This document shows, piece after piece, positions 1 through 64,000 of a stretch of 64,000 nucleotides of DNA. Position 1 is the stretch's first letter. The number at the start of each line of letters is the position of its first letter. The stretch is from Candidatus Altiarchaeota archaeon. GTDB taxonomy: Archaea; Altiarchaeota; Altiarchaeia; IMC4; SCGC-AAA252-I15. The notes under the pieces were generated by a model. It had not been told where the DNA came from. It saw only the letters and a program-made list of their open reading frames with translations, and did no database searches. The translations under genes and the position numbers were made by a program. The stretch covers positions 32,307 through 96,306 of the forward strand of contig JAZDMS010000035.1 in NCBI GenBank assembly GCA_043800705.1, read 5' to 3'.

Positions 1-2
1 AG

Positions 3-956
3 CCGCTGCGCGGCCTTTTTCGCGTTTTCCACGTTCTGCGTGGAGTAGTCCACCGGACTTCGATAGTGTGTCTGCAATATGAAAAGCCGGAACGCGTCGG
101 CGCTGTACGTCTTCAGGAACTCCCGGACTGCCAGGATGTTTCCGAGGCTCTTGCTCATCTTCTCCCCCGACGAATTGAGGAATCCGGTATGCATCCAGTA
201 CCTGACGAACGGCCTCTTCCCGGTCAACGCTTCGCTCTGTGCGATTTCGTTCTCGTGGTGGGGGAATATCAGGTCGAGGGCGCCGCCGTGGATGTCTATC
301 TGGTCGCCGAGGTGCCTCTGGCTCATGACCGTGCATTCGATGTGCCATCCCGGGCGGCCTACCCCCCAGGGGCTCTCGAATCCGAGCTCGCCCTCCCCGG
401 TCCTCTTCCAAAGCGAGAAATCCAGAGGCGTCCGCTTGTCTGGATCGGGCTCGACACGGTGCTGGCCAAGCTGCTTGGTATCCTGGTTGGATAGGAGGCC
501 GTAGCCTTCTGCCTTGGAGACGTCGAAGTAGACGCCCTTTTCAGTCACGTAGGCTATGCCCTTGCGTATGAGCGCTTCTGTTGCGGCTATTATTCCGCCG
601 ATGTTCTCCGTGACCTTCGGATATGCGTCGGCTTCGAGGAGGCCGAGGCTTCTCTGGTCTTCGTATGCCCGCCTCGCATATTCCTTCGAAAGTTCGAGCG
701 GCCTGGTATTCCGTTCCTTGGCCCGCTTGATGATCTTGTCGTCGACGTCGGTGACGTTCTGTATGTACCGGACCCTGTAGCCGCGGTACCGCAGGTACCG
801 GAGGATCGAATCGAACGCCACATAGGTCCTTGCATGGCCTATGTGCATGTCGTCGTAGACAGTGAGGCCGCAGATGTAGACCCGGACTTCCCCGTCTGTG
901 AGCGGCTTGAAGTCTTCAGTCTTCCTCGTCAATGTGTTGTATACCCTGAGTGCCAT
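3..956 (-). CDS. cysS: Cysteine--tRNA ligase, 5' part (runs off window start)
   Basis: Manual translation from ATG at 956: MALRVYNTLTRKTEDFKPLTDGEVRVYICGLTVYDDMHIGHARTYVAFD, containing the class I HIGH motif. Absent from the ORF track because it is truncated. Confidence 0.95.
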   Translation of the reverse strand, partial: MALRVYNTLTRKTEDFKPLTDGEVRVYICGLTVYDDMHIGHARTYVAFDSILRYLRYRGYRVRYIQNVTDVDDKIIKRAKERNTRPLELSKEYARRAYEDQRSLGLLEADAYPKVTENIGGIIAATEALIRKGIAYVTEKGVYFDVSKAEGYGLLSNQDTKQLGQHRVEPDPDKRTPLDFSLWKRTGEGELGFESPWGVGRPGWHIECTVMSQRHLGDQIDIHGGALDLIFPHHENEIAQSEALTGKRPFVRYWMHTGFLNSSGEKMSKSLGNILAVREFLKTYSADAFRLFILQTHYRSPVDYSTQNVENAKKAAQR

Positions 957-967
957 TTAAAAAAATT

Positions 968-1062
968 AGCGAGGGAAGGGATTCGCACCCTTGGTGGTAC
1001 GGTTTGCCGTGGCGTTTTTGGCCTTTGCAGACCGTTCTGTTGGGCTACTCCAGCACCCTCGC
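968..1062 (-). tRNA. tRNA-Cys(GCA) with 20-nt intron at 37/38 (intron 1005-1024)
   Basis: Acceptor GCGAGGG/CCCTCGC, U73 discriminator, anticodon arm ACGGT-CT GCA A[intron]A-ACCGT, T arm AAGGG-TGCGAAT-CCCTT, relaxed bulge-helix-bulge. Lies between cysE and cysS. Confidence 0.88.
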
Positions 1063-1128
1063 ATATGTATCAAATAACGTGTTGTGTTTTAAATGCCGGA
1101 GGTAAAAATCACGAAGCGATTTTATTGG

Positions 1129-1146
1129 ACTCCAGCACCCTCGCAT
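1129..1146 (-). repeat. 18-bp direct repeat of the tRNA-Cys 5' end
   Basis: actccagcaccctcgcat occurs at 1047-1064 and 1129-1146. Confidence 0.9.
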
Positions 1147-1147
1147 G

Positions 1148-1240
1148 CAGTTTTCTGTTTTCGGTTTTCCGTTTTCCGATGTCTTTATTAGACATTCATT
1201 ATTTTTTAATGCCCGAAACCGGAGACTGGAAACTGAAAAC
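1148..1240. repeat. Inverted pair of degenerate heptanucleotide tandem repeats
   Basis: cagtttt-ctgtttt-cggtttt-ccgtttt ... ccgaaac-cggagac-tggaaac-tgaaaac. Confidence 0.7.
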
Positions 1241-1241
1241 A

Positions 1242-1844
1242 TCATATGTTCCACTCCGGCGGTTTTTCCCCGGCCTCTTTGGGGTCTTTGTATCTTACGT
1301 AGGCCCCTTCGACGATGCGCAGCTGTCCTTTTGAGGTGACTACTGTGGAGTCTTCGGGGATGTCGTCGATTATGACCGTGTGCGCCCCGATTCTGCTGTT
1401 TTTCTTCACTATTACGGGGCCGAGTATGGCTGCTCCTACGCCGATGGTGACGTTGTCTTCGATGGTGGGGTGTCTTTTGTTGCCTTTTTTGTCCCTCCAC
1501 CAGCCGTGTCCTCCCAGTGTGACGCCGTGGTAGAGCATGACGTTGTCTCCTATCTCCGTCGTTTCCCCGATGACTACCCCGGTGGCGTGGTCGATGAAGA
1601 ACCGTTTCCCTATCTTCGCTGCGGGGTGGATCTCCGCGCCCGTGAGGAAGCGGCCGAGGTAGGATATCGCCCTTGGTATGAACGGGAGGCCTATGCTGTG
1701 CAGGGCGTGTGATATCCGGTAGAGGATTATGGCCTGTACGCCGGGGTACAATACCACTTCCAGGAAGTTTATCCCCTTCTTGAGCGCAGGGTCCTTTTCG
1801 TATGCCACCTGGAAGACGTCGAACATCCTATTTCCTCTCCTCAT
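1242..1844 (-). CDS. cysE: Serine O-acetyltransferase
   Basis: [34 protein letters not shown] hexapeptide-repeat signature. Confidence 0.95.
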
Positions 1845-2751
1845 ACAGCGGTGTCGAAAGGTATCTTTCGCCGGTGTCGGGGACGATGACCAATACGCGT
1901 TTTCCTTTTCCGAGCCGTTTAGCGACCGCCAGTGCCGCCCATACGTTCGCTCCGGAGGATATGCCTGCGAGGATTCCCTCCTCCTTCGCCAGCCGCTCCG
2001 ATGTCTTGTACGCGTCCTCGTTCTTCACCTGTATCACTTCGTCGACCAGCTCCTTCCGGTATATGTCCGGGACGAATCCGGCCCCAATGCCCTGTATCTT
2101 GTGGGGGCCTGGTTGTCCTCCCGAGAGGACGGGGGAGTCTGCGGGCTCGACTGCGATGAATCTTGCGTTGATGAATTTCTTCTTGAAGAAGGTCGCTATT
2201 CCGGTTATCGTCCCTCCTGTTCCGACTCCGGCGACGAATGCGTCGAATGAGCCGACTTCCGCCATTATCTCCTGCGCCGTTGTCTCGATGTGGGCTTTGA
2301 TGTTGGCCTTGTTCTTGAACTGCTGGGGGATGAAGATGTGCGGCCCTTCCTTGGCGATCTCCTCGGCCTTGGCTATCGCGCCTTTCATCCCCTTTGCACC
2401 CTCAGTCAGGATGAGCTCGGCTCCGAATGCCTTCAGTATCTTCCGTCTCTCCAAGCTCATCGTCTCCGGCATCGTCAGCTTAAGCCGGTATCCTTTGACT
2501 GCCGCGACCATGGCAAGCCCTATTCCCGTGTTGCCAGAGGTGGGCTCGACTATGATGCTTTCCTTCTTCAGGACGCCCGCCTTCTCGGCTTCCTCGATCA
2601 TGTACAATGCTATCCGGTCCTTCACCGAGGAGCCGGGGTTGAAGTATTCCAGCTTGGCTACCACTTCCGCGTCGTTTGGGCCGGGCAGCCTGTTGAGTCT
2701 CACGTGGGGTGTTCCGCCTATCGTCTCCAGTATGTTGTTTTTGATCGTCAT
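1828..2751 (-). CDS. cysK: Cysteine synthase A
   Basis: [17 protein letters not shown] lysine, [32 protein letters not shown] precedes the ATG at 2751. Confidence 0.96.
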
Positions 2752-2832
2752 TTGATTCACCTCTTTGTTATGCGTGTGGATATAAAAATCAAAGTTCGTA
2801 TTGTGTCCGGGTTTTTGTTTTGTGTCAGGCGT

Positions 2833-2901
2833 TTATAGCCTACACTGGCAGAAACAACAGCCGCATGAGCGGGCCGTGAATGCAGTTATTCCCAGATCCA
2901 T
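2833..2901 (-). CDS. Putative 22-aa poly-Cys leader peptide (MDLGITAFTARSCGCCFCQCRL)
   Basis: ATG at 2901 downstream of a TATA-like TTTATAT. Five Cys codons within 8 consecutive codons near the end, directly upstream of cysK. Confidence 0.65.
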   Translation of the reverse strand: MDLGITAFTARSCGCCFCQCRL

Positions 2902-2905
2902 TTTG

Positions 2906-2919
2906 TTAACGATTGTTAA
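2906..2919. promoter_or_regulatory. Palindromic operator TTAACGATTGTTAA (cys operon)
   Basis: Lies between the TATA box (~2934-2941) and the leader ATG. Near-identical copies at 11635-11648 and 11709-11722. Confidence 0.7.
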
Positions 2920-2965
2920 TATTATGGTGGTCCCATATAAATACTCACCCAGAGTTAATCTTAAA

Positions 2966-4105
2966 GTGGACTTCGACTGCATCCTCATTAGATACGGGGA
3001 AATAGGCCTGAAAGGCGGGAATCGGGGATTTTTCGAAAGGAAGCTCCAATCCAACATCGTTTGGGCGCTTAAGCGGGAGGGCGCCGTCTACGAAGTCGTG
3101 AAGAGGGTCCAGGGAAGGTTTCTCGTCGTATCAAAGGACGCCAAGGCTCTAGAGGCGGTAAGGAACGTCTTCGGGATAGTCTCATACAGTCCGGCCAATA
3201 TGGTAGGATGTGGGGTTGAGGAGTTGTGTGAGGCAGCCGTGAAGATAGTGGTCGCCTCGAAGCCCGATTCGTTCAGGGTAACGACGCAGAGACTGGACAA
3301 GAGGATGGATACGACCTCACAGAAGATCAACGAGGCCGTCGGGGCCGGGATCGTCGCGAGGACCGGTGCCAAAGTCAGCCTAAAGTGCGCCAAATTGGAT
3401 ATCGGATTGGATGTCACCGGCGACTGCGCATACATCTTCACTGAAACGTTCGCAGGGCTCGGAGGCCTTCCAGTCGGCGTCTCGGCAAGGGTGCTGTGCC
3501 TCCTTTCCGGGGGTATCGACAGCCCGGTCGCCGCATGGCTGATGATGAAGAGGGGGTGCCAGGTTACGCTGGTCCATTTCATGCACGAGCAGGGGTGCAG
3601 GCTGCCTACGAAGATAGAGTGCCTTTATCGGTCCCTTTGCAGGTTTGGCCCCGGCCTCAGGCTGATAGTCGTCCCTGCCGCGGAGCTTGAGCGGGAGATC
3701 ATCATGAAGGCGCCTTCGAAGGACAGGATAGTCATACTAAGGAATATGTTCCTCAAGGCTGCGGTGAAGCTACTGCGCTCCGAGAGGGCCCACGCCATCG
3801 TCACCGGAGACAACGTGGGACAGGTGGCGTCGCAGACGATAGAGAACATGGAGGCTTATCAGGCAGGCATCGACGCCCTCGTCCTGAGGCCGCTGGCATG
3901 CTATGACAAGCAGGAGATAATTGATCTGGCCAGGAGGGTCGGGACCTTCGAGGAGTCGACGTCCGCTTACGTCGACTGCTGCAGCTTCCTCGTCCCGAAG
4001 CATCCGCAGACGAAGGCCACCGCGGAGGATGTGGATTCGTCGGTCAGGTCCATGGACGAGGGCATATTGGACCTGATTCTCTCGAAGATGATTTTCATCG
4101 ATTAG
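2966..4105 (+). CDS. thiI: tRNA 4-thiouridine synthase (THUMP + PP-loop, no rhodanese domain)
   Basis: IRYGEIGLKG, GLGGLPVG, LLSGGIDSPVA, GQVASQT, DCC. GTG start at 2966 is inferred. Confidence 0.93.
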   Translation: MDFDCILIRYGEIGLKGGNRGFFERKLQSNIVWALKREGAVYEVVKRVQGRFLVVSKDAKALEAVRNVFGIVSYSPANMVGCGVEELCEAAVKIVVASKPDSFRVTTQRLDKRMDTTSQKINEAVGAGIVARTGAKVSLKCAKLDIGLDVTGDCAYIFTETFAGLGGLPVGVSARVLCLLSGGIDSPVAAWLMMKRGCQVTLVHFMHEQGCRLPTKIECLYRSLCRFGPGLRLIVVPAAELEREIIMKAPSKDRIVILRNMFLKAAVKLLRSERAHAIVTGDNVGQVASQTIENMEAYQAGIDALVLRPLACYDKQEIIDLARRVGTFEESTSAYVDCCSFLVPKHPQTKATAEDVDSSVRSMDEGILDLILSKMIFID

Positions 4106-5343
4106 TCCGTGAGCCTTTTTTCGCCTTCCAGGAGCCTGATGCCGGTGGCGTCCTGGGCGACTTCGAGCATTCCACGGTATCTTCCGTCACTGCCCCGTAA
4201 TGCGAAGAAGCGGAGGCATACGAATTTCCCCCGAAGCTGGAGCCAGTACTCGTCCGCGTCTTTCTGCCCGGACTTGAACTCCTCAATGAGCCTGTTGAGC
4301 GCCTTGCCGGCCTTGGCCGGATACATGCTCTGGATCCTTGAGCCGATAGAGTCAGGGTTCCTTGCCGTGATCCTTTGTCTGGTCCCCTGGTTGTAGTAGA
4401 CCACTATGTCGTTCTCGTCGACGAATGTCACGTCCAAGGGGAGGCTCTTGAGCAGGAGATTGACCTGTTCGTGCGTCAGGTTGCCGACATCCATATCGAG
4501 GCCTCCTGTGACTTGGACCCTGTCCGATGGCTTCGGCATGAATCCGTCCAGGGGGGACCCGTCTGATTGGGACACATCTGCGGGGCGGATGCTGTCCCAT
4601 TCATCAGCTGACATCAGGCTCAAAGCGCCGGGCAATAGGCTGTATTCCTCCTTCTTGATCTGGTCGCGCATTGTATGCATGAGGCGCCTAAGGGTCGTGA
4701 TCGATGCGGGAGCAGACTCGTTCACCTGCTTCTTGGCGAGCCGCAGAAGGGTTCTTGCGTCCTCCTCCCGGGCCCTCAGGCCTTTCATAGGCTCGACGTA
4801 GCCCTTCGATTCCAGGATCGGGAAAAGCCGGGCTTCCAGGTTGGCATAATGCTCGACGTTTTCGGATAGCCGCTCGATATGCTTTGCAAGGACGTGCTTG
4901 ACCGCGGAGAACGTCTTATTGTCCCATGTCCCGACAGCTCCGACGAGGCCGTCTATTTCCGACATGACCTTCTGCGCCTGTGCGTTCTCCGAAAGGTATG
5001 TGTCGATTAGGTGGCCTTGCGGGGCTTGAACTTTGACGCCCGCCTTCTCAGCGGCCTGGAAGACGTCCAGCGGCTTTGGGCCCTCTGCATGGGGGGCAAT
5101 ATTCCCAGCGCCTTTGCCCCCTTCGTTCCTTTGTATCTCGCCATTAAGTGCCCGGATGAGGTTTGCGACGTCGACGCCGCCCATACCCGCAAGCTCCTGG
5201 AGGGTGGCGATGTTCCCCATGGTCTTCCTCACGAGAGGATTGCGCAGACGGTCGTATTTTGGCGAGACGTTCAGGAGGAAATCAAGGAGGTAGGGATATT
5301 TCAGGAACAAGGCCCCCATCTTAGTCTCAGGTGCAAGGTCCAC
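4102..5343 (-). CDS. DUF1858/DUF438 hemerythrin-like + PAS-domain protein
   Basis: N-terminal LRNPLVRKTMG, HY..LE..LFP helical bundle, C-terminal LPLDVTFVDEND...YRGMLEVAQD PAS. Start is uncertain. Confidence 0.75.
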   Translation of the reverse strand: MDLAPETKMGALFLKYPYLLDFLLNVSPKYDRLRNPLVRKTMGNIATLQELAGMGGVDVANLIRALNGEIQRNEGGKGAGNIAPHAEGPKPLDVFQAAEKAGVKVQAPQGHLIDTYLSENAQAQKVMSEIDGLVGAVGTWDNKTFSAVKHVLAKHIERLSENVEHYANLEARLFPILESKGYVEPMKGLRAREEDARTLLRLAKKQVNESAPASITTLRRLMHTMRDQIKKEEYSLLPGALSLMSADEWDSIRPADVSQSDGSPLDGFMPKPSDRVQVTGGLDMDVGNLTHEQVNLLLKSLPLDVTFVDENDIVVYYNQGTRQRITARNPDSIGSRIQSMYPAKAGKALNRLIEEFKSGQKDADEYWLQLRGKFVCLRFFALRGSDGRYRGMLEVAQDATGIRLLEGEKRLTD

Positions 5344-5365
5344 GGACAAGATTATGAACCGAAGA

Positions 5366-6064
5366 TTATAAGCCCTCGGCCATGCTGTCAAGGAGCAGGA
5401 AAATGAGCCTTTTGGTCTCGCTGGTCCTCCAGGCATTGGTAAGGATCCCGTAAGGAGTACCTACGTATCTTCCGGGGACCAAGTCATCAGCAGATTCTGT
5501 TGCCATGGTCCGGACGTCCTGCATTGAGTATTCCAGGTGAAACTGTAGGCCGACGACTTTCCCGTCCAAGCCTTCGAATGCCTGGTTTGCGCAGGCCTTG
5601 CTCGCCGCGGTCCTCGTGCAGCCTTCAGGTATCGTGAATGTGTCTGCGTGCCAGTGCATAGGCCGGAATTTTTCCGGAAATCCCGCGAATGCCCGTGAAC
5701 GGCGTCCTTCATCGGTGATGGATGTCTCATGCCAGCCGATCTCCCGTTCATTATTGCGGGTGACTTTCCCCCCAAGGATTATTGACAGAAGCTGCGCCCC
5801 CAGGCAGACTCCGAGGACGCATTTTTTCGCATCAACGGCCTCCGCCAGGAAAGTCTTCTCTCTGGCAAGCCAGGCGTGCTTCTCATCTGCGTAGGCGTTC
5901 ATAGGGCCGCCCAAAACAGCAATCAGGTCGAAATCACCCACCAGGGGCAGTGATTCCCCAAGGTATAGGCGCGTGCATGCCGTCTTATGTCCCCTCTCCC
6001 TTGCCCAGGCGGCGATGTTAGCCGGCCCTTCGTTGGGGACATGCTGCAGGAGATGTACATTCAT
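5366..6064 (-). CDS. Type 1 glutamine amidotransferase-like protein
   Basis: LGGPM, GVCLGAQ nucleophile elbow, QFHLE triad. Confidence 0.9.
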   Translation of the reverse strand: MNVHLLQHVPNEGPANIAAWARERGHKTACTRLYLGESLPLVGDFDLIAVLGGPMNAYADEKHAWLAREKTFLAEAVDAKKCVLGVCLGAQLLSIILGGKVTRNNEREIGWHETSITDEGRRSRAFAGFPEKFRPMHWHADTFTIPEGCTRTAASKACANQAFEGLDGKVVGLQFHLEYSMQDVRTMATESADDLVPGRYVGTPYGILTNAWRTSETKRLIFLLLDSMAEGL

Positions 6065-6372
6065 TGGCGTATCATTACCAATAGCATCTTGAACCTTTTT
6101 ATCGCCTTAAGCGCGTGGGTTTTGTTCGCCGGCATGATTATGTATTCGCCTGCCTTCAGCGTATGTGGCGTTCCGGCGATTGAGACCTCGGCCTCTCCGT
6201 CAAGGACCTGGACGAATGCGTCGAACGGGGCTGTGTGCTCGGACAGGCCCTGGCCGGCGCCGAATGCGAACGACGTTATCGACCCCGCCTGCTTGTCGAT
6301 TATTTCCCTGCTGATTATCGAATCGTCCTGGTAGTCGAGTTCCAGACGCCCCGGTTTCCCTGCCTGCATCAT
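6061..6372 (-). CDS. Cupin domain protein
   Basis: FGAGQGLSEHTAPFDA and MPANKTHAL cupin motifs. Confidence 0.88.
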   Translation of the reverse strand: MMQAGKPGRLELDYQDDSIISREIIDKQAGSITSFAFGAGQGLSEHTAPFDAFVQVLDGEAEVSIAGTPHTLKAGEYIIMPANKTHALKAIKRFKMLLVMIRQ

Positions 6373-6599
6373 ACGGCCACCACAGACCGCACCTTAGGCA
6401 CTACAGCCCTTATGTGCCGCTCTATCCCGTGCTTCAGGGTCATCTGGCTCATCGGGCATCCGCAGCATCCGCCGGTGAGGCGGACTTTCACGACTCCGTC
6501 CTCGGACACTTCGACCAGTTCCACTCCTCCGCCGTCGGCCTCCAGCATCGGCCTCACTTCCCCCAACGCCTTCTCAACTTCTTCTTTCATTTTTCCCAT
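6369..6599 (-). CDS. NifU C-terminal-like (Nfu) Fe-S carrier
   Basis: VRPMLEADGGGVEL...LTGGCCGCPMSQMTLKHGIE. The real gene is the last 76 aa of track ORF 6369..6956. Confidence 0.92.
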   Translation of the reverse strand: MGKMKEEVEKALGEVRPMLEADGGGVELVEVSEDGVVKVRLTGGCCGCPMSQMTLKHGIERHIRAVVPKVRSVVAV

Positions 6600-7471
6600 T
6601 CCTCCGAGAGTATCTCTCCCCTTATGCTCACGATTATCGATTTTATCGGAACCTTCCTCTTCGCCTGCGATGCGGCCCCCTTTACCAGGTGAACCAGTCC
6701 TCCGCAGCATGGGACCTCCATCATCACGACAGTGAGGGTGTTGACTTTCGCGTCGTCGATGAGGGATGCTATCTTTTGGGCATAAACGTCCTGGTCTGAG
6801 TCCAGTTTCGGGCATGCTATGGCGATGCTCCTGCCGGAGAGTATCCTGCCGTGGAATCCTCCGAGCGCGTATGCGGTGCAGTCCGCGGCGATGACCACGT
6901 CCTTCCCTCGGTAGTATGGCGCCTGCGGCGAAACCAGATGCAGTTGGATAGGCCATTGGCGAAGCTGCGACGACGTGTCGCCGGTCTCATCGCCCCCTGT
7001 TTTCCGGTCTTCGGTCTTCGGTCCTCCGTCTTCAGTCTCGAAGCTCACCATCCTCGACCCCGGACAGCCTCCGCCGTCTGAGGGGCAGCCTCCACCCGAA
7101 CCGTGCAGGTCCGGGGCCGGTATCCCCTTGTCCTTCAATGCGGCAAGTGCCTCCTTTAGGTAGCCGAATTCGCCGTGCTCCTTCAGGTGGATGAGATGCG
7201 CCTTGATCGTGTTCGGTCCTGCCTTAATGATGTTCTCCATGACCTTCTTCTCCTCGTACGGCTTCGCATCCCGCTCCACAACCTTCATAGCCCCGGTGGG
7301 GCAGTGGCCCACGCATGCGCCAAGGCCGTCGCAGAACAGGTCGCTTATGAGCCGCGCCTTCCCATCTATTACCTGGAGCGCACCTTCAGGGCAGTTTGGG
7401 ATGCATTGCCCGCATCCGTTGCATTTGTCCTCTTCGACCGCTATGATCTTCCGTTTAGCCATTTTTCCCAC
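6587..7471 (-). CDS. 4Fe-4S dicluster ferredoxin-domain protein
   Basis: CNGCGQCIPNCP, CDGLGACVGHCP, SQLRQWPIQL, IACPKLD, MEVPCC. Confidence 0.9.
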   Translation of the reverse strand: MGKMAKRKIIAVEEDKCNGCGQCIPNCPEGALQVIDGKARLISDLFCDGLGACVGHCPTGAMKVVERDAKPYEEKKVMENIIKAGPNTIKAHLIHLKEHGEFGYLKEALAALKDKGIPAPDLHGSGGGCPSDGGGCPGSRMVSFETEDGGPKTEDRKTGGDETGDTSSQLRQWPIQLHLVSPQAPYYRGKDVVIAADCTAYALGGFHGRILSGRSIAIACPKLDSDQDVYAQKIASLIDDAKVNTLTVVMMEVPCCGGLVHLVKGAASQAKRKVPIKSIIVSIRGEILSEEWEK

Positions 7472-7802
7472 CCATCCTGACGCATTTTCCCCCTCCGGCG
7501 AGTATGCCGCACTGGCAGAGGTCTCCCCCGAATTCTCCCATATAGGAGTCTATGGAAGCCAGTAAAGGTGAGGCGAATCTATCGTCGAGCGAGTAAAGGA
7601 CATTCTTTCCTTCCCGCCTGGATGCGACAAGGCCCCATGCGTCAAGGAGCGCGAGACTGTGACTTATCCGGCTCTGCTCGAGACCCGTCTTTTTGCATAT
7701 TTCCGATACATTTTTTGGTCCACCCCTCAGGGATGAGACAACGGAAAGCCGGGTGCGGTTGCCCAACGCCTTGAAGAAGAGTTCATATGAACATTTTTTC
7801 AT
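7455..7802 (-). CDS. ArsR/SmtB family repressor
   Basis: FKALGNRTRL, QSRISHSL, SRREGKNVLYSL; Cys-rich C-terminus. Confidence 0.9.
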   Translation of the reverse strand: MKKCSYELFFKALGNRTRLSVVSSLRGGPKNVSEICKKTGLEQSRISHSLALLDAWGLVASRREGKNVLYSLDDRFASPLLASIDSYMGEFGGDLCQCGILAGGGKCVRMGGKNG

Positions 7803-7806
7803 ATGA
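7783..7806. promoter_or_regulatory. ArsR/SmtB-type operator overlapping the repressor start codon
   Basis: TCATATGAA-catttt-TTCATATGA inverted repeat resembling the SmtB 12-2-12 box. Confidence 0.65.
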
Positions 7807-7861
7807 GTATAATGGTTCCGGAAGATATTTATGGAGTGCAGTAACCGTGCGGTAATCGTCC

Positions 7862-8419
7862 TCAGATCTTCTGGGCCTTGTCTGCGGCTTCGATCACAAG
7901 GTTCACTACGTTCACCAGTGTCTTCTTGTCCTTAACAGACCCGTTGTCGACATAGGATATGTCGTGCCTTCCGATGGTGAACCCTATTCCGCACGAGGTT
8001 ATCTTCCCCTGCATGTCGGCGTCCAGATATCTTTTAACCGTCTCAGGGTCTCCGCCTTTTACCCTGAATCTGCCCATGAACTCCGGGTTGACGCATTCGA
8101 ATTTCATGAAACCCGGCTTCCTTGCGGCACCGGCCAGGTAGTCGGCCTTCCCGACGGTGAATCCCTCTCCGACGTTCCCGTTGTGGATTACCCGTACCCG
8201 AAGAGAAACGCCGACAGTGTCGATGATAACCTCGAATCCTCGGATGTGGCCGTTGGCCCTCGACGCGCCCATGAACTGCGACGAGTAGGCGAGGCCGAGC
8301 TCTGATGCGACGGATTTTATGAGGCGGCCGCGGCCGCTTGCGCGAAACGCCTTCAATGCGATGAGAGACGCGACTGCCGCTATCGCAGCCAATGCTATAA
8401 GACCGATGTCCATTGCCAC
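7862..8419 (-). CDS. Hypothetical protein, N-terminal membrane anchor
   Basis: Hydrophobic N-terminus; architecture similar to 51676..52263. Confidence 0.7.
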   Translation of the reverse strand: MAMDIGLIALAAIAAVASLIALKAFRASGRGRLIKSVASELGLAYSSQFMGASRANGHIRGFEVIIDTVGVSLRVRVIHNGNVGEGFTVGKADYLAGAARKPGFMKFECVNPEFMGRFRVKGGDPETVKRYLDADMQGKITSCGIGFTIGRHDISYVDNGSVKDKKTLVNVVNLVIEAADKAQKI

Positions 8420-8499
8420 GGATAGTACTTCGGAGTGTATATTAAAGTCTTGTATGTTACCGGGTGGAAACCCTTTAATGTAATAATCTTCCCGCCATC

Positions 8500-8907
8500 A
8501 TGGTTGACATGGATGGGTCAATCGCCATTTCGCTCGTAATGGCGGTCGCAGCGGCTTCGGGCTGTATCTCATCCGGGGGCGTTTACGATGTTAGCCTGCA
8601 TGAGGGAAGGAGCATTATAGATGACAACAGGGGAAACCCTGATTTCGTCATCCTGGACGTGCGTACTCCCGAAGAGTACTCGGCTGGCCATATTGAGGGG
8701 GCAGTGCTTTTGGACTTTGAGGCCGATGACTTCAAACAGAAGGCCGATGGGCTGCCGAGGCAGAAGACATATATAGTATACTGCAGGAGCGGCCGAAGGA
8801 GCGCTGAGGCCGTCAATGCATTGTCCGGGCTGGGTTTCAGGGACCTCCACAACATGAGGGGCGGGATAACGGAGTGGAAGGCAGAGGGGTACCCCACAGT
8901 CAGTTAG
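8500..8907 (+). CDS. Secreted/lipid-anchored rhodanese-domain protein
   Basis: SGC lipobox-like signal, LDVRTPEEYSAGHIEGA, YCRSGRRS, GGITEW. Confidence 0.9.
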   Translation: MVDMDGSIAISLVMAVAAASGCISSGGVYDVSLHEGRSIIDDNRGNPDFVILDVRTPEEYSAGHIEGAVLLDFEADDFKQKADGLPRQKTYIVYCRSGRRSAEAVNALSGLGFRDLHNMRGGITEWKAEGYPTVS

Positions 8908-9023
8908 GCTTTTTATCATCTGGCATGAGTCCGTGCAGGAGCCATCCCTTCGCCCCCGGTTTGCACGGGGCATTTCTTTTCTCGCATCTTCCATCGAGCT
9001 CATGTGGGCAGCTCCAGGCCATC

Positions 9024-10157
9024 TTACCGTTCTAGGGCGTTCTTTTCTAGAAAGTCGACGAGGACGTTGCCGAGGGTGTTGTTGTAGACGAGGAATGCGT
9101 CGTGGCCGTATGGGAGGTCCAGTTTCCGGTAGACTGATGGGACTCCCGCCTCCGCGAGCCCTGCGAAAACCTCCTCGACCTGCTGCGGCGGATAAAGCCA
9201 GTCCGACGTGAATGAGACCAGCAGCACCTTCGCCTTGACCGTCTTGAACACGTCCTTCAGATCCCTCCTTCCGCCTTCGGTGAGGTCGAACTGGTCTATT
9301 GCGTTCGTGATGTAGAGGTAGCTGTTGGCGTCGAACCTGCGCACGAAGCTCTTGCCGTTGTAGTCGAAGTAGCTTTGCAGCTCGTACTCTATCCCGAACT
9401 TTTTCTTTCCGTTCTTCCCCTTAACCTTCTCCCTGCCGAACTTCTTAAGGAGGGTCTCCTGGCTGAGGTATGTGACGTGCCCGATCTGCCGCGCCAGCGA
9501 CAGGCCGCGCTTCGGCTGCCCCCTCGGGTAGTAGTTGCCTCCGTTGTAGTCGGGGTCGGAGAGGATTATCCTCCGGCCTATGTCGTTGAAGACGAACCCT
9601 ATAGGGTACTGCTTCGCCGACGCTGCGACGACTATGGCGGACTTCACGCTGTCAGGGTAGTCGACGGCCCACTGCAGCGCCTGCATCCCGCCCAGGCTGC
9701 CGCCGGTGACGCAATGCAGTTTCTTTATTCCAAGATGGTCGATGAGCTGCTTCTGCGCGCGGACGATGTCGCGGACGGTGATTATCGGGAAGTCGAGGCC
9801 ATATGGTTTCCGTGTCTTGGGATTTATGGAAGACGGGCCGGTCGAGCCCCTGCATCCGCCTATGACGTTCGAGCAGATGACGAAGTATTTTCTCGTATCG
9901 AAGGACTTCCCAGGGCCGACTGCCACATCATACCAGCCGTGCTTACTGGATCCGATCCTGCTCTTTCCGGCGGCGTGGGCGTCTCCCGACAGGGCGTGGC
10001 AGAGGAGGATGACATTGGTGCGCTCAGCGTTGGGTTTCCCGTATGTCTCGTACGCTATCCGGACGGGAGCCAGCTTTTCGCCGCTATCGAGCGCGAGCTC
10101 CGGGAATTCCCAGTATTTTGTCTTCACGACCCCTACAGATCCGTGCCTTCTTGCCAT
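9024..10157 (-). CDS. metX: Homoserine O-acetyltransferase
   Basis: CHALSGD, GGCRGSTGP, GGSLGG nucleophile, RFDANSY, GHDAFL. Confidence 0.93.
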   Translation of the reverse strand: MARRHGSVGVVKTKYWEFPELALDSGEKLAPVRIAYETYGKPNAERTNVILLCHALSGDAHAAGKSRIGSSKHGWYDVAVGPGKSFDTRKYFVICSNVIGGCRGSTGPSSINPKTRKPYGLDFPIITVRDIVRAQKQLIDHLGIKKLHCVTGGSLGGMQALQWAVDYPDSVKSAIVVAASAKQYPIGFVFNDIGRRIILSDPDYNGGNYYPRGQPKRGLSLARQIGHVTYLSQETLLKKFGREKVKGKNGKKKFGIEYELQSYFDYNGKSFVRRFDANSYLYITNAIDQFDLTEGGRRDLKDVFKTVKAKVLLVSFTSDWLYPPQQVEEVFAGLAEAGVPSVYRKLDLPYGHDAFLVYNNTLGNVLVDFLEKNALER

Positions 10158-10168
10158 CTTCTTTCCCC

Positions 10169-10309
10169 CTAACAGCCGCATGATATGCGGCCTTTTAATT
10201 GTGCCCCACAATGCCAGCATCTGCCCGTGGTGACCGCGATGTGCCGGAATATGCATCCATGGCAGTTGTCGCAGACAACCTCCTGAGGCTTCTTTTCCTT
10301 CGTTGTCAT
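10169..10309 (-). CDS. 46-aa Cys-rich micro-protein (zinc-ribbon-like)
   Basis: MTTKEKKPQEVVCDNCHGCIFRHIAVTTGRCWHCGAQLKGRISCGC. Fills the metY-metX gap and has two CxxC pairs. Confidence 0.7.
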   Translation of the reverse strand: MTTKEKKPQEVVCDNCHGCIFRHIAVTTGRCWHCGAQLKGRISCGC

Positions 10310-10313
10310 CTTT

Positions 10314-11606
10314 CTATACCTCCTTCAAGGCTCCGTCCAAGTCGGCGGTTATGTCGTCGACGTTCTCGAGGCCTATAGACAGCCGGACCAGGTCGGGGGT
10401 GATGCCGCCCTCCAGGAGCTGTTTCTCAGATAGCTGGCTGTGTGACGTGCTTGCCGGATGCAACGCAAGGCTCTTCGCGTCGCCGACGTTCGCCAGATGC
10501 GAGAACAGCTTCAGACCGTTTATCAGCTTCTCGCCGGCCGGCCTTCCTCCTTTGACGCCAAAGACGATCACTCCGCCGTATCCCTTCTTCAGGTACTTCT
10601 TGGCATTGTCATGTGTCGGGTGCGTGTCGAGGCCGGGGTATTTGACCCAGGTCACTTTGTCGTGGGCTTCGAGGTGTTCCGCGACCTTCAGGGCGTTCTG
10701 ACTGTGCCGCTCTAGCCGCAGGTTCAGGGATTCCAGCCCCTGCAGGAATATCCACGAGTTGTCCGGGCTTATGCAGCCGCCGAGGTTCCGTAAGGGGACC
10801 AGCCTCATTCGGAGTATGTATGCCAGGGGGGTCAACGGGCCGAGGTCGAACGCGTATCTGAGGCTGTGGTAGCTCGCGTCCGGTTCCGTAAGGAGCGGGT
10901 GTTTCTTCGATTTGCTCCAGTCGAATCTCCCGCTGTCGATGACCGCGCCGCCTATCGCAGTCCCGTGTCCGCCTATCCACTTCGTCAGCGAATGGGCGAC
11001 TATGTCCGCTCCGTGCTCGATCGGGCGCAGAAGGTACGGCGTCGTGAATGTGCTGTCTATGATGTAGGGTATGCCGTTGTTGTGGGCGATGTCCGCCAGC
11101 TCCTTGAAGTCGGGGACGTTCAATGCCGGATTTCCGATTGTTTCCGTGAATAGCGCCTTCGTCTTCGGCGTGATCGCCTTCTTCGCCTTGTCCGGGTCAG
11201 TTGGGTCGAAGAAGTTCGTCCTTATCCCAAAGTCGGGGAGGATGTTGTTGAACTGGGTATAGGTCCCCCCGTACAGGTCGTTGGCTGACGCTATCTCGTC
11301 GCCGACCCTCGCAAGGTTGATTATGCTGTAGAAAATCGCAGTAGTGCCGGACGATAGCGCCAGCCCTCCGACTCCGCCTTCAAGGGCGGCTAGGCGTTTT
11401 TCAAGCACATCGGTGGTCGGGTTCATGAGCCGGGTGTATATGTTCCCGAGCTCCTTCAGCCCGAACAGGTTCGCGGCGTGCGTTGCGTCCTTGAAGACAT
11501 AGCTCGACGTCCTGTGAACGGGCACCGCCCTCGCCAGAGTCGTGGGGTCTACTTCCTGACCTGCATGAATTGCCTTCGTTTCGAATTTTTTATCCTCTTG
11601 CGCCAT
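10314..11606 (-). CDS. metY: O-acetylhomoserine sulfhydrylase
   Basis: IYTRLMNPT, HSLTKWIGGHG PLP lysine, HLANVGDAKSL, HPASTSHSQL. Confidence 0.95.
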   Translation of the reverse strand: MAQEDKKFETKAIHAGQEVDPTTLARAVPVHRTSSYVFKDATHAANLFGLKELGNIYTRLMNPTTDVLEKRLAALEGGVGGLALSSGTTAIFYSIINLARVGDEIASANDLYGGTYTQFNNILPDFGIRTNFFDPTDPDKAKKAITPKTKALFTETIGNPALNVPDFKELADIAHNNGIPYIIDSTFTTPYLLRPIEHGADIVAHSLTKWIGGHGTAIGGAVIDSGRFDWSKSKKHPLLTEPDASYHSLRYAFDLGPLTPLAYILRMRLVPLRNLGGCISPDNSWIFLQGLESLNLRLERHSQNALKVAEHLEAHDKVTWVKYPGLDTHPTHDNAKKYLKKGYGGVIVFGVKGGRPAGEKLINGLKLFSHLANVGDAKSLALHPASTSHSQLSEKQLLEGGITPDLVRLSIGLENVDDITADLDGALKEV

Positions 11607-11634
11607 TTTCGTTTTACCTCCAACAATCCGTGGA

Positions 11635-11648
11635 GTAACAATCGTTAA
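11635..11648. promoter_or_regulatory. Operator GTAACAATCGTTAA upstream of metY
   Basis: 13 bp identical to the reverse complement of the cys operator. Abuts the minus-strand TATA box at 11651-11662. Confidence 0.7.
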
Positions 11649-11708
11649 GTCTTATATAAATATCTTTCGTTTTTTTTATGCAGATTAGCATAACTTATGC
11701 ATATTAAA

Positions 11709-11722
11709 TTAACTATTGTTAA
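11709..11722. promoter_or_regulatory. Operator TTAACTATTGTTAA upstream of HTH regulator
   Basis: Same palindrome, ending 8 bp before the regulator's GTG start. Confidence 0.65.
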
Positions 11723-11730
11723 GTCTATAG

Positions 11731-12021
11731 GTGAAACTTCCATGTGAACAGGCATTGTGGTACGTCCTTCCGCAGATACGCGCGGACATAGCAAGGGAAC
11801 TCATCGAGAGGGGGATGAACCAAAAGCAGGCTGCGAAGAAGCTGGGCGTCACTCCGTCTGCCGTCTCCCAGTACCTGAACAAGAAAAGGGCAGGCAAGCT
11901 TAAGCTGCCGGCAGACTACTCCAGCCTGATCAAGGATGCAGTAGAGGACATCATCAAGAACGAAGACGACGAGGTGCTGTCCGTAACGATCTGCAAATGC
12001 TGCGCCAAATCCAGAGGCTGA
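11731..12021 (+). CDS. Small archaeal HTH transcriptional regulator (COG2522-like)
   Basis: PCE...LPQIRADIAREL, QKQAAKKLGVTPSAVSQYL HTH, C-terminal CKCC. Confidence 0.85.
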   Translation: MKLPCEQALWYVLPQIRADIARELIERGMNQKQAAKKLGVTPSAVSQYLNKKRAGKLKLPADYSSLIKDAVEDIIKNEDDEVLSVTICKCCAKSRG

Positions 12022-12164
12022 ACGAAAGGGTTTTTGGGTATTCTCAAATAGGATGTATGGCTGGCCGCAAGATCGCGAGCGGGATTTAAACGGACAGACA
12101 CAATAACAATCCCGACAATAATATTCCCGATAAAATACCTGAAGTATGCGGTAAAGGCGACAAG

Positions 12165-14021
12165 ATGAACAGTACCCTAACCAAGGCGTGCATGATCCTC
12201 GCGCTCGCGGGATTCGCAGCCGGTGCCGCATCATACGAGGCAGACGGACACTTCGCGAAGGCGGAGGAGGACTACCGGCTCCAGACATACAGGAATGCGC
12301 TGATTGAGGTGTTTCTCGCAAGGGACGAATACAACGAGTCCGGCAACATCTGGGGGATGCAAAAGTGCGACCGGCTCGTGACGCAGATCGAGTCCTCGAT
12401 GAACCCGACACAGATCGCCGACACATACTACGGGATAGCGAGCGACTACTTCACGGATTCGCAGGACGACACGGAGGCCCTCGGAAGGGCCGCCAGGATG
12501 GGGGAACGCTGCGTCGCTGTCTGCTTCACGAACATCACATGCGGACTCAGGTGCGCCGACCTGGCCGGCAAGGCGAACGCCAGGATCAACGACATCGTCA
12601 ACAGGTGCATAAGGGAGGCGCAGGCGCGGCTGCAGAGCGCCAAGGACAACATTGACGACTACCTGAACGCGCGCGAACTTGCGACTAGCGCCAGCGCGAA
12701 ATTCTCGGAATGCGGATACAGGAAGGGCGTCGAAGAGGCCTCTTCGGTGCTGGCTTCGATCGACGAGAAGATGAGGAATGTCAGGATGAACGCAGCCGCG
12801 CTCACCGACCAGGCATACGAGGACTATGCCAGAGGGGACAACGAATCCTGCGTCCAGAACGCCAACAAGTCGCTCAGCCTCTATGGAAGGATAGGGGACC
12901 CGGACGGCATGCAGAAGGCGAGGATGATACTCGAAGAATGCGAGGGGACGCTCAGGGACTGGGAGACGCAGCTGAACAAGGATGCGGGGGAGTACATGCA
13001 GGACGCATACGACGCATACAAGGTCGACATGCCCCCCGACTGCGACAGCGCCGCGAGGAACGCGACCGCCGCAAAGGGCCTCTACCAGCAACTTTACGAC
13101 AAATTCAGCGTGCAGGAGAAGGACAAACCCACGAACCTCCAGTTCAAGACCGGAGAATACGCGGTAAAACTGTCGCAGGTCGCAGCTCTCATCGCGGACA
13201 TCCAGACGGTCAAGTCGCACGTCATAGCATTGGACACCGCCGAAAGCTTCTACATGAGGGCGTTCGACGAATACCTCGTACACAACTACAACGACGCGAG
13301 GTCGTACGTCAGGAAGGCCAAGGAGATGTTCCAGGGGAACGAGGACTACCCCAACGCAAGAAAATGCGACTCCCTGGCCGCCAGGATAGAGGAGGACGAC
13401 GGGAAGATGACGCAGGCCACAGCCCACCTGGAGGAGGCGAAGAGGATGCTGGACGACTTCAGGTTCCAGGAGGCCTTGACCGGATTGTCGAAGGCAAGGG
13501 GGCTGTACCTGGCCATAAAGTACGATGAAGGGGCGAAGAAGGCTGACCAGCTGGAGGCCTCGATAACACAGGTCGCGGCAAAACTGGGCAAAGCAAACGA
13601 CTTCCTGTCCAAGGCCGCAGCCTACAGGCGAGAGGGGAGATACGAGGATGCGATAGCCGCCGCCACCGAGGGGCGCCTGATCTACTCCGAGATAAAGCAT
13701 GCAAAAGGCGTCGAATCGGCGGACAAGCTCATCACAGAAGGCAGGAGGATAATGGATGAAGAGGCCGGCAGGAGGAGCCTCTACATAGTCTGCGCACTCT
13801 TCGTGTTCGTCGTCTCTGCAGCTCTGGCCGTACAATACAGGAGCAGGAAGTCGGCGGTGGAGGAAAAGCTCAGGAGGGGCGAGGTTGAGGCGCAGGAGAA
13901 GATGCGCAGGCAGACGGAGGCGATGAGCATAAGGACAGAGGAGGAGACGAAGACTCAGGTGGAGACCGAACTTCGGAGGCTCGTCGACAGCGAGCGGAAG
14001 AAGATCGACGACGGCCTCTGA
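12165..14021 (+). CDS. Membrane-anchored helical-repeat (TPR-like) protein
   Basis: Signal peptide, repeated A..A...Y..G helices, C-terminal TM segment and charged coiled-coil tail. Confidence 0.75.
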   Translation: MNSTLTKACMILALAGFAAGAASYEADGHFAKAEEDYRLQTYRNALIEVFLARDEYNESGNIWGMQKCDRLVTQIESSMNPTQIADTYYGIASDYFTDSQDDTEALGRAARMGERCVAVCFTNITCGLRCADLAGKANARINDIVNRCIREAQARLQSAKDNIDDYLNARELATSASAKFSECGYRKGVEEASSVLASIDEKMRNVRMNAAALTDQAYEDYARGDNESCVQNANKSLSLYGRIGDPDGMQKARMILEECEGTLRDWETQLNKDAGEYMQDAYDAYKVDMPPDCDSAARNATAAKGLYQQLYDKFSVQEKDKPTNLQFKTGEYAVKLSQVAALIADIQTVKSHVIALDTAESFYMRAFDEYLVHNYNDARSYVRKAKEMFQGNEDYPNARKCDSLAARIEEDDGKMTQATAHLEEAKRMLDDFRFQEALTGLSKARGLYLAIKYDEGAKKADQLEASITQVAAKLGKANDFLSKAAAYRREGRYEDAIAAATEGRLIYSEIKHAKGVESADKLITEGRRIMDEEAGRRSLYIVCALFVFVVSAALAVQYRSRKSAVEEKLRRGEVEAQEKMRRQTEAMSIRTEEETKTQVETELRRLVDSERKKIDDGL

Positions 14022-14097
14022 CGCGGATATATATTGCATGATTCGCAGTATAATCCATCCAAACGGAAAATCTTTGACATGACAGGGTTGATTTCAA

Positions 14098-15390
14098 GTG
14101 ATTGAGCCTAAAAATTTCCTCTTCGTCTCGCTGGATGCGCTGATCGGCGACACCGCATGGCAGGTCGTCAAGGAAGGGCACAACGTAAAGTACTACATCG
14201 ACGACAAGGAGGAGAAGGACGTGGCCGACGGCTTCGTCCCCAAGGTCGACGACTGGCAGAAGGAGGTCGCCTGGGCGGACGTCGTCGTATTCGATGACGT
14301 CCTCGGCCACGGCACCTTCGCTAAGAAACTGAGGGACGAGGGCAAGCTCGTCGTCGGAGGGACCCCGTACACCGACATGCTCGAAGACGACAGGCAGTTC
14401 GGCCAGGAGGAGCTGAAAAAGGCGGGAGTCAACATCATCCAGCAGCAGATGTTCACGTCGTTCGAGGATGCGCAGGAATACGTCCGCTCGAACCCCGGAA
14501 AATACGTGATAAAGCCGAGCGGCGAGGCGCAGAACATGAAACAGCTCCTGTTCGTCGGCGAGGAAGACACCGGCAGGGACGTCATCCAGGTCCTCGATCA
14601 CTACAAGATGGTGTGGTCGAAGAAGATCAAGGAGTTCCAGCTTCAGAAGAAGATCGGCGGCGTCGAGGTCGCGGTCGGGGCGTTCTTCAACGGCAACGAG
14701 TTCATATACCCCATAAACGTCAACTTCGAGCACAAGAAGCTGTTCCCGGGGAACATCGGCCCCTCCACGGGGGAAATGGGAACGAGCATGTTCTGGAGTC
14801 CCCCGAACAACCTGTTCAAGGAGACGCTCGCGAGGATGGAGACTAAACTGAAGGAGGAACACTACGTCGGATACATGGACATTAACTGCATAGTCAACGC
14901 CAACGGCGTCTACCCCCTTGAGTTCACGGCGAGGTTCGGCTACCCGTGCCTGTTCATACAGCAGGAGGGGATGCTGATGCCGATGGGGGACTTCTTCCTC
15001 CAGCTGGCGAGGGGGGAGAAGTTTCAGCTGAAGACCAGAAGCGGGTTCCAGATAGGAGTGAGGATAATCGTCCCGCCGTACCCGTTCACCGACAACGAGG
15101 CCTTTGAGACGCACAGCAAGGAGGCGGTCATAATCTTCAAGAAACCGGAGGACAGGGAGGGATACCACATAGAGGACGTGAAGCTCGTCGACGGAGAATG
15201 GGTCGTCGCGGGAACCACCGGCGTCGTCCTCACCGTCTGCGGCTGCGGGCAGACGATGCAGCAGGCCAGGCAGAGGGCATACTACAAAGTCAACAACGTC
15301 ATACTACCCAACAGGTACTACAGGCTTGACATAGGGGAAAGGTGGGCCGAAGACTCCGACAGGCTGCACAACTGGGGATACCTGAGATAG
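14098..15390 (+). CDS. PurD-like ATP-grasp ligase
   Basis: YVIKPSG, EHKKLFPGNIGPSTGEMG, PLEFTARFG. Lacks the canonical PurD GxGGREHA N-terminus. Confidence 0.8.
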   Translation: MIEPKNFLFVSLDALIGDTAWQVVKEGHNVKYYIDDKEEKDVADGFVPKVDDWQKEVAWADVVVFDDVLGHGTFAKKLRDEGKLVVGGTPYTDMLEDDRQFGQEELKKAGVNIIQQQMFTSFEDAQEYVRSNPGKYVIKPSGEAQNMKQLLFVGEEDTGRDVIQVLDHYKMVWSKKIKEFQLQKKIGGVEVAVGAFFNGNEFIYPINVNFEHKKLFPGNIGPSTGEMGTSMFWSPPNNLFKETLARMETKLKEEHYVGYMDINCIVNANGVYPLEFTARFGYPCLFIQQEGMLMPMGDFFLQLARGEKFQLKTRSGFQIGVRIIVPPYPFTDNEAFETHSKEAVIIFKKPEDREGYHIEDVKLVDGEWVVAGTTGVVLTVCGCGQTMQQARQRAYYKVNNVILPNRYYRLDIGERWAEDSDRLHNWGYLR

Positions 15391-15392
15391 AA

Positions 15393-15998
15393 TCAGTCCT
15401 TTTCTTCAGTGGGCACCGACTGCTTCGGCTGCGGACCCGTTGTCTCTGCTTGAGGCTGCTCATCCATCAGGAATACCGCCGCAGCGAGGGTCGTCGTCCA
15501 TTTGCCGTCCTTGTCGCCTTCCGCGGATTGAACGATGTTAGAAGTCCGGTATATGTTTCCGCTCGTCTTATAGACCTGCTCCCGCTCCTCCCACGCAGTG
15601 GTGGGGTCGAAGTCGATGCCTAAAGTGGTCGCAAGCATCGTCGCTGCCATGTCCTCCGCGTATTCGCCGGCCTTCTTCGCGGTCTCGCCGTATGAGTGAT
15701 GCTCTGACAGATAACCGTAGCCCTTGTCTGGGGCCGCGAGGCCGATAGCCGAGGAAATGAGCCTGTTGGGCTCGCTGGTCTCGTTCCTGGCCAATACGAC
15801 GAAGGTGATCGACCCGGGCCTGAGGTTCTTAAGGCCTTCGTTTGCGGAGATGATCTTGCAGTGCGGCGGAAGGATGCTTGAGACGGTGACGAGGTTGCAT
15901 TTTTCGATGCCCGCCTTTCTGAGGGCGAGTTCGAACGACGCCAGCTTGTCCTTGTGGACCCCGACACCCTTCGTGAAAAAGCACTTCTTTGGTATCAT
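15393..15998 (-). CDS. pdaD: Pyruvoyl-dependent arginine decarboxylase
   Basis: [22 protein letters not shown] self-cleavage SS, GYLSEH. Confidence 0.92.
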
Positions 15999-16110
15999 TA
16001 TCCAGAGGACCTCTTATGGCTCCATCCCGGAGAAAACGCATTTATCCATGTGTTTACTGGCCATATATTCGTTATATTGAAATATAAACGCCCACTTTTC
16101 AGCCGGGAAA

Positions 16111-16983
16111 TCAGCCGGATTTTCGACATGAGACGTACCCCATCACCTTGTAGGCGAGTTTTGCGGCCAGGAAATCGGGACTCTTGTTCTTTTCAGGACT
16201 CAGTTCCATCAGGTCGAATCCGACGACCTCCCGCTCCCCGATGACCGATTTCAGTATCTTCAAGGAGTCGTACCACCCGAGGCCGCCTGGCTCCGGTGTC
16301 CCGGTGGACGGCATGATCGACGGGTCGAATCCGTCTACATCGAATGTTATGAAGACCTTCTCTTTAAGGGCGGATATTATATCCGCGGTCCTGTCCCTTT
16401 GCAGGACGTCCGATGCGAAGTATAGCTTGCCTTCAGCCCTTAGCCGCTTCACAAGGTCCGCTTCGTCGTCGCCTAGGCTGCGTATGCCGACATGGACTGT
16501 GTCGGCGAACTCCCTGATCCTCGCCATCGCGCACGCGTGGCTGTATCTTGAACCCCCATAGGATTCGCGCAGGTCGCTGTGGGCGTCAAACTGGAGGACT
16601 GATACCCCGCAGTGCATATCAGCCACCGCCTTAGCTACGCCGACTGACACTGAGTGCTCGCCGCCGAAGACGACGGGGAACTTCCCGTCAGCCAGCACCC
16701 GGCCGACGGAGGCCTCCACTGTCCGGATCATCACCTCGGGCCCGGCCTTGATAGACAACGGCTGCAGGGTGGCGATGCCGCACTCGGCAGGAGTGCAGTC
16801 CAGTTCCTCGTCGTAGAGCTCCAGGTACCGGGACGCCTCGAGTATGGCGGCAGGCCCCCTTGCGGCCCCCTTGCCATAGCTTGTGGTTAGCTCATAAGGC
16901 ACCGGCAGTACGACAAAACGGGCATTAGCGTAGCCGCTGTGGGACGCATCCAAACCGCAGAATACGGGGGACTTAGGTGCCAT
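16111..16983 (-). CDS. speB: Agmatinase
   Basis: GGEHS, DAHSD, DVDGFDPS, TGTPEPGG ureohydrolase motifs; operonic with pdaD. Confidence 0.93.
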   Translation of the reverse strand: MAPKSPVFCGLDASHSGYANARFVVLPVPYELTTSYGKGAARGPAAILEASRYLELYDEELDCTPAECGIATLQPLSIKAGPEVMIRTVEASVGRVLADGKFPVVFGGEHSVSVGVAKAVADMHCGVSVLQFDAHSDLRESYGGSRYSHACAMARIREFADTVHVGIRSLGDDEADLVKRLRAEGKLYFASDVLQRDRTADIISALKEKVFITFDVDGFDPSIMPSTGTPEPGGLGWYDSLKILKSVIGEREVVGFDLMELSPEKNKSPDFLAAKLAYKVMGYVSCRKSG

Positions 16984-17069
16984 CTGATTGAAGTATACGG
17001 GAAAAGGATAAATATACTTTACATTTGGTTACGGATAGGTTTTTAACGCGGTAACCGAATAGGATACCT

Positions 17070-17243
17070 GTGGAAGGGGACGCCAATCCGAGATACAGGT
17101 GCAAGCTGTGCGGATACGTATACGACCCTGCAAAGGGCGACCCGGACTCCGGCATCAAGCCTGGAACAAAGTTCAAGGACATCCCTGAGGCCTGGAGGTG
17201 CCCCATATGCGGGGCGACGAAGGCCGACTTCGAGAAGGTCTGA
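17070..17243 (+). CDS. Rubredoxin
   Basis: Manual translation: [17 protein letters not shown]...[13 protein letters not shown] (57 aa, below the ORF-track cutoff). Confidence 0.93.
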
Positions 17244-17300
17244 ACGGCCGCACAGTGCTCGCTGTAGTTTGAGGATAAATAAAAGAAGGAGGGTGAACAT

Positions 17301-17801
17301 ATGATCGACAAAAAAATCGAGGATGGATTTAACAGCCAGATTAATGCAGAGTTATATTCGGCATACCTGTACCTGTCGATGGCGGCATACTTCGAATCTG
17401 AAAACTTCAAAGGATTCGGGAAATGGATGAGGGAGCAGTCGCTTGAGGAGTCAAAGCACGCCATGAAGTTCTATGACCACATAATGGAAAGGGGCGGAAA
17501 GGTGACCCTAAAGCCGATAGAAGGCCCTAAGACCGAGTGGAAGAGCCCGCTGGATGCGTTCGAGGATGCCTACAGCCATGAGCAGAAGGTAACGGCCATG
17601 ATCAACGGCCTAGTCGAATTGACGGCCTCAGAGAAGGACAATCCCGGCAACAGCATGCTGCAATGGTTCGTGGACGAGCAGGTTGAGGAGGAAAGGAACG
17701 CCAGGGAGATAGTCGCCTTCCTGAAGAGGATAAAGGATGCGGGGGGAGCCCTCATGATGATCGACCACAGGCTCGGAAAGCGGGGACAGAAGAAGGAATG
17801 A
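17301..17801 (+). CDS. ftnA: Non-heme ferritin
   Basis: QINAELYSAYLYLSM, EESKHA, HEQKVT, WFVDEQVEEE. Confidence 0.93.
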   Translation: MIDKKIEDGFNSQINAELYSAYLYLSMAAYFESENFKGFGKWMREQSLEESKHAMKFYDHIMERGGKVTLKPIEGPKTEWKSPLDAFEDAYSHEQKVTAMINGLVELTASEKDNPGNSMLQWFVDEQVEEERNAREIVAFLKRIKDAGGALMMIDHRLGKRGQKKE

Positions 17802-17810
17802 GGTAGGGGG

Positions 17811-18068
17811 ATGGCCGACAGGAAGGTATTGGTGTACAGCACGCCTGCGTGCCCGTATTGCAGGATGGCGAAGGACTACCTGAGCAGGAAAAGCATCGCG
17901 TTCAAGGATATCGACATCGCAGCCGACAGGGAAAAAGCCAAGGAGATGATAGAACTGAGCGGACAGATGGGAGTCCCGCAGATAGTGATCGGCAAAAACG
18001 TCATCGTCGGCTACGACCCCGACGAGATAGAGAATGCGCTTAAGCATGGTGATTCCGATGAACGCTGA
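17811..18068 (+). CDS. Glutaredoxin/NrdH-like redoxin
   Basis: YSTPACPYC, GQMGVP. Confidence 0.92.
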   Translation: MADRKVLVYSTPACPYCRMAKDYLSRKSIAFKDIDIAADREKAKEMIELSGQMGVPQIVIGKNVIVGYDPDEIENALKHGDSDER

Positions 18069-19230
18069 AATAAGGAAGGGCATACATTCGATAGGGTCTT
18101 TGGACTGGGACAGGAGGCTCTTCGATGAGCTGATACCGCTTCCTGACGGCACATCATACAACTGTTATCTGGTGAGGGGAAGCCAGAAGACGGTACTGAT
18201 AGACACAGTCGACCCTGCGAAGGAGGGGGAACTGGTCGCGAATCTCGAAATACACGGGCTGAGGGCGATCGACTACGTCGTCGCCCACCACGCAGAACAG
18301 GACCACTCTGGCTCGATCCCGAAGGTCCTGGAGATGTATCCGGGGGCGAAGGTCCTATGCACAGAAAAATGCAAGGAGCTTCTGAAAGACCATCTCAAGG
18401 TCGCTGAAGACAGGTTCATGACCGTCAAGGACGGCCAGGAAGTCCCGCTCGGAGGCAGGACCCTGACATTTATCCATACACCCTGGGTCCACTGGCCCGA
18501 AACCATGGTGACATACCTCAAAGAGGACGAGATCCTATTCAGCTGCGACTTCTTCGGCAGCCACCTTGCGACAAGCAGCTTATATGCCGCAGACAATCCG
18601 AAGGTCCTTCAGAGCGCGAAGAGGTACTACGCAGAGATAATGATGCCGTTCCGGGGGATCATAAGGAGCAACCTCGAAAAGCTGAGACCCCACAAGATCG
18701 GGCTCATAGCCCCAAGCCACGGACCAATCCACGAAAAGCCGCAGGTGATAATCGACTCATACAGGGAATGGACGTCGGACGCCGTCAAGAACGAGGCCGT
18801 CATAGCATACGTCTCGATGCACGGCTCGACGAGGCAGATGGTGGACCACCTGGTCGAAGCCCTCATGGAAAGGGGCGTAACTGTCAAGCCGTACAATCTC
18901 CCTAAGACCGACATCGGCGAACTGGCCATGGACCTCGTCGACGCAGCCACCCTTGTGGTCGCGACGCCGACAGTCCTCGTCGGACCACACCCCGCAGCAG
19001 TCTACGCCGCATTCCTGACAAACGCGCTTCGGCCCAAGCTCAGGCACGTGGCGGTGATCGGCTCATACGGTTGGGGCGGCAAGGCGGTGGAGACCCTAGC
19101 ATCGATGATAGGCAACCTCAAGGCCGAAGTCCTCGAGCCGGTACTGGCCAAAGGCCAGCCGAAGGAGAAGGATTTCAAGGCATTGGATAGGCTTGCGGAC
19201 TCTATAGCCGAAAGGCATAAGAAGCTGTAA
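18058..19230 (+). CDS. fprA: Flavodiiron protein (FprA)
   Basis: GTSYNCYL, HAEQDHSGS, PWVHWPE, C-terminal flavodoxin GSYGWGG. Confidence 0.93.
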   Translation: MNAEIRKGIHSIGSLDWDRRLFDELIPLPDGTSYNCYLVRGSQKTVLIDTVDPAKEGELVANLEIHGLRAIDYVVAHHAEQDHSGSIPKVLEMYPGAKVLCTEKCKELLKDHLKVAEDRFMTVKDGQEVPLGGRTLTFIHTPWVHWPETMVTYLKEDEILFSCDFFGSHLATSSLYAADNPKVLQSAKRYYAEIMMPFRGIIRSNLEKLRPHKIGLIAPSHGPIHEKPQVIIDSYREWTSDAVKNEAVIAYVSMHGSTRQMVDHLVEALMERGVTVKPYNLPKTDIGELAMDLVDAATLVVATPTVLVGPHPAAVYAAFLTNALRPKLRHVAVIGSYGWGGKAVETLASMIGNLKAEVLEPVLAKGQPKEKDFKALDRLADSIAERHKKL

Positions 19231-19231
19231 A

Positions 19232-20170
19232 ATGCACGACCTGATAATCGTCGGGGCCGGACCAGCAGGCATAACGGCCGCGGTATATGCGGCGAGAAAG
19301 ACGACGAAGACGCTAGTCCTGTCCAAGGACGTCGGCGGGCAGGCGGCGCAATCCTGGGATATAGAGAATTACACGGGATACCAGTTCATAACCGGGCCCG
19401 AGCTTGCCAAAAAGTTAGAGGAACACCTGAAGAACCCTAACATCGAGTCGAAGATCGGAAAAGCCCATGAGGTGGTCTCCATCGTAAAAGCCGGGGATGG
19501 ATTCAAGGTCAAGACGACGGAGGCAGAACATGATGGCAGGACAGTCATCGTGGCCTCCGGGCGTAAGCCAAGGCGCCTGAACGCCCCAGGGGAGAGCGAG
19601 TTCAAGAACCGGGGTGTCACCTACTGTGCCACATGCGACGGACCCCTCTTCGCAGGCAAGGACGTGGCGATAATCGGGGGGGGTAATTCGGCATTGGATG
19701 CCGCCATGCAGATGATCCCCCTGGCAAGGAGGATATACATGATAGACATGGCAGACCACATAATAGGCGATACCGTGATACTCGAAAAGGTAAGGGCAGC
19801 ACCAAATGTCCAGATAATGAGCAGGACGAAGGTGAGGGAGATCGTCGGCAGCAGGTTCGTGCAGGGGATAAAGGTCAGCGAAGTGGGCGGGGATGCCAGA
19901 ACCATCCCCGTAGAGGGCGTCTTCATAGAGATAGGCTCGATGCCTGCGAACGAACCCGGATGCGATGTGAGCTTCAACGAGAGGGGGGAGATAAAGGTCA
20001 ACGAAAGGTGCGAGACGAACGTCCCCGGCCTGTTCGCCGCAGGCGACGTGACCAACGTCCCTGAGAAGCAGATAATAGTCGCAGCTGGGCAGGGCTGCAT
20101 AGCCAGCCTGAGCGCATTCAGATACATATCGAGGCAGAATAACAAAGAGGTGGGACACAATGACGAATGA
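19232..20170 (+). CDS. trxB: Thioredoxin-disulfide reductase
   Basis: GAGPAG, CATCDG, GGGNSA, FAAGDV. Confidence 0.9.
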
Positions 20171-20540
20171 AAGGGGAGACATATACAGGTGCGGGACATG
20201 CGGGAACATAGCCGTTACATTGCACGCAGGCGGGGGGACATTGGTATGCTGCGGAAACGACATGGAACTGATGAAGGAGAAGACGGAAGACCAGGGCAAC
20301 GAGAAACACGTCCCCGTCATAGAAAAGACACCGAATGGCTACAAGGTCAGGGTAGGCTCGGTCCAGCACCCGATGGAGGAAAAACACCACATAATGTGGA
20401 TTGAACTCATCGCAGACGGCAAAAGCTACAGGGAATTCCTGAAGCCCGGAATGAAGCCGGAGGCCGAATTCTGCCTGAGCGCGGCGACTGTAGCCGCGAG
20501 GGAATACTGCAACATCCACGGACTGTGGAAGTCGAAATGA
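20160..20540 (+). CDS. dfx: Desulfoferrodoxin (superoxide reductase)
   Basis: CGTC...[23 protein letters not shown]. Confidence 0.94.
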
Positions 20541-20549
20541 GGATTTGAG

Positions 20550-21374
20550 ATGAAAGAAAGAACTGCGATGCTGGTTGCGACATTTGTAGCCTTTGTCCTG
20601 ATATCCGGATGCATGGAAAGCCAGACCCAGGCCACTACGACAACAGGCGGCGGCGACCGGCAGTCGGTTGTGAAGGTGTCATCCGGCTCGCTTGGCAGGA
20701 TACTGACAGACGCCTCAGGCAGGACGCTGTATGTGTTCACAAAGGACGAAAGCGGAAAAAGCAACTGCGCAGGCCAATGCGCCCAGAACTGGCCGCCTCT
20801 TCTAGTCGAAGGACAGCTTCTGAGTGGAGAGGGGGTGACAGGCGACCTTGCCACGATACCCAGATCCGACGGCGCGATGCAGGCGGCCTACGTGGACATG
20901 CCGCTATACTACTTCGCGCAGGACGCGAACCCCGGAGACGTCAAAGGCCAGGCAGTCAACGGCGTATGGTACGTCGTCAACCCCGACACCGGCCCGGTGA
21001 TTCCATCGCCGCAGGCGACAGATGCCCAGGTGACGACGACACAACCACAGGTCACGACTACCGCAGGCGATCCATCGGAGCCCAATGGGCTTCTGATAGC
21101 GAAGACCGCGGACGTCGCCCCCGGCGCAAGCGTCGACTTCATTTACGATGGAGGGAAGGCGATACTCGTAAACGTCGGCGGGACATATGTTGCCTACGTG
21201 AACTCATGCCCACACAAGGGATGTGCGACCGTATATGAGGGTTCTAAGCTTACATGCCCCTGCCACAACTCCCAATTCGACGCCAAGAGCGGGGGTGTGT
21301 TAAAGGGACCGGCGACCACTCCATTGACCACCATCAGCGTCAAAGTCGTCGGAGACGGGATATACGCCCCATAG
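20550..21374 (+). CDS. Secreted lipoprotein-repeat (COG4315-like) + Rieske fusion
   Basis: SGC signal, TLYVFTKD..SNCAGQCAQNWPP, PLYYFAQD, C-terminal CPHKG...CPCH Rieske ligands. Confidence 0.82.
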   Translation: MKERTAMLVATFVAFVLISGCMESQTQATTTTGGGDRQSVVKVSSGSLGRILTDASGRTLYVFTKDESGKSNCAGQCAQNWPPLLVEGQLLSGEGVTGDLATIPRSDGAMQAAYVDMPLYYFAQDANPGDVKGQAVNGVWYVVNPDTGPVIPSPQATDAQVTTTQPQVTTTAGDPSEPNGLLIAKTADVAPGASVDFIYDGGKAILVNVGGTYVAYVNSCPHKGCATVYEGSKLTCPCHNSQFDAKSGGVLKGPATTPLTTISVKVVGDGIYAP

Positions 21375-21416
21375 GCCGAAAAACGGCCAGGCCATGCGCC
21401 TGGCCGGATTGTTCGT

Positions 21417-22184
21417 ATGGACCTGTTAACGCTATTTTCCGCATTCGCCTACGGACTGTCCAGCAGCCTGAGCCTCTGCCTCGCATCATGTCTGCCGTTC
21501 TATATGCCGATACTGTTCGGCTATGGCCAGGACAGGAGGGGGGGAATCGTCCTCTCGCTCGGGTTCGCGGCCGGCAGGTTCGCGGGATACCTGTCCCTCG
21601 GCGCGGTCGCGGCGTGGATGGGGGCGGAGTTCATCGGATTCTTCAGCGGGACGTTCCCCGCCGTCTCGAGCTGGATAGTCTTCGTGTTCGGGATATTGAC
21701 GGTTTTCTACGGCATACTGATTCTTGCGAAGGCAAAAGTCGGGTTCCTTTCGGAGGGGCGATGCAGGACATACATCGACAAGGCAGGCGGCGCGGGGAAT
21801 CCTATCCTCGGCACCCTAGCCCTCGGATTCGTCTCGACCATCACCCCCTGCGTCCCGGTATTCACATTCCTGCTGCTGCCTTTCGCGCTCGGAAAGATCT
21901 GGGAGACCGCGATGGTCACGGTGGCGTTCGGCCTCGGGGCGAACATGGCATTCGTCGCCATAGGCTTCGCCATAGGATTGGGGATGGAGAACGTCAAGGA
22001 AAGGTTCAACAGTGCGAAGAGGCCGCTCGAGGTCTTCAGCGCCGCGGCGCTCATGGTTTTCGGGACGTTCTATGCGCTTTGGGCTTCGGGGCCGCTGCTA
22101 TTCGGCTGGAGCAACGCCAGTTACACGCTGCCTTCAGTCTACGATTTCACGGATTTCCTGGGATATCTTCTGAGAATTCCCTGA
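21417..22184 (+). CDS. DsbD_2/TauE-like multi-pass membrane protein
   Basis: CLASC and TPC motifs within 6-7 TM segments. Confidence 0.75.
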   Translation: MDLLTLFSAFAYGLSSSLSLCLASCLPFYMPILFGYGQDRRGGIVLSLGFAAGRFAGYLSLGAVAAWMGAEFIGFFSGTFPAVSSWIVFVFGILTVFYGILILAKAKVGFLSEGRCRTYIDKAGGAGNPILGTLALGFVSTITPCVPVFTFLLLPFALGKIWETAMVTVAFGLGANMAFVAIGFAIGLGMENVKERFNSAKRPLEVFSAAALMVFGTFYALWASGPLLFGWSNASYTLPSVYDFTDFLGYLLRIP

Positions 22185-22623
22185 GCTTCTGCGTATAGGA
22201 CCCGGATTTCACCTCGGACTCGGTCAGCCCTAATGTCGCCGTCGGCTTAAGGCCCGACAGTTCCCCCATGTGTTTCACTGCCCTGTCTCCGCCGGAGCCG
22301 CCGTATGTGGCGAAGAACGCCGCCTTCCGCATCTTCCCCTTCATCCGAGTCAGATATGTCCTCACCGCAGGGGACATCGTCATCGCCCAGACCGGCGTGC
22401 CTACCACGACGATATCGTACTGGGACGGATCGTATTTTACGGATCCCAAATCCGTGAGCTTCTTCATAGCCGCATCCTTTCCACCCATCATATAGCCGAT
22501 CGGGCCTTTGCGGCCCTTTTTGTCTGTCAGCTCCTCGACGTCGGAACCGAGGATTTTAGCCAATTCCTCCGAAACCTTCCTCGTCGAACCGTCCCTGGAG
22601 TAGTAGACGACTAAGCTTTTCAT
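22147..22623 (-). CDS. Flavodoxin-like protein
   Basis: MKSLVVYYSRDGSTRKV, VGTPVWA, FATYGGSG. Confidence 0.88.
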   Translation of the reverse strand: MKSLVVYYSRDGSTRKVSEELAKILGSDVEELTDKKGRKGPIGYMMGGKDAAMKKLTDLGSVKYDPSQYDIVVVGTPVWAMTMSPAVRTYLTRMKGKMRKAAFFATYGGSGGDRAVKHMGELSGLKPTATLGLTESEVKSGSYTQKLREFSEDIPGNP

Positions 22624-22675
22624 GTCAGAGGATATGCTCAAGGAGATAAATACTCGAGCCAAAGACGAGGAAGGA

Positions 22676-23053
22676 CTAAGACATCTGCTCGAGCGCCAGG
22701 TGGCATTGACCCCTGACCGAAGGATCCGTAATCCTGTCGCAGAGGCGCGGGTCCTTTGTTGCGACTCCGACGCGCCCGTAACAAAGCTCCCTCGTCTGGG
22801 CCTTCTTGACCTTGTCGCAGATGGACTCGTCCTTGAGGGTCGACGCCGTGTTGATGTAGCATAGGTCCTTAAGCTTGTCGTCCGTCTTCGAGTCGCACGC
22901 ATCCTCGCTCGCATACACCGGCGTGTCGTTGCCCGCCCGCTCGTCCCTCGGAAGGACCGTCGAGCTCGTCGACCCAGACTGGACAGCCGACGAATCCTCC
23001 AAACAACCCGCACAAAGGACCGACAAGGCCAATAAGGCCATAGGGTAATGCAT
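22676..23053 (-). CDS. Secreted Cys-rich hypothetical protein
   Basis: AGC signal; repeated C..I/V......C.Y..A units. Confidence 0.7.
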   Translation of the reverse strand: MHYPMALLALSVLCAGCLEDSSAVQSGSTSSTVLPRDERAGNDTPVYASEDACDSKTDDKLKDLCYINTASTLKDESICDKVKKAQTRELCYGRVGVATKDPRLCDRITDPSVRGQCHLALEQMS

Positions 23054-23094
23054 AGATTTTATTAGCAGACAAACCTTATATTTGCAGGTTAACT

Positions 23095-24390
23095 ATGGAG
23101 GTCGGGATAATAGGGGGAGGCATCGGGGGCCTATATTCAGCCTATCGGCTGCAGAAGAGAGGGATAAAGACCACCGTTTTTGAGAAGGGAGAGGATATTG
23201 GCGGACTTGCCGCCTGCACCAGGGTAGAGGGGGCGCCTATCGAAAGATACTACCACCATTTCTTCGGATCCAATGATGTTCTGATATCCCTCATCCGTGA
23301 ATTGGACCTTCAGGACGACATAACCTGGGCGAATACAAAGATGGGATTCTACTGCGACGGGGAGATATATCCATTCGGCTCCCCGGAGGACCTCCTAAGG
23401 TTCAAGCCGCTCAAGGTAGCGGACCGGCTGCGGCTCGGTTTCTTCCTAACATGCCTGAAATTTCTAAAAGACGGGTCTGGACTCGACGGGATCAATGCAG
23501 ATGAATGGCTTGTGAGATGGTGCGGAAGAGAGGCGTACGAAAAGATTTGGGGGCCTCTCCTCAAGGCAAAGTTCGGGAACCGCAAGGGAGACGTGTCCGC
23601 AGCATGGATTTGGGGCAGGGTGCATGAGAGGGCTGGAAGCAGGGGGGAAAACGGCCTCAAGGAGGAGCTTGGCTACCTAAATGGAGGCTTTGGGAGGATA
23701 TTATGCGCTTTGGAGCAGTCCATTATCTCCGATGGGGGGTGGGTTCTGCGCAACTCCGAAGTCGTTAGCCTGGGCCGGGAAGGAGAAAGGGTGTCCTGCA
23801 CCCCCAAGGACGGGACCAGACACAACTTTGATAGGGTCATATCTACCGTACCGTTGCCTATCTTCATCAGGATCGCTGAAAGGCTCCCCGAAGAATTCCG
23901 GAAACGGCTTGCGAAAGTGAAGTATGCAGGGGTGATATGCGCCGTGCTCAGGCTTCGAAGACCCCTGGGGAAATATTACTGGATCAACATATCCGATCCA
24001 GCCATCAAGGCATCAGGCGTTCTGGAACACACCAACTTCATCGGACCGGAGAACTACGGAGGCGCATCAATAGCATATGGGTTCAACTATGTCGATGACT
24101 GGAAACTGGCTGAGGATAAGACTGACGAGGAGGCCGTGTCAGGGTATGTCGACGACTTCAAGGCTATTTTCCCTGGATTCAGGAAATCCGACGTATTGGG
24201 AGCCGAAGTCAGCAGGTACGAGTTCGCGACGCCGGTCTACACGACCGGATTCTCCAGGGCAATGGAAGAACTCGCGAATCCACTACCCGCCGTATACGTC
24301 ATTAGTACCGTCCAGATCTATCCTCGAGGAAGGACAATCGACAATACGCTAAGGGTATGCGACGATGTTTTGAAGCTGATTAAAAAATGA
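23095..24390 (+). CDS. FAD-dependent oxidoreductase (HemY/amine-oxidase-like)
   Basis: IIGGGIGGL, IGGLA, ERYYHHFF. Confidence 0.85.
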   Translation: MEVGIIGGGIGGLYSAYRLQKRGIKTTVFEKGEDIGGLAACTRVEGAPIERYYHHFFGSNDVLISLIRELDLQDDITWANTKMGFYCDGEIYPFGSPEDLLRFKPLKVADRLRLGFFLTCLKFLKDGSGLDGINADEWLVRWCGREAYEKIWGPLLKAKFGNRKGDVSAAWIWGRVHERAGSRGENGLKEELGYLNGGFGRILCALEQSIISDGGWVLRNSEVVSLGREGERVSCTPKDGTRHNFDRVISTVPLPIFIRIAERLPEEFRKRLAKVKYAGVICAVLRLRRPLGKYYWINISDPAIKASGVLEHTNFIGPENYGGASIAYGFNYVDDWKLAEDKTDEEAVSGYVDDFKAIFPGFRKSDVLGAEVSRYEFATPVYTTGFSRAMEELANPLPAVYVISTVQIYPRGRTIDNTLRVCDDVLKLIKK

Positions 24391-26123
24391 GAAGAAATAG
24401 GGGGATCGGATTAGACAATGCCATGATAGCATTGGTTGCGGTGATATTCGCGACCTCCGTCTTCCTGGCATACAGGCACGAACAGGCATTCAGAATCACG
24501 AGCGTGGAATATTCAAGGAACGGTTCCCCGTACAGGGATGCTCCGATGCCGTTTTGGGGAGGCGACGGAACATTCATCATCAACTACACAACAAACAGGG
24601 AATCTATCCGGCTGATCTTTTTTGCGAACGACTGCGTGCAGGAGATCGAAATCGAGGGGAAGAGGGTCTACGAGGCCGAATGCACGCACTGCAAGGATTG
24701 CTCCGGACTGGGCGCCAGAATGGCCGTAAATCCGAACACGGCCAACACAATTAAGGTAAAGACAAAGAACCTAGACGATCTGCCCGCATTCTTCATTGAA
24801 AACGCCGAAAGCAGCCTTGTAGCGAGGGTGTCGGCGATATCGTCTTTTATCTGCCTATTAGGGATGATTTGGATCAGGTCCAGGGGGGAGATGCTCAGGG
24901 AGTTCTTACAAAAGGCCTTTAAGGCTCTGTCGACAAACAGGTACATGGCCGCAGTCATCATCCTGTCCTTTGCCGTGCAGCTTACGCTTGCGGTGAGCAC
25001 GACAAGGTCCCAGGACGTACAGAACTGGGTGGTCTGGACGGAGAGCCTGTTCCATAACGGCAGATTAGACCTGACATCGCTTCATCCCGACTTCAGATAC
25101 ATTGAAAACCTGTACATGAACAAGCCGCCGGGCGCATACCTGTATCCGTTTGCCATCATCCGCGCATTGTTCGGATTCAGCCACGTTTATCTGCTCTATC
25201 TGACGAGGCTTCCACCCATTTTGGGGACTTTGATCGCCGGATATGCGATCTGGGATATTTTAAGGCCAATAGGCGGAAAGTCCGCAATTATCGCGGCTTC
25301 GGCTTATCTTCTGAATCCCGCAGTCTGGGTGGAGGCTGCGGTACAGGGGAAACACGACGCACTAACGATAGCATTCCTCCTTTTGGCGGTAAAAAACCTC
25401 GAAAAGGGGCGGTTCCCGATTTACTTCGGCTTATCCGTCCTAGGCAAACAGTTCGCCCTCTTCTGCCTTCCGTGGATTATCATGGGAAGGAGGATGCTAA
25501 AGCCCGCAGTATACGCCGGCACAATATTCATCATCCTAGCCCTGCCTTTCCTGGCCTACAACCCCCTACTTTTCATTAAGAGGATGATCGTCACCCACAC
25601 AGAGGACATGCCAAACCGGTTGTCGTGGATGTCCACGGTTGGGCTTGATGCGAACAATGAGGGGGTTTTGATTACGAAGGCTTTCCTCGCGTTATATTTC
25701 ATCATGCTTATGGCAGGGGCCCATTTCATCAAGACTGACGAATACCGCTCAACAGCCATCGTTTACTGCCTATTCATCCTTTTCAGCAAGACCGTGCAGG
25801 ACCAATATTTCCTCTGGACCCTCCCGTTTCTACTTTTGGCTCACTTCAGCCATCGGAGGCTGATCCTCCCGGCAGCATACGTAGTGGGGAGCCTGTCGAT
25901 CCTTTTCTCCTTCGAGGGCACGCAGTTCACGTTGGGGCCCGATTACCAGAAAATTTGGAACATGCTTATTGCGGTGGCCTACCTTGCCGCATGCATCGAC
26001 ATGATTCGTTTTCCAAAGGCATTGAACGTCAAAGTTCCGAAGAATCGACAACGTCGGCGTCTTCTGACCCAGAGTAAAACCGCGGATCAATCCGCACCCT
26101 CAAAAGATCTGAAAGCGCCCTGA
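24387..26123 (+). CDS. GT-C fold membrane glycosyltransferase (GT87/PMT-like) with extracellular N-domain
   Basis: About 12 TM segments, KPPG, LLNP, GKHD, KQF, QYFLW. Confidence 0.7.
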   Translation: MRRNRGIGLDNAMIALVAVIFATSVFLAYRHEQAFRITSVEYSRNGSPYRDAPMPFWGGDGTFIINYTTNRESIRLIFFANDCVQEIEIEGKRVYEAECTHCKDCSGLGARMAVNPNTANTIKVKTKNLDDLPAFFIENAESSLVARVSAISSFICLLGMIWIRSRGEMLREFLQKAFKALSTNRYMAAVIILSFAVQLTLAVSTTRSQDVQNWVVWTESLFHNGRLDLTSLHPDFRYIENLYMNKPPGAYLYPFAIIRALFGFSHVYLLYLTRLPPILGTLIAGYAIWDILRPIGGKSAIIAASAYLLNPAVWVEAAVQGKHDALTIAFLLLAVKNLEKGRFPIYFGLSVLGKQFALFCLPWIIMGRRMLKPAVYAGTIFIILALPFLAYNPLLFIKRMIVTHTEDMPNRLSWMSTVGLDANNEGVLITKAFLALYFIMLMAGAHFIKTDEYRSTAIVYCLFILFSKTVQDQYFLWTLPFLLLAHFSHRRLILPAAYVVGSLSILFSFEGTQFTLGPDYQKIWNMLIAVAYLAACIDMIRFPKALNVKVPKNRQRRRLLTQSKTADQSAPSKDLKAP

Positions 26124-26763
26124 TAACCCTGAGAGGGCCGTATTTGCTTGCCCCCCAAGTCCGGGGATTGTGCTTTGTCTCTATTTCGCAAACCCTGAAA
26201 CCACGGAGGTAGAGGATTGTGGGGATGAATCTGTGAGTCTGGCTTCGTAGGCGTAGCCCCTTAAGGCATCGCCCCCGGTATGCCCGCAGGGAACATCCTT
26301 CATCGTGCATTCCATCGTTGACTATCAATGTCCGGGCGAGATTGCCAAAAGATGAGACAAACCGCTTGAGGAGGGGGTCGTTTCTGTCCCGCCTCCAGCC
26401 GCATACGCAGTCGTATCCGTCATCCAGCCGTTTGATGAGCTTAGGTATGTCGGAGGGGTCGTTTTGCAGGTCCGCATCCATTTGTACAACCACGTCCCCC
26501 CTGCATCGTCTGAAACCCACATCCAAAGCAGCAGTCTGTCCGAGGTTCGTATGCAGTCTTACGACCCTCACCAACCCATCAGAGCCATGTACCGACTTCA
26601 TCTCCTCGTACGTCCCGTCGGTGCTGCAATCGTCGACGAACACTATCTCGTATCGGAGCCCGCAATGCGCCAACACCTTCGTCAGCTGCAGATAGAGCGG
26701 CCGGATATTGCCCCTCTCGTTGTTTGCCGGCACCAGCACACTCAAGTCCACTGATTTTTTCAT
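26029..26763 (-). CDS. GT2 polyprenol-phosphate glycosyltransferase
   Basis: VDDCSTDGT, NLGQTAAL, MDADLQNDP, HRFIP. Confidence 0.9.
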   Translation of the reverse strand: MKKSVDLSVLVPANNERGNIRPLYLQLTKVLAHCGLRYEIVFVDDCSTDGTYEEMKSVHGSDGLVRVVRLHTNLGQTAALDVGFRRCRGDVVVQMDADLQNDPSDIPKLIKRLDDGYDCVCGWRRDRNDPLLKRFVSSFGNLARTLIVNDGMHDEGCSLRAYRGRCLKGLRLRSQTHRFIPTILYLRGFRVCEIETKHNPRTWGASKYGPLRVIRALSDLLRVRIDPRFYSGSEDADVVDSSEL

Positions 26764-26796
26764 AGGGGGTAATGAAATTGTTTTCCCCATTAAATG

Positions 26797-27204
26797 TCAG
26801 AAGTCCTCCTGGAAGACCTTCCGCTTGTAGGTGAGGTATTTGAAGACGAACGTGCACGCCGTCACCGAGACGATCGATAGCATGTAGTAGAGGCCCATGT
26901 TTTCGGTGATGAACTTCACCAGGGTGATGTTGAGGGCGTAGAACACCGCGATGAGAAGCACGTACCTGATGAATCTCTGTCCCGCCTTCCCCTTTGCTTT
27001 GAATATGACCTTCATAGTGAGTACGAAGCTGAGGATTATCGTCAGGGAAAGGGAGACCGCATAGGAGTGAAAGTAGTAGATCCCCGCATATTCGGTCAGG
27101 ACGTATGTCAATGCCAGCAGGAGGGAATACGTGAATCCGTTGACGCAGACGTATTTCACGAATTTGGAGGACAGGGTCTTTCGAATCATGCCTGAAAAAT
27201 CCAT
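26797..27204 (-). CDS. GtrA family flippase
   Basis: Four TM segments, FVKY...SFVL..KVIF...RFIRY...RKVF pattern. Confidence 0.82.
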   Translation of the reverse strand: MDFSGMIRKTLSSKFVKYVCVNGFTYSLLLALTYVLTEYAGIYYFHSYAVSLSLTIILSFVLTMKVIFKAKGKAGQRFIRYVLLIAVFYALNITLVKFITENMGLYYMLSIVSVTACTFVFKYLTYKRKVFQEDF

Positions 27205-27350
27205 TTTGTCACTTCGGTGAGGCATCCATAGGGGGGATATGTTTTGCGGTGGGGTTGTCCTGTGTTCACTCCTAGATTGGGAGAGCATCACTTCGCCCAG
27301 AGACGAACCTTGTAGGGTTCATGGTTGCGCAGGGGCCGTTTCCACCGCAA
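27188..27350 (+). ncRNA. Candidate structured RNA (unassigned)
   Basis: c(TTCG)g hairpin; TTGCGGTGG/CCACCGCAA 9-bp closing stem with internal G-U-supported hairpins. Confidence 0.35.
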
Positions 27351-27434
27351 TGTTGCCTGTACCTCTTGACGCCAGCCGTTCATCAGATCGCGGAGGCCTT
27401 CGCAGGCAGGCTAGAATATTAGGGGCGGACTCGC

Positions 27435-28628
27435 TTATAAGCTGCCGTCAAACACCTTCAAGGCGCAGTATTTGCCGCACATGCTGCATTCCCCGCCTTT
27501 CTCGTGTTTCCCGCGCGTCTGCCCGGCCCAAGGATCAATGGCGTTTTTGAACATTGTCTTCCAATCCAGCCGCCTTCTGGCCTTGCTCATCGCATCGTCC
27601 CTCTCGGTGCGGCCTAGTTTCACGATGTCGGCTGCATGGGCTGCGATCTTCGACGCTATCACACCCTCCCTCACGTCCTCCACGTCGGGTAGGCCTAGGT
27701 GTTCGCTCGGGGTTACGTAGCAGAGGAAGTCTGCGCCATACATGCCTGCGACCGCGCCGCCGATGGCGGACGTTATGTGGTCATGACCCACTCCAATATC
27801 GGTCACCAGCGGGCCGAGAACATAGAAGGGGGCGTTGTGGCAGACCGCCTTCTGAAGCCGCATATTGTATTCTATCTGGTCGAGGGGGACGTGGCCCGGG
27901 CCTTCGACGATGACCTTCACTCCGTGCTCCCATGCGCGGGAGGTGAGCTCGCCTAACACCTTCAATTCGGAAAGTTGCGCATCGTCTGTGGCGTCGCGGA
28001 TGCACCCAGGCCTTAGGGCGTCTCCGAGGCTTACGACGACGCCGTATTCAGCTAGGACTTCCATTATCAGGTCGAATCCGATATATAGGGGGTTTTCAGC
28101 CCTATTCTTCATCATCCAGGCCGCCAGGAAGCAACCACCCCTGCTTGTGATCGGGATAGTCCTCTTCTTGGCGTACATTATCCCCTGGAGGGTCAATCCT
28201 GCGTGGATGGTCATGAAATCCACCCCGTCCCTGCACTGCTCTTCGATCTCCTTCAGGTAGTCCTCTATCGTGAATTGCAGGCGCTTATGGGCATAGACCT
28301 GGTAGATGGGTACGGTCCCCAGTGGAACGTCCATTTCCGCCAGAAGCCTCCTCCTGGTCTTCGGAGTATTGCCGTCGACGCTCAAGTCCATCAACGCATC
28401 AGCTCCGGCCTCAACCGCCACCCTGGCCTTCCTCAGCTCCCGGACCATGCTGCTGCCGTCCGGCGACGTCCCTATGTTGGCGTTGACCTTAGTGGAGATG
28501 CCGGCGCCGACGGCCATCGGCTTGATCCTACGCCGGGGATTCCCGACGACTACGACGCTGCCGTCCCGGACACGCCGGGCCAGCTTTGTCTTCGAAATCC
28601 CCTCATCCTTGGCGACCTTATCCAACAT
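27435..28628 (-). CDS. thiC: Phosphomethylpyrimidine synthase
   Basis: KVNANIGTS, MDLS, SRGG, EGPGH, YVTPSEHL, CSMCGKYC. Confidence 0.96.
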   Translation of the reverse strand: MLDKVAKDEGISKTKLARRVRDGSVVVVGNPRRRIKPMAVGAGISTKVNANIGTSPDGSSMVRELRKARVAVEAGADALMDLSVDGNTPKTRRRLLAEMDVPLGTVPIYQVYAHKRLQFTIEDYLKEIEEQCRDGVDFMTIHAGLTLQGIMYAKKRTIPITSRGGCFLAAWMMKNRAENPLYIGFDLIMEVLAEYGVVVSLGDALRPGCIRDATDDAQLSELKVLGELTSRAWEHGVKVIVEGPGHVPLDQIEYNMRLQKAVCHNAPFYVLGPLVTDIGVGHDHITSAIGGAVAGMYGADFLCYVTPSEHLGLPDVEDVREGVIASKIAAHAADIVKLGRTERDDAMSKARRRLDWKTMFKNAIDPWAGQTRGKHEKGGECSMCGKYCALKVFDGSL

Positions 28629-28751
28629 TTTCGAAACTATTATACGGCAAACCCTATATACTATGAGCTCAAATAAAATAAGCTGATAACATTCGGGTTA
28701 AGCTTTATAATCGGATAATCCATATCAGATAACCCAATCGATCGCCATTAA

Positions 28752-28859
28752 GCCCACGCGAAGCAGCCGTTTAAGGCTGGCGAAGTTGCCATTGCAGACT
28801 CGCGAGGAGGAGTCGCAAGACATACTGCAGGGCAGTATGAAGACCTTCGCCCCCGGGGC
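28752..28859 (+). ncRNA. tRNA-like multi-hairpin unit A
   Basis: Begins GCCCACG like tRNA-Arg. GCGAAG/CTTCGC closure with three internal hairpins. Its tail is homologous to unit B. Confidence 0.5.
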
Positions 28860-28898
28860 TCGAGGCCACAATATTAGACAAAAAAAAATTAAAAAAAA

Positions 28899-28971
28899 GC
28901 CCACGTGTGGTAGCGGATATCCCTGCAGCCTTACTAAGGCTGGCTCATTTATCATCTTCGCCTACGTGGGC
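28899..28971 (+). ncRNA. tRNA-like unit B (pseudo-tRNA, ACT in loop, no T arm)
   Basis: Acceptor GCCCACG/CGTGGGC and D region nearly identical to tRNA-Arg; CAGCC-TTACTAA-GGCTG arm. Confidence 0.6.
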
Positions 28972-29009
28972 TCGATGACACAACAAAAGACAAAAAAAAC
29001 CAAAACAAA

Positions 29010-29081
29010 GCCCACGTGGGGTAGCGGATATCCTGGTGGCTTGCGGAGCCGCAGACTCGGGTTCGAATCCCGACGTGGGCG
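29010..29081 (+). tRNA. tRNA-Arg(GCG)
   Basis: GCCCACG/CGTGGGC acceptor, GTGGC-TT GCG GA-GCCGC anticodon arm, TCGGG-TTCGAAT-CCCGA T arm, G73, no encoded CCA. Confidence 0.95.
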
Positions 29082-29107
29082 TATCGTATCACGACAAAGG
29101 GAATTCT

Positions 29108-29398
29108 TATCACGAGCACGTCGGGATGTCACAACCTCGAAGGTTGTGCATAATCCCGACGTGGGCGCCAATTCATATCACGATATCACGGGCAGGTCGG
29201 GATGACATGGCTCCGCAGAGTCATGGAATCCCGACGTGGGCGCGAAGTAAGGTCACGAACACGTCGGGAGGTCGCAGCATCGCGGGTTGTACAGAGTCCC
29301 GGCACGGACGCTTAAGGCCATACAGATTGCGAATCCGCACCATAGGCGGCCGGGATGTAAAAAGCCGAATGTTTTTTAGTAAAATCCCGACGTGGGGG
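29108..29398 (+). repeat. Four hairpin repeats each ending in a copy of the tRNA-Arg 3' end
   Basis: AATCCCGACGTGGG at 29152, 29227 and 29383, degenerate at ~29295. Each is preceded by an antisense (CAC)GTCGGGAT-like arm. Confidence 0.9.
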
Positions 29399-29400
29399 CA

Positions 29401-29423
29401 TCTTCTGTTTTGGGTTTTTATTT
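29401..29423 (+). terminator. Oligo-T tract after the tRNA array
   Basis: tcttctgttttgggtttttattt, consistent with an archaeal T-rich terminator. Confidence 0.4.
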
Positions 29424-29445
29424 GGCTGTGCGTAGTATGTGTCCT

Positions 29446-29964
29446 ATGGGCGAGGATGAGGGGGTTATTTGGGTCAAATCGTCCGCTGACATCCCCAGGA
29501 ACGATTTTCTCAATTTCAGCCCGCAGGAGCTGAAGGCCAGATATCCGAAGATTCCGTTGGAGGATTTGCTCCTTCAGAGGCATATCTTCTTCCCGAGGAA
29601 GTTTTCGCTGCCGCCTCAGGTGGACAAGGCCACGTTGAAGTACAGGCAGAACCTCATCCTTAAGGGGCCTTCTGACCTGAAGGATTCCATTTTCTTGGAT
29701 ATGCCGGTTGAGGATATCAACAGACAGTTCCCCCAGTTCTCCCCTGAGGATATTGCCGGGGAGAAGGCTGTCCGGGAGGTGCGCCAGCTCATGAAGAAGA
29801 TCACCGGCAGTCTGAAAAGCAGGGACCTGAATACGAAGGATAATGTGCTTGCCGACATCTCGAAGGCGAGGCGCAGCCTCGCGAACGCGTCATCCTCATC
29901 GGAGGAGATGGTTAAGGCGATGCAGTGGATCCTTCAGATCGAGGAGAACGTCAACCGCTGGTAG
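29446..29964 (+). CDS. Hypothetical protein
   Basis: Open frame with genome-typical codon bias; no recognised motif. Confidence 0.7.
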   Translation: MGEDEGVIWVKSSADIPRNDFLNFSPQELKARYPKIPLEDLLLQRHIFFPRKFSLPPQVDKATLKYRQNLILKGPSDLKDSIFLDMPVEDINRQFPQFSPEDIAGEKAVREVRQLMKKITGSLKSRDLNTKDNVLADISKARRSLANASSSSEEMVKAMQWILQIEENVNRW

Positions 29965-29969
29965 CTGGC

Positions 29970-30662
29970 TCACACAGCCTTGTCGGGGTAGATTATCCTG
30001 TATACGCCGTATATGGAGGACATCAGCGAGGCTATTGAGAATGAGAATACGAAATATACAATCAGCTTTACGGGCCATGCCTCTACGTCGAAGCTGTCCA
30101 TTGGCAGGAGTATGAGGAGCGAGAAGAATATGGATACGAATAGGAAGAGGAACTGGTTAGATATGATCAGCTTGATCTTTTGCTCCTCCTTCATGAGAGA
30201 TGATAGGGTGACGATGCTGTATTGGACCGCTCGGTAGTTTGATTCCATCCGCTTGTGCCCCTCCCCCCATCCGCGGAGATAGTCGAGGAATTCGTCGTCG
30301 TTGGAGAATATCTTGGAGAAGTCCGGGTCCGCGATCCTGCGGATGAGCTCCTTGCGTATCTGGACGATCTTGTTCTTGATGGTCTCGATGTAGAATATGA
30401 GGAATGCTCCGAGGATGCCGACCATCGCCGCGTAGCCTTGGGCGATGCTCGAGAACAGGTACCTGAGCGATTCGAGGCGGAAGTACACGGCAGGATAGGT
30501 GAGTAGGTCAAATAGCGCAAGAAGCAGTGTGAAGCTGATCGAGAACAGCAGTATGGATATGTGCTTGTCAGGGTATTTGAGGAATATCAGGGTCGTCGCC
30601 AGGGCGAACACTATGGGCAGAATCGAAAGCGGCAGTGCGATGCATATCGGGTCTAATGCCAT
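29970..30662 (-). CDS. Membrane hypothetical protein
   Basis: About 5 TM segments flanking a charged loop. Confidence 0.72.
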   Translation of the reverse strand: MALDPICIALPLSILPIVFALATTLIFLKYPDKHISILLFSISFTLLLALFDLLTYPAVYFRLESLRYLFSSIAQGYAAMVGILGAFLIFYIETIKNKIVQIRKELIRRIADPDFSKIFSNDDEFLDYLRGWGEGHKRMESNYRAVQYSIVTLSSLMKEEQKIKLIISNQFLFLFVSIFFSLLILLPMDSFDVEAWPVKLIVYFVFSFSIASLMSSIYGVYRIIYPDKAV

Positions 30663-30723
30663 TTTAGTACTACTATTCTTTGGCCATATTAATACGTTCG
30701 AGGGGCTAATATATTGGGGTTAT

Positions 30724-30978
30724 ATGAACCATGAGAAATTCAGGGCACAGATGAGGCTGCAGGGCATCCACAGGGGGACATTCGTGGTCTGTCACACGGC
30801 AAACAGCATATGCACGGGTTACGTCGAAGGCATCTGCTACCCCACAAAGAGGAGGGGATTCGTCAATCTGGCGGGGACGCGGAAGATCAACCAAGGCCGC
30901 GGGGAGGACTGGTATGACCACATATACAGCGTCCGGCTGAGCAGGATTCGGACCGTGAATGCTATGAAGGAGCTTTAG
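30724..30978 (+). CDS. Small hypothetical protein (84 aa)
   Basis: ATG after an AT-rich promoter-like stretch; stop abuts the next ATG. Confidence 0.55.
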   Translation: MNHEKFRAQMRLQGIHRGTFVVCHTANSICTGYVEGICYPTKRRGFVNLAGTRKINQGRGEDWYDHIYSVRLSRIRTVNAMKEL

Positions 30979-30979
30979 G

Positions 30980-32095
30980 ATGGGCGGGCCCCCTTGCGAG
31001 TATTTCGGCGTTTGCGGAGGATGCTCCCTCCAAGGCGTCGAATACGGGGCGCAGGTCGGGCGCAAGAGGAGGATGCTGGCCGACGCACTCGGATTCGAGG
31101 ATGTGGAGGCCCATTCCCTTGGCGAGTTCTCCTATCGGACCAGGATGGATTTCGCCTTCCACGGAGGAGGGCTTGGTTTCCGTCGCAGGGGCAGCTGGAG
31201 GGAGTTCTTCGATGTCGAATCCTGCATGATATCCAATCTGAGGATCAACGATCTGCTTGCGGAGTTGAGGGTGTTTTTCAAGGAGGTGGACGCATTCGAT
31301 CCATCCTCGCATGGGGGAACATTTCGTTATGCTATCTTGAGGGCTCCGGGGGACGATTCATCGGTCTCGTTCGTCCTCAACAAGGATTCTCCGAGGCTTG
31401 CGGGGGCGCTGGACAGGGTTAGATCGTTCGCTTCGTCGACGTCTGCGGAGAATGTCATGGCAGCATACGTCCCGTCCCGGACTGATGCGAGCCTGTCACG
31501 CGACTATGAGGTCGTCAAGGGGGGTGATATGCTTTCTGAGTCATTCCTCGGAAAGGCGTTCAAGTACCACATCCAGGGCTTTTTCCAGAACAACCACGGA
31601 GTCGCGGAGCTGATGCACTCCTACTGCCGCAGGCTTCTCATGGCGCATGATACGCGAAGCGCTCACCTTTTGGACCTGTACGGCGGGGCTGGTACGTTCG
31701 GCATAGTCAACTCCGACCTTTATAGGTCCGTGAAGATCGTGGAATCAGATCCGGGGTGCATCGGTGCCGCGCGCATGAACATCGAAGCCAATGGAGCGGG
31801 GAATGCGGAGGCCGTCCTGTCCGACGCCAAATTTTTAGGCCGGCTGGACCTGCCAGTTCCGGTCCATGTCATAACCGATCCGCCCAGGGCTGGGATGCAT
31901 CCCAAGGCGGTGAAGCGGCTTCTGGAGATGAGGCCGGATGTTGTCGTCTATGTGTCGTGCAACGTCAGGCAGCTGGCCGGGGATATCCGAAAATTTTCAG
32001 GCTATGATGTGGTGAATGCCGCATTATTCGATATGTTCCCGCAGACGCCGCACATCGAGGCTGTGGTTGAGCTCAGGCGACAGGCCAGAGAGTGA
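30980..32095 (+). CDS. TrmA/RlmD family RNA uracil-C5 methyltransferase
   Basis: CEYFGVCGGC Fe-S motif, FFQNN, LDLYGGAG, DPPRAG, YVSCN, DMFPQTPHIE. Confidence 0.92.
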   Translation: MGGPPCEYFGVCGGCSLQGVEYGAQVGRKRRMLADALGFEDVEAHSLGEFSYRTRMDFAFHGGGLGFRRRGSWREFFDVESCMISNLRINDLLAELRVFFKEVDAFDPSSHGGTFRYAILRAPGDDSSVSFVLNKDSPRLAGALDRVRSFASSTSAENVMAAYVPSRTDASLSRDYEVVKGGDMLSESFLGKAFKYHIQGFFQNNHGVAELMHSYCRRLLMAHDTRSAHLLDLYGGAGTFGIVNSDLYRSVKIVESDPGCIGAARMNIEANGAGNAEAVLSDAKFLGRLDLPVPVHVITDPPRAGMHPKAVKRLLEMRPDVVVYVSCNVRQLAGDIRKFSGYDVVNAALFDMFPQTPHIEAVVELRRQARE

Positions 32096-32675
32096 CCCTC
32101 TGTGCGACCATGTTCTGGGAGGACTGTATCACGATCATCGTCTTGGGTCCGTTGTTGGGTATGATGCTGATTCGCATGTCCTCGTCTTCGAATAATCCCC
32201 GGTCCAACTTCACAATGATGTTGATGACGTCTCCGACGTTGATGTATCCACGTTCGTATAATGACGCCCTTTTCCTGTAGTAGACCATGTATTTCTGGGT
32301 TGTCGACGCCAGGCACTCCAAATCGCATGTGTCGTTGTAGGACAGAAGCTGCTCCGTGTTATCTATCTCTACGTGTATGAGGGTGGTGTTCAATGGCAGG
32401 GTCAGGGTCCCTGGCAACAAGCGGGTCATCATCTGGATGTCAGTGATCCTGTGAGGAGTTCCTGTAGGGCTGGGGTCCCGGCCTATGATGCTTATGACCT
32501 CCACACCTGCGGCTACGTTCTTCCGGGCCTCCGTGCTGTGGCTTATCTCCTTCTGTGTGAGGCTGGAACTTGTGGTGAGTAGGAATATGCCGGCCACCGC
32601 GGTCGTTATGGTCAGTGCTATGAATATTATGAGCGAATCAAGGCTGGTCAGTCCGCGTCGGCGTCTGGTCTTCAC
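32073..32675 (-). CDS. Archaellin-like protein (class III signal peptide)
   Basis: RRRRG/LTSLDSLIIFIALTITTAVAG..L..SSSL.QK N-terminus typical of FlaB/ArlB. Confidence 0.8.
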   Translation of the reverse strand: MKTRRRRGLTSLDSLIIFIALTITTAVAGIFLLTTSSSLTQKEISHSTEARKNVAAGVEVISIIGRDPSPTGTPHRITDIQMMTRLLPGTLTLPLNTTLIHVEIDNTEQLLSYNDTCDLECLASTTQKYMVYYRKRASLYERGYINVGDVINIIVKLDRGLFEDEDMRISIIPNNGPKTMIVIQSSQNMVAQRVTLWPVA

Positions 32676-32718
32676 ATTCAGTTATTTGTCTTGGGGAAAT
32701 ATATAAGCCGTATCGGGG

Positions 32719-33285
32719 CTAATGGGTCCGCAGTGTGGCGTTTCTCGTTGTTGTGAGGCCCCTTGGGACTTCGCATGTCTCCCAGACGCCGAATTTCATG
32801 TTCACCTTCGCGGAGGTGTAGCCGCATTCGCTGCCTGGGACCTTGGAGCTGAAGTCGTTGTAATCCGCCACTGCGTTGGTGAGGTTGTAGGTGACTGTCG
32901 CGAACTTTTTAGAATCAGCCCAATCGCTCGGTTTCCCGGTCTTGTCCCCGAATGCTGGCTTGCTCTGGCACCGGGTGGTGATGGTGCTGGCCTCGGTGAA
33001 CGTGTCTTCGCAGACATAGAAGGGGGCTTCGGTGGTCGTGGTAGTGTCGGTCGTAGAGGTGGTGGTCGTCGAGGTTGAGCTCGTCGACGTGGTGGTGGAC
33101 GTTGTCGTCGACGTTGTGGAAGTCGTCGATGTCGTCGTGGTCGGGAAGAGTGCGGCGGATACGTCGGGGATTTCCAGCTCCGGCTGCATTATCATGTAGG
33201 CGCCCACGACCACGACCACCAGTATGGTGGCTGCGACAAGCAACAAAAGCACTCCCCCAAGCAGGTATTCTGGCGCGATTTCCAA
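32719..33285 (-). CDS. Membrane-anchored Thr-rich protein
   Basis: N-terminal TM, long Thr/Ser linker, small Cys-containing C-domain. Confidence 0.75.
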   Translation of the reverse strand: MEIAPEYLLGGVLLLLVAATILVVVVVGAYMIMQPELEIPDVSAALFPTTTTSTTSTTSTTTSTTTSTSSTSTTTTSTTDTTTTTEAPFYVCEDTFTEASTITTRCQSKPAFGDKTGKPSDWADSKKFATVTYNLTNAVADYNDFSSKVPGSECGYTSAKVNMKFGVWETCEVPRGLTTTRNATLRTH

Positions 33286-33316
33286 TGTGTAATCTTAAGG
33301 TAGTCGGCCCTTATAT

Positions 33317-34288
33317 TCACGTTTTTTTTGGCTTGCACAGGCCGTCGAAGTAGTCGTCTGCGTCGCACTCGTCCTCTGGGCCGAAGACGCAGACGCCGTA
33401 TTCCCTCCCGCTCAGGCGTTTTTTGACCCTGTATGCGTGGCCGTTTTCTTCGCAGAACCTGGCGGCCGCATCGTATACGCTGGATTGGAGGGTCGTCGTT
33501 GTCGTGGAGCATTCGCCCACCATGAACCCGAGGGTGGAGGTGCTCTTTGTGAATGTGGTGCAGGCTATGCACGGGTTTGTGAAAGTCCGCCAGTCTGTCT
33601 TGTTCGATGCCTGGGGCGTGTGCTCTATGAATGCGCAGACTGGGTTATAGTCGATTACGCACGGTTCCCGGCTAACATAGCCCTGGCAGTTCGTGAGGTT
33701 TCCGCTGGCCTGATCGCATCTTCCGGAGAAGTACGCCTCCTCCTCGCACATGCCGCCGTCCGGGAACACGCATATGTTGAACGTCGCACCCGTGGGCTGC
33801 CGCTTCTGCTTAAGGTGGAAGCCCTTTTCGATGCAGAAACTAGATGCGATGCCTTCGAATTGGCTTACGATGCAGACGCCGTCCACGCAGCTTTTGCGAA
33901 CGCCTACCGGCTGATCCTCTGTGACGCAGTCCCCCTCGAATATGCACCTTTCGGAGACGGCCTCTGATGCAGTCTTTACGACCCCGTTGTCTATCCGTAG
34001 CAGGACTGAATGGGATTTTCTTCCGCAGTCGAAGGTCATCCTGAAAACCCAGCAAGAGGGGCATCCGGCATCGGTGGAGGATGCGAGCTTCAATCCTCCG
34101 CAGTCCGACAGGAAGGATGACATGTTCTTCACGTAGGCTTCGGCTGCGATCCTGTTCTCGACCTGCCCCATTGGGATGTAATGCAGCGTCGTCGTCTCGG
34201 CCACGGAAGTGGTGGTCGTTTCAGGTTCCGGCTGGCTCATGCAACCCATAACCAGGGCTGAGGCCATCAGGACTGCCATTAGACGCAT
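33317..34288 (-). CDS. Secreted protein with two DUF333-like repeats and a Kazal-like segment
   Basis: MGC signal; A..FC.EKG...C.FP.G..CE twice; CVIDYNPVC...TFTNPC. Confidence 0.75.
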   Translation of the reverse strand: MRLMAVLMASALVMGCMSQPEPETTTTSVAETTTLHYIPMGQVENRIAAEAYVKNMSSFLSDCGGLKLASSTDAGCPSCWVFRMTFDCGRKSHSVLLRIDNGVVKTASEAVSERCIFEGDCVTEDQPVGVRKSCVDGVCIVSQFEGIASSFCIEKGFHLKQKRQPTGATFNICVFPDGGMCEEEAYFSGRCDQASGNLTNCQGYVSREPCVIDYNPVCAFIEHTPQASNKTDWRTFTNPCIACTTFTKSTSTLGFMVGECSTTTTTLQSSVYDAAARFCEENGHAYRVKKRLSGREYGVCVFGPEDECDADDYFDGLCKPKKT

Positions 34289-34331
34289 GATAGGTATTTG
34301 TCCCATATGCCTATAAACACAGACGTCGATT

Positions 34332-34949
34332 ATGTGTACCATGACGAAGGCGAACTGGGTGGAGAAGGCGATAATCAACAACTTTATCTGGGCGGCGGTC
34401 CAGAGGAAGCATATTGTCCCAGTATGGCGCTCCTCGTTCGAACTCAAACCCGACGCCTTGAGCTCGGAGGTCGGATGCGGCAGGGGGGCGGGGTCCATAA
34501 TAATCTTTGAGGAGTTTAAGCCTAGCAGTGTCGACGCATTCGACGTGGACGAGAACATGGTGGAGAAGGCGAAGAAGCTCCTGGAGGGCGAATACGACGG
34601 GAAGATCGACGTCAGCGTCGGGGACGTGACGAAGATGGCGGCTGCGGACGCCACCTATGACGCCGTGTTCGACTTTTTCAGCATGCACCACGTCGAGGAC
34701 TGGTATAAGGGCATATCCGAGATCTCCAGGGTCCTGAAGCCCGGAGGATATTTCGCCTATGCGGAGATTTACGCCGAGGAAGTGACGAAAAACATCGTAT
34801 TGAGGAATATCCTCAGGCATCCGGCGAAAAACAGGTTCGGCAGGAGCGACCTCGTCCGTGCCCTCGCCGAGAACAACCTGAGGATAATGGAGAGGAAGGC
34901 GAATCTCGGAAGCTACGGAGTTATCGGAGTAGCAAGGAAGAGCTCCTAA
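34332..34949 (+). CDS. Class I SAM-dependent methyltransferase
   Basis: EVGCGRG, GDVTKM, RVLKPGG. Confidence 0.88.
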   Translation: MCTMTKANWVEKAIINNFIWAAVQRKHIVPVWRSSFELKPDALSSEVGCGRGAGSIIIFEEFKPSSVDAFDVDENMVEKAKKLLEGEYDGKIDVSVGDVTKMAAADATYDAVFDFFSMHHVEDWYKGISEISRVLKPGGYFAYAEIYAEEVTKNIVLRNILRHPAKNRFGRSDLVRALAENNLRIMERKANLGSYGVIGVARKSS

Positions 34950-36019
34950 TAATCGGCAAGTGTCTTCTGCCCCCCTGATCCGCCCAGGTTGGAGGCGACG
35001 ACGCCGATCCTTCGGATCCTGGAGGCGTATTCCGAAAGGAACTCGCGAAGAAGCGCCTTCGAAGTCTCTGCGAGAACATCCCTGCTCTGGGTCGGGGCCG
35101 GCAACGTCCTTGACCTGGTCCTCATCTGCATGTCTTCCAGGACGAAGACCGATGAAACTGTACGGTACTCCTTGCCGCTTTTCATGATGCGGCCGTGGAT
35201 ATCGCCGCATAACGCGTCGATGATCGCCGCAAGCTCGGATTCGTCCCTCGTATCCGATCTGGCGGAGGCAAGGCGCCCGTACTGCTCCTTCTCACGCTCC
35301 GTGACGGGGGATTCGTCCATTCCCCGGCAGCCGTCGTAGAGCATTCGTCCACGTGAGGGGCCGAACTCCGATTCGAGGGCATTGATGCTCATCTTTTGGA
35401 GGTCCGACATCGTCGCAATCCCCAAGCCGGTGAGACGCTCCAGGGTCTTTCCCCCAACCCCGTGAAGTTTCGAGACGGGCAATGATGTGACGAATTCGAG
35501 CGCATTCTCTGGGGGGATTATCCGGTACCCGTCTGGCTTGTTCACTGAAGCCGCCATCTTCGCGACCAATTTGTTCGGGCCTGCCCCTATGCTGCAGGTC
35601 AGCCGCTCCCTCTCCATCACCGCCGCCTTCACGGATATTATGAATTCTTCAATGCCTGTATAGTCCGTCTTCGTGGACACGTCCATGTATGCCTCGTCTA
35701 TGCTCACCTGCTCCAGCACGTCGCATCTTGTCTTCAGCTCGTCCATTATGCTGTCCGAGACTAGGGAATAGAAGCCCCTCCGGGCAGGCAGATAAACGCC
35801 TTCAGGCGCTTTTTTCCTGGCCAGTGAGCAGGGCATTCCCGAGTGGAGGCCGAGCCTTCTGGCAGGATAATTGCAGGCGGCTATTGCTCCGAGGCTGCCT
35901 TCCCTCGCTGACACCATGCAGACGATTACCGACTTCCCTTTGAGGTCTGGATTTTCCCGCTCCTCGACCTGGGCGTAGAAGTAGTCCATATCCAGGAGGA
36001 GGACGATCCGTTCAGCCAT
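34946..36019 (-). CDS. dinB: DNA polymerase IV (DinB/Dpo4)
   Basis: LDMDYFYAQVE, SIDEAYMD, NKLVAKMA, KPDG, little-finger domain. Confidence 0.95.
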   Translation of the reverse strand: MAERIVLLLDMDYFYAQVEERENPDLKGKSVIVCMVSAREGSLGAIAACNYPARRLGLHSGMPCSLARKKAPEGVYLPARRGFYSLVSDSIMDELKTRCDVLEQVSIDEAYMDVSTKTDYTGIEEFIISVKAAVMERERLTCSIGAGPNKLVAKMAASVNKPDGYRIIPPENALEFVTSLPVSKLHGVGGKTLERLTGLGIATMSDLQKMSINALESEFGPSRGRMLYDGCRGMDESPVTEREKEQYGRLASARSDTRDESELAAIIDALCGDIHGRIMKSGKEYRTVSSVFVLEDMQMRTRSRTLPAPTQSRDVLAETSKALLREFLSEYASRIRRIGVVASNLGGSGGQKTLADY

Positions 36020-36034
36020 GTCGAGGGATTGATG

Positions 36035-36487
36035 TCACCCCGTCTTTTTGAAGAAGAGCCAGTTTTTTTCCTTGCCGCCCATCCTGGTCCGGATGAGCTC
36101 GTATCCGCCTTGAAGCCGGTCGCCTTTCAGCCCTATGCTGATCTTCCCGTCCTTCGCTTCCTTGAGTTCGTATGTGCCCCGGTCCCAAATCCTCACCTGC
36201 CCTGCGCCGTATTCCCCATCCGGTATCCTGCCTTCGAATGTCGCATATGAGAGCGGATGGTCTTCTACGGCTACCGCGAGCCTCTTTACACCCGCCTCCA
36301 TGGGCGGTTCCTTGGGTAGGGCCCAGCTTCTGAGGACGCCGTCGAATTCCAGGCGCAGGTCCCAGTGGAGATGGCTGGCGTGGTGCTCCTGTATGACGTA
36401 GACTGGATGCTTCAGGCCGGCAGATGAATCGAACGGCTCAGTGGTCTTTTTGGGGTCTCTTTTGCCGTTGTACTCCTCCAATGCCAT
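36035..36487 (-). CDS. Stand-alone LigD 3'-phosphoesterase domain protein
   Basis: VIQEHHASHLHWDLRLE, SWALPK, RLAVAVEDHP, YGAG.V.IWD. Confidence 0.92.
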   Translation of the reverse strand: MALEEYNGKRDPKKTTEPFDSSAGLKHPVYVIQEHHASHLHWDLRLEFDGVLRSWALPKEPPMEAGVKRLAVAVEDHPLSYATFEGRIPDGEYGAGQVRIWDRGTYELKEAKDGKISIGLKGDRLQGGYELIRTRMGGKEKNWLFFKKTG

Positions 36488-36489
36488 CT

Positions 36490-37317
36490 CTAATCCCAGA
36501 AGATTATCACATGGAATATGTAGTTGATCGCGTCCAAGACCAGCTCCACAGGGCTTTCGAACAGAATCTTGTCCATAAGAGATGCCTCAGCCAACGTCGT
36601 AGTCGTCGACGTGGACGAGGTAGTTGTCGTTGACGACGTGGTCGACGTAGTCGTAGGCAGCGTAGTGACAACAGGCCGCGGCTGAGTCGATGTGGTTATC
36701 GGCTCTTCACGCCTATGCGTCGTCGTTGTGGGCCTTTCAGTCGTCGTAGTGAAGCTGGTCGTCGTCAGAAAGTAGAGGGTTGTGGTCGTGCCCTTTGTGC
36801 ATGAGTGTTCGTCTTCGTCGAAGTATTCGTCGTCGCAGTACTCCGTCGACTTGCACTTCTTGTACTCCTCCTCGTCCTCGTCGTCTTTGATGCATTCATG
36901 GTCGTCGCAGTCGAATAGGAACGTCCGTTTCCAGACGTTGCCGTCCTTGCAGAAATATTCCGGATCGTCCGAGCAGTCGCTGTCGGAGGAGCATTCCCAG
37001 TCCGGGTCGGTCGTGGTTGTCGTGGAGGACGAGGTCGTTGTGGTTGTGGTCGTGGTCGTCGTAGTCACGACACACGCCTGTTGGCCTGATTGGCATACTT
37101 CGCCGGTGCCGCAGTCGTCGAACAGGGCCTCGTCTGTGGCGCCGGTCTCGCAGGTGTCATTGACGCATTGATGGGGGATAGTCACCTTATACACGTCCCC
37201 ATTCTTGCAGGTATATGCGATGGTGTCGGTGCAGTCGTCGGGACTGCATGCCCCCTCCACTAGAGACAATGCGGAGTATAAAAAGACGACGACACAAAAC
37301 ACATTGAAAAAGCGCAT
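36490..37317 (-). CDS. Secreted Cys/Thr-rich protein
   Basis: Signal peptide, two C..G.V...C...C modules, Thr linkers, hydrophobic C-terminus. Confidence 0.75.
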   Translation of the reverse strand: MRFFNVFCVVVFLYSALSLVEGACSPDDCTDTIAYTCKNGDVYKVTIPHQCVNDTCETGATDEALFDDCGTGEVCQSGQQACVVTTTTTTTTTTTSSSTTTTTDPDWECSSDSDCSDDPEYFCKDGNVWKRTFLFDCDDHECIKDDEDEEEYKKCKSTEYCDDEYFDEDEHSCTKGTTTTLYFLTTTSFTTTTERPTTTTHRREEPITTSTQPRPVVTTLPTTTSTTSSTTTTSSTSTTTTLAEASLMDKILFESPVELVLDAINYIFHVIIFWD

Positions 37318-37367
37318 TATATGGATTATGCTCATTGACAATTTAAATCGAGCGTATAATGATAATT

Positions 37368-38006
37368 TCAGGCGTTTACGCCTATTTTAAGGCATATTCC
37401 GGCCAATACGCAACCGTTACACATCGGTTTCTTTGCCTGGCAGACTTGTCGGCCGTGGGCTACCAGGAGCTTGTTGATCTTCGGCCACGCGTCCCGGGGG
37501 CATTTTCCCATTAGGTCCGCCTCTATCCTCACGGGGTCGTCTGAGGAGGAGAGGCCTATGCGCTGCGATAGGCGCCTCACGTGGGTGTCCACGGCTATGC
37601 CTTCGACCTTCCCGAAGGCCGCTGTTAGGACGATGTTGGCCGTCTTCCTGGCGACCCCAGGGAGCCTGAGGAGGTCTTCCATCGTCTCGGGCACGTTTCC
37701 TCCGTACTCGTTGACTATCATGCCGGCTGCGGCCTTGATGTTTCGGGCCTTGTTGTGGTAGAAGCCCGTGCTCCTGATGCCGGCTTCGAGAGCCTTTATG
37801 TCCGCTTCGGCGTAGTCTTTCGCGGTCTTGTACTTCCGAAACAGCGTCTTGGTGACGATGTTGACGCGCTGGTCGGTGCATTGCGCAGAGAGTACGGTCG
37901 CTATAAGAAGCTGCAGGGGCGTCTCATAGTCCAACGCCACCTGCGGTGCTGAAGGATAGGCCTCCTCCAAGAGCCTCAACGCCTCGGAGGGAGGGGCCGC
38001 CTTCAT
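37368..38006 (-). CDS. nth: Endonuclease III
   Basis: LSAQCTD, LPGVARKTAN HhH, AVDTHV, C-terminal C..KPMCNGC..C. Confidence 0.95.
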   Translation of the reverse strand: MKAAPPSEALRLLEEAYPSAPQVALDYETPLQLLIATVLSAQCTDQRVNIVTKTLFRKYKTAKDYAEADIKALEAGIRSTGFYHNKARNIKAAAGMIVNEYGGNVPETMEDLLRLPGVARKTANIVLTAAFGKVEGIAVDTHVRRLSQRIGLSSSDDPVRIEADLMGKCPRDAWPKINKLLVAHGRQVCQAKKPMCNGCVLAGICLKIGVNA

Positions 38007-38013
38007 CGTTTCC

Positions 38014-39402
38014 TCAGAAGCCCGGAATATCCGGGATATAGTGGGGAATCGTTATCGTCGGTACCGTGTTTAGGGTCACTCCCGGACTGAGCGTGACCAT
38101 CGTGGTGCACTGGAGGTTCGTCGTGCATGTGTTTATCCCCGCCCCGGCGACCGAGACGCATTTCGTGCCCTGGCACGCCTTGTGGGTGAGTATAGGGGAG
38201 AGGCTCATGCATTGGATGTTGGACGAGCATTGGTCCGCCCCGAAGCCCGCTACTGCTTTGCAGGTCGTGCCCACGCATGCCTTGTGGGTCATGGGCAGGG
38301 TAGGCCCGATGAAACAGTTGACGTCGGACGTGCATTGGTCCGCCCCAGGCCCGATGCTTGCCACGCATGCCCCCGCTGAGCAGACGTTATGGACTATTAT
38401 CGGCCCTAGGCACTGGGCGCTGGATGTGCATTCGTTCGCTCCAGCCCCGAAGGCCCAGCCGCAGGTGGCGCCCAAGCATGCCCTGTGCATCGGAGGCGGC
38501 ATCACAAGCGTCGGCCCCGACGAACAGTCGGAATCGGAGGAGCATTCGTCGGCTCCCGGCCCTAACGAGGCGATGCAGGCTCCGCCGGAGCAGACGCTGT
38601 GTATTTCGATAAGTGCGATATCGCATTCGGCGTTCGAATTGCACGAATCGGCTCCGGCCCCTAGGACGGCGGCGCAGGCGCCGATGCCGACACATGCATT
38701 GTGGGTGGGGATTGTCGGGGGTGTTGTCAGCGAGTCTGCCTGGCAGCAGCAGTATCCGTCTGTGCTGCCCGGGCTGCAGGATACGTCGCCGAGGCTTGCT
38801 CGGACGTCGCTGCCTGCGCATGACGAGTCGGAGTTGCAGTACCAGTCCGAGTAGGCCTTGTCAGCGCATGCGGAGTCGCATGTTATGAGGTCCTCCAGGA
38901 CGCATTCGGCGCTTATGCATTTGGTGCCTTCCGGACAGGCCTCGTAGGCATTGGTCTTGGACTTTTTTATGCACTGCGCGGCAGGCTTGCCGGGGTTGGT
39001 GCAGATAGGCGTCTCGACGTACATGACCACGTTGCCGTTGTAGCATTTGGTGTAGTTGATGACGTCGCCGCAGTCCTTGTTCATGCTGCATGCGACAGCC
39101 GGGACGGTCGTAGTGACGGTCGTAGTGACGGTCGCAGGCATCGTTTGGGTCGTGACAGGGGCGGAAGTCGTCGTCGGGGCTGCTGTAGTGGGGGTCGTGG
39201 CCCTTGTCGTCGTGGTTAGCTCGTCGGCGTCGCATATTCCGTTTTTGTTGCGGTCCAGGCAGCATGAGTTGCCGACCTGGATGTACGGCTGGTTGCATAC
39301 GAGTTTGGCGTCAGGATCGTTCGGCGGGTCGCATATGCATCCGCTTAAGACAGTCAAGGCCGCAATCATAGATAAAACCGAAAAAAATCTTTTAGTAACC
39401 AT
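38014..39402 (-). CDS. Secreted protein with six 4-Cys repeats
   Basis: SGC signal, CCLD.NKNGICD module, 6x H..C.G..C....G.G...C.....C. Confidence 0.8.
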   Translation of the reverse strand: MVTKRFFSVLSMIAALTVLSGCICDPPNDPDAKLVCNQPYIQVGNSCCLDRNKNGICDADELTTTTRATTPTTAAPTTTSAPVTTQTMPATVTTTVTTTVPAVACSMNKDCGDVINYTKCYNGNVVMYVETPICTNPGKPAAQCIKKSKTNAYEACPEGTKCISAECVLEDLITCDSACADKAYSDWYCNSDSSCAGSDVRASLGDVSCSPGSTDGYCCCQADSLTTPPTIPTHNACVGIGACAAVLGAGADSCNSNAECDIALIEIHSVCSGGACIASLGPGADECSSDSDCSSGPTLVMPPPMHRACLGATCGWAFGAGANECTSSAQCLGPIIVHNVCSAGACVASIGPGADQCTSDVNCFIGPTLPMTHKACVGTTCKAVAGFGADQCSSNIQCMSLSPILTHKACQGTKCVSVAGAGINTCTTNLQCTTMVTLSPGVTLNTVPTITIPHYIPDIPGF

Positions 39403-39447
39403 GTTTAGACACCTTTGTTTAATTATCAATGGACTCATTAAAATACG

Positions 39448-39816
39448 TCAGTCCCAGACGGTAATGTCTAGCGTTCCGCCGTCGGTTGAGAAGCACGCGA
39501 CATCCCGGATGCTATGGTACGGGTGCCGGAGTATGAGGTGGATGTTGCCTGAGCGGCCGAACTCCATAAGGTCCTGCTTCGAAGGCCGGTTGCTTTGCGA
39601 AGGGTGGCTGTGTATGCTGCCGATGATGGACTTGTCCATGGGTACGTGCATCCCGTGAATCTCAGCGAAACCCTCCCCCCAGAGGGTGGCGGGGAGGATT
39701 ATGATCTCCGCTATCTCGTCGCCTTTGCCGCGAAGTAGCCCCATGAACTCCCGCGGATAAAGCTCCCTGGAGACCCCCAATGCGAACTCCAACGCATTCC
39801 TGCTGATGACTGCCAT
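39448..39816 (-). CDS. JAMM/MPN+ metalloprotease
   Basis: PREF..., HSHPSQSNRPSKQD. Confidence 0.88.
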   Translation of the reverse strand: MAVISRNALEFALGVSRELYPREFMGLLRGKGDEIAEIIILPATLWGEGFAEIHGMHVPMDKSIIGSIHSHPSQSNRPSKQDLMEFGRSGNIHLILRHPYHSIRDVACFSTDGGTLDITVWD

Positions 39817-39849
39817 GCCATATTTATACGTTCCCCCGGATATTTTAAG

Positions 39850-40257
39850 GTGAAGGCACCCCAGAACGGACGCATAATCGCGTTCATCATCGACTCCCTC
39901 ATCGGCATAATCCTCCCGGCGATATTCGTCCTCCTCGGATTCTACGTCTGGAGCGGCTTCGACACCGCGGCCGGAAGGCTCCTGAGCCTTGCAATAATGC
40001 TCGCAGGCATCCTATCCCTCGTCGCATATGTTTTACTGAAGGACGGGCTTCCTGGAGGGATGAGCGTCGGCAAACGCCTCATGAAGCTGAGGGTCGTCAG
40101 AAGCGACGGATCGAAATGCGACCCGATGTCGTCCGCCCTGAGGAACGTCACTCTCCTCGTCCCCATCCTAAATCTCATAGAACTGGTCCTCGCGATCGCG
40201 GACCGCGAAGGCCGAAGGATAGGGGACAAGATAGCCAGGACGCAGGTCGTCGAATAA
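39850..40257 (+). CDS. RDD family membrane protein
   Basis: RIIAFIID, SVGKRLMKLRVV, RIGDKIART.V. Confidence 0.9.
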   Translation: MKAPQNGRIIAFIIDSLIGIILPAIFVLLGFYVWSGFDTAAGRLLSLAIMLAGILSLVAYVLLKDGLPGGMSVGKRLMKLRVVRSDGSKCDPMSSALRNVTLLVPILNLIELVLAIADREGRRIGDKIARTQVVE

Positions 40258-40941
40258 TCAGATGGACGGCATAACCTTCAGCAAATCGCCCAGTCGCGTG
40301 ATGATATAATCCGGCTCCTGCTCGCATTTTATGTGTTTGGCCGATGAACTCCCCCCCGCAAGCTGGACAGCCACCATCCCCGCGGCCTTTGCGCCGACGA
40401 CATCCTTGTCAAGCCTGTCACCGACCATGACGCAATCCTTCGCATCGACGCCCAACTCCTTCGCAGCCTCCTTGAACGGCCGCAGAGACGGCTTCATCCA
40501 CTCCCTATCCGAAGCCACGACGACCGCGTGGAAGAAATCCATGAGGCCGAGGCGGATGAGCTTCTCCCACTGCTTGACAGGCACCCCGTCCGTCACGACC
40601 CCAGTCTTGTAGCCCCTCTCCCGCAAAGCCAGCAAAGTCGAGATCGTGTCGGGGAACGGTATCAGATAGGCCTTCTTCGTCTCATGGTAGGCCACGACGC
40701 CTGCGGCTATTATCCGCGGACTGGCCTCCACTCCGAGGATCTTCAGCATCTCATCATAATGCCTCGAAAAATTCGGCCCGGCAGAGGATACTACCCTTTT
40801 TAAGGCCTCCTGGGCCTCCTCCTCAGACGCATCCAAACCAGCGGCCACCATGGCCTTCACCGCGCTCTCCCTGGCCAGACGAACCTGCAGGCTCGTATCA
40901 TAGAGAGTGTCGTCGAGGTCGAAGAGGACCGCCGATGCCAT
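40258..40941 (-). CDS. HAD-superfamily hydrolase (archaeal TIGR02253-like)
   Basis: FDLDDTL, QWEKLIRLG, KP, VGDRLDKD. Confidence 0.9.
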   Translation of the reverse strand: MASAVLFDLDDTLYDTSLQVRLARESAVKAMVAAGLDASEEEAQEALKRVVSSAGPNFSRHYDEMLKILGVEASPRIIAAGVVAYHETKKAYLIPFPDTISTLLALRERGYKTGVVTDGVPVKQWEKLIRLGLMDFFHAVVVASDREWMKPSLRPFKEAAKELGVDAKDCVMVGDRLDKDVVGAKAAGMVAVQLAGGSSSAKHIKCEQEPDYIITRLGDLLKVMPSI

Positions 40942-40985
40942 GATATGATATGACCCGATAAAGATAATAGCGGATGAGCCTTGGT

Positions 40986-42193
40986 TTACCCCTGGTGCTT
41001 CGCCAAGTCCTCGACGGATTCGTTCCTGCCTATGCGCATGATGACGATCTCCTTGTTGGAATATTCCACGCTCGAGAATGGATTCAGGTATTCAGGACAT
41101 ATTGCCAAAACAGCATGATCAGGAGGAATAGGACTACGGGTTTTTTATGATCCTTCGCCAGAAAGTAGGCGCCTGCGAATACGAGGGGGATGATGGCGGG
41201 GGTATAGACCTTGAAGACATCCTTGAACGCTGGGGGGATGCGCCCGATGTGGGGGGTGTAGAGGGAGAACATGTTTGTTAGGCTGAATTGCGTGGTGTTG
41301 ACTTCGAACCTCAACAGCCGCACCATCCCCGCCCGGAATATGAAGACATGGTAGGCCAGAAGGAGGAACAATATGACCGGCAACAGCAAGTCCTTTAACC
41401 CGACATTGGGCCTTTCAACCAGCACGAAGAAGAATGCGAAGACGAGGACGATGAAGATCGCGGCCTGGGGGCACGCCATGAACGCCAAGCCCAGGGTGGC
41501 GGCATATGCGGGAATCAGCTTCTGATTCCTTTTCAGCTCTAATAGGATCAGAAGGGCCATCGGGATGAACACCATGCTGTAGACGTTGGACCATTCGCCG
41601 ATGTAAAGCGACCAGATCTCCCTGTAGCCGGCCACAAGGAACGCCGCAGAAGCACAAAGCCGGATAAGGCCCGAAAAGCCGTCTTTCGAGAGAGGAGATA
41701 GACGAAAAAGACCAAATACGTCGAGACCACGGCGTTGAGGGGGAATATCACGTGCAGTATGTCTATGGCCGTGAATCTGGAGAACAATCCGGGAAGGAAA
41801 TGAGTGAACGGAGGATACCCGTAAATCCCCAGATAGATGTCGTAATTGATGCAGTTAGGGCATTCCCGCATGTCCAACCCCTCCGACACCATCCTCGCCA
41901 TCTGATAATGATGCGAAGCATCTTCAGCACCATAAGGAAGGCCGGAAGAGTCAAAAAAAGGCTCGATACGCATGAAAAGGCTGACGGATACGATAACGAA
42001 AAGGCAAACCAACTCAACCTCCGAATTAATGCCGGATTTTCTGCGGCCCTTAGACGCCCGAGGCCGACCCACAACAGCCCCACCAGACAGAATCATCATG
42101 CCCGCAAGAATAGGATATAGCGCGGCCACCGTATATTTGACGGTCGTAATTTCTATTTCAGGAAAGATAGGGCAGTGATTGAGCTCTGACATA
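40986..42193 (-). pseudogene. Frameshifted multi-pass membrane (GT-C-like) gene
   Basis: D..HH...YPPF motifs. The reading continues only via frame changes near 41685, 41655 and 41090, ending YSNKEIVIMRI. Confidence 0.65.
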
Positions 42194-42235
42194 TCCAGGT
42201 TATCGTTTTTATTTGTGCCCGCCCTTTTTTCTTGT

Positions 42236-43579
42236 ATGGCCGTCGTTTTCGAGAGCACTAATAGGAGGGCGCCGAGGGTCTCTTTTGGGGAGGCTTTGCT
42301 TCGGGGGCAGGCCCCCGATCTCGGACTATATTGGCCGGTCGAGGTCCCGGCCCTGGATGCGGGGGAGCGGGAGGGTTTCAGGAAGAAGGAGTACCATGAG
42401 ATCGCGCATTCTATCGCGATGAAGTACGTCGAAGGCGAAGTCCCCTCGGATGAGATGGCGAGGATCGCCAGGGAGGCCTACGACTTCGACGCCCCCTTGG
42501 AGAAGGCTTATGAGGATTGTTATGTGATGCGGCTGGATCGGGGGCCTACTGCGTCGTTCAAGGATTTCGCTGCGAGGATGATGGCGAGGCTGATGGGGTA
42601 TTTCCTCAGGCAGGAGGGCAGGGGGGTGACCATCCTGACCGCAACGTCCGGAGACACCGGCAGCGCGGTGGCGAACGCGTTCCATGGGATGGAGAACATC
42701 AAGGTTGTCGTCCTGTTCCCTAAGGCCGAGGTGACGGAGAGACAGAGGAGGCAGATGACGACTTTAGGGGGGAACGTATCCACGATAGCGTTGGACGGGA
42801 AGTTCGACGACTGCCAGGCGCTTGTGAAGAGGGCCTTCGCGGACGGGGATTTGAAGGATTTGAACCTATCGTCTGCGAACAGCATAAACTTCGGGAGGCT
42901 GATGCCGCAGTCGGTGTATTATTTTTTTGCCCATTCGAGGCTTTGCAGGCTGGATGATGAGATCGTGTTCAGCGTGCCGTCCGGGAATTTCGGAGACCTC
43001 ATGGGGGGGATGCTAGCGAAGAGGATGGGGCTGCCTGTGTCTAGGTTCATAGCAGCCACCAACGAGAACGACGAGTTCCCCAGATTCATGCAGACAGGGA
43101 GGTATGAGCCGATCCGGCCTTCGAAGGCGTGCATAAGCAACGCCATGAACGTCGGGCACCCCAGCAACCTGGCGAGGCTGTTCCACTTGTTCGGCGGCTG
43201 GCTCGACGAATGCGGCACCGTGAAGGAGGAACCTGACAGGGATAGTATGAGGGCCGCAGTGTGGTCGATGAGCGTCTCCGATGAGCAGACGAGGGAGGCT
43301 ATCAGGGGGGCCTACGCCAGATACGAGCTGGTGTTGGAGCCGCATGGTGCCGTCGGCTGGTATGCGCTGCAAGAATACCTGAAGACCGGGGACCGAATAC
43401 CGAAGACCTCCGTCTGCCTCGAAACCGCGGACCCTGCGAAGTTCCCTGACGAGATAGTGTCTGCTCTGGGTTTCGAGCCGAAGATGCCGAAGTGCCTGAG
43501 GGGTTTGGAGAATCTCCCGGAGAATGTGGTCTCGATGGGCAACGACTACGGGCGGCTGAAGGCCTACCTCAATAGTTGA
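42236..43579 (+). CDS. thrC: Threonine synthase
   Basis: GPTASFKDF, ATSGDTGSA, SANSINFGR, VPSGNFG, ETADPAKF. Confidence 0.95.
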   Translation: MAVVFESTNRRAPRVSFGEALLRGQAPDLGLYWPVEVPALDAGEREGFRKKEYHEIAHSIAMKYVEGEVPSDEMARIAREAYDFDAPLEKAYEDCYVMRLDRGPTASFKDFAARMMARLMGYFLRQEGRGVTILTATSGDTGSAVANAFHGMENIKVVVLFPKAEVTERQRRQMTTLGGNVSTIALDGKFDDCQALVKRAFADGDLKDLNLSSANSINFGRLMPQSVYYFFAHSRLCRLDDEIVFSVPSGNFGDLMGGMLAKRMGLPVSRFIAATNENDEFPRFMQTGRYEPIRPSKACISNAMNVGHPSNLARLFHLFGGWLDECGTVKEEPDRDSMRAAVWSMSVSDEQTREAIRGAYARYELVLEPHGAVGWYALQEYLKTGDRIPKTSVCLETADPAKFPDEIVSALGFEPKMPKCLRGLENLPENVVSMGNDYGRLKAYLNS

Positions 43580-46500
43580 TCATCCTTGCCTTGAGCTTGA
43601 ATTTGCCGTTTTTTCCGCCTCTGCCCATTTTGTATGATAATCCTGTGATCAAGGCGATTATGAAGACGAGAAACATGATCGCCAGGTACCGCAGGATGTC
43701 CACGTCATCCCCTTCCGCAGCCGGGGGCATTGTCGTTGTCGTCGGCCTTTCCTTTGCGGACGACGCAGGCTCCCTGCAGACGGCGGGGTAGAATGTCACA
43801 GCCAACGGGCAGCTGTCTGCCTTCTCGCACCACATGTCCTGGACGAACCATGTGCCGGCGGAGGTTATAGTCCTTATGCTCGGAGGCTGGCTTGCACATC
43901 CTCCGCCGATCCGGAGCCTGAGGATGTACAGTTCCCCTGCCTTGAGGCGTAATGTTGTGTTCAGTACGCCGTCTTGGCCGGAGTATGCCATCTTCGTCAG
44001 GAGGCTGTCCATGACCGTGAGCTCGAGTCCTGTCGCGTTCGGGACCGCCACCTGGGAGACGTCCATGTCCTCCGAGGGTATGAACACCGCATTGTTCAAG
44101 GCCGAACCCTCCACGCAGGCCCTGCCCGAGACTCCTGAGAGGAAGCCGGGCTCGCAGTATTCGGGCAATGAGGTGGACGTTGTTGACGACGCGGTTATGT
44201 ATGCAGTCGACGACGTAGTGGCGGTCGCGGCCGACGAGGAGGTTGATGTGGTCGACGTGGTAATGGAAATGGACGTAGTGGTCGACGAGGAGGTGGTCGA
44301 CGTGATCGAAGAGGTCGTGGTCGAGGAGGTGGTAGTGGACGTTGTCGACGACGTAGTGGTCGACGAGGAGGTGGTCGAAGAGGTCGTGGTCGACGAGGTG
44401 GATGTTGGCGTAGTCGACGTAGTGGATGCGGCCGCCAGGGTCGTCGACGTGGTGGGGACGGCCTGTGTCGTTGACGTGGTTGATGTGGTTGTCGTGGGGG
44501 TCCAGGTCGCCGGTCTGGTGCCGTTGTATGCGCCGGGGCTGAGGCCGTAGGCATATATGCTTCCATCCAGGCTTGTTATGATGGTTTCCTGGACTGTGTC
44601 GCCGTTTATGTCGGATACTGCTGGGTTGGAGCGGATTGGGCCGTTTGCGGATGCCGTCCACTTGGCTGAACCGTTCATGTCTATGAGGAATATCCTGCCG
44701 GTGTCGTCTCCGAAGACTACGCCGTATGTTTTTCCGTCGAGGCTTAGGGCTGATGGCGAGGAGCGGACGTTCCTGTTTGCGCTGTAGCGGATTAGTTTCC
44801 TTCCTGTTTCGTCGACTATGTAGAGGCTGCCGTCGTCGGAGCCGAACGAGAGGTATAAGGAGCCGTTCCCATAGGGGTCGAAGACGAGGGGGGAGGATTC
44901 GAGCGGTTTGGCGCAGGAGAAGGCCCAGTTGGAGTCCATCCCGGTGAGTGGGATCATGTCGCTGCCGCAGTCCATTCCGATGCATCTGCGCTTCGACAGC
45001 TCGTAGGATTTAACAGCATAGTATGCGTCGTAGAATATGCCGTCCTGGCTGGTTAATGCGATCTTTGAGCTGCCGGAGGAGTTGTATACCGCGGGCGTCC
45101 CTAGGACGTCGCCGTTGGTCTGGTAGTACCAGTGCTGGTACGGGGGGAGCGAAACGGCGTGCAATTGGTTGTCGTTGGAGCCGAATACGACCTGTGTTGT
45201 GCCGTCTCCGACGATGTTGCCCGAGGCCGCCGAGGACTGGATCTTGTCCTGCACTGTGTAGTTCCAAAGGAGGGTCCCGTCCGCTTTGAGAAAGTAGAGT
45301 GTGTGGTCGTCTGAGCCGAACACTATGCCTCTCCCGTGTGTCTGCCCGAAATAGAGGGGCAGAGGGGAGGTCATTATTGGCCCGCCGGTCTGATACTCCC
45401 ATTCCTGCATGCCTTGGCTGTTTAGGGCGTGCATTATGCCGGCGTCGTCTCCGAAGAACACGTCGAATGAACCCTTGCCTTCCAGGTCCGCAAGCGCAGG
45501 GGTAGAGTGTATGGTGGAGGGGTTGCCGTATTTCCATAGGACGCTGCCGTCGTAGCGGAGGGCATAGACGGTGCCGTCCAGGGATGCGAACACTGTCTCC
45601 AGCATGCCGTCTCCGCTCTGGTCCAGGTCTGCGGTGACGGCTGATGAGTAGACCGGAGAGCCGGCGTTGAAGCTCCAGACAAGTCCGTAGTCCCTGGGTG
45701 CGACCTGCAGCAGCGGAGAAGATAGGGTTTTAGCGCCTTTGAGTTTCGAATAGGATTCCATCGAGAATGATGAGCGGACGGCCCCGTTGCAGAACCAGAG
45801 TGAACGGGCATCCAAAGAGGAACCCCACCGGTTTCTCAGGCAGTTCCATTGGAAGGTTGCATTGTCGAATGGGAGCCTGTCATTCGACCGTACGGAGCAT
45901 GCAAGGGTAAGGTTGTAGTCTTCCGGGCTTTCGAACGCGCCGGATGAGAGGTTCCCGATTTTTCGGAGTAGTTCCTGGTTCTCCAGCGCATATTTGCTGG
46001 CGTTGGCGACCCTGCAGCTGAGGTTGGCTCTGAGGCCGATGAGGATTTCAGAGTAGCCGTAGCAGGAGAAGATGGGGGTCATGTCGCCGAAGCGGGAGGT
46101 TTCACCAAGCAGCTGGGCTGCGAAAACGGGGGAGTACAGCTGCGGATAGGTGTTATTCGCGAACATGCACTGCCATGTGACGTCGTTGGCGGGATTAGCG
46201 AAGTCGTCGACGGAGAAGGGAGCCGCCGTCCGCTGCTCCTCGTGCTTCAGGAGCGGCCAGAAGTCCCCGACCCGGAAAACCGCCGATGCGCGATTGTTCC
46301 CGGGTTCCGCGTCGTCTATCGTCGCCGGTATCTGCGCCGCGGCTTCGACTATGTGCCTGCCGGGGGGCAGGGATGCGTTGAAGGAGGCGGACTGGCTCGA
46401 ATGGGGGCTCATGCGGAGGTTCTTTGAGGAGACGACCCTGCCGTCGATCCTGAGGGACACGTTCACAGAGTCGATAATGAGGCCTCCGTCGTTGGTCACA

Positions 46501-47603
46501 GAGACGTTGTAGCCTGCGTTCTCTCCCATGTAGATGTGGGATTCCGTCACGATCGAGTCGATCCTCACGTCCGAGGAGCCTCCGAAGACCCTGACTTCGC
46601 CGTTGAGGTAGCCGACGATCATCCTGCCGGAGCTGAATAATGGGGGGTTATTGAAATGGCTGTCGTAGGAGCGGTTCTCCAAAAGAGACCCGGATTCGGG
46701 ATCGAGTATCAAAAGGCGGCTCGACCCGTCGGGGGCGAATATCCTGCCCCGGTAGAGTACGGGTTCCGGGTTCGAGAACCTCGTGAGGTTGTGGGTCCAT
46801 TTGAGTGAGCCGTCGGGGTTGAGGCCCCAGATGACTCCGTTACTAGAGCTGAAGACTATGATGTCCCTCGTCACGAGCGGTTTTGCCGATATCGGGTATC
46901 CTGTCTGGAAGCTCCACTTCTTCTCTCCGGTGTTCCTGTCGAGGGCGTAGAGGACGCCCATGTCGGTGCCGAAGTAGACGTTTCCGCGGAAGGCCGTCGG
47001 AGAGGAACTCACGGAGCCAGCCTGCGTGAAGTTCCACGCCGCGGAGCCGTCCTTCAGCCGGAATGCCTTCAATCCTGCTCCTGCAGTGGGCACGTACAGC
47101 ATGTCTTCCGCGGGTTCGGGGGTGGAGTAGATTCCGGCGCCGGCGTTCGCCTTCCAGAGCGTCCTGCCGTTGGCTGATTTGACGGCATAGACCTGGCCGC
47201 GCCGGCTGCCAAAGTAGACGAGGCCGCCGGATGAGACTGCATTGGAGGAAAACTCGTCAGGGTAGATTTCGACCCAGGTCCTGTTTCCGGTCGTGCGGTT
47301 GATGCCGTATGCCTGCCTGTTCGAGCATCCGTAGACTAGGAGGTCTTCTGACACGACAGGGTCGCCGCACCTTGCCGGCAGCCTGCTGCGCCAGAGGAGG
47401 GAGCCTGATGATTCATCCAATGCGAATATGCCTCCGTCGTATGATGAGCCGTATAAGGTCCCGGAATCGGCAGTAAGCCGCCCTGAGAGGCCGCTTGGCC
47501 AGCGGTATTTCCAGAGGAGCTGGTCGTCGGCTTGGGAACTTGCCAAAGGCAGCAGGAGAAGCAGCAGGACGGCCGAGAGAGTATTGTTTGACATTTGCCG
47601 CAT
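43569..47603 (-). CDS. Large surface protein: PQQ-type beta-propellers, CARDB-like Ig domain, Thr/Ser stalk, C-terminal TM
   Basis: Repeated G.LYALD..TG..W and SSP..AD..GDG motifs; signal peptide; TM with basic tail. Confidence 0.88.
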   Translation of the reverse strand: MRQMSNNTLSAVLLLLLLPLASSQADDQLLWKYRWPSGLSGRLTADSGTLYGSSYDGGIFALDESSGSLLWRSRLPARCGDPVVSEDLLVYGCSNRQAYGINRTTGNRTWVEIYPDEFSSNAVSSGGLVYFGSRRGQVYAVKSANGRTLWKANAGAGIYSTPEPAEDMLYVPTAGAGLKAFRLKDGSAAWNFTQAGSVSSSPTAFRGNVYFGTDMGVLYALDRNTGEKKWSFQTGYPISAKPLVTRDIIVFSSSNGVIWGLNPDGSLKWTHNLTRFSNPEPVLYRGRIFAPDGSSRLLILDPESGSLLENRSYDSHFNNPPLFSSGRMIVGYLNGEVRVFGGSSDVRIDSIVTESHIYMGENAGYNVSVTNDGGLIIDSVNVSLRIDGRVVSSKNLRMSPHSSQSASFNASLPPGRHIVEAAAQIPATIDDAEPGNNRASAVFRVGDFWPLLKHEEQRTAAPFSVDDFANPANDVTWQCMFANNTYPQLYSPVFAAQLLGETSRFGDMTPIFSCYGYSEILIGLRANLSCRVANASKYALENQELLRKIGNLSSGAFESPEDYNLTLACSVRSNDRLPFDNATFQWNCLRNRWGSSLDARSLWFCNGAVRSSFSMESYSKLKGAKTLSSPLLQVAPRDYGLVWSFNAGSPVYSSAVTADLDQSGDGMLETVFASLDGTVYALRYDGSVLWKYGNPSTIHSTPALADLEGKGSFDVFFGDDAGIMHALNSQGMQEWEYQTGGPIMTSPLPLYFGQTHGRGIVFGSDDHTLYFLKADGTLLWNYTVQDKIQSSAASGNIVGDGTTQVVFGSNDNQLHAVSLPPYQHWYYQTNGDVLGTPAVYNSSGSSKIALTSQDGIFYDAYYAVKSYELSKRRCIGMDCGSDMIPLTGMDSNWAFSCAKPLESSPLVFDPYGNGSLYLSFGSDDGSLYIVDETGRKLIRYSANRNVRSSPSALSLDGKTYGVVFGDDTGRIFLIDMNGSAKWTASANGPIRSNPAVSDINGDTVQETIITSLDGSIYAYGLSPGAYNGTRPATWTPTTTTSTTSTTQAVPTTSTTLAAASTTSTTPTSTSSTTTSSTTSSSTTTSSTTSTTTSSTTTSSITSTTSSSTTTSISITTSTTSTSSSAATATTSSTAYITASSTTSTSLPEYCEPGFLSGVSGRACVEGSALNNAVFIPSEDMDVSQVAVPNATGLELTVMDSLLTKMAYSGQDGVLNTTLRLKAGELYILRLRIGGGCASQPPSIRTITSAGTWFVQDMWCEKADSCPLAVTFYPAVCREPASSAKERPTTTTMPPAAEGDDVDILRYLAIMFLVFIIALITGLSYKMGRGGKNGKFKLKARMINY

Positions 47604-47626
47604 CTGTTACCTTACGGGCTTTGGGG

Positions 47627-50600
47627 TTAAATCCCTTTGTGCTCGTCCTCGTCGTTTTTCTTGGATCCGATCCTGAATCCCGCGTAGGCCGCTATAACGG
47701 CCAGAAGGAACAGTATCAAGAGGCCGAGGAGGCTGCCGATCTCAGGCAGGAACGATATGCTCCGGCCTATGAACCCTGGCTCTTCCAGGTCTCCCGAAGC
47801 GAACCCCAGGGTCATGTTGTCATTCTCATCTGACTGCCATTCCACTACCGGACAGATCGCGGAAGCCTCCTGTCTCACCTGCTCCGGAGATGGAATCAAC
47901 GTAGACGGCGTCGGACACAAGAGAACGGTCGTAGTCGTCGTCGAAGGCATGCGCAACGTCGTAGAAGGCGCAGGCTTCGCAGGATTCAGCGAGTAACCGC
48001 TGCCACCGCCTCCGCCGCCGTGACCGCCTTGGGTGGTCGTCGTGGCCGCGAGGGTAGTCGTCGTCGTGGTCGTATCAGTGGGCACGTAGCAGACGTCGAC
48101 CCTATATAGGAGCCCTGCCGGATTCGTCTCCGATGTGCTGCCGTTGAGCCCGAAGTTGACGACCGTGAACTCAATGCTGTTGGAGCCGTTGGCCAGCCCC
48201 GACAGGTTGAATGTCGCGGTCAGGTTGTAATTGTATTCTCCCGCCTTCTCGCCTACGAGGGCGGAGTTCAGGTAAATCGCGAACGCGTTGTCGGCTGCGA
48301 CTATCGCCCGGGCGGAGAGCACCTGCCCAGGGACGACAATATCCCGCTGGAAGGCGACAATCTCGTTAGCCCCGGGATTCTGGACATAGTGAGTCGTCCA
48401 AATCCACGACGCGCCCGGAATATTTGCACTCCAGAAGGGGGCAACATATGCACCCATCGAGGGGTTGAAATTAGCCAAAGTATTGTTGTCGCTAAAGACG
48501 GTCATGGACGACGCGGCGCAGGGCAGTGAGGGCAGTGTTGTCGTCGTGGTCGACGACGATGAGGTCGTGGTCGATGACGAGGTCGTCGCGGTCGTAAAGA
48601 CGTCGATGTAGATGGACTCGTTGATGCCGATCATGTTCTGGGTGTCATTGACGTAGGCCGAGATCTGGTAGAGCCCCAGAAGACCAGACGTGTCCCAAAT
48701 GAGCGAATTATCCCCCGGAACTGCAGGCCCCATGCTGTCAGGGGTGTCGTTGACGGTGAACCACCACAGGTCCAGGGGATAGGTCCCCTGCACGATAAAC
48801 GCGGAGATGTTCACGAAAGAGCCCTGCTGCGTGACTGACGCGCTGCTATGGAGGCCGGGAATCGACAGTCCGGCTGTCAGCGTCGTCGTGGTGCTAGTTG
48901 AGTTGATAATCGCGGTCGTGGTGCTATTGGAGGTGGTAATCGCGTTCGTGGTGCTATTGGAGGCGGTAATCGTGGTCGTGGTGCTATTCGTGGTGCTATT
49001 GGAGGTGGTCGTCGTAGTCGGCGTCCCGCACGATCCGACACAGAGGCCCGTCGCATCGGCGTACATTGCGGGTCCGCTGCAGCATGCTGCTGCTATCCCG
49101 TCGCAGCTTCTGTCATTCTGCGGGCCGGAGTAGAACTCGCCGGAGTCGTCTCCGCAGCACATCGTCGCGCCGCCTGGCGGGTACCCGATGCTTTCGCCCG
49201 ATCCGCCGACGTCCCAGAAGCCATGCCCGTCTCCACAGCAGCCTGTCGCATTGTTGCATGCGTAGCTCTCGCATTCCGACTGGCTCCAGTCGTCGTCTTC
49301 GAGCTCCTGGTCGCCCCTGTTGTCCCCGTTGTAGAGAGTCGTTGACGTCGTGGATGACGTCGTTGTCGTTGAAGACATGGACGTCGACGTCGTCGAAGAC
49401 GACGCGATCGTGGTTGAGGTCGTCACAGTAGAGCTCGTAGTAGACGACGTGGCCGTCGTTGTCGGGGCTGCCGCAGTGCAGGCCTCCAACAGGTACAATA
49501 GCCCAGCCGGGTTGCTGTATGCGTCGTCTCCTGGCACTCCGAAGTTTGTGACAGCGACGGCTAGGTTGTTGGCCCCGCTGTGGACTGTGCCGCCCAGGTC
49601 GAGGATGACCTCCTTAGAGTAGGTGTCGCCCACGGCGTCTTCGCCGACGATGTTCGAGTTTGAGTACGCCCTGAAGCTATTATCCGCTGCGATCGTCAGG
49701 AACGCCCACTGGACGTTGCCAGAGAGGTTGTAGGAGCGGCCGAACACCACGACTTCGTTGTTCTCCGGGTCTTGGGCCAGGTTGCTGTCCCAGATCCATG
49801 TGGCTCCGGGTATGTCCGCGGCCCAGGATGGATGGACGTATGTCGCCGCCGACGGCAGGAAGTTCGCGAGAGTGTCCTGGCCGCTTGTTATGACGGCCAT
49901 GTCCCCGTCGCACGTCGACGGTATCGTGATCGTCGTGGTCGTGGAAGTTGTGCTCACGGTGATCGTTGTCGTCGTGACGCAGACTCCGCCCTCGTCGATC
50001 TGGCCGTCGCAGTCGTCGTCGACGCTGTTGCATACCTCGGTCTCGGAGGGGTTGACGCTGGGGTTCGCGTCGTTGCAGTCGGATCCTGGAACCAGGTCGC
50101 AGCCGTCGGGTTTGCACTCGAAGCTGTCGCATGGTCCGGTCGGCGCGGCGTTCATGAATGTGTCGTTGTCCGCGTCGCAGAAGTATTCTATCTCCTCGCA
50201 GACGCCGCCTTCGTCGGTCTGGCCGTCGCAGTCGTCGTCGACTCCGTTGCAGACTTCAGCAGCGCCGGGGTGTATGCCCGGGCTGTTGTCATTGCAGTCT
50301 GATGAGCCGGTGACGTAGCCCTGCGGCTGTGCGCATGCCTGCACGCTGTTGAATGGGTTCCCGTAGCCGTCGGAGTCCGCGTCAATGTAGTGGGTCTGCG
50401 GTACGCATCCGAGCGGCTGGCAGAACCCCAGGGTGAGGCTGGAGTATCCGTCCCCGATCCTCGTGGATGACGAGTCAGGAGTCCCCAATGCGCGTGTCAC
50501 GTAGCCGTTGTTGTCGAGGTATGCTCCAAAGAGGCCTGTGCCGGTCCGTACCCCGCTGACCTTGTCAGAGTACATCTTGGTTCCGTTCGTCAGGAGCAGT

Positions 50601-51460
50601 TCGACCGCGTCTATGTTGCTGCCGACGCGGTTGTCGGTCATGTTGCCGTCCCTGAAGTGGTCTATCGTTATGTAGCTGCCGAGCGCGTTTACGGCGCCGT
50701 CGGGATTGCTGACGTACAGGTCATAGAATTCATGGGCTCCAGTGTAGAAGTCATAGTTGGACGGGCTTTCCTGTATGTCCTCTGAGAGTTTCAGGTCGGC
50801 CTTGATGAATTGGTAGGACGTGACTGAGCCGGTCTGCTCATAGATCACGACGGACTGCAGCCCCTCAAGCTGCATGATCGGGATCTGCTGCCAGGGGCAT
50901 GATCCGGTGCCGCCTGATTCCAGGTTGTCCTGGGGCGAGACGCAATCGAGGTCGTCCGGATAGTCTGCTCTGCCGTCCTGGTCGTTGTCGATCCCGTCGC
51001 TGCATTGCATTATCGGCAGCTGGGTCGTCGACGTGGTCGTGGTCGAACTGGTCGAGGTCGAGGTCGTCGACGTAGTCGAGGAAGAGGAGGACGTGGTTGA
51101 AGTAGTCGAGGTCGAACTGGTCGAGGTCGAACTGGTCGAGGTCGAACTGGTCGAGGTCGAAGGAATCGTCGTGGTTGTTGTAGTCGTGATGGTTGTGGTT
51201 GTTGTAGTCGTGATGGTTGTGGTTGTTGTAGTCGTGATGGTTGTGGTTGTCGTGGTCACGGGGCAATTAACGGATATGCCGGCTCCCGTGTAGGATGCGG
51301 GCTCCTGGGATGCGGAAAGCGGGGGCAGGAAAGAGATGAGAAGGAGTGACAGTATCAGGATGTTCAAGTCCGCTTTCGCAGACTTCCGGCTATAGTCGCT
51401 GTTTTTGCTCTTCAGCGCGTAATGTTTCGAAATTCCCGCTAGCCCAGATAGACCATCCAT
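47627..51460 (-). CDS. Large surface protein: Ca-binding Cys/Asp repeats, two duplicated lectin-like domains, Thr stalks, C-terminal TM
   Basis: CSDGIDND, DCND...PG..EVCN.VDDDCDG twice, IPGA.WIW...AADN...NPAGLLY twice. Start is uncertain. Confidence 0.85.
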   Translation of the reverse strand: MDGLSGLAGISKHYALKSKNSDYSRKSAKADLNILILSLLLISFLPPLSASQEPASYTGAGISVNCPVTTTTTTITTTTTTTITTTTTTTITTTTTTTIPSTSTSSTSTSSTSTSSTSTTSTTSSSSSTTSTTSTSTSSTTTTSTTQLPIMQCSDGIDNDQDGRADYPDDLDCVSPQDNLESGGTGSCPWQQIPIMQLEGLQSVVIYEQTGSVTSYQFIKADLKLSEDIQESPSNYDFYTGAHEFYDLYVSNPDGAVNALGSYITIDHFRDGNMTDNRVGSNIDAVELLLTNGTKMYSDKVSGVRTGTGLFGAYLDNNGYVTRALGTPDSSSTRIGDGYSSLTLGFCQPLGCVPQTHYIDADSDGYGNPFNSVQACAQPQGYVTGSSDCNDNSPGIHPGAAEVCNGVDDDCDGQTDEGGVCEEIEYFCDADNDTFMNAAPTGPCDSFECKPDGCDLVPGSDCNDANPSVNPSETEVCNSVDDDCDGQIDEGGVCVTTTTITVSTTSTTTTITIPSTCDGDMAVITSGQDTLANFLPSAATYVHPSWAADIPGATWIWDSNLAQDPENNEVVVFGRSYNLSGNVQWAFLTIAADNSFRAYSNSNIVGEDAVGDTYSKEVILDLGGTVHSGANNLAVAVTNFGVPGDDAYSNPAGLLYLLEACTAAAPTTTATSSTTSSTVTTSTTIASSSTTSTSMSSTTTTSSTTSTTLYNGDNRGDQELEDDDWSQSECESYACNNATGCCGDGHGFWDVGGSGESIGYPPGGATMCCGDDSGEFYSGPQNDRSCDGIAAACCSGPAMYADATGLCVGSCGTPTTTTTSNSTTNSTTTTITASNSTTNAITTSNSTTTAIINSTSTTTTLTAGLSIPGLHSSASVTQQGSFVNISAFIVQGTYPLDLWWFTVNDTPDSMGPAVPGDNSLIWDTSGLLGLYQISAYVNDTQNMIGINESIYIDVFTTATTSSSTTTSSSSTTTTTLPSLPCAASSMTVFSDNNTLANFNPSMGAYVAPFWSANIPGASWIWTTHYVQNPGANEIVAFQRDIVVPGQVLSARAIVAADNAFAIYLNSALVGEKAGEYNYNLTATFNLSGLANGSNSIEFTVVNFGLNGSTSETNPAGLLYRVDVCYVPTDTTTTTTTLAATTTTQGGHGGGGGGSGYSLNPAKPAPSTTLRMPSTTTTTVLLCPTPSTLIPSPEQVRQEASAICPVVEWQSDENDNMTLGFASGDLEEPGFIGRSISFLPEIGSLLGLLILFLLAVIAAYAGFRIGSKKNDEDEHKGI

Positions 51461-51675
51461 TACCCACCCACTATAAACAATGTTTAATATGAGGAGTAAC
51501 CCGTATATAAACATAGACATTGACCGGGAGAGGTTTTTTACCTGTTTGGAGCCTGAAATCCCATCTTTTATCCGCCCTTGCCGGGCCGATTTTACTTTCT
51601 TGATATTTGAGCACATAGATCTGCCGTTTTCGGGAATAGGCGATATTTAACATTTTAATCGTAATAGCCAGACAG

Positions 51676-52263
51676 ATGGATGAAATGACGTTTATCTTAT
51701 TCGCCGCTGTCGCCATGGTGGGGGTGGGTATCGGAATCTTCATAGTCTACAACATACTGAATAGGAAACCCATAGAGAACCTCCTAATGGAGATTTCGGG
51801 GGAGCTGAGGCTTAACTACTACATCGGCTCCGAAGGCAAACAGCCGTTCTCCACAGGCACATACAGCGGCCGCGGAGTCACGCTCGACCTATTGAACGAG
51901 AAGGGCTACGTGGACAGGTGGCATCCGCATTCCAGGATTGTGGTGTCGGTGGACAAGAGCGTCAAGGAGACCTACATCGTCGCAGTGAGGGGGAGGTTCT
52001 ACAGCCGCAAGCTCGCCGAGATAAACGTCGACAACAGGCGCTTCTCCGACAAGTACGTGTTCCTGTCGAGCTCCCCGGTCAAGGCCGAAAAGGTCCTGAG
52101 CCCGGAGGTCGCGGAGTGGATAGTCAACCTGGACATGCCGTTCATCCTGGTCGACGGCCACATAGAATTCCACCAAGACAGGCATTTCGACGACAAAAAG
52201 AGAATCAAGCACATAATAGACGCCATGATCTACATCGCCCACATGGCCGAGCGGGTCAAGTGA
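51676..52263 (+). CDS. Hypothetical protein, N-terminal TM
   Basis: TM followed by a globular domain; resembles 7862..8419. Confidence 0.75.
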   Translation: MDEMTFILFAAVAMVGVGIGIFIVYNILNRKPIENLLMEISGELRLNYYIGSEGKQPFSTGTYSGRGVTLDLLNEKGYVDRWHPHSRIVVSVDKSVKETYIVAVRGRFYSRKLAEINVDNRRFSDKYVFLSSSPVKAEKVLSPEVAEWIVNLDMPFILVDGHIEFHQDRHFDDKKRIKHIIDAMIYIAHMAERVK

Positions 52264-55200
52264 GCTTCCCCTGTATCTCTTCCCATACGGTGACGATCTT
52301 TGTGAGTTCGTATTCCTTCAGCTGCAATTCCCTGTCGACTATCATCTTCGCGGCCTTGCGTTTTCTTGATATCAGAAGTAGGCTTGCGATCTCCAGCGTG
52401 ACGTCGTGCTTCTGGGCTAGTTTGTCAGCGGCGTACTCGTCGGAGGCGGATATACTCACTGCGCAGAGGTGGTGTCTGAGTTCCGGGAGGTTCCTGAAGG
52501 TCGCAGGGGTAACTTGGAGGGGGGAGTATTTATCGATGAGCCCGGACACGTTGAGCCTGCGGACCGCCGCCTCTGTTGCGACGTATCCTCTCCGTCTCCT
52601 CCTCCAGGACCTGAATAGTGCTAGGGCTATGAGGAGGGGCACGAGTATGGACGACGTGGCCTGTATCGCAACGATGGGGGTCATCTCGGGGATCGCCGCC
52701 CAGCCGGTGGTTGCGGACATATACCCTGTCCTTCTGGCCTCTAAGGACCAGAATCCGACGATTGTGGAGTTGACCCTGCCGTGTCCGTTGATGTCCGTCA
52801 CGGACTTCACGACCGACCCGTTGGGGAGGCTCGATTCCAGGTAGGTCTGTATGCCGAGGCCGCGCTGGTCAACGACCGTGAAGGCGACGTCGGTCCCGAC
52901 GGTCACGTATGCGGGGATCCCGATTATGTATATCCTGGGCTGTTCGGTGTCGACGTATTCTCTCATCGAGCATGGCAGGCATGAGCCGCCGCAGTCTGTG
53001 CCTTCCTCGTCTTCGTCCTTCACGATGTTGAAGCAGTGGCTGCACGGGGGGCATATGCCGCCGCAGTCCTTCTCCAGCTCACCCTGGTCCTTCTGGTCGT
53101 TCGTGCACTGGGCGGATATGTTGATTGTCGGGGGAAGCGTGGGAGGCACGAGGCCGTCCAGCTGGCAGCAGCAGTACCGTCTCTGGCCGTTCTGCCTTTC
53201 GCAGTCCTTGTCGCCCCTGTCGTCGTGCACGAACATCCACCCGGAAGTCGCTTCCTGGCAGGTTTGGTTGTACGAGCACATGTCCGTCTGCGTGAAGTAG
53301 TTCGTCTGGCAGACGGAGCTGCAGGTCTTGTTCATCCACGGAGGCACCGTCGTCGTTGTGAACAGAGTCGTTGTCGACGTGGATGTCGTCGTGGTTAGGG
53401 AGCCGTTCAGTATGCAGAGGTCCGGTATGCCGCTCATGCTGAAGTCGGCTTTGGAGCAGTCCCATCCCTGGCCTTTGCTGTCGAAGTCGTTGCATATGTA
53501 GAATGTCTTCTTCGTCGATCTTCCGAGGCCGCCGTTTGCGTCGGTGGCCTCGCCCTCAAGGTAGTATACCCCGTTGGCCAGGCCGCCTGTCGAAATTGAG
53601 CCCTTGCAGGCTATGGTGTTGGCAGCGGTATTTCCGCCAGCGCTCTCTGTGCGGATGGCGGATTCGGATGCGTCCAATACCTTAATCGTGCAGGGGCCCG
53701 GGAAGGCGTTTGTCTGCCCGGTGATGAATGAGATGCCGAATCCGACGGGGTCTCCAGTCTTGGCGAATGCCCGGTCGGTAGTGAAGTTGAGCATGACAGG
53801 CGTGACGGATACGTTGACTGGCACGAGGTCCATGTAGGGGCCTAGGTTTCCGCTGCCGTCCTCCACTGCGACCGTCACCGGGAGCGTGAAGTCGTCCAAC
53901 GCGCTGAAGTAACGGTTTATGCAGTCGCCGCCCGTGACGTACATGTTTCCGCTGAAGTTGAAGTAGCATTGGCTGACCTCTGACGAGTTGGGTATCGCCC
54001 TGACGTCGAAGTGCCCGCCGTAGGGGACCCGCACACTGTCGCCGTATTGGGGCTCGATTTCCAGATGCGAAACGGTCGGACGCGACATCCCGTAGACGGC
54101 GGATGTGATTGGCAGTTCGGCAGTTTCGGGGTTGCCGTTCTGGAGGTTGGTGATTGTAAGGGGGAACGTGTTGGTCTGGGGCGCGGGCAGGTTGTCGCAG
54201 GTCAGCGTCGCGTCGAATGTCCGTAGGGGATTAGTCCTCGAGACGAGGGACGGCTTATGCTGGACCTGTCCGACGTCCTCTTGGGTCGCGGCCCATTTGA
54301 GGTAGGGGGACCCAGTCAGGGCGCATGATGTGGCGTTATAGGGGAATCTTGCGCCGGAGTCGGTCGCGTCCCCGACGGTGATGATGACCGCGTCATAGGT
54401 CCCGAGGCCTCGGAATCTCAGGACGTAGCTGTCGTTGACGTGCAGGCGCTGCAGGTGGGCGTACTGGACCGTGGTCGGGTCTATCGTGGTTAGGGGGGTC
54501 ATATACGGCACGTCATATTTCTGCGCGGAAGTCCATGACTTCGGGCTGCATCCCGAGCCTGTCAGCCCCCAGCAGTCGGCGTCTATGCAGTCCATTGCGC
54601 CGTCTCCGTCGTTGTCGAAGTTGTCGGTGCAGAGGGAGGCTGTAGACTCCTTCTGGGCGCACTGCGGGCCTTCTGGCCCCGGTCTGCCGAAGCAGCTTGG
54701 GTCCATGCAGTCTATGAGTTCTCCCCCGGTGTTGTCAAATCCGTCGCCGCATGAGCTCTGGCTGCTTTCGCATCGCTGGCTGCCTTCGAAGCTGCCGATC
54801 TCGCCGAGGCATGTTTGATCCTCGCAGTCCGTCTCTTCGTTTCCGTTGTCGTCATACCGGTTTGCGCAGCTGTTGTACCGGAAGTTCTCGAACATCGGGC
54901 ACTGGCCGCAGAGGCCGTCGACGTATTCGGTGCAGGTCTTGTTCTCGATGGTGATGTTGGGCAGGGGGCATGTGGAGGTCCCGAGGCAAATCTGCTCCTG
55001 GCAGTCCAGGAGGTCGTCCATGTCGTTGTCGAAGCAGTCGTCGCATGTCTCTTCAGATTCGTACTGGCAGTATGCCGCCTTTTTGTCGCAGTCTTTGCCT
55101 CCGACCTTTCCGTCGCATGTGCGGTCCGAGCAGTCGACCTTCCCGTTTGCGTCGTTGTCGAAGCAGTCGTCGCAGGTCAGCTCGTTCCCGTATTCGCAGT

Positions 55201-56527
55201 ATGCGGACCCTCCGAGGCAGTTGGATCCGCCGACTCTCCCGTCGCATCCGGGCTCCTGGCAGTCAGTAAGGTAGTTGAGGTCGTTGTCGAGGCTGTCGCT
55301 GCAGGGCTCCGTAATGGTCGGGGGCATCTCCAGGGTCTCGTCCCAGTTGGAAGGCGCATTGGAGCCCTTATAGTAGGGGAGGCTGTCGATCAGGAGATCC
55401 TGTCCCATGCTGACCATATACAGATTGAATGTGTTCCAGCCCGCCTGCGCATACGGTTGGACGTACATGACGAAGTCCATGTTGCCGCGGTAGCCGCTGG
55501 GATCCTCGAGGTTGTAGCTCGTCGGGGTGACGTATTCGTTGACGGGCCTGTGCGCCTGCGGCCCGGCGTATGTGCCGTGGCTTTCAAACCCTTCCATGCC
55601 GGTCATCGCGAACGAAAGGGGCTTGCTCGTTGAGAATATCCCGCCCCGTATCCGGACTTTCAGGACGCCGTCCGGGTTCATGTACCGGGTGTAGTAGTAT
55701 GTGATGTCGTGGCCTCCGAGCCTCTTCGTCTCCCAGCAGAGGCCGTTTCTGCAGGTCCCGTAGAAGGGGTCGCCCGCGTACCTGTGCGCAAGGCAGCTGT
55801 AGGGGATGCCCTGGCAGTATATGTCGGAGCAGTCTATGTCGCCGTTTTCGTCGTTGTCCTGTCCGTCGTTGCATTCCCCCTCGATCCCCATCCCCCGGCT
55901 CATGGCGACCGAGAACGCGACGTCTCCGGAGTAGTCGCAGTACAGTGTGTTGTTGAAATATCTCTTGGGAATGCCGATGAAGCACTGGGACGCCCTGTAT
56001 GCGTCGTCGTCGAAGGTGTCGAATCGGGTCCATGTGTTTCCGTGGACGTAGATCATCTTGGAAAGCGGGCTCCCATATGTCGAGTTGGAGGTGAATTTGA
56101 GGCGGCTTAAAGAGTCGTATTGGCTGCAGTTTATGACCTGCCAGGGGGTCAGTTTGCTGATCGGGTCCGAGCCTTGCAGGGTGTATGAGAGGATTTGGGC
56201 GACGGGGACGGGGTCGGAGGTGGTCTTCGAGATCGTCTTCAGGTTGCCGTCCGATGTCAAGAGAACGCATTCGAGGCGGCTGTCCTGGGTCGACGTATAG
56301 TTAAGGAACGTAATGTTGAAGGTGAACAGGTGCGTTCCCGGAAGGCCGCTCGCGATGGGCTCATAGACGCCTTCAGGGTAGGCTATCCCGTTCCAGGAGA
56401 CCAAGGGGACGACGACCGAGACGTTGACGTTGCTCTGGGCGCCCACGGACGCGGCCAGGAGGAGAATAGCTGCGAAAACGAGAAAACAGACGTGTGAGGT
56501 CGGCTTGGCGGGTCGCATCATTAACAT
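52256..56527 (-). CDS. Giant Cys-rich surface protein with C.D..DND.D...DC repeats, TM and cytoplasmic tail
   Basis: At least 7 CxDxxDND-type repeats, DCGG.C.PC modules, TM then RRRRR and a ~105-aa tail. Confidence 0.88.
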   Translation of the reverse strand: MLMMRPAKPTSHVCFLVFAAILLLAASVGAQSNVNVSVVVPLVSWNGIAYPEGVYEPIASGLPGTHLFTFNITFLNYTSTQDSRLECVLLTSDGNLKTISKTTSDPVPVAQILSYTLQGSDPISKLTPWQVINCSQYDSLSRLKFTSNSTYGSPLSKMIYVHGNTWTRFDTFDDDAYRASQCFIGIPKRYFNNTLYCDYSGDVAFSVAMSRGMGIEGECNDGQDNDENGDIDCSDIYCQGIPYSCLAHRYAGDPFYGTCRNGLCWETKRLGGHDITYYYTRYMNPDGVLKVRIRGGIFSTSKPLSFAMTGMEGFESHGTYAGPQAHRPVNEYVTPTSYNLEDPSGYRGNMDFVMYVQPYAQAGWNTFNLYMVSMGQDLLIDSLPYYKGSNAPSNWDETLEMPPTITEPCSDSLDNDLNYLTDCQEPGCDGRVGGSNCLGGSAYCEYGNELTCDDCFDNDANGKVDCSDRTCDGKVGGKDCDKKAAYCQYESEETCDDCFDNDMDDLLDCQEQICLGTSTCPLPNITIENKTCTEYVDGLCGQCPMFENFRYNSCANRYDDNGNEETDCEDQTCLGEIGSFEGSQRCESSQSSCGDGFDNTGGELIDCMDPSCFGRPGPEGPQCAQKESTASLCTDNFDNDGDGAMDCIDADCWGLTGSGCSPKSWTSAQKYDVPYMTPLTTIDPTTVQYAHLQRLHVNDSYVLRFRGLGTYDAVIITVGDATDSGARFPYNATSCALTGSPYLKWAATQEDVGQVQHKPSLVSRTNPLRTFDATLTCDNLPAPQTNTFPLTITNLQNGNPETAELPITSAVYGMSRPTVSHLEIEPQYGDSVRVPYGGHFDVRAIPNSSEVSQCYFNFSGNMYVTGGDCINRYFSALDDFTLPVTVAVEDGSGNLGPYMDLVPVNVSVTPVMLNFTTDRAFAKTGDPVGFGISFITGQTNAFPGPCTIKVLDASESAIRTESAGGNTAANTIACKGSISTGGLANGVYYLEGEATDANGGLGRSTKKTFYICNDFDSKGQGWDCSKADFSMSGIPDLCILNGSLTTTTSTSTTTLFTTTTVPPWMNKTCSSVCQTNYFTQTDMCSYNQTCQEATSGWMFVHDDRGDKDCERQNGQRRYCCCQLDGLVPPTLPPTINISAQCTNDQKDQGELEKDCGGICPPCSHCFNIVKDEDEEGTDCGGSCLPCSMREYVDTEQPRIYIIGIPAYVTVGTDVAFTVVDQRGLGIQTYLESSLPNGSVVKSVTDINGHGRVNSTIVGFWSLEARRTGYMSATTGWAAIPEMTPIVAIQATSSILVPLLIALALFRSWRRRRRGYVATEAAVRRLNVSGLIDKYSPLQVTPATFRNLPELRHHLCAVSISASDEYAADKLAQKHDVTLEIASLLLISRKRKAAKMIVDRELQLKEYELTKIVTVWEEIQGKLT

Positions 56528-56555
56528 TTAATAGAACACGGATAAATAGTAGGGT

Positions 56556-56648
56556 ATGAAAGCGGAGTCTAAGGCGCTCTTGTTCCTGGTTGCGGTCTTG
56601 CTGGTCCTGTCGGTCATAACCGTTGCAGCCTTTCTGAAGGCCATCTAG
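56556..56648 (+). CDS. 30-aa single-TM micro-protein
   Basis: MKAESKALLFLVAVLLVLSVITVAAFLKAI after an AT-rich promoter-like stretch. Confidence 0.5.
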   Translation: MKAESKALLFLVAVLLVLSVITVAAFLKAI

Positions 56649-56660
56649 GAGTCCGGCGAT

Positions 56661-56744
56661 TCAGCGAATCCTTGTCTTGGTCCGCCGGACGTGCTTCTTC
56701 TTCCGCCGTGCATCCCTGTAGCTCGTCTTGTGATATGTTGGCAT
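56661..56744 (-). CDS. 27-aa basic micro-protein
   Basis: MPTYHKTSYRDARRKKKHVRRTKTRIR; TATATA about 25 bp upstream. Confidence 0.5.
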   Translation of the reverse strand: MPTYHKTSYRDARRKKKHVRRTKTRIR

Positions 56745-56787
56745 ACATAGAGGATTATGCCGGAGAGTAATATATATTACGCGGAGG

Positions 56788-57279
56788 TCACATCATCTTC
56801 AGCGCCTTTTCGACCGCCCGGCCGGCCTTGGATTTGACGATTTTCCCGATGTTCGGATCATCGGGGAAGGCCTCCTTTATCCGGTCTGCAACCCCTCCGG
56901 ACCCCTCCACGACCACCACGGGGCGGTCGTAGTTTAAGGCCATCCCTATCTCGGAAAGTGTCCCGGTCGAGCCGTTGATAGCTATGACCGCGTCCGCAGA
57001 GGACACGACAAGGCTGTTCCTCGCATACCCCATCCCGGTCGTTATGCCTATATCGACGTATTTGTTCGCGTCATGGCCGTCCAGTGAGGGCAGTATCCCG
57101 ACCGTCCTGCCGCCCGCCTTCCTCGCCCCCCTGCATGCGGCCTCCATGATGCCGCTTCTTCCCCCGCAGATGAGTATGCAGTCGTGCCTTGCGATGTCCT
57201 CCCCTATCTGCTCCGCCATCTCCTCCACCTCCGGGGGGACCTCCCCGTCGTGGCCGATGACCGCTATCCTTTTTTTCAC
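56788..57279 (-). CDS. TIGR00725/LOG-like nucleotide-binding protein
   Basis: CGGRSGIMEAACRGA, TGMGYARN, GTLSEIGMA. Confidence 0.9.
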   Translation of the reverse strand: MKKRIAVIGHDGEVPPEVEEMAEQIGEDIARHDCILICGGRSGIMEAACRGARKAGGRTVGILPSLDGHDANKYVDIGITTGMGYARNSLVVSSADAVIAINGSTGTLSEIGMALNYDRPVVVVEGSGGVADRIKEAFPDDPNIGKIVKSKAGRAVEKALKMM

Positions 57280-58598
57280 CTTAATGCGCCACCGATCTTT
57301 CTGAGGAACTCCGCGACCCTCGCGTCGTTGGCCTTGACGTCGTCCTTGATGAGCTCCACCGAGAAGCAGACGCTCTTCATGCCCGGGCCGATCTTCTGCC
57401 CCGTGTAGACGTCCCTGACGGATGCGCCGACGACGGCTTCCGCATTCCTTGCCAAGAGCTCCGCGATGAACGACTCGTCCGCCGACTCGCTGAGTACCGC
57501 GGAATAATCTTTCATGGTCGTCCCGTACTTCTGCCGCTTGTAGGCCGTCCTTTCCCTGTCGCCGAGTACGATGAGGTTGGAGAGCTTGAGCGCAGTCGAT
57601 TTGCCGCCGTCCCTCAGGACGACTTCCTCTGCGGAAACGGATTCGACGACCCCAAAGTGGACAACGCCGGAGTACATGTGCCTGAGGCATATCTCCCTTC
57701 CGACGCTGCCTTTCAGGGCCTTCAGCTCCGCGACGAGGCTGCCGATTGCCTTGTCGCTTCGTCCCATGCTCCGCTCCGTATCGCCGAAGTGCTTCGCCGC
57801 CTGAGCCATCATCGTGACGAATTCGGACTCCCTCTTTTCCCGCACCATGGCGCTGATCTCCGAGGCAGCCTTCAAGTATGCCGCGTGGGCGTCCAATACC
57901 TTCGGGTTCTGCATCTGTATCTCGGCGTAGAGGTAGGGGTCCTGGCCGATTATCCTGCCGACCATGTCGAGCATAAGGTCGTATATGGGGCTTGAGAACT
58001 GCCTGCTTTGCCGCACGTCGAAGCCAATGTCCAGAAGCGTCTTTCCGACGCTGATGTAGGTGAAGTGGGTGAGGCCTTGAACGACGGCCATGACCTCGTC
58101 GTGCTCCTTCGGGCTCGATTCGATGACCCTCGCGTCGTGCCTGACCAGGATGTCCCGAAGCCACTGCACCCGCTTCGTCCCCCGGACAGGGGTCAGCACG
58201 AAAATCTGGCCTTCCACTGAACCGACCCGCGGCCCGAATACGGGATGCGTCCCGCAGACCTCGACGTCCCTGCCCGCATGCTTGGCCATGAGCTCGCAAG
58301 GCCACTCCTTCACCGAAGTAAGGTCCATGAGGAGGCCGCCTGGCTTCACATGCGGAGCGACCTGTAGTATCGTGTCCTTCGTCGCGGCGATCGGGACCGT
58401 TATGACAACGACGTCGGCGCCCTTGACGGCCTTGACGTTGTCTTTCACGTACTGCGCACCAAGCTCCAGGGCAGCAGCCCTGCCCTTGGACTCCGTCGGC
58501 CCTGCGATTACCACAGAGCATCCCTCGGACTTGAAAAGCAGCGCCAAAATCCGCCCCATGCCGCCGTATCCGCCCACTACCGCAACCTGCACAGCCAT
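57276..58598 (-). CDS. tyrA: Prephenate dehydrogenase with C-terminal extension
   Basis: VGGYGGMG, DLTSVK, THPVFGP, EHDEVMAVVQGLTHF. Confidence 0.92.
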   Translation of the reverse strand: MAVQVAVVGGYGGMGRILALLFKSEGCSVVIAGPTESKGRAAALELGAQYVKDNVKAVKGADVVVITVPIAATKDTILQVAPHVKPGGLLMDLTSVKEWPCELMAKHAGRDVEVCGTHPVFGPRVGSVEGQIFVLTPVRGTKRVQWLRDILVRHDARVIESSPKEHDEVMAVVQGLTHFTYISVGKTLLDIGFDVRQSRQFSSPIYDLMLDMVGRIIGQDPYLYAEIQMQNPKVLDAHAAYLKAASEISAMVREKRESEFVTMMAQAAKHFGDTERSMGRSDKAIGSLVAELKALKGSVGREICLRHMYSGVVHFGVVESVSAEEVVLRDGGKSTALKLSNLIVLGDRERTAYKRQKYGTTMKDYSAVLSESADESFIAELLARNAEAVVGASVRDVYTGQKIGPGMKSVCFSVELIKDDVKANDARVAEFLRKIGGALR

Positions 58599-58637
58599 CC
58601 TTATATTATGCAATATTCAATATAATATCGATTTACG

Positions 58638-60209
58638 ATGTCCTACGACGATTATGGGGAATTGAGCCTAGAGCATGAATACCATAATCTCGCCAACGAC
58701 TATTATAAGATAGGGGAATTTGACAAGGCCATTGAACACTACAACAAGGCCCTCGAACTGAGACCTGACCTTCTGGAGACGTATTTCAACAGGGGCCTCG
58801 CATACACGAGGAAGGGCCTCTATGACAAGGCGATGGAGGACCTCAACAAGGTCATCGAACTGAATCCGAACCTGGCGGAGGCGTTCTATACGAGGGGGCT
58901 CGTCCACGAATACAAGCTCGAATACGACCTGGCCATCCTCGACTACAACAAGGCCCTGGAAGTCGACCCCAAATACTCGAAGGCGGAGACGCAGAGGCAG
59001 GTAGCATACAACAAGAAGGCCAGCCTCGCGGCGGGGGGAGGGGGCGGGGGGTTCCAGGGAGGCGGAGCAGGGCCTTCCACGCCCGGCGCGCCGGGAGGCG
59101 GTGACGGCCTCACGAAGTTCCAGGTGATGGAGAAGCCGAAGATGAGGTTCAAGGATGTCGCAGGCCTGGAGAAGATCAAGAACAAAATATTCGAATACAT
59201 CGTCTTCCCCCTGAGAAAGCCGGAGCTGTCGAAGAAGTACGGGAAGGAGGCGGGAGGCGGAGTAATCATGTACGGGCCCCCGGGATGCGGTAAGACGTTC
59301 ATCGCCAAGGCGGCGGCTGGGGAGTGCGAGGCCGCGTTCATCAGCATCAAGATGAGCGACATCGTCGACATGTACGCAGGTAATACGGAGAAGAACCTCC
59401 ACAACGCCTTCGAGACGGCAAGGAAGCACGTGCCGTGCATCCTCTTCTTCGACGAGATCGACGGCATCGCGGGCAAGCGTGAGGGGATGGACCAGGGCTT
59501 CGAGAAGAGGGCAATCAACCAGTTCCTCCTGGAGATGGATGGAGCTGAATACTCCAATGACGGGATACTCGCCATCGGCGCGACCAACGCCCCTTGGGAC
59601 ATTGACGCGGCCCTCAGGAGGGCGGGCCGTTTCAGCAAGATGATCTTCATCGGCGAGCCGGACACGAAGACGAGGAAGGATATCATGGCGCTGCACATGA
59701 GGAACAGGCCGTTCGTGAAGGGCCTCAACCTCGGAAGGATCGCGAGGATGACTGAGGGCTACTCCCCTGCGGACCTCGCAGAGCTCGTCGACGCCGCAGC
59801 CACGGTGCCGTGGCTTGAGGCCATCAACAACGGCAAGGAGAGGGTCATCACCTTTAAGGACTTCCTGAAGGTCACCTCCGGGGAGGATGCTGTGACGCCG
59901 TCGCTGCCGGCATGGTACGGGAGCGTCAAGAAGAAGCTCATTAAGGAGGAGGACAACGAGGACGACCAATACAAGAAGGGGTTCTGGCACGGCGTGTTCA
60001 TGGAGGCCGTCTCACTCGACAACCCAGACAGCCAGAGCCCGGCCTCCAGGCAGCAGACCGTAAAGCACAAACAGGAGCAGAAGGGCCTCGTCAACGAGGA
60101 GGAGCGCAGGCAGTTCAGCTCCATCATCAAGGACATCGAGAAGAGGACGGACGAGACCTACAAGATGATGAAGAAGTTCAGGATAATGTACGCCAGATAC
60201 GTGATGTGA
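58638..60209 (+). CDS. TPR-repeat AAA+ ATPase (CDC48/Vps4-like single AAA module)
   Basis: Three TPRs, Gly linker, GPPGCGKT, FFDEID, ATNAPWDIDAALRRAGRF. Confidence 0.92.
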   Translation: MSYDDYGELSLEHEYHNLANDYYKIGEFDKAIEHYNKALELRPDLLETYFNRGLAYTRKGLYDKAMEDLNKVIELNPNLAEAFYTRGLVHEYKLEYDLAILDYNKALEVDPKYSKAETQRQVAYNKKASLAAGGGGGGFQGGGAGPSTPGAPGGGDGLTKFQVMEKPKMRFKDVAGLEKIKNKIFEYIVFPLRKPELSKKYGKEAGGGVIMYGPPGCGKTFIAKAAAGECEAAFISIKMSDIVDMYAGNTEKNLHNAFETARKHVPCILFFDEIDGIAGKREGMDQGFEKRAINQFLLEMDGAEYSNDGILAIGATNAPWDIDAALRRAGRFSKMIFIGEPDTKTRKDIMALHMRNRPFVKGLNLGRIARMTEGYSPADLAELVDAAATVPWLEAINNGKERVITFKDFLKVTSGEDAVTPSLPAWYGSVKKKLIKEEDNEDDQYKKGFWHGVFMEAVSLDNPDSQSPASRQQTVKHKQEQKGLVNEEERRQFSSIIKDIEKRTDETYKMMKKFRIMYARYVM

Positions 60210-60224
60210 GCCGGGTCCCCCGGA

Positions 60225-61040
60225 CTATGCTGCGGTCTCGTCCCTTTTTATGCGCCAGACGTAGTATTTGCCGCTTTTTTCCTCCCTTACCTCCAGGGAT
60301 TTCTGGTTGTCGGGGTCTTGGGCTTCGGAGGCGGTCGCATGCAGCGTCGTGATGAATTTGTCGAGCATATCCCCTACTTTGCCCCTGTCCCCGCTGTCTC
60401 GGACAAGTTTCGCGTCGGTGAGCCGCTCAGGCAGGACGATAGCATATCCCTCAAGCGCCAGGAGGACTGCGATCTGCGGCAGGCAGCTGGTGAAGTAGCC
60501 GCCGGCCAATGTGACCTCGCCTCCTGGAGCCACCCTCCTTTTGACAGCATCGACGGCTTTTCGGTAGTCGGCCCCTATTCGTACGTACTTGTCGCTGCTT
60601 GAGGGCGCGATGTCGGGATGGAACCTCTTCTTCGTGCCTTTTTCTATCTTGTTCTCGGAATGGGTGTAGATGACCGGATCCCCGGACTGGTGATAGCCCT
60701 CCCGGGCAGAGCCTATCTCCCGTGCCAATTCCCCGATCTCGGCCATGCGCCTGCCGTGATCGACCTGCAACTCGTGAGGCAGGACGTCCAAAAGCTCGTT
60801 CACGAGTGCGGCGTTCATCTTCAGAGGCGCGCCCTCAGGGGACTCACCCCGCTTCACGGCCAGGAGATATTCCCTGAATGCAAGCCACTCGTCACGGCAT
60901 CCCTTCGCCTTGTCGGGCCTTACCGAATGTAGGCGCCTAAGATCGCCCGCGAGCTCCGGGAGCATCACGTCGAATGGACCGGGCGAGCGGGAACCGACAT
61001 CCACTGCGACCAGGCATCTGTTCCTTTTGAGCGCGCTCAT
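60225..61040 (-). CDS. Hypothetical protein, possible isochorismatase-like fold
   Basis: CLVAVDV and VTLAGGYFTSCL resemble cysteine-hydrolase motifs; ATG at 61040. Confidence 0.6.
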   Translation of the reverse strand: MSALKRNRCLVAVDVGSRSPGPFDVMLPELAGDLRRLHSVRPDKAKGCRDEWLAFREYLLAVKRGESPEGAPLKMNAALVNELLDVLPHELQVDHGRRMAEIGELAREIGSAREGYHQSGDPVIYTHSENKIEKGTKKRFHPDIAPSSSDKYVRIGADYRKAVDAVKRRVAPGGEVTLAGGYFTSCLPQIAVLLALEGYAIVLPERLTDAKLVRDSGDRGKVGDMLDKFITTLHATASEAQDPDNQKSLEVREEKSGKYYVWRIKRDETAA

Positions 61041-61071
61041 GCTTGGGATATTGGAAAGATAAAGAAAAAAG

Positions 61072-61102
61072 GAAGAAGTATCCCTACTTCTTCTTTTTCT
61101 TC
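61072..61102. repeat. Hairpin/Lys-tail repeat, copy 1
   Basis: 31 bp identical to 63931-63961; GAAGAAGTA-TCCC-TACTTCTTC. Confidence 0.9.
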
Positions 61103-61146
61103 GCCTTTCGGGATGCAGATTTCGAGGAGGCGGCCCCACATCCAGT

Positions 61147-61917
61147 CTAGGGGCACATTGAATGCCACCGCACCTTGTTTCCAATCACTTCGATGAGATT
61201 GCAGTGTTCGCCGACGGGATATGGGGAGCAGGAACCGCCGCATTGGTCGTTTTTGCACAGGTAATCCGAGCCACCATCATGATAGTAAATATAGTCATTG
61301 GTCTTCCTATTATAATGATTCAAAAAATACCGATAGTCCACTTCGCACTTGTCGATGCACTGGGAGGAATCGTTGCACGCCTTTCCGGCGTCGTCAAGAC
61401 GTCTTAGACAATTATAGGGGCCTATTTGCATCAGGAAGGTATACGGCTCTTCCCAATAACCGCCTTCCCCGAGGCATTTTTCCCCATATGTCGACACGGC
61501 TTGCTCCGCTTTGATCCAGCACATCCACCCCATCACTGTATCATGGCAGAAATAGGTCGCGAAAAACATATTATACGCCGAGATCACGACCATGAGAACC
61601 ATGGAGACTGCTAAAATTTTCCTATTCCTGCCGGAATCGAGCCTTTTTTCAATGGCGGTGGCAAGCATGTGGACAAGCTTGAAATAAATGAGCAACAGGA
61701 AAATCCAGACAATCCATGGACCTTGAACGCTAAGGGAGTGATAATCATTTAGGGATTCGGTGGTGAATAGGAGGGGAAAGAGTAGTATATGAAGTGCCCA
61801 AGATATGGATAGGGCGATAAGGTCCGTATTAGACGGTGTGAAAAAAAAACCGCAAAACACGGCCGGGATGAAAATCAAAAGGAAAACGAATAGTTTCCAC
61901 CTCGCCGTAAACTTCAC
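61147..61917 (-). CDS. Membrane protein with Cys-rich extracellular C-domain
   Basis: About 4 TM segments followed by C...GG.W...C....DAGK.C.DSSQC...C; AT-rich. Confidence 0.75.
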   Translation of the reverse strand: MKFTARWKLFVFLLIFIPAVFCGFFFTPSNTDLIALSISWALHILLFPLLFTTESLNDYHSLSVQGPWIVWIFLLLIYFKLVHMLATAIEKRLDSGRNRKILAVSMVLMVVISAYNMFFATYFCHDTVMGWMCWIKAEQAVSTYGEKCLGEGGYWEEPYTFLMQIGPYNCLRRLDDAGKACNDSSQCIDKCEVDYRYFLNHYNRKTNDYIYYHDGGSDYLCKNDQCGGSCSPYPVGEHCNLIEVIGNKVRWHSMCP

Positions 61918-61965
61918 TTTAAAGGTATTTGATGATTCGTATAAATATTGAAAGAAGAGGTGAAA

Positions 61966-62093
61966 TCACTTCTTCTTTTTCTTCTTCGCTTTCGGTTTGG
62001 CCTTCTTCTGGACGTTTCCGTGCTGGACCTGGGCTTGTGCGGCCGCGAGCCTCGCTATCGGGACCCTGTAGGGGCTGCAGCTGACGTAGTTTA
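61966..62093 (-). pseudogene. ppdK: Orphan 3'-end fragment of pyruvate,phosphate dikinase with Lys tail (copy 2)
   Basis: LNYVSCSPYRVPIARLAAAQA is the conserved PPDK C-terminus, followed by QKKAKPKAKKKKKK*. Confidence 0.85.
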
Positions 62094-62150
62094 AGCATAC
62101 GACCTGGGACATGGTCATAATTAAGCATACGACCTGGGACATGGTCATAA
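62091..62150. repeat. Perfect 30-bp tandem duplication
   Basis: ttaagcatacgacctgggacatggtcataa twice. Confidence 0.95.
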
Positions 62151-62199
62151 ACTGAAAAAGACAGGCTACATCCGGTGACATGCAGACTGTCTGTTGGCG

Positions 62200-63000
62200 C
62201 TAAAGCTTTAGGTCTGCTAATTTTAGCTTTAGAGTCCTTATGAATATCGACCAATCAGGCCGCATTTTCTGGGGGATGTAGTGGTTTGTGGAATTGCCGA
62301 CATATTTGCTTTTTGTTGCGATTGTTCCCAGTTTTTCTGCTGTCTTTCGGAGGAGTTCATTCGGGGATTCTTTTATCTTGTAGAATTCGGCTTGTATCTT
62401 AAGCGCATTTTTGAGCATATTTCTATCGTAATCAGTCTCCAGTCCGTAGAAGACGTCGTAGACGTCTTTGCCTTCCGTGCGCGAGTATAATGCCAGGATT
62501 TTTCCGGCCAGCAAGTCTTCGAGGGAGTATGTATTGAAAAATGCCGATTTTGAGGGAGCGTATGCTGAGGATATTAAAGTTTTTTCGGGCTTTTTTGCGC
62601 AGGCCAGTTTGTCGTGGCTCAGGTAGAATTCCATTCGTATGAGGTCTTTGACTCCTAGTTCGTTCTGGTAGCTGCAGTCGAATCTGAGAGTCCTGTGCAT
62701 GAGGCGTGCAGTGCCAATTTCAAATCCGTTTACGCCGTTCATCATCTTTCTCGTCTCTTCGATCTTTTTGTCCAGGGTCTGTGTTGACACGAGGTCCAGG
62801 TCTATGTCTTCGGAGAATCTGCCGACGCCTTGTTTTTGGAGATATATCCTATTGAGTGCCGTTCCGCCCTTGAGGACATATTCTTCCGGCAACCTGCCGG
62901 ACAACTCCGACAGGAGCGCCGAAATCTTTTCCTCCTTGGAGAGGTAATTCATCCCTAGCCCGGTTTTCAGGGAGAGTATCCTTAGTATGTCCTTATCCAC
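62200..63000 (-). CDS. AbiEii family nucleotidyltransferase toxin
   Basis: LKGGTAL, RFSEDIDL, KILAL..R...KDVYD. Confidence 0.92.
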   Translation of the reverse strand: MDKDILRILSLKTGLGMNYLSKEEKISALLSELSGRLPEEYVLKGGTALNRIYLQKQGVGRFSEDIDLDLVSTQTLDKKIEETRKMMNGVNGFEIGTARLMHRTLRFDCSYQNELGVKDLIRMEFYLSHDKLACAKKPEKTLISSAYAPSKSAFFNTYSLEDLLAGKILALYSRTEGKDVYDVFYGLETDYDRNMLKNALKIQAEFYKIKESPNELLRKTAEKLGTIATKSKYVGNSTNHYIPQKMRPDWSIFIRTLKLKLADLKL

Positions 63001-63793
63001 TCTGCCACCACGATAGTATCTTGTCCTCGCCTTCGTTGTCCGTCAACATCCACTCTCGGACATATTTGCCGGGGGTCTTGTTGTCCGGTATGAGCCTTGT
63101 TTTAGAGTTGATATTTTTCTTCAGGTAATCGATGAGATGAGCGGGGATGCGTTTATCCGTCTTCGTCTTGAGCAGGCCTAGTATGTATCCAGTCCTTTGC
63201 ATGAGTGAATGTGAAGCGAACAGTTCGAGATACTTTTGAAATTCGTCCCATTCAATTTTATCATCGAGGTATAAGGCATGCGTTAGAGTAGAGTATCCGC
63301 CCGCATATTGGGGCTTCATAAAACAGTCGAAGAATGTCTTGGCGCGTGTTGACGTGTAGAATCCTTTGTGAAGGGTTTCTCCAACTGCTTTTTGCCCCAT
63401 GGCAATGTAGTTGAACTCATATTCTCCGAGTTTGTATGAGGCGGATTTATCTTTTGTGATGACGAAGATGGTGAAGGGTTCGTAATCCAAGAGATCATAA
63501 AGCCGCAACGCAGATGAGAACCCCAGGTAGCCGCCATACAGCCGGGATGCTATCGCAAACGGCTCCATTATCTGCGGCTCTTTAGAAGGCTCCTCGTTGA
63601 CGAGGTATAGTCCCTTTTTCAGGGGGAAAAGATACCCTTTACGGGTCATGGAACTCAGTATCTTGTTGAGTTTAGCAGCTTCAATTTCAGGAAATATGCC
63701 CCTTAGCTCGCTATTGCCTAAAGCGCTGCCTGAAGCCTTTTTTATGACCCTGAAGACACCATCCTCAGACTGGGACAAGTTGATATTTTTCAT
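62993..63793 (-). CDS. AbiEi family antitoxin / wHTH regulator
   Basis: KGYLFPLKKGLY, YLGFSSALRLYDL, KTFFDC..KPQYAGG; overlaps the toxin start. Confidence 0.88.
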   Translation of the reverse strand: MKNINLSQSEDGVFRVIKKASGSALGNSELRGIFPEIEAAKLNKILSSMTRKGYLFPLKKGLYLVNEEPSKEPQIMEPFAIASRLYGGYLGFSSALRLYDLLDYEPFTIFVITKDKSASYKLGEYEFNYIAMGQKAVGETLHKGFYTSTRAKTFFDCFMKPQYAGGYSTLTHALYLDDKIEWDEFQKYLELFASHSLMQRTGYILGLLKTKTDKRIPAHLIDYLKKNINSKTRLIPDNKTPGKYVREWMLTDNEGEDKILSWWQSG

Positions 63794-63942
63794 GAGATAA
63801 TACTAATAATAGGTATTATCTACATATAAATATCAACGAATACACGTATGACTAAAAGCCAGCAAAGAAAAGATAAGGTAGTCAGGCCTCACAAACGAAG
63901 AGTTCATGGGCCTGTAAAAAGGGAAAAAATGAAGAAGTATCC

Positions 63943-63999
63943 CTACTTCTTCTTTTTCTTCTTCGCGGGTTTCGGCTTCTTCGCAGCCTTTTTCTGGGC
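63943..63999 (-). CDS. 3' end of a gene running off the window (AQKKAAKKPKPAKKKKKK*), probably ppdK
   Basis: Aligns with the tail of the PPDK fragment at 61966. The identity is inferred only. Confidence 0.55.
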   Translation of the reverse strand, partial: AQKKAAKKPKPAKKKKKK

Positions 64000-64000
64000 G

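Follow-up and report, generated by a model that had tools for sequence, protein, structure and literature searches.

Does a very short open reading frame (sORF) that ends in a cluster of cysteine codons control the cysteine genes behind it in an archaeon, and if so, by what means? The question is raised by a locus in a stretch of 64,000 nucleotides, hereafter the window, from contig JAZDMS010000035.1 of an uncultured Candidatus Altiarchaeota archaeon. Leader-peptide attenuation is a textbook bacterial mechanism that requires ribosomes translating the nascent RNA, and archaea likewise couple transcription and translation. Our literature search returned bacterial cases only and no report of a leader ORF that senses an amino acid in an archaeon.

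Our preferred reading, to which we give a probability of about 60%, is that the 22-codon ORF is translated and acts in cis as the leader of sORF-cysK-cysE-tRNA-Cys-cysS, a ribosome-read sensor of Cys-tRNA superimposed on a palindromic operator. Both the ORF and its frame are conserved, the Cys codons are confined to its 3' end, a hairpin at its stop codon covaries, and the arrangement is linked exclusively to cysteine-synthesis genes. The locus is a compact and highly specific archaeal candidate, made up of a Cys-codon mini-gene, one covarying stop-codon hairpin, and an operon for cysteine, tRNA-Cys, and its synthetase.

A short ORF ending in cysteine codons

The sORF lies on the minus strand at 2833–2901 and consists of 22 codons followed by TAA (ATG at 2901, TAA at 2835–2833), with MDLGITAFTARSCGCCFCQCRL as its product. 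The final 10 codons hold five Cys codons, and these fall within a tract of eight codons (TGC GGC TGT TGT TTC TGC CAG TGT; 2842–2865, minus strand). No Shine–Dalgarno (SD) sequence is found upstream of the ATG.

The genes that follow are on the same strand. The first, cysK (1828–2751), encodes an O-acetylserine sulfhydrylase (PF00291; TIGR01139 at 444 bits, cut-off 351), and the second (1242–1844) a cysE-type serine O-acetyltransferase with hexapeptide repeats, which scores 192.8 bits against TIGR01172 (below the cut-off of 210.65) and 188 bits against NF041874 (cut-off 150). Next come a tRNA-Cys(GCA) with a 20-nt intron in its anticodon loop (968–1062) and the 5' part of cysS, the cysteinyl-tRNA synthetase gene (3–956; PF01406, E = 4.7e-118), which runs off the window. 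The unedited tRNA was missed by ARAGORN, with or without its intron option, and by Rfam; it was recognized by eye, and ARAGORN calls a tRNA-Cys(GCA) of 75 nt once the 20-nt intron is removed in silico. As annotated, the predicted operon supplies everything needed for Cys-tRNA-Cys. Thus, the 22-codon, Cys-rich ORF at 2901–2833 does precede cysK, cysE, tRNA-Cys, and cysS, as the original prediction had it. The host is an archaeon, with TBP present and an intron in this tRNA. Among related loci, cysE follows cysK in 14, and 7 of 14 have a tRNA-Cys without an intron between cysE and cysS.

We compared 18 cysK-type loci of the phylum; they come from 17 genomes in three families of one order. An equivalent ATG ORF of 18–25 codons stands in the same place at 16 of the 18 loci, a count that, like those below, does not represent independent events because the loci come from related MAGs. 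The search for Cys-rich sORFs before cysK in relatives, which had been suggested along with the prediction, was therefore rewarded. The N-terminal sequence and the length of these ORFs vary freely, with at least seven different lengths among the 16 leaders, yet the frame stays open in all of them; the two alternative frames contain 15 and 22 stops.

The Cys codons are equally frame-specific. Over the 16 leaders TGY occurs 55 times in frame and 7 and 5 times in the other two frames, and every one of the 55 in-frame Cys codons is within the last 12 codons, with none in the N-terminal parts; the Cys codons on which the prediction had been staked are thus conserved. They account for 55 of the 192 codons in these leader ends (29%), as against 1.6% in the long ORFs of the window genome. 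There are weak members, namely one leader (L007) with a single Cys codon and three with two. The Cys codons located 5' of the hairpin described below alternate between TGT and TGC and shift position, yet remain numerous. In one genome with two leader copies (G011), these differ at seven residues of the N-terminal part and at no nucleotide of the last 27.

How easily might such an ORF arise by chance? In the window genome, 111 of 12,876 ATG ORFs of 15–30 codons have at least three Cys in the last 12 residues. As a negative control, we used unrelated cysK loci, which are distant homologues (53–66% identity, mostly bacterial) obtained from a CysK search of genome contigs; just 4 of these 77 loci have an upstream sORF with at least two Cys in the last 10 residues. 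A pattern for the Cys-Gln-Cys-Arg region gave, as its additional exact and one-mismatch hits, the second G011 copy, located at a contig end, and chance matches within genes, while its degenerate form at two mismatches gave a match count comparable to that of the reversed control. A crude scan of the window genome for leader ORFs rich in other amino acids found nothing convincing; the scan carries no weight because even the cysK leader escaped it.

One relative carries the arrangement twice. In genome G024, a second leader with three Cys codons, hairpin, and palindrome stands before a PALP+CBS gene plus a Cys/Met PLP gene, so that the device is also found ahead of another, unrelated operon for making cysteine, one of the CBS type.

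Putative promoter and operator, and the stop-codon hairpin

A TATA-like box, TTTATAT (2935–2941, minus strand), is the putative leader promoter and lies 33 nt before the sORF ATG; relatives possess a TTTTATA-type box at the same place, 30–33 nt before theirs. Read on the plus strand, the element is ATATAAAT, 26 nt upstream of the thiI GTG at 2969. Among genes of the window genome that lack an SD, T-runs and TATA-like hexamers peak at −35 to −26, and the window hexamer starts at −40 from the sORF ATG; the leader should therefore measure roughly 10 nt, and this TATA geometry suggests a transcript start about 10 nt before the AUG. The sORF had been described as near-leaderless, which is plausible because the TATA box is 33 nt from the ATG and there is no SD, though the hexamer at −40 implies a short leader of about 10 nt. 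We infer that the sORF is translated, by leaderless-type initiation from such a leader.

Between the TATA box and the ATG is a palindrome, TTAACAATCGTTAA (2906–2919), which is a candidate operator. With up to one mismatch allowed, it has 8 sites in its own genome versus 0 for the reversed control, the others including one before a cysteine-desulfurase-like gene and one between a metY-like gene and an HTH gene. The core AACAATNGTT occurs within about 20 nt upstream of the sORF ATG in 13 of the 16 leaders. At L016, which has no sORF, it sits directly before cysK, and at L014 there are only half-site-like repeats, between the TATA box and cysK. A search of metagenomes for the palindrome followed by an ATG returned at least 124 matches with at least 97 short ORFs; among those listed, none had a Cys-rich C-terminus and none was a relative.

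The candidate binder of the operator at 2906–2919 is a 96-aa HTH_3 regulator (11731–12021, plus strand), which begins with MKLPCE, ends with CKCC, and has two copies of the palindrome flanking its gene. An orthologue divergently adjoins the leader-cysK locus in 10 related loci, and also at L016. Sulfur amino-acid genes would thus be under two layers of control, a palindromic operator with a candidate small HTH protein and, in addition, the leader.

The 3' end of the sORF is part of hairpin H1 (2822–2845, minus strand). Its 5' arm, GUGUAGGC (2845–2838), is formed by the last sense codons, its 7-nt loop, UAUAAAC, contains the stop codon, and its 3' arm is GCCUGACAC (2830–2822). A hairpin spanning the stop had been predicted, and the folding bears it out: its energy in the window is −9.7 kcal/mol (z = −2.89), and only 2 of 200 shuffles fold equally well. 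Anchored folding finds H1 in 16 of 16 leaders and places the stop codon either inside the loop or where loop and 3' arm meet; the z-score of H1 is negative in all 16.

The pairing is specific to each leader. When arms were swapped among leaders, the folding energy went from −9.53 kcal/mol for cognate arms to −5.89 kcal/mol, and none of 20,000 permutations reached the cognate value (p ~5e-5); compensatory changes are of the types A-U/C-G and C-G/G-C. In a covariance-model alignment of 12 leaders, 83.2% of the cells pair, compared with 30–43% when the partners are slid, compensatory changes occur at two pairs, and the covariation score was matched in 1 of 500 shuffles. Run on 61 genomes, the covariance model, which misses the five most divergent leaders (L004, L008, L012, L017, and L020), reports 12 places, 11 of them directly before cysK and one at a contig end; three weak hits (E 0.25–0.48) were spurious and disappeared in a re-run at E ≤0.001. 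RNAalifold returned 0 pairs on a MAFFT alignment of whole leaders because the 3' arms are out of register there. An Rfam cmscan of positions 1–5000 at E up to 1 found no leader or tRNA family and only a weak sR44 match at 3212–3263.

With the ORF, Cys cluster, and hairpin at 16 of 18 loci, the covariation, and the second operon in G024, the core idea of the prediction, a Cys-codon leader acting in cis on cysK, finds support.

How a stalled ribosome might act on cysK

How might such a leader work? The TATA promoter would set the transcription start about 10 nt upstream of the sORF AUG, and the palindromic operator, which covers the start region, would provide a first, protein-based layer of control. 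The ribosome would then have to decode five Cys codons within the last ten of the leader, and its progress would therefore report the supply of Cys-tRNA-Cys. With ample supply, it would reach the stop codon in the H1 loop and depart, and H1 would refold; the polymerase, trailed only by a naked, G-poor spacer, would halt at the oligo-U about 35 nt past H1, possibly assisted by aCPSF1/FttA, and little cysK mRNA would result. When Cys-tRNA-Cys is scarce, the ribosome would stall on the Cys codons that run up to and into the 5' arm, H1 would be blocked, and more polymerases would read into cysK, cysE, tRNA-Cys, and cysS. The switch presumably runs in this direction. aCPSF1/FttA is an archaeal termination factor, and the genome possesses an aCPSF1 orthologue (TIGR03675, 887 bits, above cut-off).

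The spacer between H1 and cysK has features that bear on this scheme. Its G content is 10.8% as against 27.6% in the genome, and folded alone the window spacer is unstructured (z = 0.17). A GGAC island (2805–2808, minus strand) stands in it about 27 nt past the sORF stop codon, and GGAY is found 12–18 nt after H1 in 11 of the 16 leaders; pairing of GGAC with the sORF body was not significant (p = 0.115). Farther on is a U-rich tract, UUUGAUUUUUAUAU (2780–2793, minus strand; U5 at 2788–2784), which is a candidate oligo-U terminator or a second TATA box. Tracts of U5 or longer occur in the spacers of 12 of the 16 leaders, at a distance of 12–44 nt downstream of H1, and have no hairpin of their own; they are missing in L006, L008, L010, and L011. 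An intrinsic terminator, that is, a GC-rich hairpin followed by a U-run, was rejected on the ground that no hairpin directly precedes these tracts.

Termination cannot be the universal output because 4 of the 16 leaders have no U-tract, and we know of no way in which the folding of H1 could raise termination 30–45 nt downstream. We would sooner bet against oligo-U read-through as the regulated step than for it, even if the leader is indeed a Cys-tRNA sensor.

The sensor might instead act by a different output, such as translational control of the mycobacterial type, protection of the mRNA against 5'-3' decay by the stalled ribosome or H1, or cleavage at H1. The four leaders without a U-tract, which keep both sORF and H1, point this way, as do the mycobacterial Cys leaders, which act on translation according to the portion of the preprint used here (Canestrari et al., bioRxiv 10.1101/834739). 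The SD of cysK, in its ribosome binding site (RBS), reads GAGGUGA (2757–2763, minus strand); in nearly all loci, an SD of the GGUGA type stands 5–8 nt upstream of the cysK start. In a second fold of the window, the 3' arm of H1, once freed, can pair through CGCCU with AGGUG of the SD; however, this pairing has a z-score of 0.17 and would have the wrong regulatory sign. Modelling a stalled ribosome alters H1 only, the unpaired fraction of its 3' arm rising from 0.21 to 0.78, and leaves the accessibility of the cysK RBS unchanged over 16 loci (0.454 free versus 0.452 with the ribosome masking the leader; Wilcoxon p = 0.43).

Nor do the leaders offer a conserved duplex for translational control. 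Cognate-specific complementarity is limited to the two arms of H1 with each other (p = 0.0002); the 3' arm, the 5' arm, and the Cys tract show none with the downstream spacer or RBS (p = 0.51–0.99, with p = 0.99 for the Cys tract and spacer). For this reason, mutually exclusive terminator and antiterminator hairpins were rejected, and the unchanged accessibility together with the lack of a cognate-specific helix also speaks against sequestration of the cysK SD. We consider an output other than termination rather unlikely.

The same results bear on the switch in the original prediction, in which UUUGAUUU (2793–2786) pairs either with GAAUCAAA over the cysK RBS and start or with an upstream A-tract. 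The first pairing is indeed part of the minimum free energy fold of the window, but is predicted nowhere else among loci with U5 or longer tracts: the U-tract and cysK start form 0.29 pairs/nt in the window and at most 0.11 in the 11 others. The switch itself is not upheld, given that the pairing is confined to the window, RBS accessibility does not change, and no alternative partner is cognate-specific.

Two ways of passing the leader stop should be mentioned. Read-through of the stop codon into cysK was rejected, as sORF and cysK share a frame in 7 of 16 loci, which is the chance level. In a programmed-frameshift attenuator, starved ribosomes would slip +1 on the Cys codons, escort the polymerase past the terminator, and reach the cysK start. 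The +1 frame is free of stops from the Cys tract through H1, spacer, and oligo-U to the cysK RBS in 10 of 16 leaders, whereas frames 0 and −1 are open over the same stretch in 4 and 7; in the window it ends at a UGA inside GGUGA of the SD, 8 nt before the cysK AUG. Under a mononucleotide-shuffle null, the mean is 4.4 leaders and the probability of 10 or more is 0.004, a value that must be read with the facts that three frames were viewed and the loci are related. No slippery motif for a +1 shift was seen in the leaders, and we regard this version as a long shot.

A further explanation separates the sORF from cysK altogether: the sORF would be a small unit ending at the oligo-U, its RNA or peptide acting in trans or having no role for cysK, and cysK would have its own promoter. 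The U-tract could indeed be an internal cysK promoter. Its sequence resembles a TATA box in the window and in roughly half of the loci, and in 10 of the 12 loci that have one the tract lies 27–39 nt from the cysK ATG, a distance similar to that separating the sORF ATG from its own TATA box. In the window, the second TATA-like element, TTTTTATAT, starts at −37 of cysK, near the TATA position of leaderless genes and the −35 to −26 peak of genes without an SD.

Several observations run counter to it. The spacers of L008, L010, and L011 contain no TATA-like or T-rich element, and therefore cysK can be read there only from the leader promoter; the tracts of L002, L003, and L020 are plain U-runs without TATA character. 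A start site at −5 to −10 would cut off the SD that cysK keeps, and SD-bearing genes in the window genome rarely carry a TATA-like hexamer at −35 to −26, the cysK SD being typical of genes that have none. The operator precedes the sORF here, yet directly precedes cysK at L016, where there is no sORF. As to a peptide acting in trans, only its Cys tract is conserved, and the residues at its end follow RNA pairing and not amino-acid identity. Hence we hold a separate unit to be quite unlikely; the operator placement and the three promoter-free spacers argue for co-transcription of sORF and cysK.

Very unlikely is that the element is solely an RNA or DNA signal, such as a protein-bound hairpin or a processing site, with an incidental open frame: the best-conserved letters, CAGUGUAGG, are preserved even at third codon positions, UGC never replaces the final UGU, and the residues after it change along with the pairing partner, but in 16 of 16 leaders, despite at least seven ORF lengths, the frame is open from the post-operator ATG to the stop in the loop of H1, TGY is frame-specific (55 versus 7 and 5), and the Cys codons 5' of the hairpin switch between TGT and TGC and move about while staying numerous.

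Relation to bacterial leaders

Under the preferred reading, a Cys-tRNA-sensing leader, the closest parallels are bacterial. Mycobacteria possess polycysteine leaderless sORFs of the Ms5788A type, forming a "Cys ribulon" (Canestrari et al., bioRxiv 10.1101/834739). From what the portion of the preprint used here describes, they share with the altiarchaeal leader a short first ORF without SD, Cys codons clustered at the 3' end, a position before cysteine-metabolism genes at more than one locus per genome (here in G024), and ribosome pausing on Cys codons as the proposed sensor. The mycobacterial Cys tract, by that account, base-pairs with the SD of the gene that follows and control is translational, whereas no such duplex is predicted or conserved in the archaeal leader, which has instead a covarying stop-codon hairpin, a G-poor run, and oligo-U in most spacers; the hosts differ as well, the archaeon having TBP and an intron-bearing tRNA. 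There is no sequence homology between the two, and they would therefore be independent inventions.

Actinobacterial leader peptides for cys and cbs genes were predicted by Seliverstov et al. 2005 (PMC1262725). In the parts of that article drawn on here, these too have Cys-codon runs near the stop, before cys operons and a cbs gene, and lack terminator and antiterminator hairpins, for which reason factor-dependent termination was proposed. Those hosts are bacteria with Rho, while the sole candidate factor for the archaeal leader is aCPSF1/FttA; a stop-codon hairpin, present in the archaeal leader, is not described in the same parts.

Since the bacterial logic of terminator and antiterminator is absent, ribosome position must be coupled differently if the leader works. 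The link would then be one with the archaeal RNA polymerase, a termination factor, or RNA decay, a question that could be tested directly with a 170-nt cassette.

In the 1:2 hairpin of trpL, the regulatory codons are in the 5' strand, the leader stop is in the loop region, and a U-tract lies farther downstream. The archaeal leader resembles enterobacterial trpL and hisL in these three respects; it differs in having neither a 2:3 antiterminator nor a 3:4 terminator hairpin, in a U-tract that no hairpin precedes, and in the archaeal RNA polymerase and termination rules.

A further likeness in layout may be seen in tnaC and Rho of Escherichia coli, where the ribosome is arrested near the end of the leader, the stretch after the stop is unstructured and G-poor, and termination is distant. 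The archaeal leader has the same unstructured, G-poor RNA after its stop, with a proposed arrest near the end of the ORF and proposed distant termination. It is free tryptophan, and not hungry codons, that arrests the tnaC ribosome at the stop codon, whereas stalling on hungry Cys codons is proposed here. The ingredients that factor-dependent termination would call for, unstructured, G-poor RNA beside the leader stop and a termination-factor gene (aCPSF1), are both present in the genome.

The leader ORF and its operon

On the minus strand, a TATA-like box (TTTATAT, 2941-2935) is followed by a palindrome (TTAACAATCGTTAA, 2919-2906), a short ORF running from an ATG at 2901 to a TAA at 2835-2833 (2901-2833; product MDLGITAFTARSCGCCFCQCRL), a hairpin, H1 (2845-2822), which holds the stop codon within its 7-nt loop, and a G-poor spacer of 81 nt with a GGAC island (2808-2805) and a U-rich tract (UUUGAUUUUUAUAU, 2793-2780). 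The SD of cysK (GAGGUGA, 2763-2757) then precedes cysK (2751-1828), cysE (1844-1242), a tRNA-Cys(GCA) gene (1062-968) and cysS (956 to beyond the window edge), as the original prediction had it, the three protein genes being identified with Pfam and NCBIfam. Neither ARAGORN nor Rfam calls the tRNA gene on the unedited sequence, since its anticodon loop contains a 20-nt intron that hides it; once this is removed in silico, ARAGORN reports a regular tRNA-Cys(GCA) whose discriminator base is U. The tRNA-Cys found at the equivalent place in seven relatives is intron-less. At 1129-1144 (minus strand), about 82 nt upstream of the window's tRNA-Cys gene, 16 nt (GCGAGGGTGCTGGAGT) repeat the gene's 5' end.

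The phylum sample comprised 61 genomes, 17 of them with CysK-type genes, and 18 loci had sufficient upstream DNA. An ATG ORF of 18-25 codons occupies the equivalent position at 16 of these (15 genomes, three families, one order), so that the search for Cys-rich ORFs before cysK in relatives came out in favor of the original prediction; the two loci without one are L014 (genome G010) and L016 (genome G029). Twelve leaders have 3-6 Cys codons, three have 2 and one (L007) has 1. All 55 in-frame Cys codons (359 codons in total) fall within the last 12 codons, with none in the N-terminal parts; a Cys-codon cluster at the end of the ORF is kept in the relatives. In the remaining two frames, TGY codons number 7 and 5, and stops 15 and 22. 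TGT accounts for 40 of the 55 (3 of 5 in the window, 2842-2865); in long ORFs of the window's genome, TGC is more than four times commoner than TGT (7,400 vs 1,670).

Neither ORF length nor N-terminal sequence is conserved among the 16 leaders, and the two leader copies of one genome (G011) are identical over their last 27 nt, with 7 residue differences towards the N-terminus. An open frame that is kept, Cys codons that are numerous but movable and a drifting peptide form, as judged from sequence, the pattern of a leader peptide; a functional small protein does not fit it.

As background, at least three Cys in the last 12 residues occur in 111 of 12,876 ATG ORFs of 15-30 codons in the window's own genome, and 4 of 77 unrelated cysK loci from bacteria and other archaea have an upstream ORF with at least two Cys near its end, and none has the palindrome core. 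A metagenome scan with the bare palindrome+ATG pattern gave a Cys-rich C-terminus in 0 of 97 short ORFs among the matches listed. Of the 77 unrelated cysK loci, L044 and L053 (Omnitrophota MAGs) and L022 (a Thermoplasmata MAG) carry short upstream ORFs that have Cys pairs near their ends (MCQNCQREF, ...SRCRYYYLCRAC and ...VGCEICKQS) and are possible independent Cys leaders.

Gene context speaks for a cysteine sensor. At 14 related loci, cysE lies downstream of cysK; cysS follows at 8 loci among those extending far enough, and a tRNA-Cys gene sits between cysE and cysS at 7 of the 14, so the operon supplies cysteine, its tRNA and its synthetase. A second leader (L020, G024:C19; MMDLYPSIPSRPRAFRCSECPCSL), complete with hairpin and palindrome, precedes a cystathionine beta-synthase-like gene (PALP+CBS) together with a gene for a Cys/Met PLP enzyme, about 9 kb from that genome's cysK locus; these genes represent another path to cysteine. 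In L007, the leader before cysK in that genome, decay has left a single Cys codon, and extra TATA-like boxes lie near cysK.

The hairpin across the stop codon

The hairpin that had been proposed to span the stop codon holds up: it has an energy of -9.7 kcal/mol in the window (z = -2.89), and an equivalent is found in 16 of 16 leaders, all with negative z-scores against shuffled 3' halves (-0.75 to -5.87). Its 5' arm is always formed by the last sense codons (UGU, then mostly AGG or CGG, then one more), and in 13 leaders the loop contains the stop codon; in the other three the codon falls at the junction of loop and 3' arm. Exchanging 3' halves between loci raised the mean energy from -9.53 (cognate) to -5.89 kcal/mol, the cognate value being reached in 0 of 20,000 permutations.

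Both partners vary at four paired positions (A-U/C-G/U-A, G-C/U-A/C-G/A-U, C-G/G-C and G-C/C-G). In the 12-leader alignment from a covariance model, which was built from 8 leaders and recovered 12 and whose alignment, being fitted to the model, is biased towards it, 83.2% of cells pair, as against 30-43% once partners are slid; compensatory changes affect two pairs, in 7 cells (matched by 3 of 500 shuffles), and covariation scores 0.239 vs 0.157 (1 of 500 shuffles). Eleven of the model's 12 matches in the 61 genomes are directly upstream of cysK, and the twelfth lies at the end of a contig. The last peptide residues (R, then L, V, A or G) track base pairing and not amino-acid identity, which places the 3' end of the ORF under RNA rather than peptide selection.

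How the leader could act on cysK

As an element, the leader is genuine, conserved and specific. That it has a cis-regulatory function of some kind is very likely, and it is very probably a cysteine sensor read by the ribosome; to the sensor together with the output proposed here we assign a probability of roughly 0.6. A single helix would serve as the switch, the ribosome either melting H1 or letting it fold, and the output would be regulated read-through of the oligo-U tract. Read-through is proposed because 12 of the 16 spacers contain a U5-U9 run and archaeal polymerases terminate at oligo-U; four leaders have no such tract. The factor aCPSF1/FttA, which has a role in archaeal termination and is present in the window's genome, might assist. 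Weak points are these four leaders, the link from H1 to a site 30-45 nt away, for which we offer no route, and the tract's resemblance to a TATA box.

An alternative would give cysK a promoter of its own with the U-tract as TATA box. In the window the tract resembles a TATA element and sits where those of SD-less genes sit in this genome, but three spacers are devoid of any promoter-like element, and cysK retains an SD, a feature that few genes with a TATA at such a distance have. Moreover, the candidate operator precedes the ORF here, yet directly precedes cysK at L016, where there is no ORF.

Other switch designs were not supported. For a trp-type switch, no alternative partner of either H1 arm pairs cognate-specifically (p = 0.51-0.84), the spacer is unstructured (window, z = 0.17), and masking the 5' arm in the model simply frees the 3' arm, whose unpaired fraction rises from 0.21 to 0.78. 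For a mycobacterial-type switch, in which the Cys tract pairs with the SD, predicted RBS accessibility is 0.454 free vs 0.452 under a stalled-ribosome mask (Wilcoxon p = 0.43), and cognate pairing of Cys tract and spacer is no better than swapped (p = 0.99, 16 leaders). The original prediction had the Cys-codon ORF act on cysK through pairing of the U-tract with the cysK RBS or with an upstream tract: its ORF, Cys codons and hairpin are conserved, but the U-tract/RBS helix is predicted in this window alone among the loci compared. The ORF's frame stays open for 27 codons past the TAA (2832-2751), directly into the cysK ATG, so stop read-through would here fuse leader to CysK; as a conserved design it fails, the two being in frame at 7 of 16 loci, which is chance level.

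A GGAY island lies 12-18 nt downstream of H1 in 11 of 16 leaders, with no supported pairing partner found. Of the 16 leaders, the window's (2757-2865) and 15 related ones, 10 have no stop in the +1 frame between the Cys tract and the cysK RBS/start, which is suggestive only; the -1 frame meets UAG inside the invariant UGUAGG.

Among published systems, the mycobacterial polycysteine leaderless ORFs and the predicted actinobacterial cys/cbs leaders come closest; they share the logic but differ in structure, with no homology. Canestrari et al. (bioRxiv 10.1101/834739) have the Cys tract pair with a downstream SD, and Seliverstov et al. (PMC1262725) propose for the cys and cbs leaders a factor-dependent scheme, which the read-through proposed here resembles, both being without terminator hairpins. 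The literature searched, mainly open-access, yielded no archaeal amino-acid-sensing leader ORF.

The palindrome and a divergent HTH gene

The palindrome TTAACAATNGTTAA has 8 sites in the window's genome and 0 for the reversed control, among them 2906-2919, 11635-11648 and 11709-11722 in the window and C5:30439, C18:11913 and C18:16636 elsewhere in that genome. Sites precede the cysK leader/thiI and a cysteine-desulfurase-like gene that lies a short way upstream of the window, and two lie between a metY/metX-like operon and an HTH_3 gene; their placement suggests a small sulfur regulon. Further sites precede a membrane protein and a gene that itself follows a 14-codon Cys-free ORF.

The HTH_3 gene (11731-12021) encodes 96 aa (MKLPCE..., C-terminal CKCC) and is divergent from the metY- and metX-like genes. 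In related genomes, its orthologue divergently adjoins the cysK-type locus 11 times, ten with the leader and once, at L016, without. Two copies of the palindrome stand directly upstream of the cysK-type gene at L016, and L014 has half-site-like repeats. We infer that the palindrome is a candidate operator bound by the HTH protein, as a second layer of control.

The thiI gene diverges from the ORF, with a GTG start at 2969. An AT-rich element at 2935-2942 (ATTTATAT / ATATAAAT) lies 26 nt upstream of this GTG (leaderless geometry) and 33 nt upstream of the ORF's ATG, and may be positioned to act as TATA box for both units. TBP is encoded in the window's genome; in the controls of the search used, it was confined to archaea.

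Follow-up and report, generated by a model that had tools for sequence, protein, structure and literature searches.

A candidate XRE-type regulator and its proposed 14-bp palindromic operator at sulfur-assimilation genes of Altiarchaeota

Gene content and promoter elements of the locus

Analysis of the 64-kb window (the whole stretch of DNA analysed) showed three copies of a palindrome in front of cysteine and methionine synthesis genes and of a gene for a small helix-turn-helix (HTH) protein. The features of the locus are as follows.

1828..2751, minus strand: cysK, O-acetylserine sulfhydrylase, 307 aa (TIGR01139, 444 bits vs cut-off 351)
2833..2901, minus strand: Cys-rich leader mini-gene, 22 codons and a stop, translation MDLGITAFTARSCGCCFCQCRL, with 5 Cys
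2906..2919, no strand: operator copy 1, TTAACGATTGTTAA, exact, in the divergent region between cys leader/cysK (minus) and thiI (plus)
2934..2943, no strand: TATA element, CATATAAATA (TATTTATATG on the minus strand), read by eye
2966..4105, plus strand: thiI, tRNA 4-thiouridine sulfurtransferase (TIGR00342, 326.6 bits vs cut-off 264.5)
9024..10256, minus strand: metX, homoserine O-acetyltransferase (NF001209, 468.7 bits vs cut-off 331)
10314..11606, minus strand: metY, O-acetylhomoserine sulfhydrylase, 430 aa (TIGR01326, 618.8 bits vs cut-off 495)
11635..11648, no strand: operator copy 2, GTAACAATCGTTAA, one mismatch, between metY TATA and start
11653..11660, minus strand: metY TATA box, TTTATATA, read by eye
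11701..11708, plus strand: TATA-like element of the HTH promoter, ATATTAAA, read by eye
11709..11722, no strand: operator copy 3, TTAACTATTGTTAA, exact, proposed autoregulatory site
11731..12021, plus strand: gene of a 96-aa XRE-type HTH protein, proposed repressor (PF01381 match; Cys5, Cys88, Cys90, Cys91)

On the minus strand, operator copy 1 follows TATTTATATG (2943-2934) and ATAATAT and ends 4 nt before the leader ATG (2901). In relatives the operator likewise lies 1-5 nt ahead of the cys-leader ATG, with a recurring TTTTTATA box 15-17 nt upstream of it. The TATA element at 2934-2943 probably serves both directions, the cys leader and thiI. Seen from thiI, operator copy 1 sits upstream of the TATA element, which is not a repressor position, and thiI was not a target at any of the relatives' sites examined; regulon membership of this divergent neighbour is uncertain. 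Read on the minus strand, operator copy 2 comes 4 nt after TTTATATA, with 28 nt between it and the metY ATG (11606). The genes metY and metX, on the same strand with a 57-nt gap, probably form one operon. The metY operator was found as an exact copy in 6 other genomes and as a one-mismatch copy in G009. Operator copy 3 comes directly after ATATTAAA, with 8 nt left to the GTG start of the HTH gene (11731), and the HTH promoters of relatives carry TATAAAA(A) 2 nt before the operator. All three copies lie between a TATA-like box and a start codon, as the sequence-only reading had claimed, with the TATA boxes read by eye. A gene for a NifS-like cysteine desulfurase, a proposed member of the regulon, is located 1.9 kb upstream of the window.

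Occurrence of the palindrome in the window and the source genome

The operator form is a 14-bp TTAAC-NATN-GTTAA, a perfect palindrome and hence usable in either orientation. Exact matches to TTAACNATNGTTAA in the window were found at 2906-2919 (TTAACGATTGTTAA) and 11709-11722 (TTAACTATTGTTAA), and none of 100 dinucleotide shuffles of the window reached at least 2 matches. The copy at 11635-11648, GTAACAATCGTTAA (GTAAC...), agreed at 11 of the 12 specified bases. The sequence-only reading had placed the palindrome at all three positions, which was exact for the first and third and one base off at 11635-11648. Its remark that no other copy was noticed by eye proved right for the 64 kb at up to one mismatch, and a search with up to two mismatches gave a single extra match, TAAACAATGTTTAA at 51474.

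The scan of the source genome (2,003,634 bp, 43 contigs, GC 55.4%) showed that the motif is rare, with 4 exact, 4 one-mismatch and 20 two-mismatch copies in 2.0 Mb. TTAAC-N4-GTTAA occurred 5 times genome-wide, while the same half-sites with a 2-, 3- or 5-base spacer were not found. Four composition-matched control palindromes gave 0, 0, 3 and 0 occurrences in the same genome.

Co-occurrence of the palindrome and the HTH gene across Altiarchaeota

The comparison covered 61 genomes of the phylum Altiarchaeota, with the HTH gene detected by profile search and the palindrome by exact match. The exact palindrome was present in 24 of the 26 genomes with the HTH gene vs 3 of the 35 without it (one copy each), counts that overstate independent support because the genomes are mutually related metagenome bins, 57-97% complete. 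Overall, 27 genomes had an exact site and 32 had neither site nor gene. In the two genomes with the HTH gene and no exact site, either a one-mismatch site was present (G040) or the HTH promoter itself carried a 13-mer variant (G055). Copies of the palindrome numbered 1-9 per genome, and a reversed control pattern gave 1 match each in 3 of the 61 genomes.

A site in the HTH gene's own promoter (at most one mismatch, within 250 bp upstream) was found at 23 of 27 HTH loci. Nine of the 27 loci had the operator at -21 to -23 and 13 had it at -15 to -28, and at the typical position of -21 to -23 it comes just after TATAAAA. Several relatives have a second copy at -60 to -86, on the far side of the TATA from the HTH gene.

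The nifS gene was found in 37 of the 61 genomes, 21 with and 16 without the HTH gene. In the 60 bp ahead of nifS, 8 of the 21 had an exact site vs none of the 16, which indicates that the site depends on the regulator and not on the target gene. Genome G001, from the same genus as the source organism and 92% complete, keeps the cysK TATA box, the Cys leader ORF and nifS; neither protein nor profile search found the HTH gene in it, and no palindrome was present at its cysK leader or before nifS. Palindrome and HTH gene appear to have been lost together in G001, as a natural loss. Two marks of an operator-repressor pair, a site conserved in the regulator's own promoter and a site present only where the regulator is present, were seen in these comparisons.

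Target genes of the proposed operator

The target genes of 63 exact sites in 41 genomes were tallied by hand. A proportion of the sites (20) were in HTH promoter regions, often common to cysK; cysK alone was the gene behind 5 sites, metY behind 6 and nifS behind 7. Another 9 preceded further genes of sulfur or Fe-S function, namely Thi4, ThiS (2), a 441-aa PLP enzyme (2), CBS, CysS, SufBD and a Fer4 protein, and about 11 preceded genes with no evident sulfur link. At cysK, a recurrent target, the operator reaches the gene via the Cys-rich leader mini-gene. The sequence-only reading had described a Cys/Met regulon; the Cys and Met genes were indeed among the targets, but the limit to them did not stand, as the sites also precede cysteine desulfurase, Thi4, ThiS/MoaD-like carriers, CysS, SufBD and other regulators. 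The unit is best described as a putative regulon for sulfur assimilation and trafficking, beyond Cys and Met.

Cys-codon leader of cysK

A leader ORF with at least 2 Cys that ends in C-R-[L/V/A] was found at 12 of 15 cysK loci; one further locus had a leader with 1 Cys (by eye) and two had no leader. A short Cys-rich ORF before a cysteine gene, as in a Cys-codon-leader attenuator, is kept in relatives. Most of 13 single-sequence folds showed a leader hairpin whose loop contained or adjoined the stop codon, with G002 and G006 folding otherwise and the stems differing between genomes, and oligo-T runs follow the leader region in most sequences. RNAalifold on the gapped leader alignment gave no pairs, and the Rfam search of the leader gave no match. 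A second layer of control at cysK is proposed, in which the Cys-codon-rich mini-gene between operator and gene may act on cysK expression.

In mycobacteria, polycysteine leaderless short ORFs make up a 'Cys ribulon' (Canestrari et al., bioRxiv 10.1101/834739). The likeness concerns the cysK leader only, namely a Cys-codon-rich short ORF at the transcript 5' end, without a Shine-Dalgarno leader, before a cysteine-metabolism gene. The cysK leader, a putative control element, differs in being archaeal and in sharing its promoter with a proposed protein operator. Its C-R-[L/V/A]-stop end is conserved, the stop codon falls in the loop of a predicted hairpin, and an oligo-T run comes after it.

Features of the HTH protein

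The 96-aa protein matched Pfam HTH_3 (PF01381) with 34.6 bits vs a cut-off of 23 over residues 22-53, as did most orthologues, and no NCBIfam model matched it. In a comparison with the five-helix fold of lambda-repressor-like proteins, the AF2 model showed five helices with a pLDDT of 84, and solved XRE structures matched it weakly and in the HTH part only. No close solved structure was found with Foldseek or VIA. The best Foldseek rows were the controller protein C.Esp1396I (E 0.26, TM 0.38) and the best VIA row was the DeoR DNA-binding domain (Z 5.7 over 48 residues).

The PCE and CKCC cysteines named in the sequence-only reading were confirmed as LPCE (Cys5) and ICKCC (Cys88, 90 and 91). 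In a 34-sequence alignment C88 and C91 were invariant and C5 was conserved in at least 90%. The Cys5/Cys88/Cys91 triad was present in 94 of 139 diverse family representatives and missing in 45, so that Cys-based sensing cannot be a family-wide property. Positions 5 and 88 co-varied among the same representatives (both Cys in 96, both non-Cys in 29, mixed in 14).

The family comprises about 1,200 clusters (50% identity, E<=1e-10) in archaea and Chlorobiaceae, and reaches methanogen-containing phyla and green sulfur bacteria. It had been called a poorly characterised archaeal family, and it is uncharacterised but not archaeal only, as about 65 of the best 80 genomic relatives of the protein were from Chlorobiaceae. 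These orthologues are 51-58% identical to the 96-aa protein; 56 of the 65 loci had no motif copy (at most one mismatch) within 700 bp upstream of the HTH gene, and cysK was absent from their gene context. The literature searched contained nothing on the family or on the 14-bp motif.

Proposed mechanism and alternative explanations

The explanation that best fits the data as a whole, and that is considered likely, is that the 96-aa XRE-type protein (11731-12021) binds TTAAC-NATN-GTTAA, presumably as a dimer, and represses sulfur-gene promoters in response to a signal read by cysteines. The operator would lie between the TATA box and the transcription start, or across the start, and four promoters would be repressed, those of the HTH gene itself, the Cys-leader/cysK, metY-metX and the NifS-like cysteine desulfurase gene. 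Control in relatives may extend to Thi4, ThiS/MoaD-like sulfur carriers, a threonine-synthase-like PLP enzyme, CysS, SufBD and Fe-S proteins, which the operator also precedes there. The signal is probably read by the conserved Cys5/Cys88/Cys91 group, and sensing could rely on an Fe-S cluster or metal held by the protein, or on chemistry of thiols, disulfides or persulfides. From the window, control of sulfur amino-acid synthesis had been assigned to an autoregulated repressor of a poorly characterised family. The cross-genome comparison supports such an autoregulated factor, a putative repressor and Cys-based sensor, through the co-occurrence counts, the own-promoter sites, the recurrence before cysK, metY and nifS, and the loss in G001.

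The palindrome could instead be a true operator read by a 289-aa double winged-helix protein or by the DUF7343/MarR-like protein beside nifS, with the XRE-HTH gene merely a member of the regulon. The 289-aa regulator gene has an exact site immediately before it in G000, G005 and G016. G014 has one upstream of the DUF7343 gene (158 aa), and in several genomes the DUF7343 gene adjoins nifS and its site. However, full-length 289-aa orthologues (E<=4.7e-40) were found in only 7 of 41 genomes, motif-free G001 included, and close DUF7343 orthologues (E<=3.4e-37) in 12 of 41, motif-free G008 included, while at that threshold no DUF7343 orthologue was found in site-bearing G007, G009, G012, G017, G018, G024, G028 and G029. 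The XRE-HTH gene distribution (exact site in 24/26 vs 3/35) fits better, and a different reader of the site is quite unlikely. There is a slender chance that the XRE-HTH protein binds the palindrome as an activator, or as an activator at some promoters and a repressor at others, as suggested by the operator upstream of the TATA relative to thiI and by the relatives' second copy beyond the TATA from the HTH gene. These far-side copies are, however, accounted for as operators serving the divergent cys-leader promoter, and for the gene nearest to each site the operator either follows the TATA closely or comes 15-17 nt later, where transcription is expected to start. Archaeal repressors that block initiation-complex assembly typically sit just downstream of the TATA or over the start site.

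It is highly improbable that the motif is a promoter or initiator variant, or an RNA-acting element at the transcript 5' end, and not a protein operator. It is always near a TATA box and a start codon, and part of it is possibly transcribed in the cys-leader mRNA. A general promoter element, however, would not be confined to 1-9 copies per genome, nor would it be missing from the promoters of nifS and cysK in precisely those genomes that lack the HTH gene; moreover, the distance from motif to TATA varies (2-4 nt or 15-17 nt) and, as a perfect palindrome, the motif works in either orientation.

Going further than repression by the XRE-type protein, a more speculative possibility, on balance doubtful, is that it is the first member of a new class of XRE sensors, in which a Cys triad would read Fe-S or persulfide/redox status. 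Sulfur assimilation in Altiarchaeota would then be under its master control, as it perhaps would in the many other archaea and the Chlorobiaceae with the family, and the protein would act at cysK in series with a ribosome-read Cys leader.

Comparison with known regulators

In Bacillus subtilis and Staphylococcus aureus, cysteine metabolism is under the master repressor CymR, an Rrf2-family protein that complexes with CysK and senses O-acetylserine. As with CymR, one small proposed repressor would shut off cysK and other sulfur-assimilation genes via a common operator, but here with an XRE-type HTH (PF01381), a conserved Cys triad as the only visible sensor, and in another domain of life. IscR is an Rrf2-family [2Fe-2S] sensor controlling isc/suf and its own gene. 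It shares with the present system the proposed autoregulation, the cysteine desulfurase and Fe-S assembly targets and three conserved Cys as candidate cluster ligands, but there is no sequence or fold relation, and the proposed regulon of the HTH protein centres on Cys and Met synthesis. Membership of the Rrf2 family (IscR, CymR, NsrR; PF02082) was rejected, with no Rrf2 among Pfam matches at E<=1e-3 and no NCBIfam match.

SurR, the sulfur-response regulator of Thermococcales, is a winged-helix protein with an N-terminal CxxC redox switch that recognises a GTTn3AAC motif at hydrogenase and S0-reduction genes. It too is an archaeal regulator with a short palindromic promoter motif, and a cysteine-based response to sulfur status is proposed here as well; unlike SurR, the protein described here has a single XRE-type HTH in 96 aa, the motif TTAAC-N4-GTTAA and sulfur-assimilation targets. 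A SurR-type assignment was rejected, as Cys5 alone is N-terminal, the CxxC is C-terminal and the half-sites are TTAAC/GTTAA with a 4-bp spacer. Archaeal MBF1 has an N-terminal four-Cys zinc ribbon before HTH_3 in about 150 aa, and was also rejected for this 96-aa protein, which has one N-terminal Cys and matched neither a zinc-ribbon nor an MBF1 model of Pfam or NCBIfam. Like small XRE/Cro-C1 repressors (C.Esp1396I and the DeoR DNA-binding domain), the protein is small, has an HTH_3 core and is proposed to regulate its own gene through a palindromic operator; unlike these matches, it adds a long N-terminal helix with P-C-E, two C-terminal helices and a CxxC.

The literature searched gave no archaeal transcription factor that controls the making of cysteine or methionine or the trafficking of sulfur, and two-tier control of cysteine synthesis (transcription factor and leader peptide) was not found described for Archaea. 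The operator-regulator pair is new relative to the sources searched. A 14-bp operator, a 96-aa candidate regulator and coherent conserved targets (cysK, metY-metX, nifS, Thi4, ThiS/MoaD-like carriers, CysS and SufBD) are in hand, and the hypothesis is testable with one recombinant protein and a few oligonucleotides despite the organism being uncultured. With such a large family, a result could show what many genes do that now bear no other name than 'helix-turn-helix domain-containing protein', and the co-varying Cys5/Cys88 pair is a concrete handle on possible sulfur, Fe-S or redox sensing.

Palindrome copies in the window and the source genome

A rare palindrome is tied to one HTH gene across genomes and lies between a TATA element and a start codon, or over the expected start site; the targets so placed are a recurrent set of sulfur genes and the HTH gene itself. 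The palindrome is the 14-bp TTAAC-NATN-GTTAA, a predicted operator, and the HTH gene codes for a 96-aa XRE-type protein, the proposed repressor. The genes around the three sites of the window were as follows:

1828-2751, minus strand, cysK (TIGR01139)
2966-4105, plus strand, thiI (TIGR00342)
9024-10256, minus strand, metX
10314-11606, minus strand, metY (TIGR01326)
11731-12021, plus strand, HTH gene, divergent from metY

Exact matches of TTAACNATNGTTAA in the window were found at 2906-2919 (TTAACGATTGTTAA) and 11709-11722 (TTAACTATTGTTAA), and two matches were obtained in 0 of 100 dinucleotide-preserving shuffles of the window. The sequence-only reading had listed three copies of the palindrome, and these two stand as exact, but the one at 11635-11648 (GTAACAATCGTTAA) carries one mismatch. 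With up to two mismatches allowed, the sole further match in the window was at 51474. The 11709-11722 site adjoins ATATTAAA and ends 8 nt before the HTH gene's GTG start codon; the 11635-11648 site (minus strand) is placed 4 nt past TTTATATA and 28 nt ahead of the metY ATG. The 2906-2919 site is located between cysK (minus strand) and thiI (plus strand), where positions 2934-2943 read CATATAAATA, a TATA element, toward thiI and TATTTATATG on the other strand, 14 nt upstream of the operator. Control of thiI as the main reading of this site was set aside, as the site lies upstream of the thiI TATA element and shows the same cys-leader geometry as in relatives; thiI was not seen as a palindrome target in any relative. 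Scanning 2700-3000 for sigma-70 promoters and hairpin terminators yielded nothing of use for an archaeon.

The source genome (2.0-Mb assembly, 43 contigs, GC 55.4%), in which the window spans C5:32307-96306, contained 4 exact copies, 4 with one mismatch and 20 with two. TTAAC-N4-GTTAA occurred 5 times in it, 4 of them with the NATN centre, and the same half-sites with a spacer of 2, 3 or 5 bases occurred 0 times, while four control palindromes of equal base composition gave 0, 0, 3 and 0 copies. Of the 8 copies at up to one mismatch, 2 may be chance. Besides the two exact sites in the window, the 8 copies were (contig:position):

C5:30439, exact, 1.9 kb ahead of the window and immediately upstream of the gene for a NifS/IscS-like cysteine desulfurase
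C18:11913, exact, preceding the gene of a 289-aa double winged-helix protein
11635-11648 of the window, one mismatch, metY promoter
C18:16636, one mismatch, before an ApbE-family gene
C1:40963, one mismatch, between an ORF of unknown function and a CBS-domain gene
C17:88, one mismatch, before a phage integrase gene

The sites at C17:88 and C1:40963 are the two that may be chance matches, as comparison with relatives lends them no support. When sites chosen by the pattern were made into a position weight matrix, it found the same 7 sites of this genome again at 16 bits or more, which is circular and does not count as evidence.

Sulfur and Fe-S genes are densely clustered over window positions 1-12021 together with 26000-34000 of the same contig. 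The order is TtuA/NcsA-like tRNA thiolase, DUF7343 regulator, nifS, cysS, cysK, thiI, hemerythrin/DUF1858/PAS protein, GATase, cupin, NifU, ferredoxin-domain protein, ArsR, rhodanese, metX, metY and the HTH gene. Immediately after the HTH gene comes a 618-aa ORF (12165-14021, plus strand), for which Pfam and NCBIfam gave no match.

Co-occurrence of palindrome and HTH gene in Altiarchaeota

The exact palindrome was present in 27 of 61 genomes of the phylum, and a profile search found the HTH gene in 26. The 61 genomes are incomplete, mutually related bins, and the counts below are not independent trials.

Table. Co-occurrence of the HTH gene and the exact palindrome in 61 genomes
HTH gene present (26 genomes): exact site, 24; no exact site, 2 (G040, G055)
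HTH gene not found (35 genomes): exact site, 3 (G023, G031, G048); no exact site, 32

Exact sites summed to 68 over the genomes with the HTH gene. G023, G031 and G048 had one exact site each, the N positions being C or G, and a reversed, non-complemented control pattern gave a single match in each of 3 genomes. The nifS gene was found in 37 of the 61 genomes, 21 with and 16 without the HTH gene; an exact site within 60 bp upstream of nifS was present in 8 of the 21 (G000, which is the source genome, G002, G003, G004, G006, G024, G028 and G045) compared with 0 of the 16. The palindrome thus appears to follow the regulator and not the target gene. A cysK gene (E<=1e-60) was detected in 16 of 61 genomes, 15 of which had the HTH gene. 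The exception, G001 (same genus, 92% complete), retains a TTTTTATA box ahead of cysK along with a leader ORF that contains Cys (MATPKTAPEGLCFSHCRLC), and no palindrome was found upstream of cysK or nifS (G001:C48:20400-21500 and G001:C15:9650-10400). This looks like joint loss of regulator and operators, although it is conceivable that the HTH gene of G001 is present but unassembled.

Another factor could read the palindrome, and two proteins were considered: the 289-aa double winged-helix protein, whose gene follows an exact site, and the 158-aa DUF7343 protein encoded beside nifS. Both fit the motif distribution much worse than the XRE-HTH gene. Full-length orthologues of the former (E<=4.7e-40) were found in only 7 of 41 genomes, palindrome-lacking G001 among them, while close orthologues of the latter (E<=3.4e-37) were found in 12 of 41, including motif-free G008 and missing eight motif-bearing genomes. 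On this distribution, the two proteins are better read as putative members of the regulon, which would make a small regulatory cascade.

Phylogenetic footprinting of HTH promoters

Orthologues of the HTH protein were found in 23 of the 41 nearest genomes. The suggested autoregulation agreed with footprinting, as the palindrome is kept at up to one mismatch within 250 bp upstream of the HTH start codon at 23 of 27 ortholog loci, a set that includes the source genome's own locus and five G021 paralogues; none was found in that interval at L012, L023, L026 and L031. The commonest operator position was -21 to -23, directly past a TATAAAA box, which suggests that the HTH transcripts are leaderless.

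In several genomes, one TATA element (GTATAAAAAC / GTTTTTATAC) lies between two operators 39 bp apart, the operator 2 nt from the TATA being on the HTH-gene side and that 15-17 nt from it on the divergent cys-leader side (L017:1787-1839, L021:1794-1846, L016:1491-1543, L006:1416-1468). Such an arrangement constitutes a predicted compact bidirectional control region. Some HTH promoters carry, in place of the 14-bp site or in addition to it, a 13-bp variant (TTAAC-N3-GTTAA, G/C-rich in the centre) that had 0 copies in the source genome. This variant occurred near the HTH start codon besides the 14-bp copy at five loci (L006:1481-1493, L008:1480-1492, L009, L013, L014) and also in the own promoter of the G055 HTH gene (L177), and may be a weaker autoregulatory site.

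Target genes

Targets were taken as the nearest ORFs leading away from a site within 350 bp, using our own ORF calls and a Pfam and NCBIfam scan, and the 63 exact sites of the first 41 genomes were tallied by hand.

Table. Genes at 63 exact sites in 41 genomes
HTH promoter regions, mostly in common with cysK, once with metY and once with Thi4: 20
cysK alone: 5
metY: 6
nifS: 7
Further sulfur or Fe-S genes: 9
Genes of two other regulators: 4
ApbE: 1
Unannotated, or without an obvious connection to sulfur: 11

The 9 other sulfur or Fe-S sites comprised Thi4 (1), ThiS/MoaD-like carriers (2, one of them ahead of a ThiF/MoeB-like gene), CysS (1), SufBD (1), a 441-aa threonine-synthase-like PLP enzyme (2), cystathionine beta-synthase (1) and a 280-aa ferredoxin-domain protein (1). 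The 11 sites of the last group included PdxS, a BadF/BcrA-type ATPase, SOD, a DsbD_2 protein, three G021 genes, the sole site in each of G023 and G031, and a site close to the end of a contig with no ORF assigned. Identification of the ApbE-family target as the COG2122 sulfide-assimilation protein was not adopted because the ApbE Pfam model matched over the full length, whereas COG2122 is described as only distantly related to ApbE (PMC5764234).

In relatives without a detected cysK, the operator precedes the 441-aa PLP enzyme (L038:2821-4146, L048:654-1982, L174:1061-2386; below NCBIfam cut-offs) and a ThiS/MoaD-like carrier (L038:1758-2057, L174:3148-3447). Together these may provide a thiocarboxylate-dependent route to cysteine or homocysteine. 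G052 showed the same pattern as its congener G035, with sites at the PLP enzyme, ThiS, Thi4 and its own HTH gene.

HTH protein family

Pfam HTH_3 was the sole family assignment of the HTH protein, and NCBIfam had no model for it. AlphaFold2 predicted five helices (4-26, 31-38, 42-49, 63-76 and 80-94; mean pLDDT 84). A family profile against PDB sequences found generic HTH proteins only, the best natural one being a lambda-repressor-like protein (E 4e-5, 51 residues); Foldseek against PDB gave no match at E<=1e-3, and an all-against-all structural search reached a best Z of 5.7 (generic HTH similarity). A complex prediction of two copies with a 4Fe-4S cluster scored 0.03, a score from which nothing was drawn.

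In a 34-sequence alignment P4, E6, W10, P14, R17, Y48, R53, C88 and C91 were invariant, and C5 was conserved in at least 90%. The triad Cys5/Cys88/Cys91 was complete in 94 of 139 diverse representatives (85-190 aa); 96 had Cys at both position 5 and position 88, 29 had another residue at both (mostly Gln) and 14 were mixed, the representatives being mutually related and the counts not independent. Such co-variation hints at contact between the start of helix 1 and the last helix, with Cys5 and Cys88 acting together. Among members that lack Cys5, many have additional Cys and His in a C-terminal tail.

At 50% identity, the family comprised 1,206 clusters at E<=1e-10 and 2,816 at E<=1e-3. The best 80 genomic relatives were Altiarchaeota and about 65 Chlorobiaceae, including cultured Chlorobium, Chlorobaculum and Prosthecochloris, while feature-based neighbours in the ESM Atlas were mainly Methanobacteriota, Halobacteriota and Bathyarchaeota, all generically named. 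The Chlorobiaceae orthologues (L078-L145; 51-58% identity) are widespread in green sulfur bacteria, and this two-domain distribution suggests gene transfer. Only 9 of 65 Chlorobiaceae loci had the palindrome at up to one mismatch within 700 bp upstream, and the HTH gene was mostly followed by a 410-aa protein of unknown function and a CcsB-like gene, not cysK.

Proposed mechanism

Archaeal operators placed between TATA and start usually act by blocking assembly of the initiation complex. The HTH protein would bind the palindrome as a dimer, block such assembly and so repress transcription, including that of its own gene, with its DNA affinity set through the Cys5/Cys88/Cys91 group. We consider it likely that operator, repressor and regulon belong together in this way. 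For the signal, the rough weighting is as follows: ligation of an Fe-S cluster or metal by the triad is put at a little under an even chance, structural cysteines with another effector or partner protein are rather unlikely, and a thiol/disulfide or persulfide switch is slightly less likely again.

An autoregulated small repressor with a palindromic operator is an ordinary kind of system. No literature on the HTH family, the motif or an archaeal Cys/Met regulator was found in the sources covered, which exclude subscription journals. New with respect to these searchable sources are the regulator family (an XRE HTH protein with a co-varying Cys group), the predicted operator, and the putative assignment of a regulon for sulfur assimilation and trafficking in an archaeal phylum.

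Leader mini-gene of cysK

The term cys leader, used for this region in the sequence-only reading, proved apt: between the palindrome and cysK, an ATG 4 nt after the 2906 site (minus strand) opens a 22-codon ORF, MDLGITAFTARSCGCCFCQCRL (2833-2901), 81 nt upstream of cysK. The Cys-codon-rich leader region (2752-2901, minus strand) has counterparts at L006, L010, L014-L017, L019, L021, L022, L034, L051 and L052. A leader ORF of 22-25 codons with at least two Cys codons was present at 12 of 15 cysK loci, starting 1-5 nt past the operator (38 and 42 nt at two loci); one further cysK locus had a single-Cys leader, read by eye, and at two loci cysK followed the operator directly.

The leader ORF ends in C-R-[L/V/A]-stop, mostly C-Q-C-R-x, and the final Cys codon, TGT, was invariant in 13 aligned leaders. 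The stop codon lay in or beside a hairpin loop in most of the 13 single-sequence folds (G002 and G006 fold differently), with stems that vary by genome (e.g. AGGC/GCCT, GGGT/ACCC, AGGG/CCCT, GTTGTCT/AGACAAC, AGAGC/GCTCT). From a gapped alignment of the 13 leader ends, in which loops of unequal length had put the stems out of register, RNAalifold obtained 0 pairs, and Rfam (E-value thresholds) gave no match in 2600-3100. A conserved CGGAC and an oligo-T run follow the leader, ahead of the cysK ribosome-binding site; it could serve either as an archaeal terminator or as a second promoter's TATA box. The mini-gene may be an archaeal cysteine attenuator that is read by the ribosome, the closest published analogue found being the mycobacterial polycysteine leaderless short ORF (bioRxiv 10.1101/834739). 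At the G016 locus (L008:274-1314), the cysK open frame extends stop-free about 37 codons above the conserved start, to 6 nt from the operator, and may represent an in-frame leader fusion or else an artefactual start-codon call.

Follow-up and report, generated by a model that had tools for sequence, protein, structure and literature searches.

Repeats of the 3' end of a tRNA gene are classic scars of element integration; in such att-site duplications, the crossover lies in the T-loop and the block of identity extends to the 3' end. The distal repeats of the E. coli tyrT/tyrV genes, known as RtT RNA, are tandem units of about 178 bp that re-create the 3' terminal segment of the tRNA and are not known to have an antisense arm. 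Plant mitochondrial t-elements and the 3'ETS-leuZ sponge of E. coli are examples of a tRNA-like processing element and of a functional trailer, respectively. The integron attC site is composed of an outer stem, an asymmetric internal loop and a variable apical stem, with the cores RYYYAAC and GTTRRRY, and the CTXphi-type attP belongs to a single-stranded replicon, has dif as its target and depends on a Xer enzyme. With regard to archaea, PMC5495485 reports that pTN3-type integrases act at tRNA genes. According to PMC3089051, two opposite target-like sites and a spacer fold into a hairpin in the CTXphi attP(+), this hairpin is the recombination substrate, and integration leaves one functional site and two non-functional copies on the chromosome; folded single-strand attachment sites of CTXphi and integrons are also treated in PMC3442271 and PMC4792948.

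The window that we analysed is a stretch of 64,000 nucleotides from a Candidatus Altiarchaeota archaeon, whose genome is a 2.0-Mb MAG of 43 contigs (G000 in our genome comparisons). On its + strand, to which all coordinates below refer, a functional and complete tRNA-Arg(GCG) gene lies at 29010-29081 (ARAGORN; Rfam RF00005 tRNA, 56.7 bits), and its last 16 nt (AATCCCGACGTGGGCG, 29066-29081), which we call the tail, are repeated 3' of the gene as three copies of 14-16 nt with at most one mismatch and one diverged copy, i.e., as the direct repeat of a tRNA 3' end that is looked for in att remnants. The tail word AATCCCGACGTGGG has four matches in the window (29066, 29152, 29227 and 29383), against 0.05 in shuffled sequences, none of 100 shuffles reaching four; the antisense word CACGTCGGGAT, with at most one mismatch allowed, has seven against 1.66 expected, and three of these are + strand left arms of the units described below (29117, 29193 and 29260). 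The initial annotation had recognised four units ending at 29167, 29242, 29310 and 29398, and the same ends were given by R1, a covariance model built from 17 units (alignment A1), which places the units at 29106-29167, 29182-29242, 29249-29310 and 29336-29398. The ORFs flanking the array are ThiC, two ORFs without a Pfam match above the cut-off (29446-29964 and 29970-30662) and a tRNA U5-methyltransferase-like gene. Rfam family RF00391 (RtT) matches neither the window at the gathering score nor the region 28600-29500 at E values up to 10; the latter search found only the tRNA and three sub-threshold unrelated families (mascRNA-menRNA and two snoRNAs). On the basis of the sequence comparisons presented here, we give roughly an even chance to the view that the array is a stack of four insertion modules, each about 65-90 bp long, of a kind that is specific to this lineage and targets tRNA 3' ends.

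The two units nearest to the tRNA are intact, and neither has a T-run. Module 1 begins with a trailer (29082-29116) with a conserved box at its end (CTTATCACGAG, 29106-29116), which is kept in alignments A1 and A2, and continues with the C-type hairpin of unit 1 (29117-29167; repeat I17; predicted fold -32.6 kcal/mol, z -5.88). This hairpin is made up of a left arm that is the exact complement of the tail (29117-29127), an inner hairpin CACAACCT/AGGTTGTG (29128-29151) and a 16/16 tail copy (29152-29167; tail-word search) followed by CCA. The resulting G-CCA, which had been pointed out in the initial annotation, is present at 29167-29170 and is not repeated in the other units. Module 2 (29168-29242; z -5.44) has a short trailer with TATCACG boxes, a left arm with one mismatch (29193-29203), an inner hairpin (29204-29226) and again a 16/16 tail copy (29227-29242). 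A previously noticed complementarity of GGCTCCGCA (29209-29217), within unit 2, to the anticodon-loop region of the tRNA is exact with respect to 29042-29050, and about 0.07 such 9-mers are expected by chance by our own estimate; its meaning has to be qualified, as unit 2 in its 3' half repeats, with alterations, a longer stretch of the tRNA 3' half (repeats D15 and I1).

The two distal modules are decayed. Module 3 (29243-29310; box GGTCACGAA; repeat D2, 76% to unit 1) is a hybrid: its left arm (29260-29270) is complementary to the tail of its own genome, and its right arm (AGTCCCGGCACGGACG, 29295-29310), which matches the tRNA tail at 11/16 positions by manual count, resembles the tRNA-Arg tail allele of the congener G001. 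Module 4 (29311-29398) is of the A-type, with a left arm (29346-29356) that pairs at 7/11 positions and resembles the arm of the congener, an inner hairpin with a T6 run (29372-29377) and a 15/16 tail copy (29383-29398), and its probable ortholog is the one unit that G001 has at this gene. The early claims that every insert folds and that every unit joins an antisense left arm to a sense tail copy therefore hold for units 1 and 2; units 3 and 4 fold no better than shuffled sequences (z 0.05 and -0.33), and the arms that depart from the pattern are the right arm of unit 3 and the left arm of unit 4. We infer that units 1 and 2 are recent and that unit 4, common to a congener, is the oldest. The sequence 3' of the last tail copy (29399-29419) has T4 and T5 runs and, by comparison with tRNAs that have no unit, is likely to be the displaced native terminator region. 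Upstream of the gene there are two pseudo-tRNA units (about 28752-28868 and 28899-28979; repeats D4-D6, D8 and D10), in each of which a copy of the tRNA 5' head is joined by an arm with the palindrome CAGCC-TTAnTAA-GGCTG, by a hairpin CGAAG..CTTCG and by an acceptor-3'-like end; a copy of the A-rich leader comes after each unit. We observed the same pseudo-tRNA design upstream of other tRNAs.

The order of parts throughout the family is the tRNA, a trailer of about 24 nt, the box CGTCTCACGAA, an 11-nt arm, ATG, the inner hairpin, ..GA and the tail copy, which runs from A58 to the discriminator. The trailer carries the conserved boxes ATAGTATC, CGAAGCGA and CGTCTCACGAA, and the motif TATCACGA, which had been seen to recur ahead of the first three units in the window, turned out to be part of the family-wide box CGTCTCACGAA. 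The arm is complementary to the tail of its own tRNA, covering the end of the T-loop, the 3' strand of the T-stem and the first bases of the acceptor 3' strand, so that it pairs with tail positions 59-69 only and not with the last 4-5 nt. When folded, the unit has an internal loop of the 1x4 type, and the place of the T-loop is taken by a helix. The inner hairpin is either of the A-type (TAAAAAGnn..nnCTTTTTA, with a T5-6 run) or of the C-type (CACAAGnn..nnCTTGTG, without a T-run), and the two types are linked by compensatory changes at two pairs. As a side observation, the internal loop has tandem GA on both strands in the C-type and GU in the A-type; a K-turn was considered and dropped.

The suggestion that structure is kept while sequence varies is borne out by the whole set of units. 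R1 gave 62 matches over 33 loci, which reduce to 56 distinct rows (50 sense-strand rows among them); in this alignment, which was fitted to the model and includes six antisense matches, 85.8% of the cells pair and 14/18 pairs are changed on both sides, a level reached by none of 500 shuffles and approached by no slid register. In a MAFFT alignment of the 17 units, 9/18 pairs change on both sides. The 11-bp outer stem of the 50 distinct sense units has 485 Watson-Crick cells out of 550, together with 24 G.T and 10 A.C. The arm also covaries with the acceptor part of the tail (columns 13/94 and 16/91, with CG, UA and GC), indicating that the arm-tail match reflects more than the symmetry of the T-stem itself. 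The left arm was not copied from the 5' acceptor strand, the arm of tRNA-Val having C where that strand has U5. The idea that it keeps closer to the tail of the live tRNA than the right arm of the unit does was dropped: over 44 units, there are 19 departures from the tRNA tail in tail copies and 38, judged by the complement, in left arms. A manual count found the left arm to be the better fit to the tRNA tail in 8/13 rows, these rows having been picked for diverged right arms.

A search of relatives with the covariance model found homologous units in G001, in G007 and in metagenome contigs. The sense-strand units number 18 in G000, 16 in the congener G001 and two in G007, a member of another genus; no unit was found in 58 of the 61 related genomes searched, including three of the same genus (G002-G004, 70-88% complete); units are thus present in two of the five genomes of the genus. 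A pattern scan of metagenome contigs added 12 contigs with 20 further units. As to G000, 13/18 units are contiguous with eight tRNA genes (Arg-GCG, Arg-TCG, Arg-TCT, Ala-GGC, Gly-GCC, Gly-TCC, Val-GAC and Val-TAC), and four of the remaining five come after a tail copy. At 22 further loci, 31/37 units lie 21-33 nt 3' of a co-oriented tRNA (ARAGORN) or of another unit, and the other six are found after a partial tRNA at the end of a locus (two, L201, by eye), at the start of a contig (two, L204) and behind inserts of 0.5-0.9 kb (two). The usual gap between tRNA and unit is 24-26 nt, the arrays have 1-4 units, and 12 isoacceptors are served: Ala (TGC, GGC), Arg (GCG, TCG, TCT, CCT), Gly (GCC, TCC), Val (TAC, GAC), Gln and Ile. 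The orthologous tRNA-Arg(GCG) gene, which adjoins ThiC wherever its surroundings are visible, has no unit in five other genera (G019, G025, G026, G036 and G040), one in G001, two in metagenome contig L206 and four in the window. Across genomes, the modules cluster by the type of tRNA, and both the boxes of the trailer and a small hairpin in it, the latter showing compensatory changes, are retained, which argues against a recent burst and indicates that some constraint acts on the modules.

A tail-copy search for each tRNA found the last 14 nt of many other tRNAs of G000 copied downstream as well, and it was from these loci that the common design became apparent. The arm-hairpin-tail design extends beyond this family, as two more sequence families with the same design were found, one of the form GGGTTGATAAGGGC..GCCCTTATGTTCA behind Thr, Leu and Ile tRNAs and a third type behind Pro-GGG. 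An initial, loose pattern applied to genome contigs gave 115 stretches, almost all of which were bacterial chance matches. As for viral contigs (IMG/VR), the family pattern had no match, and a looser variant matched five contigs, none with a real unit under R1 (best E 0.0075, an AT-rich partial match); the idea that the inserts may be shared with viral contigs found no support either, those of units 1 and 2 having no exact match. Our literature searches, within the library and terms that they covered, found no description of tRNA-specific anti-tail hairpin modules.

The positions of T-runs give information on how the modules lie with respect to termination. Nine tRNAs without units have a run of T5 or longer at +3 to +12, and in 6/8 tRNAs with units the first such run is at +60 to +66, within the first unit; in the remaining two, it is at +291 (unit 4, for tRNA-Arg(GCG)) and at +173 (just after unit 2). 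T-runs are also frequent 3' of the last tail copy. Judged from its sequence, this layout looks like an order [tail][T-run] that has been opened to [tail][module][tail][T-run], and the T-run of the A-type inner hairpin probably terminates the tRNA transcript at present. In most units, the first T5+ run is in the inner hairpin, upstream of the right arm, and accordingly the full minihelix would often not be transcribed.

Some loci of the family contain genes and foreign alleles in addition to the modules. The tRNA-Gln gene on contig C30 and the tRNA-Arg-TCG gene on contig C9 have segments of 1.1-1.6 kb between tail copies and modules, in which a VapC/RHH-like pair and an ORF resembling a GNAT toxin are encoded; at a further locus (L199), an NTase-like ORF lies in a segment of about 0.9 kb that is flanked by a tail at one end and by a full module at the other. 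Neither the 120-aa ORF behind tRNA-Gln nor the L199 ORF has a Pfam match above the cut-off. L206 has one allele in its live tRNA and in the left arms of both units, and the G001-type allele in the two right arms and in a displaced upstream head. The patchy distribution, the copy numbers of 0, 1, 2 and 4, the foreign alleles in arms, the toxin-antitoxin islands and the displaced terminators lead us to favor an insertion or recombination module over a conserved host RNA gene.

If the insertion-module reading is correct, modules would enter at the tail by site-specific recombination or transposition, and the downstream copy of the last 16 nt of the tRNA, from A58 onward, would be the recombination core or a target duplication. 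The hairpin formed by the anti-tail arm, the inner stem and the tail could be the site at which the enzyme acts, possibly as a folded single strand, which agrees with the option of ssDNA recombination sites raised in the initial annotation. Arrays would then grow by additional insertion and unequal crossing-over, and the A-type hairpin would take over as the terminator of the tRNA. The doubt expressed earlier, that att remnants are not expected to carry antisense arms, loses its force under the insertion-module reading, where the antisense arm would be a constant part of the inserted module. Searches for mobility enzymes covered the binned contigs of five genomes (G000, G001, G003, G004 and G007; 74-92% complete). 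None of the five has Cas1 (PF01867), as a casposon-type element would require, Y1 transposase (PF01797), as PATE/REP elements derived from IS200/IS605 would require, or RVT_1 (PF00078), as a retroelement would require. TnpB-type proteins (PF07282) gave one weak sub-threshold match among the five, in G007, and SSV-type integrase (PF16795) had no match in G000, the one genome scanned for it. A single Xer-like tyrosine recombinase (PF00589) was found, in G000 only of the five genomes, on contig C17 among housekeeping genes. No integrase or tyrosine recombinase adjoins any array, and for no filled site did we find an exact empty counterpart with the same flanks.

A more specific form of the proposal relies on analogy with the CTXphi attP(+) and with attC. 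In this form, the elements would be integrative modules, either gene-less or cargo-bearing, with a folded-hairpin attachment site, in which the anti-tail arm serves as a base-pairing "address" that chooses the tRNA; they would pass through a single-stranded intermediate and could be retargeted by a change of the arm. Pairing of the anti-tail arm with the tail copy of the module might then imitate the double-stranded end of one particular tRNA gene. We regard this combination as unlikely when all its parts are taken together. Separately, we note that no enzyme seen in the genomes explains how the arm matches 12 different tRNAs.

The alternative that survives best is that the units are host-selected RNA elements in the tRNA 3' trailer, co-transcribed with the tRNA, with possible roles in processing control, as a sponge or decoy, or as a terminator. 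C-type units would be transcribed whole, and RNase P, RNase Z or the CCA enzyme would free them as hairpins resembling a minihelix; A-type units would end at the U-run, leaving a trailer RNA of about 65 nt with a single-stranded anti-tail that could pair with the tRNA's 3' end. The nuclease decoys and the switch at the tRNA 3' end put forward in the initial annotation would likewise act as RNAs. The units are indeed co-oriented with the tRNA at a constant gap, both helices covary, and the trailer boxes, the covarying trailer hairpin and the clustering by tRNA type are in harmony with selection at the RNA level, as are the excess of G.T over A.C cells in the outer stem and the T-run within the unit at +60 to +66. 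C-type units come before A-type units in 3/3 mixed arrays (in the window and at the Val-TAC genes of G000 and G001), which fits the logic of transcription, and for transcripts truncated at the T-run, pairing of the arm with its own tRNA tail is predicted in 2/5 cases. The sense strand folds more stably in 43/50 units, by -2.4 kcal/mol on average; these strand statistics are overstated, since the units are related to each other, and they should be taken as a hint rather than a test. Against a host RNA stand the absence of units from 58/61 relatives, including 3/5 genomes of the genus, the variable copy number and the decay of some copies (2/4 in the window). A search of sequencing runs listed no RNA run for the region 28600-29700. 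Moreover, the right arm of A-type units lies past the T-run, meaning that the full minihelix would seldom be made, and replacement of the T-loop renders T-loop-dependent recognition unlikely. We therefore consider a host-selected RNA somewhat unlikely as the primary explanation; domestication of an insertion as a terminator and trailer RNA is also a live alternative.

The units might also have arisen locally, with no mobile element involved: tRNA genes under heavy transcription would have had their ends duplicated by replication slippage, by template switching or by unequal crossing-over, and quasipalindrome correction through intrastrand template switching would then have made the copies palindromic, in which case the arm-tail complementarity and the apparent compensatory changes would arise without selection. 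Perfect tandem duplicates of units are present in L204 and L169, the right half of a unit can be read as the T-arm plus the acceptor 3' strand and the left half as its inverted copy, and both the lower number of departures in tail copies than in left arms and the negative result of the enzyme searches are compatible with this origin. What makes it quite improbable is that the same non-tRNA boxes and hairpin subtypes occur behind 12 tRNAs in three genomes and in metagenome contigs, a fact pointing to one origin that spread rather than to many local accidents, and that foreign alleles are present in arms and cargo islands are bounded by the same modules. An assembly artefact is scarcely credible: the sequence is a MAG of 43 contigs and short tandem repeats may be assembled wrongly, but the four units differ from one another, assemblies independent of this one (those of G001, G007 and 12 metagenome contigs) show the design again, and one public DNA run has contig pieces over the tRNA and over 29315-29467 (five short pieces, none bridging the array). 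Four further candidates were rejected. A BHB intron or split tRNA does not apply, the tRNA being complete and no BHB being present (by eye, the loop is of the 1x4 type and does not consist of two 3-nt bulges 4 bp apart); a primer-binding-site mimic does not fit an arm that stops short of the tRNA 3' end; no boxes were seen, by eye, that would mark a guide RNA of the C/D or H/ACA kind; and simple fold-back priming at the trailer hairpin predicts a sequence that is mismatched.

Under the insertion-module reading, each scar at these tRNA genes would carry a conserved module with an arm tailored to its tRNA, and at least three unrelated sequence families share the one architecture. If the hairpin is a recombination site, the modules would belong to a compact archaeal recombination system to which no enzyme has yet been assigned and whose address lies in base pairing, and such a system would help to explain how tRNA loci of Altiarchaeota gather toxin-antitoxin islands and swap tRNA alleles. 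If the RNA is functional instead, each of these tRNA genes would yield, along with the tRNA, an RNA antisense to the 3' end of the same gene, for which, to our knowledge, there is no precedent. Under either reading, these tRNA genes appear to have acquired the A-type hairpin as their terminator.

When the modules are compared with the known systems, they resemble the tyrT/RtT repeats in that a tRNA is followed by tandem units re-creating its 3' end, and differ from them in having units of 65-90 bp with an antisense arm and an inner hairpin, which occur behind at least 12 tRNA species. As in att duplications, a direct repeat of the tRNA 3' end begins in the T-loop (A58) and is stacked at one tRNA, with small toxin-antitoxin islands between the repeats at other loci of the family; unlike att duplications, the arrays have no integrase beside them, the "element" is only 50-75 bp long and an inverted copy of the core precedes each distal repeat by 23-30 nt. 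The layout of live tail, element, inverted tail, spacer and tail copy is analogous to that of CTXphi, and inverted target copies with a spacer lie by one junction, as in CTXphi-type (IMEX) sites, forming the 11-bp stem described above. The units recall the integron attC site in having an outer stem, an internal loop that is asymmetric and an apical stem that varies, whereas the target is a tRNA tail instead of dif or attI, the arms differ for each tRNA and are tRNA tails instead of GTTRRRY, and no filamentous-phage gene or IntI, nor any tyrosine recombinase near the arrays, accompanies them. The modules share with MITEs and REP-BIME elements that they are short, gene-less, hairpin-forming, multi-copy, lineage-restricted and sometimes tandem, and depart from them in being contiguous with tRNAs (13/18) rather than dispersed, in having target-specific arms instead of constant terminal inverted repeats and in having no Y1/RAYT partner found. 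With t-elements and 3'ETS-leuZ they have in common a structure by or in the tRNA transcript that mimics the acceptor/T-arm helix or base-pairs, which here is predicted from the sequence; unlike in those cases, the distribution is patchy, and, as is also seen in the comparison with a tRNA minihelix, the 11-bp helix is present with a helix in place of the T-loop. By analogy, the tyrT/RtT repeats would be the closest formal relatives of these modules, and att duplications together with the folded att sites of CTXphi and integrons would be the closest mechanistic ones.

Two more unit families share the arm-hairpin-tail layout of the main family, and their inner sequences are unrelated to it. The first is of the form GGGTTGATAAGGGC-loop-GCCCTTATGTTCA and stands directly before the copied tails of tRNA-Thr, Leu, and Ile; the second, of the GGTTGAGATT..GCCCC-loop-GGGGC type, lies 3' of tRNA-Pro(GGG). 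Sites of these families in G000, the genome of the window, are C39:8098-8470, C29:31520-31765, C22:58861-59010, and C2:19280-19400 (C-numbers denote its contigs).

Units are found also on the 5' side of tRNA genes. One or two pseudo-tRNA units precede tRNA genes in the window (28752-28979, two units), in the loci L028, L030, L203, and L206, and in contigs C23, C35, and C30 of G000. Each includes a copied 5' head of the tRNA, often including the D-arm, as well as an arm that is nearly palindromic (CAGCC-TTAnTAA-GGCTG), a hairpin of the form CGAAGG..CTTCG, and a short acceptor-3'-like segment with TCGATGRC, together with a copy of the A-rich leader. In G003, a genome of the same genus, pseudo-tRNA units are present and type A units are absent. 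Hairpins with cttt/aaag runs (ctttctttc..gaaagaaag) are repeated in both introns and flanks of G000 tRNAs, for example at C30:235-300, at C22:58865-58930, and in the C39 intron, as are short tandem motifs of the gaagac/gtagac type. At C24:1772-2270, ARAGORN called a "tRNA-Stop(tta)" whose 99-nt intron contains the same aaagaaagaaa hairpins as tRNA flanks elsewhere; two units of ~150 nt located 5' of this tRNA repeat its 5' head.

Small islands flanked by tRNA tail copies (G000 C30:606-3900 and C9:72918-74050; L199:83-1000) carry toxin-antitoxin-like genes. Reading the translations by eye, rather than by a family search, we assigned their ORFs as putative PIN/VapC-like proteins paired with an RHH protein, a GNAT toxin-like protein accompanied by a small partner, an NTase-like protein, and a presumed membrane protein of 447 aa; a Pfam scan of two cargo ORFs gave no family above the cut-off. 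A Xer-like tyrosine recombinase of 272 aa (PF00589; G000 C17:175-993), whose neighbours are housekeeping genes, is the sole PF00589 match in five related genomes, with no match in G001, G003, G004, and G007, which are 74-92% complete. A tRNA (uracil-5)-methyltransferase-like gene (window 30980-32095, + strand; PF05958, E 4.8e-19) lies 1.6 kb 3' of the hairpin array, probably by coincidence.

When tRNA-Arg(GCG) genes of close relatives were compared (the window, L008/L031 of G001, L030 of G003, and L206), compensatory differences were found at acceptor-stem pairs 5-7 (ACG/CGT, GTG/CAC, ATG/CAT, and GCA/TGC) and at one T-stem pair. This turnover, which may be linked to module-driven replacement of tRNA ends, is unusually fast for a tRNA inside one genus.
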